Source of the DNA: Phyllobates terribilis
Taxonomy: Eukaryota
DNA length: 64,000 nucleotides
Direction of reading: 5' to 3'
Assembly (NCBI RefSeq): GCF_046119375.1
Contig: NW_027362762.1
Coordinates: 475,292,001-475,356,000 of the forward strand
A program made the translations under genes and the position numbers. Shown piece after piece: positions 1-64,000 of this stretch. The notes under the pieces were generated by a model. It made no database searches and had not been told where the DNA came from. It saw only the letters and a list, made by a program, of their open reading frames with translations. Each line of letters begins with the position of its first letter. Position 1 is the stretch's first letter.

Positions 1-129
1 TCATGCGCACTGTTACTCCATTCATTCTTAGGGAAGTTCTGAAGACTAGATCTTCTAATTCTGTAAGTTTAGAGTTCTAAACCTTCTCTGGCATTAACAA
101 CAGCAGAATAACCACACGACATGAGACCC

Positions 130-345
130 TTGGTTCTAGTGAAGAGAAATCTTAATATTGCAGCATACCAAGACATTTTGGACAATTTTTTGCTCACAAC
201 ATTGTGGGAACAGTTTATGAAAGTCCCTTTCTGATCCAGCATGACTTTACCCCAATACACAAAGCAAGGTCCATAAAGGCAGGGTTGTGTGACAATGGTG
301 TGGAAGAACAGAGAATGGACCCCAGCCCCTTCGAACACTTCTGTT
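130..345 (+). mobile_element. Tc1-like transposase remnant (DDE region)
   Basis: Frameshifted translation gives AAYQDILDNFLLTTLWEQF followed by PFLIQHDFTPIHKARSIK...GVEE, typical of the Tc1 catalytic domain around the second Asp. Confidence 0.7.
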
Positions 346-539
346 CGAACAACAGAAATTTTGAGACAGGCCCTCTAATCCAACCTCTTTGCTACTAGCA
401 TCTGCAGCTCTTTCTTTGATAAGCTAATCAGGCATGACATCACACGTGAGTTATACTGCAACGATGATATCGCTCCAAGCCAGCTAATCAAAAGAGGAGC
501 CATGGATGTTGTCAGATAAGGGGCAGTTCTTAGGACATC

Positions 540-2668
540 CCTTTAGTGGCAACATATCTCCAAATCACACCTCACCACTTGCACACTTGACCCCATCCCA
601 CCTCCTCCCCAACCTCACCACCACAGTTATCCCATCCCTAACCCATCTCTTCAACCTATCACTAAGTTCTGCAACCTTATCTTCTGCTTTCAAACATGCC
701 ACAATCACGTCTATCCTCAAAAGGCCATCCCTCGACCCGACCACTATTGTCCCGTATCGCTGCTCCCATTCGCTTTCAAACTCCTTGATCAACATGTTCA
801 CACTGAACTTTCCTCCCACCTCTCATCTAACTCGCTCTTCGATAACCTACAATCTGGCTTCCGTCCCCACTATTTCACTGAAACGGCTCTGACCAAAATT
901 ACTAACGACTTACTTACAGCTAAAGCCAATAGACAATTCTCTATACTCCTCCTTCTAGACCTGCCCTCTGCCTTCGACACAGTTGACCATTGCCTCCTAC
1001 TACAGATCCTCTCTTCCTTTGACGTCAAAGACCTTGCCCTATCCTGTATCTCATCATATCTTTCCAACCGCACATTTAGCGACTCCCACACTACCTCCTC
1101 ATCCCGCCCTCTCTCTGTTGGAGTCCCTCAAGGCTCTGTCCTAGGACCCCTACTCTTCTCCATCTGTACAAATGGCCTGGGACAACTCAAAGTTCCATGA
1201 CTTGCAATACCACCTATATACTGATGACAATTAGATCTACCTCTCTGGCCCAGATGTCACCCCACTGCTGTCCAGAATCCCTGAGTGTCTATCAGCCATA
1301 CCCTCCTCCTTTTCCTCTCGCTGTCTCAAACTCAATGTGGACAAATCTGAACTCATTATCTTTCCTCCATATCACGAATCTTCCCTACCTGATCTATCAC
1401 AATAAATTACATCACGCTTTTTCCTGTACCAGAAATCCACTGCCTCGGAGTAATCCTTGACTCGGCCCTGTCCTTCAAACTGCACATTCAAGCTCTCGCC
1501 ACCTCCTGTCGCCTCCAGCTCAAAAATATTTCCAAAATCCATTCTTTCCTCAACTCTCAATCTACTTAAATTCTTGTGCATGCCCTCATCATCTCCTGCC
1601 TCGACTACTGTAACATCCTCCTCTGTGGCCTACCTGCTAACACTCTCGCACCTTTTCAGTACATCCTTAACTCTGCTGCCCAACTAGTTCATCTCTCTTC
1701 TTGCTACTCCTCCGCTTCTCCCATTTGCAAATCCCTTGATTGGCTCCCAATTTCCCATCATATCCAGTTCAAACTATTAAAACTGACCTACAAAGCCATC
1801 CACAACCTGTCTCCTCCGTACATCTCTGAACTAATCTCCGATCCTTCCAAGACCTCCTTCTCTCCTTCACACTTATTCGTTCCTCACCCAATCACCTCCA
1901 AGACTTTTCCAGAATATCCCCCATTCTCTGGAATTTTGTGCCCCAACACGTCTGATTATCCACCACATTCGGATCCTTCAGATGGAACCTGAAAACCCAT
2001 CTCTTCAAGATAACTTACAGCCTGCAATGACCATGATGGCACCTCAACACCACCAGAGCTATTGCAACTCCCCAACCTAAATCTCCATCATCAAGTAGAA
2101 TGTAAGCCCGCAAGGGCAGGGTCCTCTTCCTTTTGTACCAGTCTATCATTTTTACTTTGGTTACTGACAATTATATCTGTATTTTGTATGTAACCCCTTC
2201 TCATTTACAGCATCATTTTGTAAATGTTTTTCCCAGCAATATGCGCTCCTGAAGGATGATGATGGAACTCGATATTCGGATTCAAAGATTGTATTTTAGT
2301 TTGAAATAAAAATTATCTTTGAATCCGAATATCGAGTTCCATCATCATCCTTCAGGAGCGCATATTGCTGGGAAAAACATTTACAAAGTGGTATCGCCCA
2401 TGAAAGCACTGTCCAGTGCACTCATTAGCTCCCAGATTTCTGCAGCAAACAGAAAGGAAAAAGGAATGGAGTGATCCACTGATTGGATCTGCATGCAGTG
2501 CCTCAAGACACCAAATAGGTGAGTGGATTGATACTGAGTATATACCCTTGGAATCTAACTACTACACTTAGAAGCCTGCGCTTCCTATTTTCTCTCCCTA
2601 TAATCCCCTCTTGTTTCATTTACAGCATCATGGAATCAATGGTGCTATTTAAATAAATAATAATAATA
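540..2668 (+). mobile_element. L2 (CR1/L2 clade) LINE, 5'-truncated and frameshifted, with 3' tail
   Basis: RT motifs in shifting frames: LTHLFNLSLSS, LDLPSAFDTVDH (~955-990), GVPQGSVLGPLLFSI (~1120-1165), YTDD (~1218), HALIISCLDYCNILLCGLP, LDWLPI. Ends in an L2-type tail with an (AAT)n run at ~2650-2668. Confidence 0.85.
2217..2387. repeat. Perfect 73-bp inverted repeat with 25-nt spacer
   Basis: 2217-2289 (TTTGTAAATG...TTCAAAGAT) is the exact reverse complement of 2315-2387 (ATCTTTGAA...CATTTACAAA). Confidence 0.95.
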
Positions 2669-4281
2669 ACAGATCACTAATGTTGGCAGTGGATCAGGTC
2701 CGGCAAATTGAATTGCATATAATCTAGAAAGCAGCATAAAATGGGGATAGAAAAGTTCTCTTAATGATAAGCTCTACCTAACTCGGCCCTGCCATTGATT
2801 GAAAGCACTAAGCCTACACTCTACATAGGAGGACAGTCACTTTGAGGTCTGCAGCTCTTGCATGAGCTGGGCATACAGAGCGGTGTATGGGCTCAATAAT
2901 TTTTGTGAGAGTGAATGTACACACCCATAGACATACTTATGAATCTATACTCTGAGCATGCAGATTCAGAGCGACGCTTTGATCGATCGGTGTGGGTCTC
3001 AGGACCACGACCCTCACTGATCAGTAACACTATGCAAGTGCCTTTAATATATAAAATCTTTTATGAAATGTCAGTTGCCTTTTAATAACTTATTGAGCCT
3101 AATAATATTTTTTTCCTTATTCAAAATGATTATATTTTTCCTATGGTCACACTTTACCTACAATGAGATCTGTACACAGTTGTGCCAAGTGTTTTATTTG
3201 GTAGCCAATGTATTTCTCACATAAATTTTAAATGTAAAATCCGTTTGAAGTATGATTGTATTAAAATATAAGAAAAAAATAAATGTACATGGATAGTGAT
3301 GTTGCTGTAATTCTGCCAGCAGGTGGCATTAACACATGCAAAATAACGTGAACGGCTTTTATTAAACTGACATCATTTTTTTCTAGTTTACTGATTTTCC
3401 ATTAGCAAAAAAATAAATAAAGAGATTTTAAGGTTATTCTTCCTGGGAAAAGTATGCAGAGTGGATTCTCTCCAGAAGGTGGCCCTTGAAAGACCGTTTT
3501 CTGCCTTCTGGAGAACTATTTTGCATGCATTGACCTCATTCCTGCTCCTGTTTGAAGATTATCAAGTGCGATATTTTCAGTCTAGCTTTTGATCCATTTT
3601 CTTAGTTAGATGTGCCTGGCGACATGTGGAAAGGAAGTCTGCTTGATTACTGCTGATGTAACATTATCTTTGGGCGATTGTTCTTGTGTGCCAACATAAA
3701 TCCCTGGAGACAGTTATTCTGCAGCCTTATTTCATTATGTATCCACACAGTGCAGAAGTACAATACCTATTAGTCCCTTAGACCCAGAATTTCCACTGCT
3801 GGTGCTCAGCAACAGAAGGACATAATCCAATGTGAAAAATGTACAGTGGCATTCACCAGCCAATTTTATCCTCCTTAGTCTATGAACAGCAGAAATGCAT
3901 TGTGCATTAGGGCTTCAGCACAGAAAGGGCATTTCTCAGAGCCTATGCTTCTTAGGTATGTGCACACGACATCTTTTTCAGGCGGTTATGCGCCATATCC
4001 CGCCTGAAAAAGTTGAAAATAAATGTCAAAAAGAATGAACATATCATTGTAATATAAAAACGACCTGCTGTTCATATGTTCAGTCTTTGGCGCTTAGTTT
4101 AACCTTTTCTAGTCTCCAAAGATACAAAGCGATTAAAAGAAGTGAGCAGTCCATTCTTCTGGCCGCATCTGCTTTGAAGCCAATCACTAGTTTATGCAAT
4201 ACATATTAAAAAAATGTTGCAAAAACTGACCAGACACCAAAAAAAGATGCTACAGAAGAAGAGATGCTAGCGTGTCCTTAA

Positions 4282-4603
4282 AGCGGTTACCCCCCCCCCC
4301 AGCGCGTCACACCCGGCATCCACCGCGCACTCTGCCTCTCCCCATTCATTGGGAAAGCGCTCGGTGGATGCTGGGTGTGACAAGGGCAGAACCCCGTCCA
4401 CCGGGACCCCAGCGCTGAGTCACTCCTCACTTGTCGTGACGTCAGCGCAGGGTCACGTGATGCCTGTGAGCGGCCAAGGATAGCGCCGCTCACAGGCAGA
4501 AACAGCAACGTAAGGTATTTACAAAAATCCTTAGGGGCTTCGGCGAAATACATTGGGGGGGGGGGGGGGGTAATACAAAAAGTACTGGACTTCTTTAACT
4601 GCT
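4282..4603. mobile_element. TTAA/T2-like MITE with inverted C and G tracts
   Basis: TTAA-AGCGGTTACCCCCCCCCC at the left and GGGGGGGGGGGTAA...AACTGCT at the right. The right TSD is degenerate. Confidence 0.45.
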
Positions 4604-4695
4604 TTCCTCCCCAAAAACTTGGCTGGTTCGCATACATCTAAAAGGCGTACTGTGCACATAACCTGGGAGCCACACAAAGGCCCAAAGCAGAGTAA

Positions 4696-5185
4696 GGCTG
4701 CGTTCCCACAATGAGTTTTTGACACGGCGTATTTATGAAAAAAATGCAAGTAACCTATCTTACTTAATAGGTGCAGAAATGCTGCAGAAAATCTGCAACA
4801 TCAAAAACTCACGAAAAACTCTGTGGGAACGTAGCTTAAGGCTACGTTCCCACAATCAGGAAGTAGCAATGCTTTGAACGCAGTGTATATTCGCTGCGTT
4901 CTAATCACGCAGCTAAATCCGCATGTGTTTACTACACCATTCGTATTTAACGCAACCTATCCATTCTATTGTGGAAATTTGCGTCTCCACAACAGAAATT
5001 GACACACTGTGGATCCTAAAGACGCGCCGCGGGTGAGGTTACGCGCTGGCAAATAGAAGCACAGTGGGCATGGGATTTCTATAAATCCAATCCACTGCGC
5101 TTGTACTGTACAACGCAGCGGTTTGGACACAACGCAGGTGAGCTGCGTCCAAACCGCTGTTACTTCGGATCGTGGGCACGTACCC
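4696..5185. mobile_element. Two abutting Harbinger-type MITEs sharing a TAA
   Basis: TAA-GGCTGCGTTCCCACA...TGTGGGAACGTAGCT-TAA(4837-4839)-GGCTACGTTCCCACA...GTGGGCACGTACCC. Confidence 0.6.
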
Positions 5186-5686
5186 CAAAGACTGTGTGAA
5201 ATAATCATCGGCTCTGAACCCTAAAGCCACGTGCACATGTTCAGTATTTGGTGAGGCTTTTACATCAATATTTGTAAGCCGAAATCATGAGTGGAACAAT
5301 TATAGGAAAAATAGATTAGAAACATGTGCACCACTTCTGCATTTTTTTTACCCATTCCTGGTTTAGGCTTACAAATACTGAGGACATGGAGGTTCTGATT
5401 GCTAATATTTTGAGATTATGTAACTATTGTTAAAGAATTGCTTTCAGAATTATTTTTATTTACTGGTCTGATGGTAATAGATACAGTATGTAATAAGTGT
5501 CCGGCCATAGGGTACAAGTCTGCAGTCACTCTGTGATGCAGACTTGTGAATCCTCACATCATGCGTACTATGCTGATGTGAAGATCGGTGTACTGCTCAG
5601 GTATGCTGGTCAATTAGAATATATCACACAATACAGAAGTATGGAAGGACTATGCTGATTGACGGATTTCTGTCTCCCTGCATCTC

Positions 5687-5751
5687 CCAGCAATCTGTGT
5701 CTGATGAAGGTCAATGTTTTGGGGCCGAAACGTTACACTATATATTTCTGG
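5687..5751 (+). ncRNA. Minimal type I hammerhead ribozyme motif, probably from a Penelope-like element LTR
   Basis: GUGU-CUGAUGA-a-GGUC(loop)GGCC-GAAA-CGU-U-ACAC. The core boxes are intact, stem I is GUGU/ACAC with a distal CCAG/CUGG extension, stem II has 4 bp, and helix III is the palindromic AACGUU. AATAAA follows at ~5762. Confidence 0.7.
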
Positions 5752-6896
5752 ACTGCCAAAAATAAAAAGATCTATTTTTTTTTACTTTATTTTTACGGAA
5801 TGGAACGCTTCTTGAGCACTTGCTCCTTTTCACATGAGTGCTATATACTCATATCTATGCTTATCAATCATAAGCAGACAGCAACAATCAAAGGCAAGAA
5901 CATTGGCCCCCACTGTAGTTTAGAGCAGGTTTGTCAATGTGTGAGATGTAATCACAATTATGTCTTCTGTGCTCAAGCAACTTGTACTCGCTCTGCAGTG
6001 AGAGAAGGCGGTCATTACATCTCAAACAGGAGCAGTCTGCTCAGGACTACTTTTCTGCGAGATATGACAGCCTACTCTGATCTCACTCTTTAGCAATTAT
6101 AAGTTGAGTGTAGCAGACATAAGTTTCATTAAGGTCACATCTCTGGACTGGCAGTGTGAGGGAGGGGCAGTACAACAGGGGTGACTGTGCTAGAACAGGA
6201 GGAGAGCTGGTAGAAGGGTTTGTAATGTGACATAGCTAAACTCAGCTGTGCTTCTCCACCCCCTACAGCAACCTTATCTGAAAGGTGTTAGGCATCTGTG
6301 CTCTAATCATGCAGGAGGTTAAACCAGTGCTATATATTTACATCTGCTCTAAACTACTGTACTACTGTGGGTGTTTTCTTTTCTGCTGTGTTGCTGCCTG
6401 CTTATAATTGGTCAGCATCATACAGGGAGAAGAAGTACACACCCTCAGTGATAAATTTTTTTTGTTTAAGTCCAAGTGAGTGTTAGCTCATAGGGGTCAA
6501 ATACTTTGATTGCCAATATCTTCACGACAGAGATGCAATTTTTTTAAAAAAGTTTTATTTAGCTCTTCAACCATTGTTACATCAGGTGTCCAGTTCAACA
6601 TGAAATATTTGGTGAAAGGTCCTTTATCAGGAGTTGTTCCACAATTAATTATAATAATAACAATTTAGTCTGTTAGACCATCATAAATGTAATATTTTGA
6701 CTGAAGTCACTTCTATTGGCACCCTGTGTTGTTCTCGGTTCTTGGCACCCTCGTTCTGGAATCATAAGAACATCAATATGTTACTAATACCAGGAGCATT
6801 TTTTTTTTATTATTCCACTTGTTTTTTTGTTTTTTTTAAAGTTCTACATGATGTAACAGTCTAAATTAATATTTTATTGTGGGACAACCCTTTAAC

Positions 6897-7272
6897 AGAG
6901 GACCTGTCACTGGGTCAAAAGTGTCTAGTTTTGCTTTTATTTTATTGCGGCTGCTTCTTAAGTGTTCTGTAAATTAATTTTTTTGTTTTGTTTTAAAATC
7001 CACCCTACAATTCCAGAGAGATGGGCCTTTTTATTTAGTGCACCCAATATGCTACTTTTTATGATCTTTACCAAGAGAGCGTTGCTTAAATTCTGTTGGG
7101 GCATGTCTTTATGCTGCCCTGTGAGCAATACACCCCTTAGTAAAAACCATGAAAATTAACCTATTGTGATTTTAACACTAAAAAACAAAACAAAACAAAA
7201 AAGACCTGGAATACTCAGAGGAGCAGCAAGAATAAAACAATACGCCTTCTTTAACCTGTTGATAGGCCCTCT
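6897..7272. mobile_element. T2/Kolobok-type MITE
   Basis: TTAA-c-AGAGGACCTGTCA...TGATAGGCCCTCT-TTAA terminal inverted repeats. Confidence 0.6.
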
Positions 7273-7972
7273 TTAACTGTATAAATAACACAAGTCCTAT
7301 AAACTTAAGTACACTACACAGTATCAAATACAAAGTTACGAGTTATAAAACCGCAGATACAAGAAATGTTTCAGAGAAGAACATAGACCCACATGAATCA
7401 AAAATGGCATACCATGCACCAAAACTTTAATGTATTCACTTTAAAGGGATTGTCTACTACTCGGACAACCCCTTCTCAATCACTATGTTCCCCACTTATA
7501 AAATGACAACTATACTCACTTCAGGTGTGGGCGCTGAACCGCTTCTGATTTTTCTGCTTCCTGTGATGTCACATCAAGAAAGCAGTTCCTTCTTTTCCAC
7601 TCTGTTCTGTCGTCGAGGCACCACTGCTGACATTATGTTGATTGACCACCGGCTTCTTGCAGTTAGGCAATGGGGAGCTGGCTGTCAGTCAACATGATAT
7701 CAACAGTGATACCCTATCAACAGAGCAGAGCAGAAGAGAAGAGAAGGAACTGCTCTGACCTGACATCACAGGAAGCAGGAGAAATCGCCACACAGCAGAA
7801 GAGTCAGGTAGTTGGCAACTACCTGTTGATAAGTGCTAAGCCCCATAGAAAAAAGTCCTAAATAGCTCCTTAAATGAAAAGTTTTGTGCAAATTAAGTCA
7901 GCTTAAAGAGAAAAGAGTGGGAGACCACTGGGTTGCACCTTAATGTAGAGTTTTGTGCAAATTGTGACTCTA

Positions 7973-8800
7973 CAGTGGGGAAAATACGTATTTGATACAC
8001 TGCCAATTTTGCAAGTTTTCCTACCTACAAAGAATGGAGAAGTCTGTAATCTTTATCGTAGGTATACCTCACCTGTGAGAAACAGACTCTAAAAAGAAAA
8101 AACAGAAAATCACATTGTGTGATTTTTAAATAATTAAATTGCATTTTATTGCATGAAAAGTATTTGATCACCTACTAACCAGCAAGAATTCTCTCTCTCA
8201 CACACCTTAGTTTTTCTTTAAGAAGCCCTCCTACTCAGCACTTACTTGTATTAATTGCACCTGTTTGAACTCGTTACTTGTATAAAAGACACCTGTCCAC
8301 ACAATCACGCTCCAACCTCTCCACCATGGCCAAAACCAAAGAGCTGTCTAAAGACACCAGAGACAAAATTGTAGACCTGCACAAGGTTGTGATGGGCTAC
8401 AGGACAATAAGCAAGCAGCTTAGTGAGAAAGCAACAACTGTTGGCACAATTATTAGAAAATGGAAGAAACACAAGATTACTGTAAATCTTCCTCGGCCTG
8501 GGGCTCCATGCAAGATCTTGCCTCGTGGGGTAAGGAGGATTCTGAGAAAGTTCAGGAATCAAGCCAGAACTACATGGGGAGGACCTGGTCAATGACCTGA
8601 AGAGAGCTGGGACCACAGTCAAACATTACCGCTAGTAACACACTACGCTGTCATGGATTAAAATCCTGCAGGGCACGCAAGGTCCCCCTGTTCACACCAG
8701 TACATGTCCAGGCCCTTTTGAAGTTCGCCAATGACCATCTGGATGATCCAGAGGAGGCATGGGAGGTGATATCGTCAGATGAGACCAAAATGGAGCTTTT
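7973..8800 (+). mobile_element. Tc1-like (Passport-like) transposon, 3'-truncated
   Basis: TA-CAGTGGGGAAAATACGTATTTGAT terminus at 7971-7995. Transposase N-terminus [20 protein letters not shown]...[21 protein letters not shown], frameshifted, ending near SDETKMELF. Confidence 0.85.
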
Positions 8801-8823
8801 CACCTCCTGTGAAGTGGGACTAA

Positions 8824-10244
8824 AGGCCCCGTCACACATAACGAGATCGCTAGCGAGATCGCTGATGAGTCACGTTTTGGTGACGCAATAGCGATCTCGC
8901 TAGCGATTTCGTTATGTCTGACAGGTAGCAACGATCAGGCCCCTGCTGTGAGATCGCTGATCGTTACAAAGCTTCCTGGACCATTCCTGGGTCGTTGCGC
9001 TCCCGCTGGGCAGTGTGCATCACTGTATTTGACACCTTGTCAACGACCTCGCTAGCGATTCAGAACTGAGACACGTAGAGGTGCATAAATTGGACTTTTC
9101 TGCGTTCATCGTCCCCGATTGGTGGTCGCTACTGCGTCCTTGTTTTTTCAGATCCCACCAGCGTTCTCCGGCTGTGACTCCACTTTGAACAAATCAGACA
9201 TCTTTAGCGAAGTAGGTATTGTTTGGGGTCTCAAATGAGTTTCCATTTTTAATTCATTTATAGGACATCTACCAATTATCTGCTATCATTGCTCTTCAGG
9301 GAGGGAGGGCTTGGCTTCAATAGCGATCTCGTTAGCGATCTCGTTATGTGTGACGGGGCACCAGGACCGTTAAAATACTGGCAGCAGTTGTCGCGGCAGG
9401 TCTTCGCATCATGGGTGTTTCTGCCATGTCCCACTGGTTGAAGGCCTGCAATTGCAGGATCGTTTGCACGCTATTCACCGAGCTCCACTTCCCCATTGGC
9501 TCAGTCCACAGAGTCCACAAAGCCAGGCGGACAGTACGTAATTGCATCACGTCGACGAAGAAAGTTTTGAAGCGTGCAACAGGCCAAAAGAACAGAGTCT
9601 ATTGATTTAAGCTTCATGTTAATTGGCGTGTGAAAAACTCTGAAGCGGTTGGCCACGACAACGTGTCAGAAAACGTGCTGTGTGGGTGTGTGTGCACGAG
9701 ACCCCTAAAATATCTGCCCATGCAAAAGCATATATATACAGATAGAAACCAAGCCCTCCCTCCCTCCCTGAAGAGCAATGATAGCAGATAATTGGTAGAT
9801 GTCCTATAAATGAATTAAAAATGGAAACTCATTTGAGACCCCAAACAATACCTACTTCGCTAAAGATGTCTGATTTGTTCAAAGTGGAGTCACAGCCGGA
9901 GAACGCTGGTGGGATCTGAAAAAACAAGGACGCAGTAGCGACCACCAATCGGGGACGATGAACGCAGAAAAGTCCAATTTATGCACCTCTACGTGTCTCA
10001 GTTCTGAATCGCTAGCGAGGTCGTTGACAAGGTGTCAAATACAGCGATGCACACTGCCCAGCGGGAGCACAACGACCCAGGAATGGTCCAGGAAGCTTTG
10101 TAACGATCAGCGATCTCACAGCAGGGGCCTGATCGTTGCTACCTGTCAGACATAACGAGATCGCTAACGAGATCGCTATTGCGTCACCAAAAACGTGACT
10201 CATCAGCGATCTCGCTAGCGATCTCGTTATGTGTGACGGGACCT
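8824..10244. mobile_element. Non-autonomous PIF/Harbinger derivative with ~490-bp near-perfect inverted arms
   Basis: TAA-AGGCCCCGTCACACATAACGAGATCGCT...AGCGATCTCGTTATGTGTGACGGGACCT-TAA. 8824-~9318 is the reverse complement of ~9751-10244 with few mismatches. 3-bp TAA TSD. Confidence 0.9.
9358..9659 (-). pseudogene. Harbinger (HARBI1/DDE_Tnp_4-like) transposase C-terminal remnant
   Basis: Hand translation of the minus strand: VVANRFRVFHTPINMKLKSIDSVLLACCTLQNFLRRRDAITYCPPGFVDSVD*ANGEVELGE*RANDPAIAGLQPVGHGRNTHDAKTCRDNCCQYFNGPGA. This matches the recalled ANRFR..H..I...LACC.LHNFLR...YFNG.G pattern. Two in-frame stops. Confidence 0.8.
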
Positions 10245-12598
10245 TAACACCACATCTCCTTTTTGAAGCAGGGACCCCCTGCAGTGACCAGATGGTTACA
10301 GCAGGAACATTTTCTGGGAAACAGACAAGGCTGAGATCGGTTTACGCAGAGGAGGAGAAGTCAAAGGAACTTTGTTCCAAGGAAGAAGCATTCTAGGTTC
10401 AAAAGATTTTTCTGAGAGTGTTCCAGGCTTTGTGTCTTCATTGTCCAGATGTCAATATTGTTTTTTTCTATCGATCTGATATTTCGTCGTATCGGAGGGA
10501 CGGAAGTGATGCATTCATTCACATCACTGTGGGGCCACTAGAACCCTTCCAACTTAACGCGTCCGATAGATGATGCGAACTTGGCCATGTTTGATCTCTA
10601 TGTAATGGTAAAATCATAAGAAATATGACATCAATATCTAAAGCCCGCAACCTTCAGGGGCAAATATATCCTGTAAGTTGGGCATCTCATAAAATTCTAA
10701 CAGACCCAGCACATCTCACAATCCACCCCCACATGAGCTCATCAAGGGGAGGTATGTGTCCCGTAACTTTGAGCTAGTAAAAGCAGTATTGGGTCTAGGG
10801 CATTTGTCAGTCCTTGGAAGACATAGTTCGCTGTGGGTTCTTTCCATTTTCCCAATTGTATTGCTTCCCTCCGCTAAGCTCTGGGACATTTCTATGACCA
10901 GGTTTTGTAGTTTCCTTTCGTTATTTCTTTTTATTCCATGTAATTGTGTATATTGAATGGTTTGTTCCCATGTTGTGTCATCACGTATATATTTTGTAAA
11001 CACTGCCTATCTTTCTGGATTAAATATATAAAATTGAATAGCTCTGTTCCTCTTGCTCTATAAACCGCACCCCTGAAGCCATGTGCTACCTGTAACAGGT
11101 GTCCCAATTGGCCTGTATAAACGATTGGTAGTGTCAGCTATTAAAAGAATCTCAGCCTCAATGTCTTTTTCAAAACTCATTACCTGTTCACTGCAGGGGG
11201 CCACTACTTCAATGGAGACTGTGTGTCAGATCTCTCTCTTAATTCCCCTGTTTTAATTAGTTTTTCCCTTCCTCAGTTATAATTAGTTTTTTCTCTTCCC
11301 CATATGCGATATGTCCCCTTCTCTGGAGAGATCTGTATGGGTTTTAATTTTTCTCAATAACACTCTTTAATTTCCTAAATCAACAATACACATGAAAATA
11401 AGAAACTTTATAATATATAACTTATTGGAGAAATCTGATTATGTTTCCTCCCGGACTGATCTTTCATTGTCAGTATTCTCAAGTCACAGGCAAAAATCTG
11501 TCTTCAGTGGGTACAAATGTTCCCATTACTGAGATAGGTAGAGACAGTTGGTGGTCATAAAGTTCTATGGAGAACTGTAACTGTTTCAGAAGAACCTGCA
11601 GCAGAATGTCTGTCTGCCTCTGGCTACTCTCTTTCTACCCACCATAGAATTTTAAAAGCACCAACCGTCATCTCCTATCTCAATAATGGGAAAATCTGTC
11701 TTTACTGAATATAAATTTTACAGATTTTACCCATGAATTGAGAGTGAAAGAACAGTTTGGGAGGGGAAAGAAGCAGATTTCTCTGATAAGATATACTGTA
11801 AAGCTGCTTATTTTTACGTGTACTATTGCTATGTTTAATTAAAAACAAATGGATGGTTACTCTAAGTGTCAGAACTTTTCAATAAACAACTGATTTCTAC
11901 CTTGAGGATTACCCTTTCACAATTCTAAAGCCTCACAAATATTTTACCGATCTTGCTGTATTTTAGGCTTTAGTGAACATGCTCAAAAATGTAGCACTCA
12001 AATCAAATGTATCCTTCTATGTATTAGATCAGATTAGAATTGATGAAGCGGGATGTGAAGAACTTCTATTGATCTATGTTCCTTTAAAACTATATTGCTT
12101 TAACCCACAACCCCCAAATCTCTGCTGGCTCCTCTTTAGGTAGTAATTAAAATCCTGCTGAACATTTTTTTTTTTCATGATCCAATTGCCTGAACTCTGC
12201 TGAGGTTTCCACATAGCAGATGTGGAAAACACAAGATCTGGCATTTTCAGTAATCTAGTGCAGCCGGACTTCTCGGTTACCTGTTCAGACACGCTTATAG
12301 ACACAAGGCTTGATTTTGCCTGAACATGACATTCCTTACAGCTGAGTAACATCTGAAACTTAAAATTGCAACTTGGAGCTGACGTGGAATTCAAAAAAGG
12401 AGGAAGAAAAAAAATACATTGCATTCAAGATTTCCTAAACAACAAGATTCAGCTCCATCTCCATGCGGAAAGCAGCGTGCCTTACCGGTTATGTGGTTCA
12501 GCACGATTTGGTACTGTGAAAGCATGGCGTGCGAGCCCGCATCAAAGGCAGGGACACGACATACGACGTAAACTTACATCATGTCGTGAAGGTGTTAA

Positions 12599-12930
12599 AG
12601 GGAATCTATCACCAGGTTTTTGCTACCCCCTCTAAGAGCAGCATAATGTAGGAACAGAGACCCCGATTCCAATGATGTATCACTTACTTGACTTCTTGCT
12701 GTCATTCAGTTTTATCTGCTACAGATCTACCAGTTCTCTGCTGAGCTGTGTATAACCCCACCCACACCACTGATTGATAGCTTTATGTGTACACTGTGCA
12801 TAGGCAGAAAGCTGGGGTTATACAAAGCTCATGAATATGAAGGACTACATGGCAGCAGGGTTACTAGTCCTCTGATAATCTTATGCTAAAAAAAGCATTT
12901 TTATCAAAACTACAGCAAGCAACTGAGTAG
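12599..12930. mobile_element. T2-type MITE fragment, related to 48444-49235
   Basis: Starts TTAA-AGGGAATCTATCACCAGG. Shares internal blocks (CCCACACCACTGATTG, GCTCATGAATATG, CAAAACTACAGCAAG) with ~48975-49155. Confidence 0.5.
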
Positions 12931-14961
12931 TCAAGCATTCAGTTAGACGGAACAGGTTGGACAACGAAGAGACTGCCCCGCTTGGCCCCTCCAAAACTAG
13001 ATATGCCAAGGTGTCCCGACTGATCTGACATTGATATCCAATCCTAAGGATAAGCCATCATCGGGATTGCCGAAACCCCTTAATAAAGAAAAGGCAAACA
13101 TTTGTAAAAACTATTTTTTATTATCAAAGATCGATAATGGACATCTGTACAGGCAAAATCAAGAAAAACAAATAGGTAGAGGAATGACATTAATTGAGAT
13201 CTCATATGAAAATAGAGTTTTATTGTTTTGTATGGAATACATATGGCTCCGGGAAACACTTGGGTGAAGCCATAAGTGCACATGAAGTAATGAGAGGTTT
13301 TCTTTTTACTATTTATGTAGATACATTTCCTAGTAGATGCTTAGAAACAAACCAGTTGGCAAATAATTCATCTGAAGCATAATGAGAAATATTGTGCATA
13401 AAGTCCAAGGTAGCAACTTCTAGGTTTCTTTCCATAACAGTTAGTGGTAAATCACAGATTACATGTGCTGTATACAGTTCAGTCCATAATACTTTTACGG
13501 ATCAGAGATAATGTGCAAGAACGGTTACATTGCCCATGTGTTGCTGTGTGCTAACCAGTAACATCACAAGTAAGCAGGCAAAAAAACAAAACAAAAACGC
13601 ACCTCCACATAGTGGCAGAATAAATGGACTGCGACAGCGACAGTTTCCAGCATAGAAGTTTTTGTTGTGCAGTCCTTTTCCTGGTCCTGATTAGAGTCAC
13701 TCACTAGGAAGCAATTTTTTTTTAAGGTAAAACGTTAGATTTAACAATATTTTTCAGATTGCTTTCTTTCACAGGTTTGTAGCAGCTTACACTGCTGCTC
13801 GGTTTAACCTCCTTTAAAAAAAAAATCTGCTTGATTCTACTGTCCTTATAAAAATATATTGGGGATACAACTGTTCTATATGTACATTGTAGACATTAGC
13901 TCTTCTATATCCAAAATGACAAAAATAAACCCTGCCGACAGTATAAAGCAGCGGTACAGTACGTAACACAGTCAGCTGAAGCTGTGAACCCCATAAATAT
14001 CAGGGGGAATCTGCTTACCCCCCACCCACAGTTCTGGTTACAGCTAGAGATAAGTTACACTTCTATACAATATAAAGAGGAAGGGGGGGGGGGGCGTTTC
14101 AATACATTTAGACGTTACATCATTCCGAATGCACAATTTTTATCCTAAGTAGATTATATGCAACATTGAGTATGCAGAAAACACAGGCAATACCAACAAT
14201 TCATGCATGCTACATTACCCCTCCATGGTCTGAAAAAAGAAAAAAAAATCTATGAAATTTACTCAATTTTCAGGCTGTTTTCACAAATCTGTGACACAGA
14301 CCGTCCAGCCAGCCAGAACTGCTTCATATATATGGGAGCCAGTGCAGGTCCGGAGACCCGACGGTCGAGACAGGTCTTCCAATCTGAGAGCGACCCATGT
14401 TTCACAGATATGTGATAAAAAGTTTAATATTTATAGCTTAAACAACTCAAAAACAGACCAGCTGAACAATAGAACTTTTCAGCTGTGCCCTTTATGGGCC
14501 GGGTACTATATCTACAAGGGCCAATAGGTAGTACAGGACTGGGTTTGTCAGACAATATGGCGTCAGGCATATGATTGAATTACATTTAGGGTACATCCAA
14601 AATGGAACATACTTTTACTGGTAAAAAAAAAATAAAAAATCAGAGGCAGATGCTAACAAAAATCGGTGACAAAATCTGAATGAGATACAGAATTATCACA
14701 GATTACACCCCATTACTGCATAAAGAGGAAATGTGAAGGGAAAAAGTTGCAAAATAAATTTTGCAGCACAGGTTTTAGGTAGTTTACATAATAAAATCTC
14801 ACCTAAAATGCTGCTACTGTATTACACTGCATATCCGCCGCGTGTGAACAAACCCTAGGACCCTTGGAGATCTACCACATATGTAAAGAATAGAAATTCC
14901 TAATGTGGCTTCCAATTTCTCAGCAGGTTTTTCCCCAAGAGGACACACAGAGATTATTTAA

Positions 14962-15431
14962 AGGGAATCGGTCTGCAAGATTTCACCCCCAAACTAATTA
15001 TATGTAGTTCTTTCAAAGACAAATCCAGCAATACCTTTACATGGCCAATCTGTTCCTCCATTACTGAGAAATCAGTGTTTGAATGGATATGCAAATGAGG
15101 CTGAAGAAATATTGTAGATCTGAAGCCTCTGTCACTCCAGCTCTATTTCCCAGCTCCTCCTGCATGACTGACAGCCTCTATGCTCTGTGAGTTCAAGCAA
15201 AGGAGCTGTCTGTCAAGCAGGAGGAGGCACAGCTGGGTGGGGAATAGAGCTGGAGTGACAGAGGCTTCAGATCTTCAGCCTCCTCATTTGCATATAAATT
15301 CAAACACTTTTTTTCTGTAACATAGGCTCAGACTGAACATGTAAAGGTATTGCTGGACTTGTCTTTGAAATATCTGAAAAAACTAGATGTACATATATTT
15401 TGGGGTGTGCTATCCTGCTGATAAATTCCCT
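14962..15431. mobile_element. Palindromic T2-type MITE
   Basis: TTAA-AGGGAAT...ATTCCCT termini. Internal inverted arms include GATCTGAAGCCTCTGTCACTCCAGCTCTATT / AATAGAGCTGGAGTGACAGAGGCTTCAGATC. Confidence 0.6.
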
Positions 15432-17418
15432 TTCATTTAGCCGTGAAATTGTGTGCGACTTTAACAGGGTATTATGTAACCCTCCAAGTATTGGCCACAT
15501 CAACAATTTATCAACAAGATACTCTGAATGTCTTCAAAACATGATGCACATTTGTCAAAGCTATATTAAATGCTTTCCCTGCAATATCTATATAACAATA
15601 AGCTTAGGTTTGACTTAAATGTTTAAACATTTTTTGCAGACTGCAATTTATCACCTGCCAAAACAAGGAAAAAAAATACCAGTATCAGGGATTTTAACCA
15701 CTAATACAGCTTTCTAAACAAACCGCTACAGCACCATTCTGTATGGCCTATTATCTTCATACAATTAGGAAAACTGCATGTCTGGGCTATCTGGTCAGGA
15801 ATACAATTCGCTGTACGGATCGGGACTCCTCTCCTCTGCAGTCAGCACATGGTCTCTTATGACTTGGATTATGGAGACATTGCCCAAGCTTCCCTAGAAA
15901 CCAGTCTGTTATAGATTAATATTCAGTTTAAGCCATTTGGTACAGTGCTGAGATAGGGTAAGAAGCCTTGGCAGTGTTATATGTTCCTGCTTTTTAAATC
16001 AGATTTTTGTAAAAATTTTATTTGGAGTAAAACTTATGAATAATGAAAAAAACTGTTCAACTAGTGACAAAACAACAGGGAAATATATTAAGGTTTCCCA
16101 ACATCCGCAGGTAATGTATTACTTAATTTAAGTTCTGTAGGAACCCAAAAAAATTAGGAATAATAAATACCAATTTGATTTGCCAATCTATTTTAATACA
16201 GTTATTAGAAATGATATTGTACAAATAAATACTGCATATATTTTCTAATTAAAAGACTAAGTAAAAACCTATCTGCTGGTGTAAGGGTATGTGCACATGA
16301 CAGCTTTTTCAGGAGGAGGATGCAAATTAACATATGAACTGCAGTGTCAAAACTACTTGCTGTGCACATGTTCAGTCTTCTTGAGCCTTTTAACAGCTTC
16401 AAAGTTGTGAAACAGTTAAAAGAAATGACCTGACCATAGTTTAGACAACTTCCGCTTGCAGGCCACTCACTAGTTTACATATAGCAAATATGAAAAAAAC
16501 CCACAAAACTACAACAAAAAAAAAAAAGGAAGCGGCGATGCCGCTGCCACAAGCGCTGCCCACAGGATGCCAAAGAAGACACTTCAGGAAAAATCCCACC
16601 GGTGTTTTCTTGAAGCACCTTTTGCGTCAACAACTCAACGAACACACCAGCGTCTAACAAAAACATAGTGTGCACATGTCCTAAGGGAGAAAGTCTTCAC
16701 TGGCCTCTGTACAAGACTACGCATCCATGGGCTACATGTATTAAAAATATTCCTTTAATGGCTCAATCAACATTTATGAGAATATATCAACCCAGCTCTC
16801 CAAGAACTAATGAAACCACTGGGACTTTTACATTTTTCCAGCCCACAAACCTGCCTACATGGAATATGTGCAAGTGACCAATATGTTTAAAAATAAAAAG
16901 ATCATTTAATAAAAGCCATAATCTGTAAGTGCATATGATGCAAATCATGCAATTCCTTTGGTTTTTCCCACTGCGATCATCTTAAATATTAGTACATAAG
17001 ACAATACATTTTATTTAGTAGTCTTGTATACAACTTCGGTTTTAATTAAAATAAACCAGGTTTAAAAACGAAAAAAAGTTCTTTTTAAAAACACTTTAAA
17101 GACAATAAGACCACATCTATGGATGATTGTGAAAATTCTAGATGTGGGAGACAGAAGGGTTTTCACATGCTCATGAGAATCTGTTCCCTTGCTCCTATAT
17201 ACATACACAATGTGCAAGAAACATTACATTTACCTGTTAATTATACAAAGTTACATGCTTAGCGCTCACTTACACAACCAGACTGTACAGACAATATGCT
17301 TGCACAATTTCCTACTTGCCCTGCACATATTTTATAAGTTAAAGTGGATTTTATAACATTGTACTCAGTACCTACACAATTAGAAGCAGTAGCCATGCAA
17401 GCCAGGATTGCAATATAT

Positions 17419-17594
17419 NNNNNNNNNNNNNNNNNNNNNNNNNNNNNNNNNNNNNNNNNNNNNNNNNNNNNNNNNNNNNNNNNNNNNNNNNNNNNNNNNN
17501 NNNNNNNNNNNNNNNNNNNNNNNNNNNNNNNNNNNNNNNNNNNNNNNNNNNNNNNNNNNNNNNNNNNNNNNNNNNNNNNNNNNNNNNNNNNNNN
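17419..17594. other. Assembly gap (176 N)
   Basis: Run of N. ORFs spanning it are artefacts. Confidence 1.
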
Positions 17595-17883
17595 TACTTC
17601 GTATTATATACAGTTGCAGTAAATGTGCCCTTCTTTTTACCCTGAGAGATCATGCATTTATTCCCTTTCCGAATGAATTGATAAAGCTTTTAAAAAAAAT
17701 AAGAGGGGAAAGGGCACAATCAAACAAGATGGCCGAGGTCCTTTTCTTTAGTACTAGGAAGCGCACATCATTTGGAAACCCAACGGGTATACACAGTGTC
17801 ATCTTCAGATTTTATGACAAAGTCCATTTTCTTCTAGAACTCAGACCTAAAATAAAGAAAAAAAAAAAAAAAAAAGTATTAAA

Positions 17884-17884
<1 letters not shown>

Positions 17885-17926
<42 letters not shown>
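17885..17926. repeat. (TA)21 microsatellite
   Basis: Directly visible. Confidence 0.95.
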
Positions 17927-17930
<4 letters not shown>

Positions 17931-18933
17931 TAGACTTTAAAAAGAATGGGCCTATGAAAACTACTAATGCTCCAGCATATATCTGTGTGGTCACCAGCCC
18001 AGTTTCCAGCTTAAAGCACCACTCCAGCATTTTTCTTTTTTTAATTATCCCCCCACGAGAGGTGTTACTAATGTCTCTTCCCTGCCTGTAGTAAAATATT
18101 CACCAGCAGCAACATCTGCTGTTCCTGGTGCTGCAGCCCGTCACTGGCCCTCGTGAACAATCCTTTGCCACTGTACATGTAAAATTTCCAAATAATAGTC
18201 ATCCGTAGAGGTCAGATTTTCAGAATTAGCCATTTCAGCTGAATTTTAGATTAGGTGTATAAAATTAGCAAGTTGCAGCAATGCAAGTTATTACACCTTT
18301 CATTGTCAATGTATTTTCAATTTAAAGGCTTGCCAGGGCTAGAATATAAGGCAGTCGCGTAGCTACCAAGGGGGCACCGGGTGGGGGGGACGGTCGTCCT
18401 TGGCCCCACGCTCAGAGGGCCCCATCCGGCGCTACGGTTCCCTAAACTATGTCACCCTATATCAGGGCATTAAGAGGAGTGATATTATTGCACCACACAG
18501 CAAGTGCAGTAATAGGGTGACATATGGCAGGAAGAGAGTTGAGAATTGATAGGGACGGGGCTGAAATGTGAGAAGTCAAATGTGTCTTTGTTGTAATCTC
18601 TGCAGAGGAGTCGTGGCTAGAGAAGTTGTCATGTCTGTCTGGGCCAGATGGAAGAGACAGAAAAAGTGAAAAACGCCATCAGAAAGAACGTCAGCTGTAA
18701 GTCATCATCTATAACTGTGCTGTAATCACTTGTATGGTCTGCAGGACTGTATCTACCACTATATGTCACTGTATGGTGGTGTTATCAGTTCTGGTCTTGG
18801 TATAGAGATGTATTTTCAGACTGGTGATCTGACTGATGAGGTTCCCCTACATCCACAATTAGGGTGCAGCACCGTAGTTGTAAACAGGGCCCACTTAGAA
18901 GTTTCACCCCACTTGAGCTGAACCCCTAACTTC

Positions 18934-19267
18934 CAGGGCTGAGGAGTCGGAGTCTGTGTCCATTTTGGTGGAGTCGGAGTCGGTATAAAATGACTCCTAA
19001 AATATATAATAAATTGGGTACAGTAGTTCAATGCAGTTTGTGGGGAATATTTTTTCATAAGAGTTTGGAAAAGTTATGAAATGTCCTATAAATGTCTGTC
19101 CTATTCCTGATCTAAGGGTCTAGACTTTTAGCTGAGATGAATCTGTGCTACAGTAAATTTATCACTTAAACATGAGCCATGTATGAGGGAGTCGTGTAGT
19201 CGGAGTTGGAGTGAGTGTCATGGAAATTGAGGAGTGAGAGGTTTGGCTTACCAACACCACAGCCCTG
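18934..19267. mobile_element. hAT-type MITE with GGAGTC repeats
   Basis: CAGGGCTG...CAGCCCTG termini flanked by 8-bp CTAACTTC / CTAGCTTC (7/8 TSD match). Confidence 0.75.
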
Positions 19268-21660
19268 CTAGCTTCGCCTCGGATATAAAACTTAGAGCCC
19301 AGATCTTAGTATGAAAATAAAGCCCAGAATCTTAGCCATCAAATGATATTTCAATAGATTAGGTGCAATATTCAGGGTGCTTCTGTTTGAAGTTGGCGAG
19401 GAGCATGTCCAGCAAGACAGCAAAAAGATCACAGCATGTTACTATGATCCTTACCTCTCAGCTTTAAGTGACACCAAGTGGGGACAGGGACCCTGCTTTA
19501 TGTAATCATCGTTTAACAAAGAAAATGTATGGCCACTGATTACTTCTGGTAACTTTCGATGCTGCATATAGCAAGTACCACATGCCATTTTGCGGCAAAT
19601 AATATCAAATGACATTTCATAGCCAGGTGACTACAGAGCCTCATCTCATCATGGACCCAAACTTTGCAACGCAGACAATAAGTCAAATAGTGGCCTGGGA
19701 GGGACCGTTCCAAGGAAGCCTCTATCTGTCAGGTCACACAGTTGTTGAAGGAGGGAGTATGCATCCCAGAAATTAGCAGGTGCAAAGCAGGCAAATAAAG
19801 AAAAAAAATGTAGCAATCTGCATAAAGCTAAAGATTGTGTTACGTTTGAAAGGTTTTTCTTTCTAATGAGATTGGAGGTCTATTAACTGTCTACAACCAT
19901 AAGAACAATCCCCCCAAAAATTCTGTAAAACAATTAAAAAAAAAAACTAACAGTAGGAATGGAGGTTGGCCTGAGATAATAATAATTTTTTTCCAATTTG
20001 GGAAGACCATCGTCAATGCAATTTGCTACCAGTCTGTGTAGTCACTGTCATGACAGGTGGGCTCATACAGCTTGTTAAATGACTACAATAGTTAGCGATT
20101 TGAGCTGCATATTTTGAAGAAATGTAATTTAAAGTACCCTTGTATGCATACTCAAGGAGCGGTGAATTTTTATGTCCATGTGCTTTCGCACTGCAGTCAT
20201 GGCACATTTTCACCTACAGATTTGATTTCATTTGTTAAGAAGTCACTAGCTAACCTCTCCAAAGAATGGATTATTATTCATGTGATATACAATCTAGTTT
20301 ATTCGTATGAGGGAATCTTTAAAGCTTCAAATTTGGCAAGGAAATTCAAAGCGCATCGAAGTTAATGTTCCTTTTTCTAGTGTGAGCTCTTTCAAGACTG
20401 TAGTGCATAATGTAGTGTTTTTTTGTTTTTTTTAAATAAGTTAAAAAGTTATAATACACACATACAAATATTAATATAAATATTCAAGATGTTCAACTGT
20501 ACACTACCCCGCATTCTCCTTTCTGCATGCCCTATCGCTTGACAACTTCCTTCATATTTTTTCACACTGTGGTGGGGTTTCTGGCACAGAGGACTGGGAG
20601 GTCTCTGAGGTCACTGCACAAAAAGTGACATTACGATGCGTGCTGTGACATCAGAGGTCTTCTCAGTGCCGGAAGCCCCAATGCAGAAAAAGGATGTTTT
20701 GCAACAGTGGAAAGCAGACAGAAGAGGCTGCAGAAGGACAGAGGAGTTGCGAGGAGACGAGACAAAAAAATATAATAAAAGTGATGGTTAACCTTTTACC
20801 TGGTTCTCCACAATTCAGCAAAATGGAGGCCTGAAATTCTATGAAATGAACTGCAAATATAATCAGATTCAGGAGAATCCGATTTTTTTGCAACATTTGA
20901 GGCGAATTTAGTACATTTTACCTATGTTAATGTTTTAAATAAAACCTTTTTCTTTGTCATTACCATTTTTCAATACCATCAAATTTATTCTTGTAAAAGG
21001 AATGATCATTGAAAACAATTAAATGAGAGACAAAAGAAAAGCATTCCATTCTATTTACAACATAAAATGGCAAAAATGCTGATCAGCCAGTTCCCCGAGA
21101 TATATAAATAATGACCTTACAGTTTACAAGTAGGTTGGAGTAACTGTTAACCCTACTTAAAGGGAAGCAATCATCAGAAAACGACCGGTTTAAATCAGTT
21201 TTTTTGTGCTACATGTATTTTTTGCTTTTAAATTCAGTACTTTGCAAAGGTTTTAGGCAAGGGTGGAAAGATGCTGTAAGGTGAAGAATAATTTTCAAAA
21301 ATAGAAGTGCTCATTTACTTTTATCAATTAACAAAATACAAAGTGAATGAGTAAAAAAGAGAAATCTAAATCAAAATCAATATTTTGTGTCACCAGCATT
21401 TGTCTTCAAAACGGAATTGATATGTTAAATCTTCAAGATACACTTCCACTCAGTATTTGTAAGTATTTGGCAGTGAGGTCATCCCAAACATTTTAGAGAA
21501 CTAACTGCAGATATTCTATGGATGTAGGAAATTTGCAAATCCTTCTGCCTCTTCATGTAATCCCCCATAGGCTCGATTATGTTGAGATTGAGGCTTTGGA
21601 GGGGCCATATTATCACTGCCAGGGATTCTTGTTCTTCTTTATGATGAGAATAGTCCTTAA

Positions 21661-24600
21661 CTGCTTCCCGACCGCTCACTGTATATAAACGTTGGCGCTG
21701 CTTGGGCTCTTTGCAGCGCTGACGTTCATAAACGGTCGGTGGTCCTTCAGTGCTCAGGACCCCCAGGGTCCTGCAAGCACTGCGGGTGCGGTGAAGAGCA
21801 GTAGCTCTGACAGAGGACATCATCGGGACATGATTAGATCAGTTCCCAATGATGTTAACCCTTTGCTATCTTCTAGATGCCTCGATCCATAGCGATCACG
21901 GAATTTAGGAGATAATGAGAGGAGAGTGGGTCGTCCACTCTTCTTTCCGACGGCTCCCGTAATGCCTGATAGGACCTGGCGTTGTCATTGCAGCTGGAGG
22001 TCACATGATGACCTCCGGGTCTGCCATGCACGGTGTCCTGCTAGGCTCAGCCAGCAGCTGAAGTCTAGTAGGAGATACTGACAGTGTAAAACTGTCAGCT
22101 GAGCACTCATGCAATGCAATAATAATAATTTGTATTCATATAGCACCAACATATTCCGCAGCACTTTACAATACCATGTCTATTGCATGAGAACAGTGAT
22201 TAGAGAAATAAAAATTGAAGTCCCATACAGCGACTAAGTAAAAATGAAAAAAAAAAAGTCTAAAAATGTTTTCCCAAAAAAATTTAAACCAATAAATCCA
22301 TATATTTATGCAAAAACAAAAAAAAGTACACATATTTGGTATTGCCGCATCCAGAACAATCCGATCTATAAAACTGTCACAATAATTAACCCCTTCTGTG
22401 AACACCGTAAAAAAAAATAAAAAAAAGGAGCAAAAAACTATGCTTTTTCATCATATCGCCAAACAAAAAGTGGAATAAAATGGCATCAAAAAGCCAAATG
22501 GAAATAAAAATGGTACTGCGGAAAATGTAATTTTGTCCTGCCCAAAAAAAAAAAGCCGCCATACAGCTCCATCAGCCGAAAAATAAAAAAAAGTTATAGC
22601 TCTCAGAATAAAGCGGTGCAAAAATTTTTTTTTCCTATGCAATAGTTTTATAGTGTAGAAGCGCCAAAACATAAAAAAAACTATATAAAAGTGTAGTATC
22701 GCTGTAAACATAAAATAAAGCTGCCTTATCACTTTTACCACAAGCAGAACAGCATAAAAAAATCCTCTAAAAACAAATCCTGAACTGCTGTTTTTTGTTC
22801 ATTTTACCTCCCAAAAAAACGGAATAGAAAGAGATCAAAAAATGTCACGTACCCAAAAATGGTACCAATTAAAAGATCAACTCATCCCGCAAAAAACAAG
22901 CTGTCACATGACTCTGTAGGCCGAAATATGCAAAAATTATTGCTCTCAAAATATAGTGATGCGAAAACTAGATTTTGAAAAAAAAAAGGGTCTTTTAGTG
23001 TGTGACAGCTGTCAATCATAAAAACCCCACATGAAACTGGTATCGCTGTAATCGCACCGACCCGAAGAATAAAGTCGTCTAATCACTTATATCACACGAG
23101 GAACGGCGTAAAAAATAAATAAAACCAATTCTTCACCTGCTGCTGATTTGTTTATTATGTCTCTCAAAGATGGCAGTAAGGCTCTGCTCACATTTATCCT
23201 GTGCTCTGCGCTGAGCGCTTACACCGGGGTTTCCGGGTAAATCTCAGAAATACGTGATTCAGACAGAACCCACGGCGGAAGATTCCCTGTCATGAGGCAG
23301 ATAGAGGCACTGTGGACTTCTGGCCTGTGATCCCACGGTGTCAGTTTTTTTAGGCGTGCATAAAAGTGCAGTTGGCCACAGTTTTGTGCACTTCTGAAAA
23401 AAAAGGGACACCGCTAAACAGAGGCCAGAAGGAGTCCAGAGTAACTGATGACCCATTATAGTGAATGGATCCCGCGGGGGTTTCATATGAATTACATCAC
23501 TTGAAGATTTAGATGGAAACCCCGATGTAAGTGCTCAGCCTAAAGCGCTGGATAAACATTATGTAAAATGTTCCCAATAAAAGCTTCAACTTAGTCCTCC
23601 AAAAAAGCTAGTCCCCACTCAGGTCCGTCATCTGTTAAAAATATAAGGGACTTCCAAGTTACTGGTAGCACAAAGGCTCTGGAAAAGCGAAATGGCCCTT
23701 GCCCCCCCAAAAGAAATTCAGAAAATTTTGTGCTCCCAAATCCAAATTCCTCCTTCCCGTCTGAGCCCCACAATGTGCATGTCTCCAGATGCATGTCTCC
23801 AGAAGCATGAGCTGGGCACAACGTACTGGTCACTACAGCGTACTGGTCACTTCAACGGCAGTTTGAAATTTTCACTCCGCAACATCCACTGCTGCTTGTT
23901 TCTGGAAAAGACCCATGGAGTCAAAATAGTCACTACACCTGTAGGTAAATTCCCAAAGGGGTATAATTTCCAAAATGGGGTCACTTGTCGGGGGGGATTC
24001 TGCTCTTCTAGCACTTAGGGGCTGTGTATATGGAGTCCGCAAACTATTCTACAATAATTTGTTCTCCAAGAGTCAAATAGTGCTCCGTCCCTCCCGGGTC
24101 TCGCCATATGGCTAAGTGGTACTGTACAGCCACATATGGGGTATTGCCACGTTTAGAAGAAATTGTGTGATTTCGGCACCATTTTTACCCATTGCCCTGT
24201 GTGAAAATGTAAAATCTGAGGCTAAAACAATTTTTGTGGTAAAAATATAATTAGTTTTTCTTCACTGCCCAATGGTATAAATTAAAAAATAAAAAAAATA
24301 CTCACTACTTCCCTACATGAATTCCTTGAGAGGTATAGTTTACAAAATGGTGTCACTTGTGGGGGTTTCTACCGTTTCGACATGTCAGCGACTCCTCAAC
24401 TATGACATGGTGTCTCCAACCTATCCCAGCCAACATAGCGCTCCTTTCTCTTCCAAACCCTGCAGTGTGCCAAAGCAGTAGTTTTCCACCAAATATGGGG
24501 TATCTGCATACTCAGGATAAATTGCACAACAAATTTCATGGTGCAATTTCTCCTGTTATCCTTATGATAATGCAAAATTAGGGGATGAAAAACATTTTTT

Positions 24601-25609
24601 GTGGGAAAAACGTAAAAATTTTATTTTTACGGCTCAATATTATAAACTTCTGTGAAGTACCTGGGGGTTCAAGGTGCTCACCACACATCTAGATGAGTTC
24701 CCTAAGGAGTCTATTTTCCAAAATGGTGTCACTTGTGGGGGGTTTCCACTGCTTAGGCACATCAGGTTCTCCCCAAATGCGACATGGCGTCCGCTAATTA
24801 TTCAAACAAATTTTACATTCAAAAAGTCAAATGGCGCTCCTTCCCTTCCAAACCCTGCCGTGCGCCCAAACAGTGGTTTTCCCTCACATATGGGGTATCA
24901 GTGCGCTAATGAGAAATTGCACTACAAATTGTGTATTCCATTTTTTCCTGTTACCCTTGTGAAAATAAAAAAATTTGGGTCCAAAGTAACATTTTTGTGA
25001 AAAAAAGTTAAATGTTCATTGTTTTCTTCCACATTCCAAAAATTCCTGTGAAGCACCTAAAGGGTTAACAAACTTCTTGAATGTGGTTTTGAGCACCTTG
25101 AGGGGTGAAGTTTTTAGAATGGTGTCACTTTTGGGTATCTTCTGTCATAAAGTCCCCTCAAAGTCATTTCAAATAAGATGTGGTCCCTAAACAAATGGTT
25201 TTGTAAATTTTGTTGGAAAAATGAGAAATCGCTGGTCAATTTTTAACCCTTATAACTTCCTAACAAAAAAAAAAAAATGTTGGTTCCAAAATTGTGCTGA
25301 TGTAAAGTAGACATGTGGGAAATGTTATTTATTAACTATTTTGTGTGACATAACTCTCTGATTTAAGGGCATGAAAATTCAAAGTTTGAAAATTACGAAA
25401 TTATCAAAATTTTCACCAAATTTCCGATTTTTTCACAAATAAACGCAAGTCATATCTTAGAAATGTTACCACTATCATGAAATACAAGAGGTCAGGAAAA
25501 AACAATGTCAGAATAAGTGGGATCTGTTGAAGCGTTCCAGAGCTATTACGGTCAGAATTGAAAAAATTGGCCTGTCACGAAGGCAAAAATAGGTTCTGGC
25601 GCAAAAGGG
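21661..25609 (+). mobile_element. Large non-autonomous TTAA-flanked element (copy A), piggyBac-like termini, internal tandem subrepeats
   Basis: TTAA-CTGCTTCCCGACC...GGCGCAAAAGGG-TTAA. Colinear with 42404-47017, 51236-60274 and the reverse complement of 60279-64000. No credible ORF. Confidence 0.8.
22117..22173 (-). mobile_element. Very short L2 3'-tail insertion inside copy A
   Basis: AATAATAAT-TTGTATTCATATAGCACCAACATATTCCGCAGCACTTTACA is a reverse L2-type tail flanked by CAATA repeats. It is absent from the same position in copy B (~42765). Confidence 0.6.
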
Positions 25610-27139
25610 TTAATGACATTGGATGCATGTTTGGGATTGTTATCCTGCAGCAGAATTAATTTGGATTTAATCAGATGCCTCCCTGATGGTATTGCATGAT
25701 GGATAATTATCTGCCTATATTTCATCAGCAATGAGGTCACCAAGAAATGGACAAATGTTGAGTGCTGTAGATGGTTAGTCAAGGAAACATAGTAAAATAG
25801 ATGAAAGACTAATCATGCTTACTACCTTTTGAAATCAGAAGATGTCCAGCAGTGCCATAAGCTCAGAACAGGTAGCAGCCAGTGGGAGCCAGCTATACCC
25901 ATATACTGTTCAGAGAAATCTGGCCAGAAGTGATCTTTATGGAAGAATTGCAGCCAAAAACTATACCTTGAACATAAAAACAAGGCCAAGTGACTCAACT
26001 ATGGACTATACATAGTTTAAGTGGTGCAGAAAAATGGAAGCAGGTGCACTGGACTACGGAGTCTAAATGTGATATGGCTGTAACATAAGACAGTTTGTTC
26101 GCCAAAGGGCTGAAGACCAGTACAATAATGAATGTCTGCAGGTAACACTGAGGTTCCTTGCAAGTTTTGGGCTGCACTTCATCAAATGGAGTTGAGAATC
26201 TGGTTAAGATTAATGGTTTCCTCAATACTGAAAAATACAAATACTTAAGCATTACGCAATACCATGATGGAGTTGGTAGATTTTCTCCAAATTTATTCTG
26301 CAGGACAACAACCCCAAACATGAAAAGAGAAGGAGTTGCACAAGCCTTCATCGGCACTTGTTTTCGGCTCTGCCTGCAGTAGGGCAAAGCATAGTGCGCA
26401 GTTGTGAGATTTCACCCGGCTATGTGGATGACCCAGGAGGTGTTATCCACGTCGATCAAAGCAGGAGAACAAAGAGCAGCAGCCTGGAGGAGGGATAAAG
26501 AGCCCAGAAAGGATGCCTATCGCACCGGACCAGCATAATTAACATGCAGCGCAGGACAACTTTAAAATGTTTTTGGGTAGTATACAGGGGGAGTCAGGGA
26601 GTTATATAACTATTTATGTAATGCAGCACAGGCGCTGATAAAGATGATTGTTTTAGATGACACATGACAAAACTGGTGACAGGTTCCCTTTAATCATACT
26701 GACATGGAGAGTCTTCATTCCATGTCATTTTTACCGCACAATAAGAGCCAGAAAAACAAAACCCAATAAACAAATGTTGGAAGGGTTTTTTTTTTTTTTG
26801 CAATCTCACAGCACTTGAAATTTTGTTCCCGTTTTCCAGGACATTGTATGATGTTTTTTGTGGAACAGGTTAAACTTTTAAATGAGAAGCCATCATACGT
26901 TTATGTTGACAGAAAGCTGAAAAAAACCATATGGCTAATGATAAAAGGGGAGGAAAAAACGAAAATGCAAAAATGAAAATTGGCTGCTGCAGGAAGAGGT
27001 TAAACAATGGGTCATTTTCTGATCAAAGTTTCCCTTTAACAGTGTAGGAAAAACAAAAACTTAAAGGATAGACTAACATTTACTGTGTAGAAATAGCACA
27101 CAAGGTCTATACCTTATAATTTACTTAAATGTTGACACC

Positions 27140-27283
27140 TTATTGCTCCAACTGCCGGATCCGTTCCTCCACCATGCTTTTTTGATGCCTCTGGCTTATT
27201 GGATTTTGCTTCCATCCTGTGGAGTCTGTCCTGTACAAATTGTCACTTGAATATTTTCTTCTAGAATTTAAATTATCATCAAC
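27140..27283 (-). CDS. LUZP1: LUZP1 terminal coding exon (47 aa + TAA)
   Basis: Acceptor TTTTTATTTCAAACCAG. Phase 0 matches the upstream donor. Reads VDDNLNSRRKYSSDNLYRTDSTGWKQNPISQRHQKSMVEERIRQLEQ*. A large coding exon plus a short last coding exon matches mammalian LUZP1 as I recall it. Confidence 0.7.
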   Translation of the reverse strand, partial: VDDNLNSRRKYSSDNLYRTDSTGWKQNPISQRHQKSMVEERIRQLEQ

Positions 27284-27634
27284 CTGGTTTGAAATAAAAA
27301 GATTCATTGATAGAATGAAAGGAAAGGGTATAAGAAGAAAATTGGTTAAAATATTTATGAAACACAGACTGGGTACATAAGCCCTACCAGACGTAAGGTG
27401 ATGGTGAATAATATTTTATACGTTAAAAGAAATCACGGAATATGAGGAAATCGCTGCATTCCATAGGTTCAAGCATACACTGTACACATTCTACAAACTG
27501 GAGATTGCAAAGCACTAAAAACATCTTGTTCATCTCAAAAAGTCAGAACAGTGCAGCTAAAGCAGTATGCAAATGCAGTAGCAAAAACATAAGACAAATC
27601 CTTCTAAAACATAAAACAAAAATTGAATACCTAC

Positions 27635-30568
27635 ATCAAAACTAGAACGAGTCCAAGAGGCTTGTCCTGATGTTACCGATCTGCTTGAAGTGTTTCGCCT
27701 TGTTAGAATTTCTGTTGCACTTAAACTGCTTTGGCTTCTTTTAGAGATATATTCCGGTACAGCGCTCGAACTGTTTACAGTCGAAACTCTATTTCTTGAG
27801 TAGAACTCACTAGTATGTGACCTTGAAGGATTGTCGTCATCAAAACATGATTTTCGTCTAGTCTTGGGATCCAGGTCATCTTTTTCATTACCAAGTCTGT
27901 CCAGTTCCTCTGTGGAACCAAAACCTCCTTTTCTCCAGGAGCTTTTACTTGTTACATATTTACTTTCAAAATTATTTGTTCCTCTTATATTATGACTTTT
28001 CCATGAGACCGTACTTGGATCCAGATTCTTGCTCACTTCCCGACGATTCCAAGCCATATCCTTATCTGCCACCTTTAAGATCATGTCATCTTTGATTAAA
28101 GAGATTTCAAGTGGAATATTGATGTTGTTTTTTAGCGGCTGATCATTTGCAGACAATCTAATATTACTTGTGGAAGTATGTCTTTCTCTAGTGATCTCAT
28201 CTGTGTTTGTGCGAGAAGAAATGGATTCAGATGGATAAATTTTTATACTACTCACTTTGTTAGATGTTCTGCTTACATCGGAGCTTGACCTTGCTGTGTA
28301 GTCACTCATAATTTCTTTCACATCTCTTTCAATTATAATAGGCTTAATAACTACAGTTGATTGTAATGATTCTCGTGGACTGCATGATCTTGGTGGAGTG
28401 TGAGAATTTATCTCTGTATTATCGGAGCTTTCAGAAGATATTTTCCTAGAACGTCCTGTCTCCTTTGGACTGGAATAGCTGTGATTTTCAAAAGAGGAAT
28501 GCCTAGCACTATCCAGGTTTAAGACTTTCTCTCTAGAACTTGACTGTCTCTTTGTATGCAGTCCTGAAAGCCTAGTCCTTTTCTCAGGATCTCTGTGGTC
28601 TGACATTTCTAAAATAATAGGCTTTTCAGGAATTTGTGGTTTTGAGGCCCTAGTTCTTGTTTTATCCCTACCATAGGAAGATCTGTGTGTACTTGAGGTC
28701 TGACTTATTTGTGGACTGGTTTCTTCATGACTTGAAGCTGTTGATTTAGGGTTTTGTTCAACATTAGTGACACTATCTTCCCGGACAAAAATGCCTCCAT
28801 ATCGCGACAGTCTATCCTGAGAGGAGGACTTTTTCTCTACATCTCCCGAGTTCATCTGGAATTTTGATTCAAATACAATATCTGTGCTTGTTGGAGCATC
28901 ACTAACTTTTGGACTAAGGTTATTCAATTCTGAGTGCAGTGCTGAGGTTAACAAGCTGTTCTCTTTTGGAATAGTTTTTTCAGTGTCAACTATAGTCTTT
29001 GAAATGTCACCAGAGGTCCCCTTTTCAATATCTTCATTTTCCAAAGAAATCTCCTTATTTGGCGAAAGTTTAATGGAATAATCTTCACCAAAAAACTTCA
29101 TAGATCTGTCTGTCTGTTTTGATGTAGACCCTTTCCAGGACTTTTGTGGAGCTTGTTCTTTAACAGCGGGTGGATATCGACTTAAAACAGATGGCTGGTC
29201 TTTAAGTTTCTTAGCATCGTTATGCACAATGCCAAAATCTTTACTACTTGAAAAATAGGAGAGCACAACCTTCTCCTCTTTCTTTAGATTTCCAGTTATA
29301 TCAATAAGATTGGACCTTGAAGTTTTTCTACTGCTTGAACTAGAGTTTGAAAGTTGTCTCTTAAATTCTGAATTTCTATATCTTTCAGTTTTAAGTGGCT
29401 GAGGTGATAAATCTTGTGCACTATATTTTGAAATAGACTCAGTAGATGCAACTTTACTTTTTGCTCTATCACTTTTATATCTACTTCGTGAGAGGTCTTC
29501 AGTTTCAAGAATCCCATTTTCAATTTCTTTATACTGACTGGTTTGTCTTTGTAACGTTTGTAATTCTTCAGTAACCAGTTTGTTTTTATTCTGTTCACTT
29601 ATATAGCTTTCTTGTAATTCACGGTGTTTCTCTTTTAACTGTTTTAATTCTTGCTCAAGCCCCTCATAGTGTTTTAGCCTATTCTTAAGTTTTTCAATTT
29701 CTTGGTTAAGTTCTTTTATTTTGTTATCTTCTTGGTAGTTGTTTTTCTCATTTTCATTGTTGCTGCTTGTCTGAATTTCTGACTGCTTAATGTAATCAAA
29801 TCCAACTCTTTGCAATGAATTAGATGTTAGGCCATCTTCAATGTTGAATTTGTTATGCTCTACATGCTGATCAGTGGACCTCTCCAAAGCATTGGATTCA
29901 TTTCTACTTCGCTCCCCTGTGATTTTTCCCTTCATTTCCAATTCTTCTTTAAGTTCTAAAATTATTTTTTCACTATGCTTTTCTTTTTCTAGCAAAATTT
30001 TCTTTTCATTAGCAAAACTAAGGGTCAAAGACTTAATTTTCTCCAGCTCACTTGTTAAAAACTGTTCAGTTTTATCCAGTTTACTTTCAGATGATTCCAG
30101 TTCTTTAACTCTGGCTTTAAGTATTTCCAGTTCAGACGATAACTTTTTAGACATGTTTTTTTCTTCATTCAAACTAAGACTTAGCTGAGTGCAGTCACTT
30201 TTGCTCTTGTTGAAAGCCTCTTCTAGCTTCTCAAGCTCACCCATTCTTTTTTGGAGCTGCTCAATTTCCAGTCTAAGTTCTTGGGCAACATTTTCCGCAT
30301 TTTCCAGTTTCTCTTTTATTAGTCTACACAAATCCTCTGCTTTCTTCACTTCTTCATCTTTTCCCTCAATCTTGAGCACTCTTTTTCTCAAAGCTTCTGC
30401 TTCTACTAACAAGCTAGAATTACTCCCCTCTGCCTGTATAATTTTATCCTGAAGGTCAAGGACTTCATCTTCAGCTTTTTGTAGATTTCTTGTTGCTTCT
30501 TCCAAATCATCTAAACGTCGACCAAGACTTTGTAGTTTAAAACGTAAATGACGACTTGAATGCTCCAT
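27635..30568 (-). CDS. LUZP1: Leucine zipper protein 1, main coding exon (978 codons)
   Basis: N-terminus MEHSSRHLRFKLQSLGRRLDDLEEATRNLQKAEDEVLDLQDKIIQAEGSNSS...KRVLKIEGKDEE closely matches human LUZP1. A coiled coil is followed by a Ser-rich tail. ATG at 30568 (the ORF track starts at an upstream GTG). Donor GAT|GTAGGT at 27635/27634, so the residues after ...RSSFD in the ORF track are intron read-through. Likely acceptor TTTTGTATTGTAG at 30709/30708. Confidence 0.95.
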
Positions 30569-31800
30569 TTTTTTATTCTCCACAAAAAATAAATTGTGAC
30601 TTTAGTCCTTAAAAGTTCAATTGTTTAGTTAAGACTTTACTAGTTTCAGAATTATCCTTTTTCTTCTTGAGGAGCACACTTTATAAGACATCCAGAGACC
30701 ATCTTAACCTACAATACAAAAGTTTAGGTTACTTAGATTTAAAATCATGTGTATATATCATAATAGCTTGTTAAAATGTGGTAACCAGATAACCATCTAA
30801 ACATATTCCATGTTTTAAACTAAGTAAAGTAAAAGTATGTCAAGTAAAATTATAGTGTGGGAGTTTGTCATAGTGGGAGATACTCTCAGCAGCAGAGAGA
30901 AAGGGGGTACCAAGTTCCTCTACAACATTTCCATGTGCCAATAGGTTATATGAAAAGAGTTTTCCTACTTGGGAACTTACACATGCCTAATCAACAAGGA
31001 TGTTATACAAAACAAACAAATATTCACTCAACATGCCCAAACCAATATGCTTTGCATTGCAAGAAATCTAATGAAAAGGATAAAAATGGAAATGCATATA
31101 AGGTGTGATTGTATTAACACTAGAACTACTGATGGAGTCATTTTGACTCCTTTCGTTTTTTTATTTCTCTTCTGTGACTACATTTTTCAGAATTCCGGCT
31201 TGAAACTCGGTGACTTTTCCTCAAATATGATGTGAAAAAAGATTTTGTGAGAATAAATAATTTTGGTGAAAAATTTGCGCGTTTTTTTCAAAATTTACCA
31301 AGAACTACTGAAGAGAGTCATTTTGACTCCCTACTATATTTTGAGGTCCTTTTGTCACTAAATGTTGCTATAAAGTTTTGTGCATAATTTTTTCACTCTG
31401 TCTTATTTACCCTGATGTTCATATAGATGTAGTTCAATTTACATGTCAACTTTTCACATTTTCCTTGTGTTTTACTTGCTTGTATTACTGTGTAATGCTG
31501 AACAAAATAGCTTGTTTACTCTAGGCTCTTATCTTATGCTAATGAAGGGTGGTGTTTTTCTAAGGTCCTAGCAGGAGACAGTATTCTGGATAGTAACTTT
31601 ACTTTCAGTTCAGCTGAAGAGACAAAGAACAGACGCAGACATACGAGCTCTGAAGACTCATACAGGTATGAATTGTTATGAAATAGTTTAGCTGTCTGTC
31701 AACTGATTCAGCCCACCTGCTTTTGAAGGTGGCAGAACAGTTATTATTTCTTTTAGTTTTCATTTCATTTCTATTTTTCAGCAGGGAACTATATAGAATT

Positions 31801-31996
31801 ATGGAATTTGTGAGGAATATGGAGAGAAGACGTTTGATAAAGCCTCAGGATATTCTGGCTACTTTGCAATCCATACCGGAGGATGAATCGGAATCCGAAT
31901 TGCAGGAACATGTATTTGATTCTGACAGTGATGAAGATTTCATTCCTCAGAACATATCAAGTGAATCTGAAGACTCAGAAGGAACAAATCCAGAAG
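31801..31996 (+). CDS. piggyBac transposase coding exon 1 (acidic N-terminus)
   Basis: MEFVRNMERRRLIKPQDILATLQSIPEDESESELQEHVFDSDSDEDFIPQNISSESEDSEGTNPE followed by the donor AAG|GTAAGT (phase 1). Preceded by the acceptor TTTTTCAGCAG at 31784. Confidence 0.75.
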
Positions 31997-32041
31997 GTAA
32001 GTAGTTATGTGTATTTATTTGTTCTTCCACACACTGAGTTA

Positions 32042-32355
32042 GAGCCTGTGCACACTAGCAGAATTCTGGCTGAATAGCCATCTGGATATTCTTGCCGCAA
32101 TACAGGCCGTACCTGCCTGCTCATGCCTGAAGCTCCGCTCCGAACCCCGGGCTGGAGCCGCTGTCAGGGACAGAGCAGCGCTTGCTTACGCGCGAGCACG
32201 GCTCCGTCCCAGACAGCGGCTCCAGCCCGGGGTTCGGAGCGGAGCTTCAGGTATGAAACTCCGCTCTGTACCTGAGCGGGCAGGTACGGGCCGGATTGTG
32301 GTGAGAATATCCGGTCGGATATTCCGCCGCTAATCCAGCCAGTGTGCACGGACCC
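32042..32355. mobile_element. Harbinger-type MITE inside the piggyBac intron
   Basis: TTA-GAGCCTGTGCACACT...AGTGTGCACGGACCC-TTA with palindromic interior. 3-bp TTA TSD. Confidence 0.8.
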
Positions 32356-32397
32356 TTACAAAACAAAAATTCTAAATATTCATCAACTTTTTTACAG

Positions 32398-34046
32398 ATA
32401 TTCCAAGCACATCAACTGGGGATCGGGCTCATGCAGTTATGTTGCCTCGTGACCATCCTCCTGGTCGTGGACAGAAAAAATCAGCAAAACGTCCCAGAAA
32501 TGAAAGAACAACAGATAACGATAGCGGCGAAGGTAATGCAACAACAAACACCAGAGAAGGCGAATCTGAAGGAATACTAGTTTCAGCGGATGGTATTCAA
32601 TGGAAACCTGTTGAAATTGGAGAACACTTGCCTGGTAGGCGTGACAGCCAAAATATTCTTCGAGAAGCACCTGGCCCTACAGGATACGCCAGAAGAAATA
32701 TCATTATCGATAGTCCTTTGAGCGCATGGCGTTTATTTTTTGATTCATATATATTGACCCATATAAAGAACTGTACGCTTGCAGAAGCATGCAGGAACAA
32801 TAATTTACAGTTTACTCTATCTGATGAGGAACTAGATGCATTCATTGCGATATTCTATGCTCGTGGAATATCTGGCACGAACCGTCACTCGATTAGCAGT
32901 ATTTGGTGTAATGACTGGGGAATACCGTTTTGCAAAGCGACAATGTCTAGGGACCGCTTTGTTGAAATTATGAGGTTTCTCAGATTTGATGAGAAATCTA
33001 CTCGATCGGAGAGACTGCAAACGGACAAGTTTGCTCTATTTTCTACTGTGTGGGACAGGTTTATTGAAAATTTTATTGCGTGTTACAAACCTGGCCCATA
33101 CATAATGGTGGATGAGCAACTTTTCCCAAGCAAAACTAGGTGTCCATTCACGCAGTACATGCCTTCCAAACCAAATAAATATGGCCACAAATATTGGCTA
33201 GCTGTTGATAAGAGGAGCAAATATCTGGCAAATGGCTTCACTTATCTAGGCAAAGATGACACACGCCGTGCTGAGGACCGTTTAGCTGACCATGTGGTAA
33301 TGAAGTTATTGGACCCGTTTTTGAAAAAAGGTCGCAATGTTACAACCGATAATTATTTTACTTCAGTAAAATTAGCTAAACAGCTAAAAAGCAAAGGAAC
33401 AACCATCGTGGGAACACTGAACAAGATAAGGCGAGAAGTGCCTAAAGAAATAAAATCCATGAAAGAGGAATTGTACAACACTAAAGTGTTTAGAAATGAA
33501 GACAATTTTACACTTACAGTATATCAAGGAAAGCCCAACAAAAATGTTGTCATTTTGAGTTCCGTCCATCCAGATGTTGTTGTTGCGTCTGATTCCGCTA
33601 AAAAAACTCCAGAAACGGTAAAGTTTTACAATGAAACAAAATATGGAGTAGATGTAGTGGATCAGATGGCACGAAAATATACCACACGAACATGCACAAG
33701 GAGATGGCCTGTTCATGCATTTGAAAATGCCTTAGACTTTGCGGGTATAAATGCATGGATAATATTCAAGGAGATTACCCACCAAAAAATGTCACGCAAG
33801 GCATTTTTGCAAACGCTTGTGAGAGAGTTGAGTGGTCCTTATGTCACAGATAGGGAAAAGGGTTCCACGTCCCAAGTTTCTACATGCTCAGAAGTGATGG
33901 TTTAAACAAAATTTTGCCAGATCAAAGAAAAGTGCAAGAAAAATAGATCTGTCGGAAATTGTAAGACTTGTGGTAAGTCTTTGTGTGGGCAATGTACTGC
34001 CATAAATCAAAGGCAATGCCTAAAATGCAAAACACCAAATGTTTAG
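32398..34046 (+). CDS. piggyBac transposase exon 2 (DDD core; Cys-rich domain cut off by in-frame TAA at 33903-33905)
   Basis: Acceptor CAACTTTTTTACAG at 32397 splices in frame into the 488-aa ORF. Catalytic motifs VDEQL, TDNYFTS and GVDVVDQ are present. After the TAA the same frame continues TKFCQIKEKCKKNRSVGNCKTCGKSLCGQCTAINQRQCLKCKTPNV*. Confidence 0.85.
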
Positions 34047-37000
34047 AAGGTGAATTCTGCGCCATATTTTCATTTTTATGCTCCTCCACCTACATTTTCT
34101 CTGCTTTTTGTTCTTCAGTTGTTGTTTATATGTGTGCACTTGAATAAAAAAAAATGTTTGAAAAACGTCTATTATAATTATTGTTATTTTCTGTAGAAAA
34201 ATAAGAAAAGCAGAAAAAAAACAATCAAAAGCATTACTGTTGGATCTCACAATAATAATACATTACAAAAAATATAATTATTAATAAATAACCACAAATG
34301 AAACTCTAAAAATAAACGAAAACAAGCAAGGAGTCAAAATGACTCCTTTCAGTAGTTCTAGGCGGGGTCACGAGTCCAGTAGTCCTAGTGTTAAGTATAG
34401 ATTATACATACACATGCCTGCAAATGAACATTTTATCATGTAATCAAAGTTCTTAGTTCTCAACCAAACACAGCAGATGACTGCATGACCTGAATCAGCA
34501 ATTATATGACACAGTAAACCCATCTGTTTAAGCTGGTGCTGAGGATACAAAAAAAATTAATAAAAAATGAAAACTAACTCAAGCTTACAATTTTGGAAAG
34601 GCATTAACACAATAATATCCGATTAGTTTTTCTGCTAGGCCTTGCTTTGAGAAATATTTTTTTCTGGATTGTCTCAAAAACAGAATACCAATAAAGTACA
34701 TGAAAGTGCCAAAAATAAAAACATTGAAAAAAGGAGAAAAAAAAAAAAACTACAGACTTATAAAAACACCAAATCTAGCAAAAAAACATGTTACCATTTT
34801 AATAGCAATAAATTGTATTGTAATGGCAGTCAGAGTTGTGAAGTCCACCATACACGGTAAGCTCCTACAGAAACATAATTTTTCTATTCAAGGAAGACTT
34901 TCACCATGATTCTACAGGCTACTGGGTCAATTTAAAAGGGCTGCTCTCAGGTTTAATATTTGGGAAAGCACCTCTCCCCTGTTGGGCGACATTGTCCTGA
35001 CAAGTCACAGACTGGAATAGCAGTAAAGTTGCGCCGCTGGTCTAAACTGTGCACTCGCTGATTCAGCAGCATTCGAGGTGAACATAGACACTAAACCGGC
35101 CAGATCCTACATTCCAGTTAGCTTTAGGTCCATACTTACAGCACACTATTGAAAAGAGCCTGTAAGAACTGCACGTGTTCGGCCACAATGCTAGACTACA
35201 GTGATGGTCGGTAAGCTAGACAACGAGAGTAAACAAAATTAAAGAAAACCTCCATTCTTGAGAACGGAGGAGATTTTTTTTTTTCTTATAAGATTAGAAC
35301 TGCAAAGTTACTTGTTTTTAAAAGCACTTTGCAATTTTTACAATTATTGATGTTGACACAACCCCTTTAAGTTTTCCTGTATTTGTAAAGAGTTGGTAAA
35401 AACAAGAACCTTGGAAACAAAGACCTAAACATTGGGAGAATGCCTTCATATCCACACTCAATTTCCCAAGGCTTGAGCTGCAACATGAGAAAAGTTACTA
35501 AATGCTCACTAGATTGTATTGGTGCTCAACAATGTAACACTCTATATTGCCCTCTGTGTATGATAGATGCTGGCATTGTGGAAGAAAGAGGGGTACTATG
35601 TTGCACATATGTTGGGATTGAGAATACCTTTTTGCCATTTTTCTTTCTACTTTTCAGACCATTATAGCAGGGAAAGGATACATGGCTCACCTTAAATTGT
35701 TTTATCATCAATTTATCCTAGCCCTATAGGGGGGACACAAAAGAGGAGCCGCCTCATAAGCTTTATCCGCAGCACGATCTATCATTCCAAAATATTGGAA
35801 ATCCTCTGAGCCCCAACCCTGTTGGAATAGTATGGAGAGATGTCCAGTCTTCATAGGTAGCACTCTGTTAGCTGTATATGGAGATGGCTGCTCCTAGTAA
35901 GCACCTGTACACACCAGTCTTCTGTTTTGGATGTGACAGTCAGTTTTTTTCGTATATATGCATAGGCCTTCTGACGGAGCACTCCGCCTCTAAGCCACAG
36001 GCAGTTTTAATTACAGCAGGTTCTTACCTTCCCATTCACATGCAGACTTTAGACTCTAAGAGATTAGGTGTCGCTGACACCAAGCCCTTTGTTTAGTGAT
36101 GAAGAGGTGTCAACCAGACACCATCATTACTAAACCTGTAAGTAAAGAGTTAAATAAACACACACACAAAGAATAAAACACTATTTGAAATACAACAGGC
36201 TTTTAAATCATTTAAAATTAACCAATATACTCACCTCAGGTCCGACGGTGATCCAAGGGTTAAAGTGATGTTCCAGGTTTCTTTTTTCAAATATCTTTAT
36301 TTAGCTCCAAAAAGCATTCATTGCTGTACAAAAAAAGCATCAAAAACGCATGCAAAAACGCACCAAATCGCGGTAAAAACGTGCGTTTTTGCTGCCAAGA
36401 GGTGCAGAAACCTTGCATAAATTTCTGCAATCAAATACTGAACGTGCGCACATAGCCTTACACTGGCTGATTATTGGAAACAGGCGTTCCTAGGAAACAG
36501 GGTGCCAATCACCCAACAGCTCACCCTGGCTGATGGTGGTTGTTAAACGTCCACCCATAAGCAATACAGAAGCTGATCAGCTGTCCTTTAATTGTCTGTT
36601 TAGACAGGCCGACCTCACTTCCATGCACACAGCACGATTGTCCTGTGCTCAACAGACTGTCCTTCTTGGTAGCACATCGTGTTTACATAGAATGATGTGC
36701 TGCAGGGAACAATCAGAGTGTAGGGTTGCAGGATCATCCGGTCTCAATAAGCAATGTCCAGACCTCAGATGCAACAGGAAGAAAAACTCGCTTTTACTGG
36801 AGCAGTTGATTACAGCTCTCCACAGTTATTCAGTACACTGAGCCAACAGCCACTCGGTGTGATGACCCCAGCTCTTTTCCTGCAATGTGTAGCAGATCTC
36901 CTCACTCCTGCTACATATAGCACTATAAGTGCGCTAAAATGTCTCCCCTGAACCTGGGCCTTTATATCCATGACACCTCAGCCTTACAGGAAAGTACCTC

Positions 37001-37386
37001 AGCTCTCTTCCCACTGCTGGCAACTAAGGATTGTATCTAGACATCTCTCCTCTGATACTTAACTGACATCGTCTGGCAGTTGGGCACTTCGTGAACCGTG
37101 CAGGACACTATGTCCCATGCGGCTGCACAGGTTTCGCTGGAGTCACGACAACGACCACAGCAAAGGCACTGGCTGGCCTCCTTGATCTCCAGGAGAAGGA
37201 ACACTGTGTCCCTGGGATTTAGTAGGTCTCCTGCAGAGCCTCCTACCCACCAGACTTCACAATGGCCCTTACACCAATTACATATGTGTGCGTATAAAGA
37301 TGGCTAAAGAGCTGGCTTCTCTCACCATCAGAGTTCACAGATATTTGTGACGCCTGACTTTGCAGGGCACTATATTTATCTATACT

Positions 37387-38020
37387 ACACTAAAGATTTA
37401 GGTAGGTGTGGAAAATATGCTGTAAAGTAAGAATGCTTTAAAAGAATAGAAATGTTAAATAGTTTGCATTTTATTGATTGATAAAAATAAAGTGAATTAA
37501 CAAAAGTGAAATCTAAATTAAAAATCAATAATTTGGTGTGACCATTTTTTTCCTTCAAAACAGAATCAATTCTTCTAGGTACACTTGCACACAGTTTTTT
37601 GAAGGAACTCGTCAGGGAGCTTGTTCCAAACATCTCAGAGAACCAACCGCAGATCTATTGTAGATGTAGCCTTTTGCAAATCCTTCTGTCTCTTCATGTA
37701 AACCCACACAGACTCAATGTTGTTGAGATCAGGGCTCTGTAGGAGCAGTATCATCACTTCCAGGACTTCTTGTCCTCCTTACACTGAAGATGGTACTTGA
37801 TGATATTGGCGATATGTTTGGGGTCATTGTCATGCTGCCAAATAAATTTGGAACCAAAAAAAAAACCAAAACGCTTCACTGATGTTATGGCTTTTAGACA
37901 GATCCATAATGCAATAACTATTTGCGGAAACCCAGACCCAAACTTGCAAGGAAGCTCTATTATGCTTCACTATTCCCTGATGACACTTATTATTGTGCTG
38001 CTCTCCAACCCTTCAGCGAA
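37387..38020 (-). mobile_element. Tc1-like remnant (3' part)
   Basis: KKLCASVPRRIDSVLKEKNGHTK is a Tc1 C-terminal motif. TIR-like sequence at ~37390-37450. Confidence 0.7.
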
Positions 38021-39783
38021 CATATTTGGCTGCAACAGAATGCAGTATATCAAATTTTGACTCACTAGTTCAGAGCTTGTGCCGTCAAAAAAACAAAACA
38101 CATAAAACCCTCATCTCTCCCCGTTCCCACACTGCTCCCGTCTCTGTAGTGTGTGGCCTGATGCTCTGCATAATGGGTGCGATGTAGTGACGTCATCACA
38201 CTCACTGCGCTACCTTGTCAGAGCTCAGATGTACAGCAAGAATGATGGAGAAGGGAGCAGACAGCTCCCTGTTCAGTCTGTGCATTCAACTGTGTCTGCA
38301 TTCAGTATGAAGACAAGTGTGATGTCGGGCGTAGGAAGCCCAATGCCTGTGCTGGCACTGCTCCCCACCTCATGGGTCCCATAGCGTCTGCATGGTCTGC
38401 CGCCATTGGTGGCACACCACTGGGCCAGACTTCTCTGAACATTAGATGGGTGTAACTGTTCCACTAGTTCTTGCCAGTTCTGAGCTGATGGCACTGCTGG
38501 GCATCTTCCTATTTTGATGAAAAGCATGATGTGTCTTTGATCTGCCCATTTCTTGGTGTTCTCATTGCTGAGACATACAGGCAGATACTTATCCATTATG
38601 CAACAATATCAGGGAGGTGTGCGACTCCAAATTTATTCACCAGCAGGACAACGACAAAGTGATGATATGGCCCCCTGATCTCAATGTTATTGGTAGGTCT
38701 TGGATTACATGAAGAAGGATTTGCGCAAGTCTACGTGCACAAAAGATCTGTATTTAAAATTAAAAAAAAAAAAGAAATAGAAATCTCGCAATTTTCACAC
38801 GGTCTTTTTTTTTTTTTAATTTTATTCTTATTTTGTGTTAGTGTTAATTTCCTCACAGAACACATGCATTCTGAAAGAAAAAACATAATGTAGGGCCTTT
38901 TTATATAATACACTTATAGGAGCCCTTTCACTGTTGTTGGAAGAGGAAAGACAGATGCTATCTAATTTTAGCACAATTTCCTTGAGCTGGTATTAATTTC
39001 TGTAAAAAAAAAAAAAAAAATGTTTCTAATTACATAGCGTAGCATTTTTATCCCTATAATCTAGAAGTGAAATTGGGCCAATAGGCTTGTGGGTTTTATA
39101 TGAACTATCAGCAAATGTAACTTAACCTACAGCAAGCAGACAATAGCTGTGATTGAACATTATGCACTGCAGTGGGCACTGCCATTTTGTGGGCATTTAT
39201 GGACATTACAACCATTAGCAGCTGGGCTTTTCTTAGTCATGATCGTTTGGCATCGGCTTGCTTCACCAAGTTCTTGTGATGAGCTCCTCATTGTGATAGG
39301 TCAGTGAGTAATCTGAAGTACCCGAATAAGTGTACCAACCTCAAGGCCAGCAGGGATTGGCAGCAGCGCTTACGCGTCAGAACACCAGATGAATTTCACT
39401 TATTAGCGATTTGCATCACACATTGAATTCATGAAGTCAAACCTGTTTTTAATAACTAGTCAAAGAACAGCCAGCATTCTTCCTCTACACAAACGGCACA
39501 CAGACTTCGTATTTCTAACATTTATCATTCGGGAGTAGCATGTAATCCACAAATGGATTTACATTTTTTTACAGAAAAAAATAAAGTATATCTAATATGG
39601 TGGTATAGATTTAATACATGTGAGGGCTGCTATGCCCTCCGTTCATTAACCCCTTCCTTCCAACCTAACAAATTACTGTTAATGACACAGTCACCCTGTC
39701 AGTAGACCGCTAATGTGTTGCTGTCATTTCACACAAAACCCGTTGAGAATGATGGTCTTGCTGTCCTCACCACACAGATTTAA

Positions 39784-40683
39784 CCCCTTCCCAAAGCAGC
39801 CAATTCCCATTTTCGTTTTTTTCCCTTTCTTCCTCCCAGAGCCATAACTTTTTATTTTTCGGTCCACTTAGACATAGGAGGGCATGTCTTTTCGCAGGAC
39901 GAGTTGGACTTTTGAATGACACCATTCATTTTACCACATAGTGTTACTGGAAAACAGCAAACAAATTCCATATGCGGTAAAATTGTGAAAACACACAATG
40001 CTGACTTTTTTTTGAAGAATTATTTTTACGGCGTACTCTGTGTAGTAAAAATGACCATGCAATATGATTCATCAGTATGATTGCAGTGACACCAAACATG
40101 TCCAGTTTTTTGTTTGTTGTTGTTTTTTTTTTTAGTTGAAGAAAAAAAATCTGCTTAAAAAAAAATTTTTTTTTTTAGACCCCTCAAAGAACTTCTCTAG
40201 ATGTGTGGTGAGCACCATGAATCCCCAGGTGCTTCTCAGAAGTTTATAACGTAGAGCCGTGAAGATAAAAAAAAAATAAAAATCAAACTCTTTTCACAAA
40301 AATGTCAGCTTTGCACTGGCACAAGTCAGATAGATAGTGCACTGCACACAATCTCTCTAACTTCCTGATGCCTGGTGACCCGGATGTAGTCATGAGGATA
40401 TCGGGTCACCATGGCAACATTCGGGACCCCGCGCACACAGTGCGGGGTCTGCGATCCAAGGTAAGAGGGGGGCCGCCGGGTGTCAGCTGATTTTAACAGC
40501 TGACACCTGGTACTATGTGCCAGGAGCGGTCCCGCACCGCTACCGGTACATTAACCTCCGGAAATGCTACGATAGACTTCGATCCTCTGTGTAGGCGCGA
40601 TCGATGAGGCGTAATAATACGTACCTGGTCAATAAAAGTCCAGGGCACAAGTATGTATTATTACGCCCTGCGTCAGAATTGGG
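39784..40683. mobile_element. TTAA-flanked non-autonomous element related to the large family
   Basis: TTAA-CCCCTTCCC...GAATTGGG-TTAA. Contains blocks homologous to 51350-51430 and to the subrepeat (CTAGATGTGTGGTGAGCACC). Confidence 0.6.
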
Positions 40684-40687
40684 TTAA

Positions 40688-41022
40688 AGGGGTTTTCCCA
40701 TCTCCAAGATCCTATCCCAACATGTAGTGGGTGTAATAATAATAATATTAGCAAATACCTCCAATTAGAAATGTAGTATAGATTTTCTGATTCGCTATGT
40801 GTCTTTCCTCATGTGCAGGCATTGCAGGACCTTAGGTATCCATGGTTACGTCCACTAGCTGTCACTACATCAGTGGTCGTAACCATAGATACCTAAGGTC
40901 CTGAAATGCCTGCACATGAGGAAAAAGACATACATAGCGAATCAGAAAACAATACTACATTTCTAATTGGAGGTTACTGCTACTACATATTGGGATAGGA
41001 TCTTGGAGATGGGGAAACCACT
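40688..41022. mobile_element. Palindromic T2-type MITE
   Basis: TTAA-AGGGGTTTTCCCATCTCCAAGATCCTATCCC...GGGATAGGATCTTGGAGATGGGGAAACCACT-TTAA. Confidence 0.85.
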
Positions 41023-43014
41023 TTAATCAGCGTTCTGCCAGCATTATAGATGCTGGTAGTTATTATCCCTCACTTCCCAGTATGCATTGCCTTATGGCTT
41101 GCCCGAACATAACTCATGTTATGGCTAGATATACTGTTTGACAGACAGAAGAACATGAGCAAATACAGAAAGACTAAACAGTCTTGATGTCCCTCCTGCT
41201 AGAAACAGGTTACACTTGACAGGCTGCAAAACAGATTTTGTTACTTACGTTGAAAAGCCTCAGCCTTTATTAGGTTTTTTTTTTCTGTAGTGTGACAGCA
41301 TCCAAGCGTTAGGTGTTTTGGTGTGATTTTTCAGGGTCCCATCTGTACAACTAGTCACCCAATCCCCTTGGTTCCCGGCAGCTATTAAAAGTATGTTTTC
41401 CTCCGAAACGCCACAGCGTTTCAAATACAAACATTCATGGCTGAGATACTACAGCCAGTGGCCGATACATGCTGCCCAAACCATGAAAAAAAAAAAAGAA
41501 AGAAAGAAAAAATGTGTTTTTCTGAAAAACGCTGCAGGAATGGATATGCGGCAGATTTTAAATGGCTTCAAATCTAAAAGTAAAAAAATAAGCAACGTGT
41601 GCATGAGATTTCATTCACTTAGCAGGGACAGTAAAATGCTGCTTTTTCAAGGAAAAAAGAGCGGAAAAATGAGATGTGTGAACATACCAATGGCTAGTTT
41701 CCCATGATGAGTACTTGGTGCATTTTTGATGTTGCAAACTGTCTGTACCTATTCGGTAAATTCGGTTACTTGTGTTTTTTTTCATCGCACTTTTGAAGCT
41801 ATGGCTTTGGTCTCTTTTTAGTATGTTATGTTATAAATTAAGCTGCTTTGTTTTTGATACTTCTGCCATTTCACTTTGACAAAACTAAGGATACAGTCAT
41901 GTATCTTACATGAGTCTTTAGTGAGTTTAACTCGGAAGCACAATGAAAACCCATGTGGGGTTTTTACCTGCGGATTCTTCGTATCTAATGCAATTGTATG
42001 GGAAAAATCTGCACAAAAGTCTCAGCGCACTCACAGGAGAAATTGAAATGTTGTGGATTTCAAACATGCAGAGCATGTCAGTTAGGGCTGCGCACATTAT
42101 AATAAAAAAAAAAGCAGAGTGAGTGGAGATTTCTATAAATCCTGTCCACTTTGCTGGAACTGTTAGACATTTTCTTCAGCAGACCCTCGCCTGTCATGAC
42201 AATCCATCGGAACCCCACGATCGCATCACAATGCGCGTACAATGAGGTTTACCCTACAGCGGGCATTACATGCCGCTGTCACAGGTTAACAGTCATGGGT
42301 GGAACTCCACTCTACCTACAGCTGTTATAGGCAGATGATGGCTAAATAACACAACCATCATCTGCCAGGAAAGATACAGGCTTGGCTTATAAGCCTGTAT
42401 TAACCGCTTCCCGACCACCCACTGTACAAAAACGGGTGCGGTGCAGAGCGACAGCTCTGACAGGGGACATCATCGGGACCTGATTGGATCAGGTCGCAAT
42501 GATGTTAACCCTTTGCCATCTTCTAGATGACGCGATCTATAGTGATCGCGGCATTTAGAAGATAGTGAGAGGAGAGGGGGTCGTCCACTTACTTCTCCGA
42601 CGGCCCCCTGATGTCTGAGAGGACCGGCCGTTGTCATGGCAGCCAGAGGTCACATGACCGCCTCCGGGTCTGCCATGTACGATGTCCTGCTAGACTCAGC
42701 CTGCAGCTGAAGTCTAGCAGGAGACACTGACAATGTAAAACTGTCAGCAGAGCTGTCATGCAATGCAATACATGTCTATTGCATTGCATGAGAACAGTGA
42801 CTAGAAAAATAAAAATTAATGTCCCATACAGGGACTAAGCAAAAATGTAAAAAAAAAAAAAAATCTAAAAAATGTTTTCAAACTGTTAAAAAAAAATAAT
42901 CACAAAATAAATAAAAATAAATAAAATATTAAACCAATAAATCCGTATATTTATGCAAAAACAAAAAAAGTACACATATTTGGATCGCCTCGTCCGAAAC
43001 AACCCGATCTATAA

Positions 43015-43908
43015 GGCTGTGTGCCCACAATGCGTTTTTAATGCGTTTCTGCAGCTGCAGAAACGCATTAAAAACGCATGGTAGAAGGCCTGCCATGTTC
43101 CCCAATGATAATCCGCATGTGCTGTGCACATGCTGCGGAAATTTCCGCTGCGGATTATCATTGCGGGAAAAAAACGCAGCACTACCAATTATTTTGTGGA
43201 AGAGCTGCGTTTTCACCGCCATTGACTTGCATTAGAACGCGCCAATTCTGCAAGACTGCATCTGTACTTGCGTAATTGGCGCGTTCTAATGTGCGGATGG
43301 TACCCGGGTGTAGAGGAGAGGAAAGTCTCATCCACACCCAGGTACCATTAAAAAAGCTGTAAAAAAAAAAAAAAAAGAAAAAAAAAAGAAGAATAAAATA
43401 AAAAATAAATGTATATTTACCTTCTGGCGGCCCGCGCTGCGCTCCTCCTTGCTTCCCGGTGGATTGAAGGACCTGCGCTGACGTCAGAGTCATGTGACGG
43501 GTCACGCGACGCTGATGTCGGCAGGTCTTTCAATCCACCGCTGTCGGCAAGGGAGAAAGGAGTGTAAAGCAGGACACCGGGGGCCATTGGAGGGTAAGTA
43601 TACATTTATTTTTTTATTTTTAACCACTCTCTCGGGTCACACTATATAAATCCATGCCGTTTGCATGGATTTATACAGTGTGACCTAGTTGTCACAAGCA
43701 CTTTCCAAGTGATGCTAATCGCTTGGAAAGCGCTTGTCAATCCGCATGCGGAAATGTCAGTGAATAACGCTCCATTTCCGCATGTCCCTGGCAGGAAAAC
43801 GCATGTACAATCCGCGTGTACAATCCGCATGCGTTTTTTTTCTGCCAGGGAGATGCAGAAACGCTCAGGAAAAAATCCTGAGCATTCCTGCATCGTGGGC
43901 ACATAGCC
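43015..43908. mobile_element. Harbinger-type MITE nested in copy B
   Basis: TAA-GGCTGTGTGCCCAC...GTGGGCACATAGCC-TAA. Removing it restores ATCTATAAAACTGTCAC as seen in copy A (~22365). Confidence 0.85.
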
Positions 43909-44254
43909 TAAAACTGTCACACTAATTAACTCCTTCTGTGCACACCGTAAAAAAAAAAAAACGGAGCAAAAAAAAGCATTTTCATCATATCGCCAAACAA
44001 AAAGTGGAATAAAAGGCGATCAAAAAGCAAAATGGAAATAAAAATTGTACCGCTGAAAACATCTTGTGCCGCAAAAAAAAAAAAAAAAGCCGCCATACAG
44101 CTCCATCAGCCGAAAAATAAAAAAGTTATAGCTCTCAGAATAAAGCGATGTCAAAAAATATTTTTTCTATAAAAATTGTTGTGTAAAAGCGCCAAAACAT
44201 TAAAAAAAATACGGTAAGTGTAGCATCGCTGTAAACGTACTGACCCGAAGAATA

Positions 44255-45160
44255 CACTGTGTTCCAAATTATTATGCAAATAATATTTTCTTAGATTTTC
44301 CCAAATTACCTATAGGAATTGCAGTCATTGTAATTTTCCAGGCAAATAACTATTAGAGTACAATTGAAAGGTTTTTGTACAAACTGCCTATGATAACAGT
44401 ATATTTTTTAAAAAATAAAAAACTCAAAACTGCACTCAAAATGCATGTTCCAAATTATTATGCACAGCAAAGTTTTCAACCTTTTCATTTTAATAAAGAA
44501 CAAAAAAATGGTCATTTTTGAAATTATAAGCATTAGCAGGTTATTACAAACTGAAATCAAACAGTTTTGAACTCAAAACTTTATTCTAGGTGATGTTACA
44601 TTTGCACATAGGACCCCTTGTTCGAAAGGAGCTTCTGAACTCTCTCGTCCATTGAATTTGTCAGGTTTTGGATGGTTTCTGCTTCAATTGTTTTGCATGA
44701 GGACAGAATACCCTCCTAGAGCTGTTGCTTAGATGTGAACTGCCTCCCGCCATCAGAGACACTCCTTTTGATGATGCTCCAGAGGTTCTCAATGGGGTTG
44801 AGGTCAGGGGAGCATGGGTGCCACACCATAAGTTTGTCCCCTTTTATGCCCATAGCAGCCAGAGATGCAGATGTGTTATGTGCAGCATGAGACGGGGCAT
44901 TATCATGCATGAAAATGATCTTGCTGCGGAATGCACGGTTCTTCTTCTTGAACCAAGGAAGGAAGTGCTGTTTGAGAAACTCCACATACATTATGGAGTT
45001 CATCTTTACCCCTTCAGGGATCCTAAAAGGGCCGACAATCTCTCTCCCCATGATTCCAGCCCAAAACATTACTCCACCTCCTGCTTGTTAGCGCCGTAGC
45101 CGTGTTTGCATGGGGTGTCCATCAACCAGCCATCCTCCACTCCATCCATCTGGACCATCG
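44255..45160 (-). mobile_element. Tc1-like DD37E (TRT-type) transposon fragment nested in copy B
   Basis: TA-CACTGTGTTCCAAATTATTATGCA end, with a direct repeat at ~44447 (IR/DR-type). ORF 44716-45069 has 37 residues between D (HDNAPSH) and E (SPDLNPIE). Confidence 0.8.
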
Positions 45161-48100
45161 AGATCATTTATAGCTCTCAAAATATGATGATGCAAAAACT
45201 AGATTTTGCAAATATAAAGCGTCTTTTAGTGTGTGACAGCTGTCAATCATAAAAACCCGATATAAATCTGGTATCGCTGTAATAGCACCGACCCGAACAA
45301 TAAAGTAATCTCATCACTTATACCGCACGAGGAACGGCGCAAAAAATAAATAAAACCACTTCTTCACCTGCTACTGATTTGTTTATTATGTCTCCCAAAG
45401 ATCGCAGTATGGCTCTGCTCACATTTATCCTGTGCTCTGCGCTGAGCACTTACACCAGAGTTTCCGTGTAAATCTCTGAAATCCGTGATTCAGACGGAAC
45501 CCATGATGGAAGATTCCCTGTAATGAGAAATTGCACAACAAATTTCATGGTGCAATTTCTCCTGTTACCCTTATGATAATGCAAAATTAATTTTTTTGTG
45601 GGAAAAATGTGAAAATGTTATTTTTACGGCTCAATATTATAAACTTCTGTGAAGCACCTGAGGGTGCAAGGTGCTCACCACACATCTAGATAAGTTCCCT
45701 AAAGGGTCTAGTTTCCAAAATGGTGTCACTTGTGGGGGGTTTCCACTGTTTAGTCACATCAGGGGCTCCCCAAATGCAACATGGCGTCCGCTAATTATTT
45801 AAGCAAATTTTACATTCAAAAAGTCAAATGGTGCTCCTTCCCTTCCGAACCCTGCCGTGCGCCAAAACAGTGGTTTTCCCCCACATATGGGGTATCGGCT
45901 TACTCAGGAGAAATTGCACAACAAATTTCATGCTGCAATTTCTCCTGTTACCCTTATGATAATGCAAAATTAAGGGATGAAAAATGTTTTTATGGGAAAA
46001 ATGTGAAAATTTTATTTTTACAGCTCAATATTATAAACTTCTGTGAAGAACCTTGGGGTTCAAGGTGCTCACCACACATCTAGATAAGATCCCTAAGGGG
46101 TCTAGTTTCCAAAATGGTGTCACTTGTGGGGGGTTTCCACTGTTTAGGCACATCAGGGGCTCCCCAAACGCAACATGGCATCCGCTAATTATTCAAGCAA
46201 ATTTTACATTCAAAAAATCAAATGGCGCTCCTTCCCTTCCGAACCCTGCAGTGCGCCCAAACAGTGGTTTTCCCTCACATATGGAGTATCAGCGTGCTCA
46301 GGAGAAAATTGCACTACAAACTGTGTAGTCCATTTTTTCCTGTTACCTCTGTGAAAATATAAAAATTGTGTCTAAAGTAACATTTTTGTGAAAAAAAGTT
46401 AAATGTTCATTGTTTTCTTCCACATTCCAAAAATTCCTGTGAAGCACCTGAAGGATTAATAAACTTCTTGAATGTGGTTTTGAGCACCTTGAGGGGTGTA
46501 GTTTTTAGAATGGTGTCACTTTTGCGTATTTTATGTCATAAACGCCCCTCAAAGTCACTTCAAATAAGATGTGGTCCCTAAAAAAATGTTTTTGCAAATT
46601 TTGTTGGAAAAATGAGAAAACACTGGTCAACTTTTAACCCTTATAGCTTCCTAACAAAAAAAAAAAATGTTGGTTCCAAAATTGTGCTGATGTAAAGTAG
46701 ACATGTGGGAAATGTTATTTATTAACTCTTTTGTGTGACATATCTCTCTGATTTAAGGGCATGAAAATTCAAAGCTTGAAAATTGCAAAATTTTCAAAAT
46801 TTTCGCCAAATTTCTGTTTTTTTTCACAAATAAACGCAAGTGATATCGAAGAAATTTTACCACTATCATGAAGTACAATATGTCACGAAAAAACAATCTC
46901 AAAATCAGGGGGATCCGTTGAAGCGTTCCAGAGTAATTACTTCATAAAGTGACAGTGGTCAGAATTGCAAAAATTGGCCTGGTCACAAAGGCGAAAACAG
47001 GCTCTGGCGCGAAGTGGTTAAAGACAGGTAGCCAGAATTCGACATATCACTACGTAATAGGTTGGAGAAAGAAAAGGGTAAAAATCCTTTTACAAACTTC
47101 ATACGGTTATAATGGCAGATAATTATTATGAATAAATAAATACTTAAAAAATAAAAAAAACAGCTGATTTTCCTGACAAACCATATAAAGCTTGTAAAAT
47201 GTTATTTATTCATTGGAATTAGTTGTGATATGGCAGAGGTATCAATTACTGCATCTCACAGTCCTCATGATCCTTCAACAAGGCCTATTTTCACAACTGC
47301 TCCAGTCAACAGATTATGGAAACTATAAAAGATACAAGTGTTTCAGTAGGTTTACAAGCTCTTATAAAAGGGTGTCATTAGTATTTAGGCTCTACCATGT
47401 CTACCAACACATAAGAGATACAGGAAAAACAATATAAAGTGTCTAAAATAAATAGTGAGTGCTAACAAAATATGTAATTATCACTTTGGGGTTTTGTATA
47501 TTTTCATAATAGGTTTTCTTATTTACATGATTGCCTTTCAATATACAAAGAAAAAAAAGTGATAGCCTATCGAATTTTATGTCAAATTTAAAAAAAAAAG
47601 AAAAAAAAGTGTAACGCATGACATTCTTTACGGTCTACCAAGCACCACCCAAGTCAGGTAGTAATAGTTTAGAGGAGGATTGGCTAAGAGGGCAGGGTTT
47701 ACATTAATCTCAGTCTACCTCACCCACACTAAAATATCTCTTACAGTAAAAACTAGACTTGTATGATCCTGCAGGCAAAAGGCACACCTATATTCTCTGG
47801 AAATATGAAAATGTTCAGCTAAGAATATCTCTTTGCCTTTCTTTAAGAGCAGACGTGACTCAGAAGGATGACAAGCAGAATGTTACAAAATTGCACTTAA
47901 ATACCATCCAGAGAAGGAGGCGATGCAGTAGTTACCAGATGCTCCCGTCATGGTTGATTGTATGGATGGCTTTAGGAAGCAAGTGAACAGACATGTGTAA
48001 AGTCAATCTACCTAAATGTTTGGAGAATAGGGAATAGCCAATCTGTCATGATTATAGCAAGATCAGTTTATGATGATGTCAGTTCGGCTCACACCAACAT

Positions 48101-49926
48101 GTCTAGGGCAATATTAACAGAGGTCCAGAAAGCAAAAATCTATGCAAGATGCATGGACAATTCTTGTATGGGGTGTCAGTATTTTGATGGGGTGTACTTA
48201 GAGGGTACAGTACAGTCCATCTCATTTAATGTTATGGCCATAGAAAATGGGTTGAAAATGGCTAACCCTATAGAAGCCTTATCTATGTGTAGTCAGAATA
48301 TAGTAAGTGGACTTCCCTAATCAAGCGGTGTGCAATAGTCAAGCCAAGCGGCGTACACCTCTTTTCACTGTGCATGCATAGAGAGACCTGGCACGATTTG
48401 GCAAAGACTGGTATAGCCAGAATGGCCAGGGGACATTAATTTAAAGAAAACCGGTCATCAGGTTTTTACTATCCCATCTGAGATTAGGATAATGTAGAGA
48501 CAAAGATCCTGATTCCAGTGATGTGTCACTTACTTGGCTGCTGGCTATCATTCTGATAAATACAGGTAATGGAGAAACATGGGTTAATTCTGCACGGCCA
48601 TGTAGAAAGTATGAGGGATGCCAATCCGAGTGTAAGTGTTTTATTTAGTCGACTAAATAAACCACTTACACTCAGACTGGTATCCCTCATACTTTCTACT
48701 TGGCCGCGCAGAACTAACCCATTTGTTTCTCCATTACCTGCATTTTCATCCCCTCGTGGGTCTGCAGCAGCCTAAGCGTTATTAGTGGTTGTGTGCACAC
48801 AACCCGACCAGGTGAGCACTATCAAATTATTTTCTCAATATTGTTACCCAGATAAGACCCTATTTTTGCACGGTGTCTTTCCAGTTCTCCCTTTGCATGG
48901 ATCATTCTGATGAAAGCACAGTTTTCTCGGCGCAGATCTAGCAGCTCTCTGAATGCGGAGCTCTGTATAACCTCACCCACACCACTGATTGTCAGTTTTC
49001 TAGGTACACTGTGCATAGGCAGACATTTGCCAACCTGTGGTAGAGATGGGGTTATACACAGCTCATGAATATGGAGGATTACATGGCAGCAGGTTTACTG
49101 ATCCTCTAGTTATAATCTGCTGATAAAGCAGGGATTTTAGCAAAACTACAGCAAGTAGCCCAGTATATGACACATGGCGGGAATTAGGGCTAAATCATAC
49201 TGACTAAGTGGAAAAAACCTGCTGGCAGATTCCTTAAAAACTTGTAAGAGTAGGATTGAAGACAAGACTAAATCACTTTAAAGGATAGTAACAAACCCCT
49301 GTGTCATCAGCAGTAATTTCCACACAGTGCAAACAATTTTATACGGGTCACATTTATAAATCTATTCCTGTCCGGTATAATACTATGGTGGCGGGTAAGG
49401 GCCACTCAAGTCAGACTTCTTATACAGAAGATTTTACAAAAGTTCTAAAATTCTGTTCTGAATATACAATATACCCTTAATTCTGCATTGATTTTTTTGT
49501 TCCATGTATGTATACAGGGTCATCAAAACATCATCCACATGTATTATAAATTGCTCAGAATTTTTAGTATGGAATCAGCACAGAAAATTCAATGTAATGA
49601 ATTTGATGTAAAGAGTTTTAATGCCTGAATTTATTGTCAACTGTAGTTGAGCAGCTTTGCCATTTTAATGCCATCATTCTGTGCCAATCCAGTTATGATC
49701 TCAAATTTGGGTAGAGAACTTGATTTAGCGAAAAAAATATTATTTTTTTTTCTTTTTACTCAACTCACTCAATATTGAAATTTTAACACCAAAAAGTAAT
49801 GTTATGCAAATCGAGATGTAGCATGTTGCAAATGATCAGGATTTGAAGCACCTAGCTCCAATCTGTGACATGTGGAAGTGGCATAAAAGTCAGACTGAGA
49901 AATTTTTCTTCCAACCACGTGAAGCA

Positions 49927-49958
<32 letters not shown>

Positions 49959-50049
49959 AATCCAGTTTTGTGGGGTGGCTTCTGTTAGTCGACATGCCAG
50001 TTATCGCCGCTTATGGCAAACTGAAAGGGACAGACTTCTTGAACAGCAA

Positions 50050-50980
50050 GACCTTGGTTTATTACGCCAGTAGACCGCAACGCACATAGGCCAAGATGTC
50101 AGCACTGCTCATCATTGTGTGTGCCTGCGGTAGGGAGATCAACGATGAACTGGAACAACAGTAAAAGGTGCAGAGGCGAACCTCTGCATAGTGATCTAAT
50201 CTGTACTGCCATTGATATTGGACATCACATACCAAGTCTAAAGCATCAAACAGTCTACATACACCATCAAAAGGTGTTCAGACAATAATGGGCACCAGCC
50301 GAAGGTCAAGTTACAGGTGTTCCATTATCCTCACATCACCGCTCTCAAAGGCCTTCATGGTGCAGAGTAAGATGGCAATGGAAGCCTATCCTCTTCAACA
50401 AGAAGTCCTACTTTTGTCTTGGATGCAATGATAGCCAGAGATTGGTATGGCGACAACATGGGCAACACCATGAAGAGACTGCCACACTGGTGCTACTCCC
50501 ACCAGGATTATGGTGTGAGGAGACAATATATGGTAGCTGGACACTTCTAGTCTTCATTCTAGGTGTACTAACAGCTTGGCGTTACATTGCGTCGATCGTG
50601 GAACAACTAATTCTCCAAAAGATCTCAGGAGCCAGATTTCAACAAGAAAAAGCCAGGTACTGCGAGAATCTCCGGAGTTATCTACCCTCAAGCATGTCTG
50701 GGACATCATTAGTTGGCCATTGCACATTGAGCTGCCATCAGCAGATCCTGACGATCTGCTCAAGTGCGTTCATCGTGACAGAAATTTCCTCAGACAACCA
50801 CCAACACGGCATGGCATGCCATCAATGAGGTGCGTGTATTTGTGTGTGTGGCGCTCATACTCTATGTTGAATAAATTGGGAGGTTTTGAAAATTTGTTTC
50901 CAATTTTCCATCATTTGCATGTCAGTAACAGTAGCATATCTATCCATTTTGTGATTTCAATGTTGAGGAGTGTATGAACA
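50050..50980 (+). mobile_element. Highly decayed Tc1-like remnant
   Basis: SPELSTLKHVWDII...PSMRCVYLC resembles SPDLSPIEHVWD...SMPRRV.AC. Confidence 0.55.
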
Positions 50981-52785
50981 TAACTGGAAATCTATCTAAA
51001 ATGGTTTTGAATGCATTAATGGTAAAGCTTTACTTTTATAAGAAGAAAAAAAAAATGAAAATAATCATAGAACTTATACTCTGGAAACCCATTTGTACTC
51101 AATCATGTAGATGTTATGGATTACAGAATATGAATTAACTAGCTAGCTGCTGTTGCCTTAATGTTTCTTCGTGGTACTTAAAAAAACAAAACAAACAAAA
51201 AAAAAAAAACAGGCAATAATTATATAGATATTTAACCCCTTTAAAGCCCATGACGTACTAATATGCCTCTGTGTCCTGGGACTTAAGAGCCTGACCCGTA
51301 TTAGTACGTCATCGTGATCGCGCGCGCACACAGGCTGTGCGTGCGCGATCGCCGCCGGGTGTCAGCTGATTGTCACAGCTGACACCCGATACTATGTGCA
51401 GGGAGCGGTTCCAGCACCGCTCCCGGCACATTAACCCCCTCAATGCTGCGATCGAAGTCGATCGCAGCATTGCGGTGGCTAAGGGGAGGTGATCGCAATA
51501 CTCACCTCCTCTTCCGGCCTCCAGCGCTGTCTGCCGTGGCTTCCCGGGTGTTGCCATGTCGACCCGATGTCGTCATGACAACATCCGGGTCACCAGACAG
51601 CAGGAAGACTGTTTGGTCATGCGCAGTGCATGACCAAACAATCTTCTCACTGTGCAGAGCTGACAGCCTGCATGGCACAGGGATGGTGCTCCATTCCTGT
51701 GCTATGCAGGCGATCAGAATAAAAAAAAGTGAAAGTCCCAGAGTGGGACAAAGTAAAAAAAACTTTCAGAAAGTGAAAAAAAAAAAAAATTTTTTGTAAA
51801 AATATAAAAAAAATAATCCACCAAAAATAAAATGTACCCATCAATAAATATTCTGAAAAAAAACCCAACAAAACAATAAAACTACACATATTTAGTATCG
51901 CCGCGTCCATAACGACCTGACCTATAAAACTGTCCCACTAGTTAACACCTTCAGTGAACACTGTAAAAAAATAAAATAAAAAAGGAAGCAAAAAACAATG
52001 CTTTATCATCATACAGCCAAACAAAAAATGGAATAACACGCGATCAAAAAGACGAATATAAATAAAAATGGTACCGCCGAAAACGTCATCTTGTCCCGCA
52101 AAAAACAAGCCGCCATATAGCTCCATCATCCGAAAAATCAAAAAGTTATAGCTCTCAGAATAAAGTGATGCAAAAAAAATTTTTTTTTCTATAAAATAGC
52201 TTTTGTGTAAAAGCGCCAAAACATAGAAAAACAATATAAATGTGGTACCGCTGTAAACGTACTGACCCAAAGAATAAAGCTGCCTTATCAATTTGACCAC
52301 ACGTGCAGTAGAATAAAGAAATTTAAAAAAAAAAACAATTCCTAAATTGTTGGTTTTTGTTTATTCTGCCTCCCAAAAGCTGGAATAGAAAGCGATCAAA
52401 AAATGTCACGTGCCTGAAAATGGCACCAATAAAAACGTCAACTCATCCCGCAAAAAACAAGCCGTCACATGACTCTGTCGGACAAAATATGGAAAAATTA
52501 TAGCTCTCAAAATATGGCGATGCAAAAAATAGATTTTACAAAATATGTGTCTTTTAGTGTGTGACCGCTGTCGATCATAAAAACTTGATATGATTCTGGT
52601 ATCTCTGTAGTCGCACCGACCCGAAGAATAAGGTCGTCTAATCACTTATACCGCACTAGGAACGGCGTAAAAAATAAACTCTAGGGCTGGGGTTGGGGTT
52701 AGGGTTGTGCTAATGTTAGGGTTGTTTTTTTTTTTCTTCAAAAGTTAAAAAAAAAAAAAAAAAAAAAAGATGACAATATGGCAAC

Positions 52786-53053
52786 TAGTGTTGAACGCAA
52801 GTGCTCACTACTTGAGTTTGCATCGGATGCTCGGGTATGCATTGAGTATCGCGGGTGCTCGAGCCTCCGCCCCATATGCTTCGCGGATTGCCTGCCATGC
52901 ACAAGCGATCCCCGCATGGTTTTTTTGGGGTGTCTAATAACCGTGAAACATGCGGGCGGGGACTCGAGCATTTCACTTGAGCACCCATGATACATGGTGC
53001 ATACCTGAGTACCCGATGCAAACTCAAGTAGCGAGCACTTGCGCTCAAGACTA
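52786..53053. mobile_element. hAT-type MITE
   Basis: TAGTGTTGAACGCAAGTGCTC...GAGCACTTGCGCTCAAGACTA with 8-bp flanks ATGGCAAC / ATGACAAC. Confidence 0.75.
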
Positions 53054-53699
53054 ATGACAACTTATTCAATATGATGACCTAATGTTATCAAATTCTGTGT
53101 CGTACCTCTGGGTTCAAAATGTTCACTATACCCCTTGATAAAATCCTTGAGGGGTGTAGTTTCCAAAATGGGGTCACTTGTGCGGGGTTTCAACTATTTA
53201 GGCACATCAGGGGCTCTCCAAACGCGACATGGCGTCCACTCTCGATTCCAGCCAATTTTGCGTTCAAAAAGTCACACAGTTCTCATTCCCTTCTGAACTC
53301 TGCCGTGCGCCCAAACACTGTATTTTCCCCACATATGGGGTATTGGCGTACACAGGAGAAATTGCACAAAAGTTTTTGGGGTCCATTTTCTCCTCTTACC
53401 CTTGTGAAAATAAAAAAATTGGGGCTAAAACATAATTTTTATGGAAAAGATCCTAGTTACTTACCGGTAACGGGATTTTACAGAGCCCATGACAGCACCA
53501 CCTGAGAGAGGGTATCCGCCCACCAAGGACAGGAACCTACTGAATAAAAAGGCGGTACCTCTCCTCCGCATCAGTTTTTTGTTTCAGAGCATGAGAGGGC
53601 CTCCGAAGACAGGTTAATACATAACCACCACCTCAACATATGTACTAAACACCTTAAAAAAAGTGCACACCACAGTGATAAAGGGGAGGGAATTAATAG

Positions 53700-53786
53700 G
53701 GTGCTGTCATGGGCTCTGTAAAATCCCGTTACAGGTAAGTAACTAGGATCTTTTCCCCTTCTCCCATGACAGCACCACCTGAGAGA
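53700..53786. repeat. DIRS internal complementary region (ICR)
   Basis: The first half is the reverse complement of the left terminus (one mismatch) and the second half is the reverse complement of the right terminus, joined at GATC-TTTT-CCCC. Confidence 0.92.
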
Positions 53787-53796
53787 TTTATAGAGA

Positions 53797-56640
53797 TTAA
53801 ATACCAGAGGGAGGGATCACCGCTTGCAACACCCTTCTACCAAAGGACAGATCAGTAGAAGAGGAAAGGTCAAGACGGTAATGTTTGTAAAATGTAGCAG
53901 GGGATGACCAAGTTGCCGCCTTACATATAATGTCGATGGGCACATCCGCCTTCTCAGCCCAGGAAGCAGCTACCGCTCTGGTGGAATGGGCCTTCAGGTT
54001 CTCAGGAACCGGCAGATTGCTAGAAGAGTAGGCTAAGGTAATAGTATCCCTGACCCATCTAGCTATGGTCCCCCTTGTAACCTTAAGTCCTTTCCTAGCC
54101 CCCTGAAAGGATATAAATAAAGCGTCACTCTTTCTCCAGGCTTTTGTCACTTCCAAATACTGGACTAACACCCTCCTAACATCTAAGGTGTGAAGCTTAT
54201 ATTCCTCAGAATCCCTAGGATTAGGATAGAAGGAAGGGAGAGTGATTACTTGAGTCCTATGGAACTTGGAGGCTACCTTTGGAAGATAGGCCGGGTCTGG
54301 TCTTAAGATTACTCTATCCATACATACTTGAGTGAATGGATGGTTAATGGATAGTGCGTGTAAGTCACTGACTCTACGAGCTGATGTCAGGGCCACCAAT
54401 AGCGCAGTCTTTAAAGTTAAGATTTTTTCTGAAACCTTCTCTAAGGGCTCGAAGGGAGGTTTGGTTAATGCTTCCAGAACTAAATTAAGGTCCCAAGGAG
54501 GCATTCTTGGAACAGGAATAGGTCTGGATCTATGACAGGCTTTAATAAATCTAATGATCCATCTATTTGCTGCCAAGTCATAATTATACAGTGCCCCCAG
54601 AGCAGATACCTGTACCTTAAGAGTACTGGTGGCTAGTCCCATGTTTAACCCCTTCTGGAGGAATTCTAGTATGGCCTCAATAGGAACCCTCCCTTTGGCA
54701 GACTGACCCGAGGTAGACAAGAACTTAGCCCAGGTTCTACCATAGATTCTAGTTGTTATGGGCTTTCTACTTGCTAGAAGGGTAGTAACAAGATCTGGAG
54801 AAAACCCCCTTTGCGTCAATAGCGACCTCTCAAAATCCAAGCCGTCAAATGCAGGCCCGCTCTTTGGGGATGACAGACTGGGCCCTGCCTGAGGAGATCC
54901 GGGATGTCCGGAAGAACCCATGGATCTGCTTGGGACATTCTCTTCATCCAAGTGAACCATGGTCTCTTGGGCCAGAACGGGGCGATCAATATAACCCTCG
55001 CCCGTTCCTCTCGGATCTTCCTCAGGATAGTAGGGATCAGTACTAAAGTGGGAAAGGCATAAGCTAGAGTGAAATCCCACTGAATCTGCAGCGCGTCCAC
55101 CGCAAACGCCCCCTCTTTTGGATTCAGGGAGCAAAAGGTTTCGGTCTTCCGATTGTGTCTGTTTGCAAATAGATCTATCTGGGGCTGTCCCCACCGATCC
55201 ACAATCTGCTGAAAAACGGCTGGATTCAACTCCCACTCTCCTTGTTTCAAGATGTGACGACTCAAGAAATCGGCCTTTATGTTCTCTTCCCCTTTTATAT
55301 GCAGTGCCGAGAGCGTAACCAGCCGACTCTCGGCAAAACTGAAGATCTGATCCGCTATTAACATCAGAGGGAGAGACCTGGTACCCCCCTGATGGTTGAT
55401 GTAGGCGACTGTTGATCTGTTGTCTGACATTATCCTGACGTGAGGACCCTAAAGAACAGAACTGAATTCTTTTAGCGCGTTTCTGGCTGCCAACAGCTCT
55501 TTCATGTTGGAAGAGAGGCTTGTCTCGCTGTCCGACCAGAGGCCTTGTACAGAACGATCCCTTAGGTGAGCTCCCCAACCTTCCGCACTTGCGTCTGTTG
55601 TAATTGTATCCGACACCTGGAAGGTCCAAGGAACCCCCAAAGATAGGTTGACCGGAGATGTCCACCAGTCCAGGGAGTTGATCACAACATCTGGAAGAGA
55701 TATTTTCCCATTCAGGCGACCTTTGAGCCGCCTGTCCGCTGCCAGAATCTCCTGTTGAAGACACCTGGAATGGTGCTGGGCCCACTGAACCGCCGGAATG
55801 CAAGACGTCATTGTACCCAACAGAGACATTGCACTCCTCAGGGTGATGGTCGGATTGCTGACAATCTGAGATGTTAGGGATCTGATCTTCAGTTTCTTTT
55901 CCTCTGGCAGAAGACAGGTTTGGTTTTCCGAGTCCAGAATGAGACCCAGGAAAGACTGAACCCTCTTTGGTTCCAGCCTTGACTTCTCCAGATTTAACAG
56001 CCAACCTAGGCGTCTTAGACTGGCCATGACGTCCGCCAGGGCTAGAGCACAGAGTTGACTTGATCTGCCCACTACTAAGAAGTCGTCCAGATAAGGGATG
56101 ACTAAAATATCTCTTTCCCTCAAGTGCGCTGTGACCTCCAGAATGATTTTTGTGAAGACTCTCGGCGCCATGGAAATGCCAAAGGGAAGAGCTGCGAACT
56201 GAAAATGCCTTACGTGCCTGCCGAATTGTACAGCTACTCTTAGAAACTGTTGATGATCTGGCAAAATCGGGACGTGGTAGTAGGCGTCCTTCAGATCGAG
56301 GACGCACATAAAACAGTCCGGAAATAACATCTTTATGGCTGATTTTATTGTTTCCATCTTGAAAGGCCTGTAGATTAAATGGTCGTTCAGTCTTTTTAAG
56401 TTCGCAATGGTCCTGAAGGAGCCGTCCGGCTTCTTTATTAGGAAGAGGGTCGAATAGAATCCTCTTCCTTGCTCGGGTACAGGTGTTTCCACCAGAACTC
56501 CTTTCCTGAGCAGAAAGAGAACTTCCTGCTGTAAGGCTATCTGTTCCACTAAACCTCTGGGGGCTGATATTTTGACAGTGTTCTTGGGCCTGCTCTTGAA
56601 CTCTAGTGTGAGCCCCCTCCTGATTATCCCTAAGATCCAA
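53797..56640 (-). CDS. DIRS tyrosine recombinase frame (true start uncertain; ORF-track start is TTG)
   Basis: C-terminal YR domain with TSARRVSDL (R), AHSTRA (HxxR), ATWSS and YKHYR (Y). The frame is open across the RT region. Confidence 0.9.
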   Translation of the reverse strand: MDLRDNQEGAHTRVQEQAQEHCQNISPQRFSGTDSLTAGSSLSAQERSSGGNTCTRARKRILFDPLPNKEAGRLLQDHCELKKTERPFNLQAFQDGNNKISHKDVISGLFYVRPRSEGRLLPRPDFARSSTVSKSSCTIRQARKAFSVRSSSLWHFHGAESLHKNHSGGHSALEGKRYFSHPLSGRLLSSGQIKSTLCSSPGGRHGQSKTPRLAVKSGEVKAGTKEGSVFPGSHSGLGKPNLSSARGKETEDQIPNISDCQQSDHHPEECNVSVGYNDVLHSGGSVGPAPFQVSSTGDSGSGQAAQRSPEWENISSRCCDQLPGLVDISGQPIFGGSLDLPGVGYNYNRRKCGRLGSSPKGSFCTRPLVGQRDKPLFQHERAVGSQKRAKRIQFCSLGSSRQDNVRQQINSRLHQPSGGYQVSPSDVNSGSDLQFCRESAGYALGTAYKRGREHKGRFLESSHLETRRVGVESSRFSADCGSVGTAPDRSICKQTQSEDRNLLLPESKRGGVCGGRAADSVGFHSSLCLSHFSTDPYYPEEDPRGTGEGYIDRPVLAQETMVHLDEENVPSRSMGSSGHPGSPQAGPSLSSPKSGPAFDGLDFERSLLTQRGFSPDLVTTLLASRKPITTRIYGRTWAKFLSTSGQSAKGRVPIEAILEFLQKGLNMGLATSTLKVQVSALGALYNYDLAANRWIIRFIKACHRSRPIPVPRMPPWDLNLVLEALTKPPFEPLEKVSEKILTLKTALLVALTSARRVSDLHALSINHPFTQVCMDRVILRPDPAYLPKVASKFHRTQVITLPSFYPNPRDSEEYKLHTLDVRRVLVQYLEVTKAWRKSDALFISFQGARKGLKVTRGTIARWVRDTITLAYSSSNLPVPENLKAHSTRAVAASWAEKADVPIDIICKAATWSSPATFYKHYRLDLSSSTDLSFGRRVLQAVIPPSGI

Positions 56641-56879
56641 GAATTGGATGAAATTTTCTTCCAGGCCGGCAGGAAGTGGGACAATCTTCCTCCCACCTGG
56701 GGGGAACTGTCACTTAGGGGCTTTCTTATTCTCGGAGGAGGGACCCCCAAACATGAAGCCTCTGCTATACGGCTTTCGGTCTTTCCAGCTACCTTGGTCT
56801 CTGGGAGCTTTACTGCGGCTGTATTTTCTCTTCCGAAAGGAACTGTTAAATCGGGAACCAGACACCGTGGGAAATCCAT
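54816..56879 (-). pseudogene. DIRS pol: RT - RNase H - adenine methyltransferase-like, with one in-frame TAG at 55449-55451
   Basis: LDLKDAYYHVPI, LPFGISMAPRVFTK, PYLDD, TTDASAEGWGA, SDNRSTVAYINHQGG, IDLFAN, AYAFPT, ILIAPFWPKRPWF. ORFs 55449-56879 and 54816-55430 share a frame (...SVL*GPHVRIMSDN). Confidence 0.9.
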
Positions 56880-58305
56880 GTTTTTTGTCTGCGGCTTTAT
56901 CTAGGATGTCATCTAGACCTTTGCCGAACAAGAAGTCCCCTTCACAAGGGATTGAGCACAGTTTAGACTTTGACTGCACATCTCCTGGCCAGCTCTTGAG
57001 CCATAGCGCCCTACGGGCTGCATTAGAGAGGTTTGCAGACCGGGCAGCCAGCCTAACTGAATCTGCCGATGCATCTGCCAGGAATGCAGCCGCTCCCTGC
57101 ACAAGAGGAAGGTCTGATAGAATTTTCTCCCTAGACACATTCCCCCTGATCTGGTCTTCCAATTGTTGAAGCCAGATCATCATAGATCTAGCAGTGCAGG
57201 TCGCTGCTACTGCCGGTTTAAGGGCCCCTGCTGACGACTCCCAGGTTTGCTTAAGGAAGGACTCCGCTTTTTTATCCAGCGGGTCTTTTAAGGCTCCTAA
57301 ATCCTCAAAGGGCAGAGTGGATTTTTTTGAAGATTTTGAAATGGCCACGTCAATCTTAGGGGTTTTGTCCCATTTAGCCGCATCCTCATCCTCAAAGGGG
57401 TACCTCCGCTTGGAGGATGACGGCAGCTGACCCTTCCTATCCGGTTTCTTCCATTCCCTTTCTATCAGAGATTTAATCCTGTCATTGACCGGGAATGAGC
57501 GTCTCCTCCTTTGGTCTAAGCCCCCGAACATAACATCCTGGACTGTTCTGGGCACTTTGGTATCGGTAATACCCATAGTCCCTCTGACGGCTTTAACTAG
57601 TCTCTCAGTATTATCAACCGAAAAACAAGGTCTGCCCCCCCCATTATCATCCGAAGACTCCGATGACGATGAGGAGTGATTAGAGGAGGAAGGCAGTTCT
57701 CTCGTAAAACGGGACTCCACTGATTCCTCTGATTCTGAAGAAACTAGTTTTCGCTTCTTCTTTTTGAGTGAGGTTAAGCCTCTTAAAGACTCTCTGACCT
57801 CTGTCTGGATTAGATCCTTTAATTCTAAAGAAAACCTGGGGGACTCCTCTGCAATGGTTTTCTGAATACAGTCTGAGCATAGGTTTTTGGCATAGGAGGT
57901 GGGAAGACCGATTTTGCATAAAGCACACTCCCTGTTTTTATTTTTAGCACTACACTTCTTCGCCTCCGGAGGCGGTGGTTGCCGTTCACATGAGGGCTCC
58001 CATCTGGCGGAGGTGGACTGACGAAGTCTTTTCTGACCAGTCTTGCCGGAACTCGTACGCCCCTCACTGCTATGACTTTGTCGATGGGAAGATTCCCGTT
58101 CCATTTGTTTGAGCTGCTTGCGCTGCTTTGATGGCTGTGGCTGCTGCTGTACTTCCTGTGGCGGTGACAGCTGCTGCCCAGGTGACTGCGGTTCCTCATT
58201 CATCATGGCGGGGATGCAGACACCGCCATCCTGATTGCTCCCCATCCTTAAAAGCAGTAGGGCTCCACCTCCTTTAGGCTCCTCCCCTTCCGGCAGCGTG
58301 CTCAT
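56710..58305 (-). CDS. DIRS gag-like ORF1 (531 aa)
   Basis: Zinc-finger-like CALC...CSDC. LAP2alpha-like region (EWKKPD...RYPF...WDKTPKIDVAI...LKDPLDKKAE). Overlaps the pol start. Confidence 0.85.
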   Translation of the reverse strand: MSTLPEGEEPKGGGALLLLRMGSNQDGGVCIPAMMNEEPQSPGQQLSPPQEVQQQPQPSKQRKQLKQMERESSHRQSHSSEGRTSSGKTGQKRLRQSTSARWEPSCERQPPPPEAKKCSAKNKNRECALCKIGLPTSYAKNLCSDCIQKTIAEESPRFSLELKDLIQTEVRESLRGLTSLKKKKRKLVSSESEESVESRFTRELPSSSNHSSSSSESSDDNGGGRPCFSVDNTERLVKAVRGTMGITDTKVPRTVQDVMFGGLDQRRRRSFPVNDRIKSLIEREWKKPDRKGQLPSSSKRRYPFEDEDAAKWDKTPKIDVAISKSSKKSTLPFEDLGALKDPLDKKAESFLKQTWESSAGALKPAVAATCTARSMMIWLQQLEDQIRGNVSREKILSDLPLVQGAAAFLADASADSVRLAARSANLSNAARRALWLKSWPGDVQSKSKLCSIPCEGDFLFGKGLDDILDKAADKKHGFPTVSGSRFNSSFRKRKYSRSKAPRDQGSWKDRKPYSRGFMFGGPSSENKKAPK

Positions 58306-58339
58306 CTCTCTTTTTCCTTTCTTTTTTTTTTTTTTTTTT

Positions 58340-58750
58340 TAATTTTAGCCAGCTGGCGCGCTACCCGCAGATCCACCTGCCTCTGCGCAGCCCAGCGGCA
58401 CCCGGCGCGCTTGCAGCGGGATGACAGCTTCCCACCCGCGCATGCGCAGACCCGGTTTCCGGCGCACTCCGTGATAGGGCGCGTCAGCACCCCGCGCGTG
58501 CGCAGCCCGGACTTCCGGCGCGCTCCGTCACAGGGTGCGACGCGACCCCCACGTGCGCAGCCCGGAAGACCTGCCGGCCGGCGCGCTCAGTTCATCTTTG
58601 CGAGGCGCAGACCCGGCCGCAGGCCCCGGCGCACGCGGGGAGGCATCCGAAGGAAAACAGCACCTCCTCCCCACACGCAGACCCGGGCAGCAGCCAGACG
58701 GGCTGGGAACAGGGACCATCTGCTGCTTCCACGGCCTCCAGGCCGCACCG
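58340..58750 (-). promoter_or_regulatory. GC/CpG-rich DIRS 5' leader, probable internal promoter region
   Basis: Dense CGCG/GCGC content in an otherwise AT-rich window, located between the 5' ITR and the gag ATG. Promoter function is inferred. Confidence 0.5.
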
Positions 58751-60278
58751 TCCATAATCCAGGTAAATGAGGTACCACCTGGTGAGGCTCCCATCAGGGA
58801 CAGGAACCAAAACTGATGCGGAGGAGAGGTACCGCCTTTTTATTCAGTAGGTTCCTGTCCTTGGTGGGCGGATACCCTCTCTCAGGTGGTGCTGTCATGG
58901 GAGAAGGGGAAAAAGTTAGATTTTTTTATTTTCACGGCTCCATGTTATAAACTTCTGTAAAGGACTTGGGGGTTCAAGGTGCTCACCACACATCTAGATA
59001 AGTTCCCTGAGGGGTCTAGTTTCCAAAATGGTGTCACTTGTGGGGAGTTTCCACTGTTTAGGCACATCAGGGGCACATCCTCTAATTATTCAAGCAAATT
59101 TTACAATCAAAAAGTCAAATGGCGCTCTTTCCCTTCCGAACCCTGCCGTGCGCCCAAACAGTGGTTTTACCCCACATATGGGGTATCTGCTAACTCAGGA
59201 GAAATTGCACAACAAACTGAATAGTGCAATTTCTTTGGTTACCCTTATGAAAATGCAAAAGTGGGGGCTGAAAAACATTTTTGTGGGAAAAATGTGAAAA
59301 TGTTATTTTTACGGCTCAATGTTATAAACTTCTGTGAAGCACCTGGGGGTTCAAGGTGCTCACCACACATCTAGATAAGTTCCCTAAGGGGTCTAGTTTC
59401 CAAAATAGTGTCACTTGTGGGGGGTTTCCACTGTTTAGGTACATCAGGGGCTCTCCAAACGCAACATGGCGTCCACTAATTATTCAAGCAAATTTTACAT
59501 TCAAAAAGTCAAATGGCGCTCCTTCCCTTCCGAACCCTGACGTGCGCCCAAACAGTGGTTTTCCCCCACATATGGGGTATCTGCTTACTCAGGAGAAACT
59601 GCACAACAAATTTTGGGGTCCATTTTTTCCTGTTACCCCTGTGAAAATAAAAAAAATTGGGTCTAAAGTAACATTTTTGTGAAAAAAAGTTAAATGTTCA
59701 TTTTCTTCTTCCATTTTCCAAAAATTCCTGTGAAGCACCTGAAGGGTTAATAAAGTTCTTGAATGTGGTTTTGAGCACCTTGAGGGGTGCAGTTTTTAGA
59801 ATGGTGTCACTTTTGGGTATTTTCTGTCATAAAGACCCCTCAAAGTTACTTTAATTATGATGTGGTCCCTAAAAAAATGGTTTTGTAAATTTTGTTGGAA
59901 AAATGAGAAATCGCTGGTCAACTTTTAACCCTTATAGCTTCCCAATAAAAAAAAAAATTTTGGTTCCAAAATTGTGCTGATGTAAAGTAGACATGTGGGA
60001 AATGTTATTTATTAACTATTTTGTGTGACATATCTCTCTGATTTAAGGGCACAAAAATTAAAATTTTGAAAATTGCAAAATTTTCTAATTTTTCGCCAAA
60101 TTTCCGATTTTTTCACAAATAAACGCAAGTGATATCGAAGAAATTTTACCACAATCATGAAGTACAATATGTCACAAAAAAACAATCTCAGAATCAGGGG
60201 GATCCGTTGAAGCGTTCCAGAGTAATTACCTAATAAAGTGACAGTGGTCAGAATTGTAAAAATTGGCCTGGTCATTAA

Positions 60279-63200
60279 CCACTTCGCGCCAGAGCCTGTT
60301 TTTGCCTTCGTGACCGGGCCAATTTTTTCAATTCTGACCACTGCCAGTTTATGAAGTAATTACCCTGGAACGCTTCAACGTATTCCCCTGATTCTGAGAT
60401 TGTTTTTTCGTGACATATTGTACTTCATGATAGTGGTAAAATTTCTTCGATATCACTTGCGTTTATTTGTGAAAAAATCGGAAATTTGGCGAAAATTTTG
60501 AAAATTTTGCAATTTTCAAACTTTGAATTTTCATGCCCTTAAATCAGAGAGTTATGTCACACAAAATAGTTAATAAATAACATTTCCCACATGTCTACTT
60601 TACATCAGCACAATTTTGGAACCCAAATTTTTTTTTGTTAGGGAGCTATAAGGGTTAAAAGTTGACCAGCGATTTCTCATTTTTCCAACAAAATTTACAA
60701 AACCATTTTTTTAGGGGCCACATCACATTTGAAGTCACTTTGAGGGGTCTTTATGACAGAAAATACCCAAAAGTGACACCATTCTAAAAACTGCACCCCT
60801 CAAGGTGCTCAAAACCACATTCAAGAACTTTATTAACCCTTCAGGTGATTCACAGGAATTTTTGGAATGTGGAAGAAAAAAATTAACATTTAACTTTTTT
60901 CACAAAAATGTTACTTTAGACCCAATTTTTTTATTTTCACAGGGGTAACATGAAAAAATGGACCCCAAATTTTTTTGTGCAATTTCTCTTGAGCGTGCTG
61001 ATACCCCATATGTGAGGGAAAACCACTGTTTGGGCTCACTGCATGGCTCGGAAGGGAAGGAGCGCCATTAGACTTTTTGAATGTAAAATTTGTCTGAATA
61101 ATTAGCGGACGCCATGTTGCGTTTGGAGAGCTCCTGATGTGACTAAACAGTGGAAACCCCCCACAAGTGACACCATTTTGGAAACTAGACCCCTTAGGGA
61201 ACGTATCTAGATGTGTGGTGAGCACCTTGAACCCCAAGGTGCTTCACAGAAGTTTATAATATTGAGCTGTAAAAATAAAATTTTCACATTTTTCCCACAA
61301 AACCGTTTTTCATCCCTTAATTTTGCATTATCATAAGGGTAACAGGAAAAATTGCACCATGAAATTTGTTGTGCAATTTCTCCTGAACACGCTGATACCC
61401 CATATGTGGAGGCAAATTACTGTTTGGGCACATGGCAGGGTTTGAAAGGGAAGGAGCGCCATTTGACTTTTTGAATGTAAAATTTGTTTGAATAATTAGC
61501 GGACGCCGTGTCACATTTGGGGAGCCCCTAATGTGCCTAAACAGTGGAAACCCCCCACAAGTGCCACCATTTTGGAAACTATACCCCTTAGGGAACTTAT
61601 CTAGATGTGTGGTGAGCACCTTGCACCCCCAGCTGCTTCACAGAAGTTTATAATATTGAGCCGTAAAAATAAAATTTTCACATTTTTCCCATAAAAAATG
61701 TTTTTCATTCCCTAATTTTGCATTATCATAAGGGTAACAGGATAAATTGCACCATGAAATTTGTTGTACAATTTCTCCTGAGTACGCCGATACCCCATAT
61801 GTGGGGAAAACCACTGCTTTGGTGTACGGCAGGGTTCGGAAGAGAAAGAAGCGCTATGTTGGCTGGGATAGGCAGCAGACACCATGTCACATTTGAAGAG
61901 TCGCTGACATGCCAAAACAGCAGAAACCCCCACAAGTGACCCCATTTTGTAAACTACACCTCTCAAGGAATTCATCTAGGGAAGTAGTGAGCATTTTTTA
62001 ATTTTTAAATTTATACCATTGGGCAGTGAAAAAAGCATAATTATATTTTTACCACAAAAAAATGTTTTACCCTCAGATTTTACATTTTCACACAGGGCAA
62101 TGGGTAAAAATGGTGCCGAAAGGTGTCACACAATTTCTTCTAAAAGTGTCAATACCCCATATGTGGCTGTATCGTACCACTTAGCCATACGGTGAGATTT
62201 GAGGGGGAAGGAGCGCTATTTGACAATTGGAGAACAAATTATTGTAGAATAGGCATTTGGATTTGGGAGCACAAAATTTTCTGAATTTCTTTTGGGGGGC
62301 AAGGACCATTTTGCTTTTCCAGAGCCTTTCTGCTACCAGTAACTTGGAAGTCCCTTATATTTTTAACAGATGATGGACCTGAGTGGGGACTAGCTTTTTT
62401 TGAGGACTGAGTTGAAGCTTTTATTGGGAACATTTTACGTAACATTTATCCGGCGCTCTAGGCTGAGCACTTACATCGGGGTTTCCATCTAATTTTCCAA
62501 GTGATTTAATTCAGATGAAACCCCTGCAGGATCCATTCACTGTAATGAGGCAGCAGAGTTACTCTGGACTCCGTCTGGCCTCTGTTTAGTGGTGTCCTTT
62601 TTTTCAGAAGTGCACAAAACTGTGGCCAACCGCACTTTTATGCACGCCTAAAACAAATGACACCGTGGGATCCCAGGCTAGACGGCATCCACAGTGGCCT
62701 ATATCTGCCTCATTACAGGGAATCTTCCATCATGGGTTCTGGCTGAATCACGTATTTCAGAGATTTACACGGAAACTCTGGTGTAAGTGCTCAGCGCAGA
62801 GCACAGGATAAATGTGAGCAGAGCCTTACTGGGATCTTTGGGAGACATAATAAACAAATCAGTAGCAGGTGAATAATATTTGTTTTATTTATTTCTTATG
62901 TCGTTCCTAGTGTGATATAACTGATTAGATTACTTTATTCTTCGGGTCGGTGCGATTACAGAGATACCAGATTTATATTGGGTTTTTATGACTGACAGCT
63001 GTCACACACTAAAATACGCTTTTTTTGCAAAATCTAGTTTTTGCATCACCATATTTTGAGAGCTATAATTTTTCCATATTTCGGCCGATAGAGTCATGTG
63101 ATGGCTTGTTTTTTGCGGGACGAGTTGAAATTTTTATTGGAACCATTTTTGGGCACGTGACATTTTTTGATCGCTTTCTATTCCGTTTTTTGGGAGGTAA

Positions 63201-64000
63201 AGTTAACAAAAACAAACACTTCAGGAATTGTTTTTTGAGTTTTTTTTTATGCCGTTCTGCGTGTGGTAAAAGTGATCAGGCAGCGTTATTCTTCGGGTCA
63301 GTACGTTTACAGCGATACTACACTTACTGTATTTTTTTCATGTTTTGGCGCTTTTACACAATAAAACAATTTTATAGAAAAAAAAATTTTTTTTTTGCAT
63401 TGCTTTATTCTGAGCGCTATAACTTTTTTATTTTTTGGCTGATGGAGCTGTATGGCAGCTTTTTTTTGCGGAACAAGATGACGTTTTCAGTGGTACCATT
63501 TTTATTTCTATTCTGCTTTTTGATCGCATTTTTTTCCACTTTTTGTTTGGCGATATGATCAAAAAGCATATTTTTTTGCTTCGTTTTTTATTTATTTTTA
63601 TTACGGTGTGCACAGAAGGAGTTAATTAGTGTGACAGTTTTATAGCTCGGGTTGTTTCGGACGCGGCGATACCAAATATGTGTACTTTTTTTGGTTTTGT
63701 AATAATTTACGGATTTATTGGTTTAATATTTTATTTATTTATTTTTATTTATTTTGTGATTTTTTTTTTTTTAATAGTTTAAAAACTTTTTTTTTACATT
63801 TTTACTTAGTCCCTGTATGGGACATTAATTTTTATTTTTCTGATCACTGATCTCATGTAATACACATATATTACATTATATGAGATCTTCACTGACTGTT
63901 TCAGTCAGAGTCTCCTGTCTGACTTCAGCTACATACAGGCTGAAGTCAGACAGGAAGGACACCATATATGGCAGAGCTGGAGGCGGTCATGTGACCTCCA
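60279..64000 (-). mobile_element. Large TTAA-flanked element, copy D, reverse orientation, runs off the window
   Basis: Begins CCACTTCGCGCCAGAGCCTG, the reverse complement of the copy B terminus. It is reverse-colinear with copy A, including the 23000-24300 block. Confidence 0.85.

Follow-up and report, generated by a model that had tools for sequence, protein, structure and literature searches.

The window, a stretch of 64,000 nucleotides of Phyllobates terribilis DNA, contains at 31114-34394 a piggyBac element that is complete, its transposase having the entire DDE_Tnp_1_7 domain and all three catalytic aspartates; features are on the plus strand unless indicated. The element is flanked by TTAA target-site duplications (TSDs; 31114-31117 and 34391-34394) and delimited by 14-bp terminal inverted repeats (TIRs), CACTAGAACTACTG at 31118-31131 and CACTAGGACTACTG, read on the minus strand, at 34377-34390, which match at 13 of 14 positions (94% complementarity including the TSDs). 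The TIR pattern including TTAA is found twice in the 64-kb window, against 0.05 matches expected. Subterminal repeats GGAGTCATTTTGACTCC are found at 31134 and 31314 (feature 31134-31334), and a third, inverted copy is found at 34330, so that the repeat is present at both element ends. Both hallmarks of piggyBac elements, a TTAA duplication and short TIRs with subterminal repeats, are thus found in this copy, as the first-pass annotation had stated for the TIRs and TSD. The element lies antisense, just upstream of a large LUZP1-like coding exon. The closest public gene models are from Phyllobates terribilis, followed by Ranitomeya and Dendrobates, and 31114-34394 is most probably a single young copy, of full length, of a piggyBac family that is present in many copies in dendrobatid poison frogs and features a three-exon gene and a MITE-bearing intron.

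The open frame at 32397-33902, which overlaps the 488-aa ORF noted at first pass (32439-33905), matches the Pfam family DDE_Tnp_1_7 (PF13843) over its whole length (positions 1-349 of 349, E 1.7e-67) and the T. ni piggyBac structure 6x67 (E 1.3e-66). Residues D268, D346 and D447 of the latter all align to D, within the motifs VDEQ, TTDNYF and GVDVVDQ. The nearest relatives found outside dendrobatids are only 50-68% identical, and come from metagenome contigs, mosquito, spider and fishes. A search for related loci, carried out with a 61%-identical relative (P0026), returned only decayed copies with broken ORFs from JGI metagenomes (L001-L010).

Exon 1 (31565-31665, 5' edge provisional) is non-coding, lacks ATG triplets, and ends at a confirmed donor, CAG/GTATGA. 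Intron 1 (31666-31781, 116 nt, GT..AG) contains two upstream ATGs, removed by splicing. Exon 2 (31782-31996) is made up by a 19-nt leader open in frame and, from the ATG at 31801, by 65 codons plus one nucleotide encoding an acidic N-terminus; its coding part (31801-31996) is 196 nt long and ends AAG/GTAAGT. Intron 2 (31997-32397, 401 nt, phase 1) runs from GTAAGT to TTTTTTACAG, the acceptor being TTTTTTACAG/AT at 32397/32398. Exon 3 encodes, at 32398-33902, a linker and the full DDE_Tnp_1_7 domain with its DDD residues, up to a TAA at 33903-33905; a Cys-rich C-terminal domain is encoded in frame behind this stop (33906-34046, ending with TAG at 34044-34046). RNA depth drops just before and around an AATAAA poly(A) signal (34143-34148). 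By arithmetic, 196 + 1505 nt make 567 codons up to the first stop. The gene departs from the classical single-ORF layout in that the N-terminal 65 codons reside on a separate exon, the catalytic domain still being on one. In the family, exon 1 is spliced onto exon 2, source of the ATG and of the conserved acidic N-terminus, and exon 2 is joined in phase 1 to the large exon carrying linker, whole DDE/RNase-H domain and Cys-rich DNA-binding tail. Exons were searched separately, frames being checked by arithmetic and the public models P0005 and P0007 standing in for the spliced protein. Neither the acidic exon nor the 46-aa Cys-rich piece alone matched a named Pfam family, apart from weak B-box matches.

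Both joints are observed in RNA. The 31996^32398 joint, which links the acidic exon in frame to 32398 as had been predicted, was found in poly(A) RNA in 3 reads of run X21 and 10 reads, from 6 starts, of run X24, and in one X17 contig at a depth of 791, the unspliced X17 contig having a depth of 17; it was absent (0 reads) from the DNA run X9. The 31665^31782 joint (placed 31662->31779, cut +3) was found in one X21 read and in an X17 contig, and again not in X9. The contig in question (31563-31662, depth 1093) has a loose end before 31563. In all junction reads the first mate lies on the minus strand, which in the usual stranded libraries denotes sense RNA. The raw RNA reads (X21 and X24) derive from organism B, which is not the species that matches the window best; organism A is represented by contigs only, from the run X17, guessed to be RNA. 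The RNA data amend the first-pass annotation at two points: the non-coding exon and its donor exist, with a 5' edge at about 31563/5 according to the RNA contig rather than at 31609, and the joint expected at 31665-31785 is real, with an acceptor three nucleotides earlier, in a tandem CAGCAG, that sets the intron end at 31781. The TTTCAG acceptor at 31609 received no RNA support.

The TNPE-D-IPST junction produced by removal of intron 2 is present in 28/28 public dendrobatid gene models. The peptide encoded by exon 2 can be aligned with the N-termini of relatives that are intron-less according to their single-ORF protein calls, the decayed L001-L010 copies saying nothing firm on introns. RNA joints, shared gene-model junctions, exon homology and sense poly(A) RNA in two frog species bear out the view that this is an intron-bearing piggyBac lineage still being expressed. 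The public models of the family bear no description other than 'uncharacterized protein', and chimeras are frequent among them.

No transcription start site was located. RNA coverage extends over 31114-31564 as well, where loose ends reach into varied flanks and reads cross 31114; part of the RNA is hence read-through from outside. Two contigs carry foreign sequence, joined at 31563/5 and 31782/3. At the former position the AG at 31563-31564 is seemingly used as acceptor by a foreign upstream exon, whose 24-nt end does not occur in the 64-kb window; before 31783, the loose end of X17 reads ...ATGATCTCTGCAGGAAGGGGGAGA, encoding MISAGRGR, the start of model P0002. Among the gene models, 10/28 have a foreign N-terminal part fused in frame exactly at ...RELYRIMEF, and 15/28 start at the element's own ATG. 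Foreign upstream exons thus seem to be captured by the splice acceptors of the element, in the manner of PGBD3. The fusion models, the foreign joints and the read-through would be expected if the family had no working promoter of its own, its RNA originating mainly from sense copies inside host or other-TE transcription units, with the acceptors at 31564/5 and 31781/2 capturing upstream exons and splicing being a by-product of gene trapping rather than a programme for expressing the transposase. Such an origin is conceivable, yet the less probable one, given the models that start at the element's own ATG, the abundance of the joint between exons 1 and 2 within the element, which is the most abundant form in X17, and the transcription of several sequence variants, which indicates that many loci contribute RNA. 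An internal promoter may be present. The three-exon anatomy is compatible with either source of transcription, the only point on which the two differ.

Intron 2 hosts a 314-bp palindromic MITE (32042-32355) flanked by TTA duplications (32039-32041 and 32356-32358). The MITE has 18-bp TIRs (GAGCCTGTGCACAC.../GGGTCCGTGCACAC...), is a near-palindrome without coding capacity, and has a GC content of 62%, vs. 37% for the piggyBac element. The 3-bp TTA (TWA) TSD together with the TIRs is typical of PIF/Harbinger-type MITEs, a type to which the repeat is assigned by its TSD. Its RNA is predicted to form a long hairpin (-247.6 kcal/mol, z = -18). The Rfam matches that cover the hairpin, MIR1861 and mir-1451 among them, score far below the gathering thresholds throughout, and were taken as generic hairpin matches. 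No second copy of the MITE was found within the 64-kb window; DNA depth over the MITE is 1381-3536, vs. about 800, denoting other MITE copies in the genome.

The MITE is probably part of the family consensus, gained by a progenitor before amplification, and not private to the 31114-34394 copy, a conclusion drawn from the continuity and depth of contigs in a single DNA run rather than from individual genomic copies. An X9 DNA contig (31833-32135) proceeds unbranched from exon 2 into the MITE at a depth of 828, a value comparable to that over the remainder of the element; an X17 contig covers the whole intron 2 including the MITE, and a joint skipping the MITE (about 317 nt) was found in none of four runs. 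Should the MITE instead be a private or minority insertion, most family members having an 84-bp intron and the window copy merely tolerating it, neither the unbranched contig at family-level depth, nor the RNA contig, nor the lack of skipping joints would be expected; TSD and TIRs do mark the MITE as a secondary insertion, and the public runs that match best contain only 0.81 of the words of the element, as would fit missing MITE words, but this alternative is improbable. In the family-wide scenario, the MITE would have inserted into a progenitor copy, and would have been amplified along with the piggyBac family. The lengths add up as the first-pass annotation had proposed (84 + 314 + 3 = 401), and MITE and TSD are as described; the 84-bp native intron is a reconstruction, not an observed form, since the MITE looks part of the family consensus. 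The hairpin in the pre-mRNA would bring the splice sites to about 84 nt from each other, which would explain why the MITE is tolerated.

The first-pass picture of an intact protein needs amending, because the TAA at 33903-33905 truncates the protein and is private to the window copy. All other reads and contigs have CAA (Gln) at this position (33903 T>C in 12/12 X21 and 30/30 X24 reads, as well as in X17 and X9), and Q is found in 9/9 public models covering it. The private stop yields 567 aa instead of the 614 aa of the family, removing the Cys-rich DNA-binding tail, which is in frame in models P0005, P0007, P0011 and P0020; the Cys-rich domain is hence a feature of the family, and not of the window copy. 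The 567-aa product would be unable to bind transposon ends, because CAA>TAA cuts off this domain, whereas the intact ends of the copy could be used in trans by the transposase of other copies. The window copy differs by 12 private substitutions (7 non-synonymous, 2 synonymous and 3 non-coding) and 2 indels, six further amino acid changes accompanying CAA>TAA. The copy is young but disabled by one premature stop, and its private changes show that it has decayed neutrally since insertion.

CSB-PGBD3, PGBD1 and PGBD2 are products of piggyBac domestication. Several PGBD genes have been domesticated in vertebrates, and one of them, PGBD5, contains introns (PMC3902484). Even so, it is most improbable that a domesticated host gene, derived from piggyBac and present in single copy, is the source of the spliced RNA, and the window copy one of its dead transposon relatives, because many 98-99% identical models are spread over many chromosomes, DNA word depth is in the hundreds, the TIRs and TSD of the window copy are intact, and RNA reads show several segregating variants and internal-deletion forms (e.g. 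33397->33635 in 18 reads), denoting that many loci are transcribed. Domesticated PGBD genes are single-copy, syntenic, devoid of TIRs and TSD and under purifying selection; the element is multi-copy, has intact ends, and shows 7 non-synonymous vs. 2 synonymous changes.

The frog element resembles T. ni piggyBac (IFP2; PDB 6x67/6x68) in the TTAA target, the short TIRs with subterminal repeats, the DDE_Tnp_1_7 core with equivalents of D268, D346 and D447, the acidic N-terminus and the C-terminal Cys-rich domain. The match is distant (E 1.3e-66), the frog TIR begins with CAC, not CCC, and IFP2 is a single uninterrupted ORF, the frog gene three exons. The Xenopus TxpB family (Uribo1/2, Kobuta) likewise consists of piggyBacs of frogs; Kobuta is close in size, encoding about 610 aa, by description in a single ORF without introns (PMC5381638), the dendrobatid product being 614 aa, encoded by a gene with two introns. 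That piggyBacs have a single ORF, as the first-pass annotation stated, holds as a rule, an exception being Pokey of Daphnia pulex/pulicaria, a mobile piggyBac with TIRs and a spliced GT-AG intron confirmed by RT-PCR (PMC3849761, PMC3575242). Both Pokey and the frog family have a canonical GT-AG intron spliced from the transposase gene of a mobile piggyBac. The single intron of Pokey (68-84 bp) lies in the 3' part of its gene and joins a second exon of 585 bp; of the two frog introns, one is in the 5' UTR and the other, in phase 1 and with its nested MITE, interrupts the coding sequence for the acidic N-terminus, ahead of the catalytic domain. As intron positions differ, the introns of the two, Pokey being compared by literature description only, were probably gained independently. 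In PGBD3 of primates, a 3' splice site shortly precedes the transposase ORF and a poly(A) signal follows it, and a copy in a host intron gives rise to an N-terminal host fusion (PMC3902484, PMC5381638). The frog element is organised in the same way, the frame being open between acceptor and ATG, and the 10/28 fusion models are of the same kind as CSB-PGBD3. Yet PGBD3 is a fixed, domesticated single insertion, whereas the frog fusions have been predicted as genes at many loci, in a family of many copies, with an RNA contig behind only one of them.

Spliced piggyBacs are rare but already known, and the frog family adds a case: a second, independently documented mobile piggyBac needing transposase splicing, and the first found in a vertebrate. 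A literature search for publications on a spliced dendrobatid piggyBac family found none. Annotation pipelines relying on single ORFs would call such copies N-terminally truncated. The locus itself is ordinary, a young but dead copy. The family consensus encodes a complete transposase of 614 aa whose catalytic residues are intact, and the family is transcribed in at least two poison-frog species; for both reasons it is a candidate recently active vertebrate piggyBac, which would be competent for transposition.

The element carries 3' splice sites of its own, a frame that is open between acceptor and ATG, a consensus donor (GGTAAGT at 33972) in the Cys-rich coding region, used by three public gene models, and a poly(A) signal. 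Tentatively, the family may be a natural, currently operating gene trap, in which, given these features, sense insertions in introns would be joined by splicing to transcripts of the host or of other TEs at many loci. If true, proteins fusing host sequence with the transposase, and retaining or lacking the DNA-binding tail, would be produced, raw material for domestication observable while the transposon is still young. Two frog genera share a near-identical family, with about 5 fixed differences over some 2.9 kb, which would add recent horizontal spread to this reading. With its built-in splice acceptors, the family would be a useful natural system for the study of transposase-host gene fusion.

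Judged from its sequence, the element at 31114-34394 is a piggyBac. TTAA lies on either side of it, and its 14-bp inverted ends (CACTAGAACTACTG at the left, the complement with one mismatch at the right) are found together with a palindromic subterminal repeat, GGAGTCATTTTGACTCC, present near either end. By chance, this end pattern would be expected 0.05 times in the window; it is found twice. The open frame 32397-33902 matches the entire Pfam DDE_Tnp_1_7 model (1-349/349, E 1.7e-67) and the solved Trichoplusia ni piggyBac transposase (E 1.3e-66), whose residues D268, D346 and D447 pair with the aspartates in VDEQ, TTDNYF and GVDVVDQ of the frog frame. The nearest public proteins in the protein search are Phyllobates terribilis 'uncharacterized protein' models (98-99% identity), further matches being found in Ranitomeya variabilis and Dendrobates tinctorius; these matches identify the host as a dendrobatid poison frog.

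The element resides about 530 bp from an opposite-strand ORF of 1008 aa (27557-30583, minus strand), which has no Pfam match and was assigned with very high confidence to LUZP1 (leucine zipper protein 1) clusters by a protein language-model search. This ORF probably represents the large coding exon of LUZP1, the host gene, and the piggyBac copy probably lies antisense within the intron preceding it. A DIRS-like retroelement is found at 53797-58305 on the minus strand (reverse transcriptase, E 9e-16; LAP2alpha domain, E 1.5e-20; tyrosine recombinase/phage-integrase match of its ORFs, E 5e-5, under Pfam's cut-off), and two plus-strand ORFs of 227 aa (17408-18091) and 177 aa (63025-63558) are without Pfam match.

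The exons of the transposase gene were searched separately, and the spliced reading frame was verified by arithmetic. From the ATG at 31801, exon 2 encodes an acidic peptide in 65 codons plus one base, and ends in AAG|GTAAGT at 31996; exon 3 begins at 32398, preceded by TTTTTTACAG. The codon split between the two is G+AT (Asp), and the coding length to the first stop is 196+1505 nt, or 567 codons. The catalytic domain stays on one exon; the coding intron interrupts the variable acidic/linker region ahead of it.

Splicing was monitored by comparing the region 30900-34600 with four public runs. Two of these, X21 and X24, consist of raw poly(A) RNA reads from organism B; the other two are from organism A, X17 being the contigs of a presumed RNA run and X9 DNA contigs. 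The joint 31996^32398, which skips 401 nt (GT..AG), was found in 3 X21 reads, in 10 X24 reads with 6 starts, and in an X17 contig of depth 791; the joint 31665^31782, which skips 116 nt (GT..AG), in one X21 read, no X24 read, and an X17 contig of depth 1093. Neither is present in the X9 DNA. The 401-nt intron is also found unspliced, in an X17 contig of depth 17. The first mate is on the minus strand in all junction reads and in most other reads, an orientation that denotes sense RNA in stranded libraries of the usual type. RNA depth falls near 34124-34170, where AATAAA is located (34143-48).

The spliced product TNPE-D-IPST is found in all 28 dendrobatid gene models retrieved by the protein search, and the 65-aa peptide of exon 2 aligns to the N-termini of remoter relatives, with the pattern M.RRR..(D/E)IL..L..IP(E/D)D.SE. 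In P0026, P0027, P0028 and P0036, four relatives called on short metagenome contigs, the N-terminus runs on into the core as a single ORF and, since the gene callers used there do not splice, the coding intron seems to be a derived trait of the frog lineage. Decayed members of this piggyBac clade, at 45-85% to P0026, occur at ten further loci (L001-L010) on JGI metagenome contigs reaching 29 kb in length, presumably eukaryotic DNA inside the metagenome samples.

The first-pass annotation had placed the acceptor of intron 1 three bases too far downstream in a tandem CAGCAG, the actual site being 31781|31782, and had begun the non-coding exon at 31609, whereas an RNA contig extends it back to about 31563. 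In another contig foreign sequence is joined directly after the AG at 31563-64; its last 24 nt were not found in the window. No ATG is present in exon 1 (31565-31665) or in the 19-nt leader of exon 2, and two, at 31668 and 31678, lie in intron 1, so that splicing clears the leader.

RNA coverage extends over 31114-31564. Part of the element RNA is read-through, because reads enter the left end from varied flanks; the start of transcription was not located in the runs examined. The frame is open between the acceptor of intron 1 and the ATG (RELYRI-MEF), and in 10 of the 28 models a foreign in-frame N-terminal part is joined at this RELYRIMEF acceptor (31782). In a single X17 contig foreign sequence ending ...ATGATCTCTGCAGGAAGGGGGAGA (MISAGRGR) is joined to 31782/3, MISAGRGR being the exact start of public model P0002. 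Three models exit the element at the consensus donor GGTAAGT (33972), inside the region coding for the Cys-rich domain. Apart from the one 5' fusion (P0002) that an RNA contig reproduces, the fusions with the frog element are predicted ones.

The anatomy previously described for the MITE of intron 2 holds (32042-32355, 314 bp, TTA at 32039-41 and 32356-58, 18-bp inverted ends). Its GC content is 62%, vs. 37% for the element. It does not have the appearance of an insertion private to this copy, since DNA and RNA contigs carry it. A DNA contig (31833-32135) runs unbranched from exon 2 via the intron into the MITE at a depth of 828, as elsewhere in the element, one X17 contig covers the intron including the MITE, and no form skipping the MITE was found in any of the four runs. 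Most likely, the MITE entered the intron of a progenitor, which afterwards amplified; the native intron would measure 84 bp. Folding of the intron RNA yields -247.6 kcal/mol (z = -18). In this fold the MITE forms one long hairpin, drawing the splice sites together, which would plausibly explain how splicing tolerates the insertion. At the centre of the hairpin (32120-32258) many miRNA-precursor models match below threshold (the best, MIR1861, scores 51 bits vs. a gathering score of 88); these are probably generic hairpin matches.

In a further correction, the copy at 31114-34394 is not intact: a TAA at 33903 precedes the Cys-rich domain, which continues in the same frame (33906-34043, TAG at 34044-46). 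Base 33903 is C in all other reads and contigs (X21 12/12, X24 30/30, X17, X9), and the codon specifies Gln in the 9/9 public models covering the site. The family protein is 614 aa long, that of this copy 567 aa, without the Cys-rich tail. In piggyBac, as established by the structural work on 6x67, this tail binds the transposon ends; because it is lost, the copy should be non-autonomous, although its ends could be usable in trans. Private to the copy are 12 substitutions, of which 7 are non-synonymous, 2 synonymous and 3 non-coding, along with 2 small indels. This divergence of about 0.4% has the pattern of a young insertion decaying neutrally. Internal-deletion derivatives of the family were seen at 33397-33635, 32927-33804 and 31505-32814; the 33397-33635 form is transcribed (18 X24 reads) and skips 237 nt, not GT..AG, and a 1308-nt deletion form is present in X9 DNA contigs.

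An R>E change at 33213-14 is common to organism B and the Ranitomeya model P0016, which suggests that organism B is a Ranitomeya-like species. Once the private changes of the copy are removed, the family consensus of organisms B and A differs at only about 5 positions (33213, 33214, 33770, 33776, 33956) in the roughly 2.9 kb covered, and 70-81% of the 31-mers of the element are present under five species labels. Should A and B belong to separate genera, as the R>E change suggests, divergence would be far under neutral expectation, and horizontal transfer a candidate explanation.

No publication on a dendrobatid piggyBac family was found in a literature search. The transposase domain is without introns in most mobile piggyBacs (PMC3902484), and Kobuta of Xenopus is a single ORF (PMC5381638). 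PGBD3, which gave the CSB-PGBD3 fusion, is made up by a 3' splice site, an ORF and a poly(A) signal (PMC3902484, PMC5381638), and the frog element has the same layout. Pokey of Daphnia, a mobile piggyBac, has a GT-AG intron of 68-84 bp confirmed by RT-PCR (PMC3849761, PMC3575242), and intron-bearing mobile piggyBacs are therefore an already known kind. What sets the frog family apart is the number and position of its introns and the probably co-amplified MITE.
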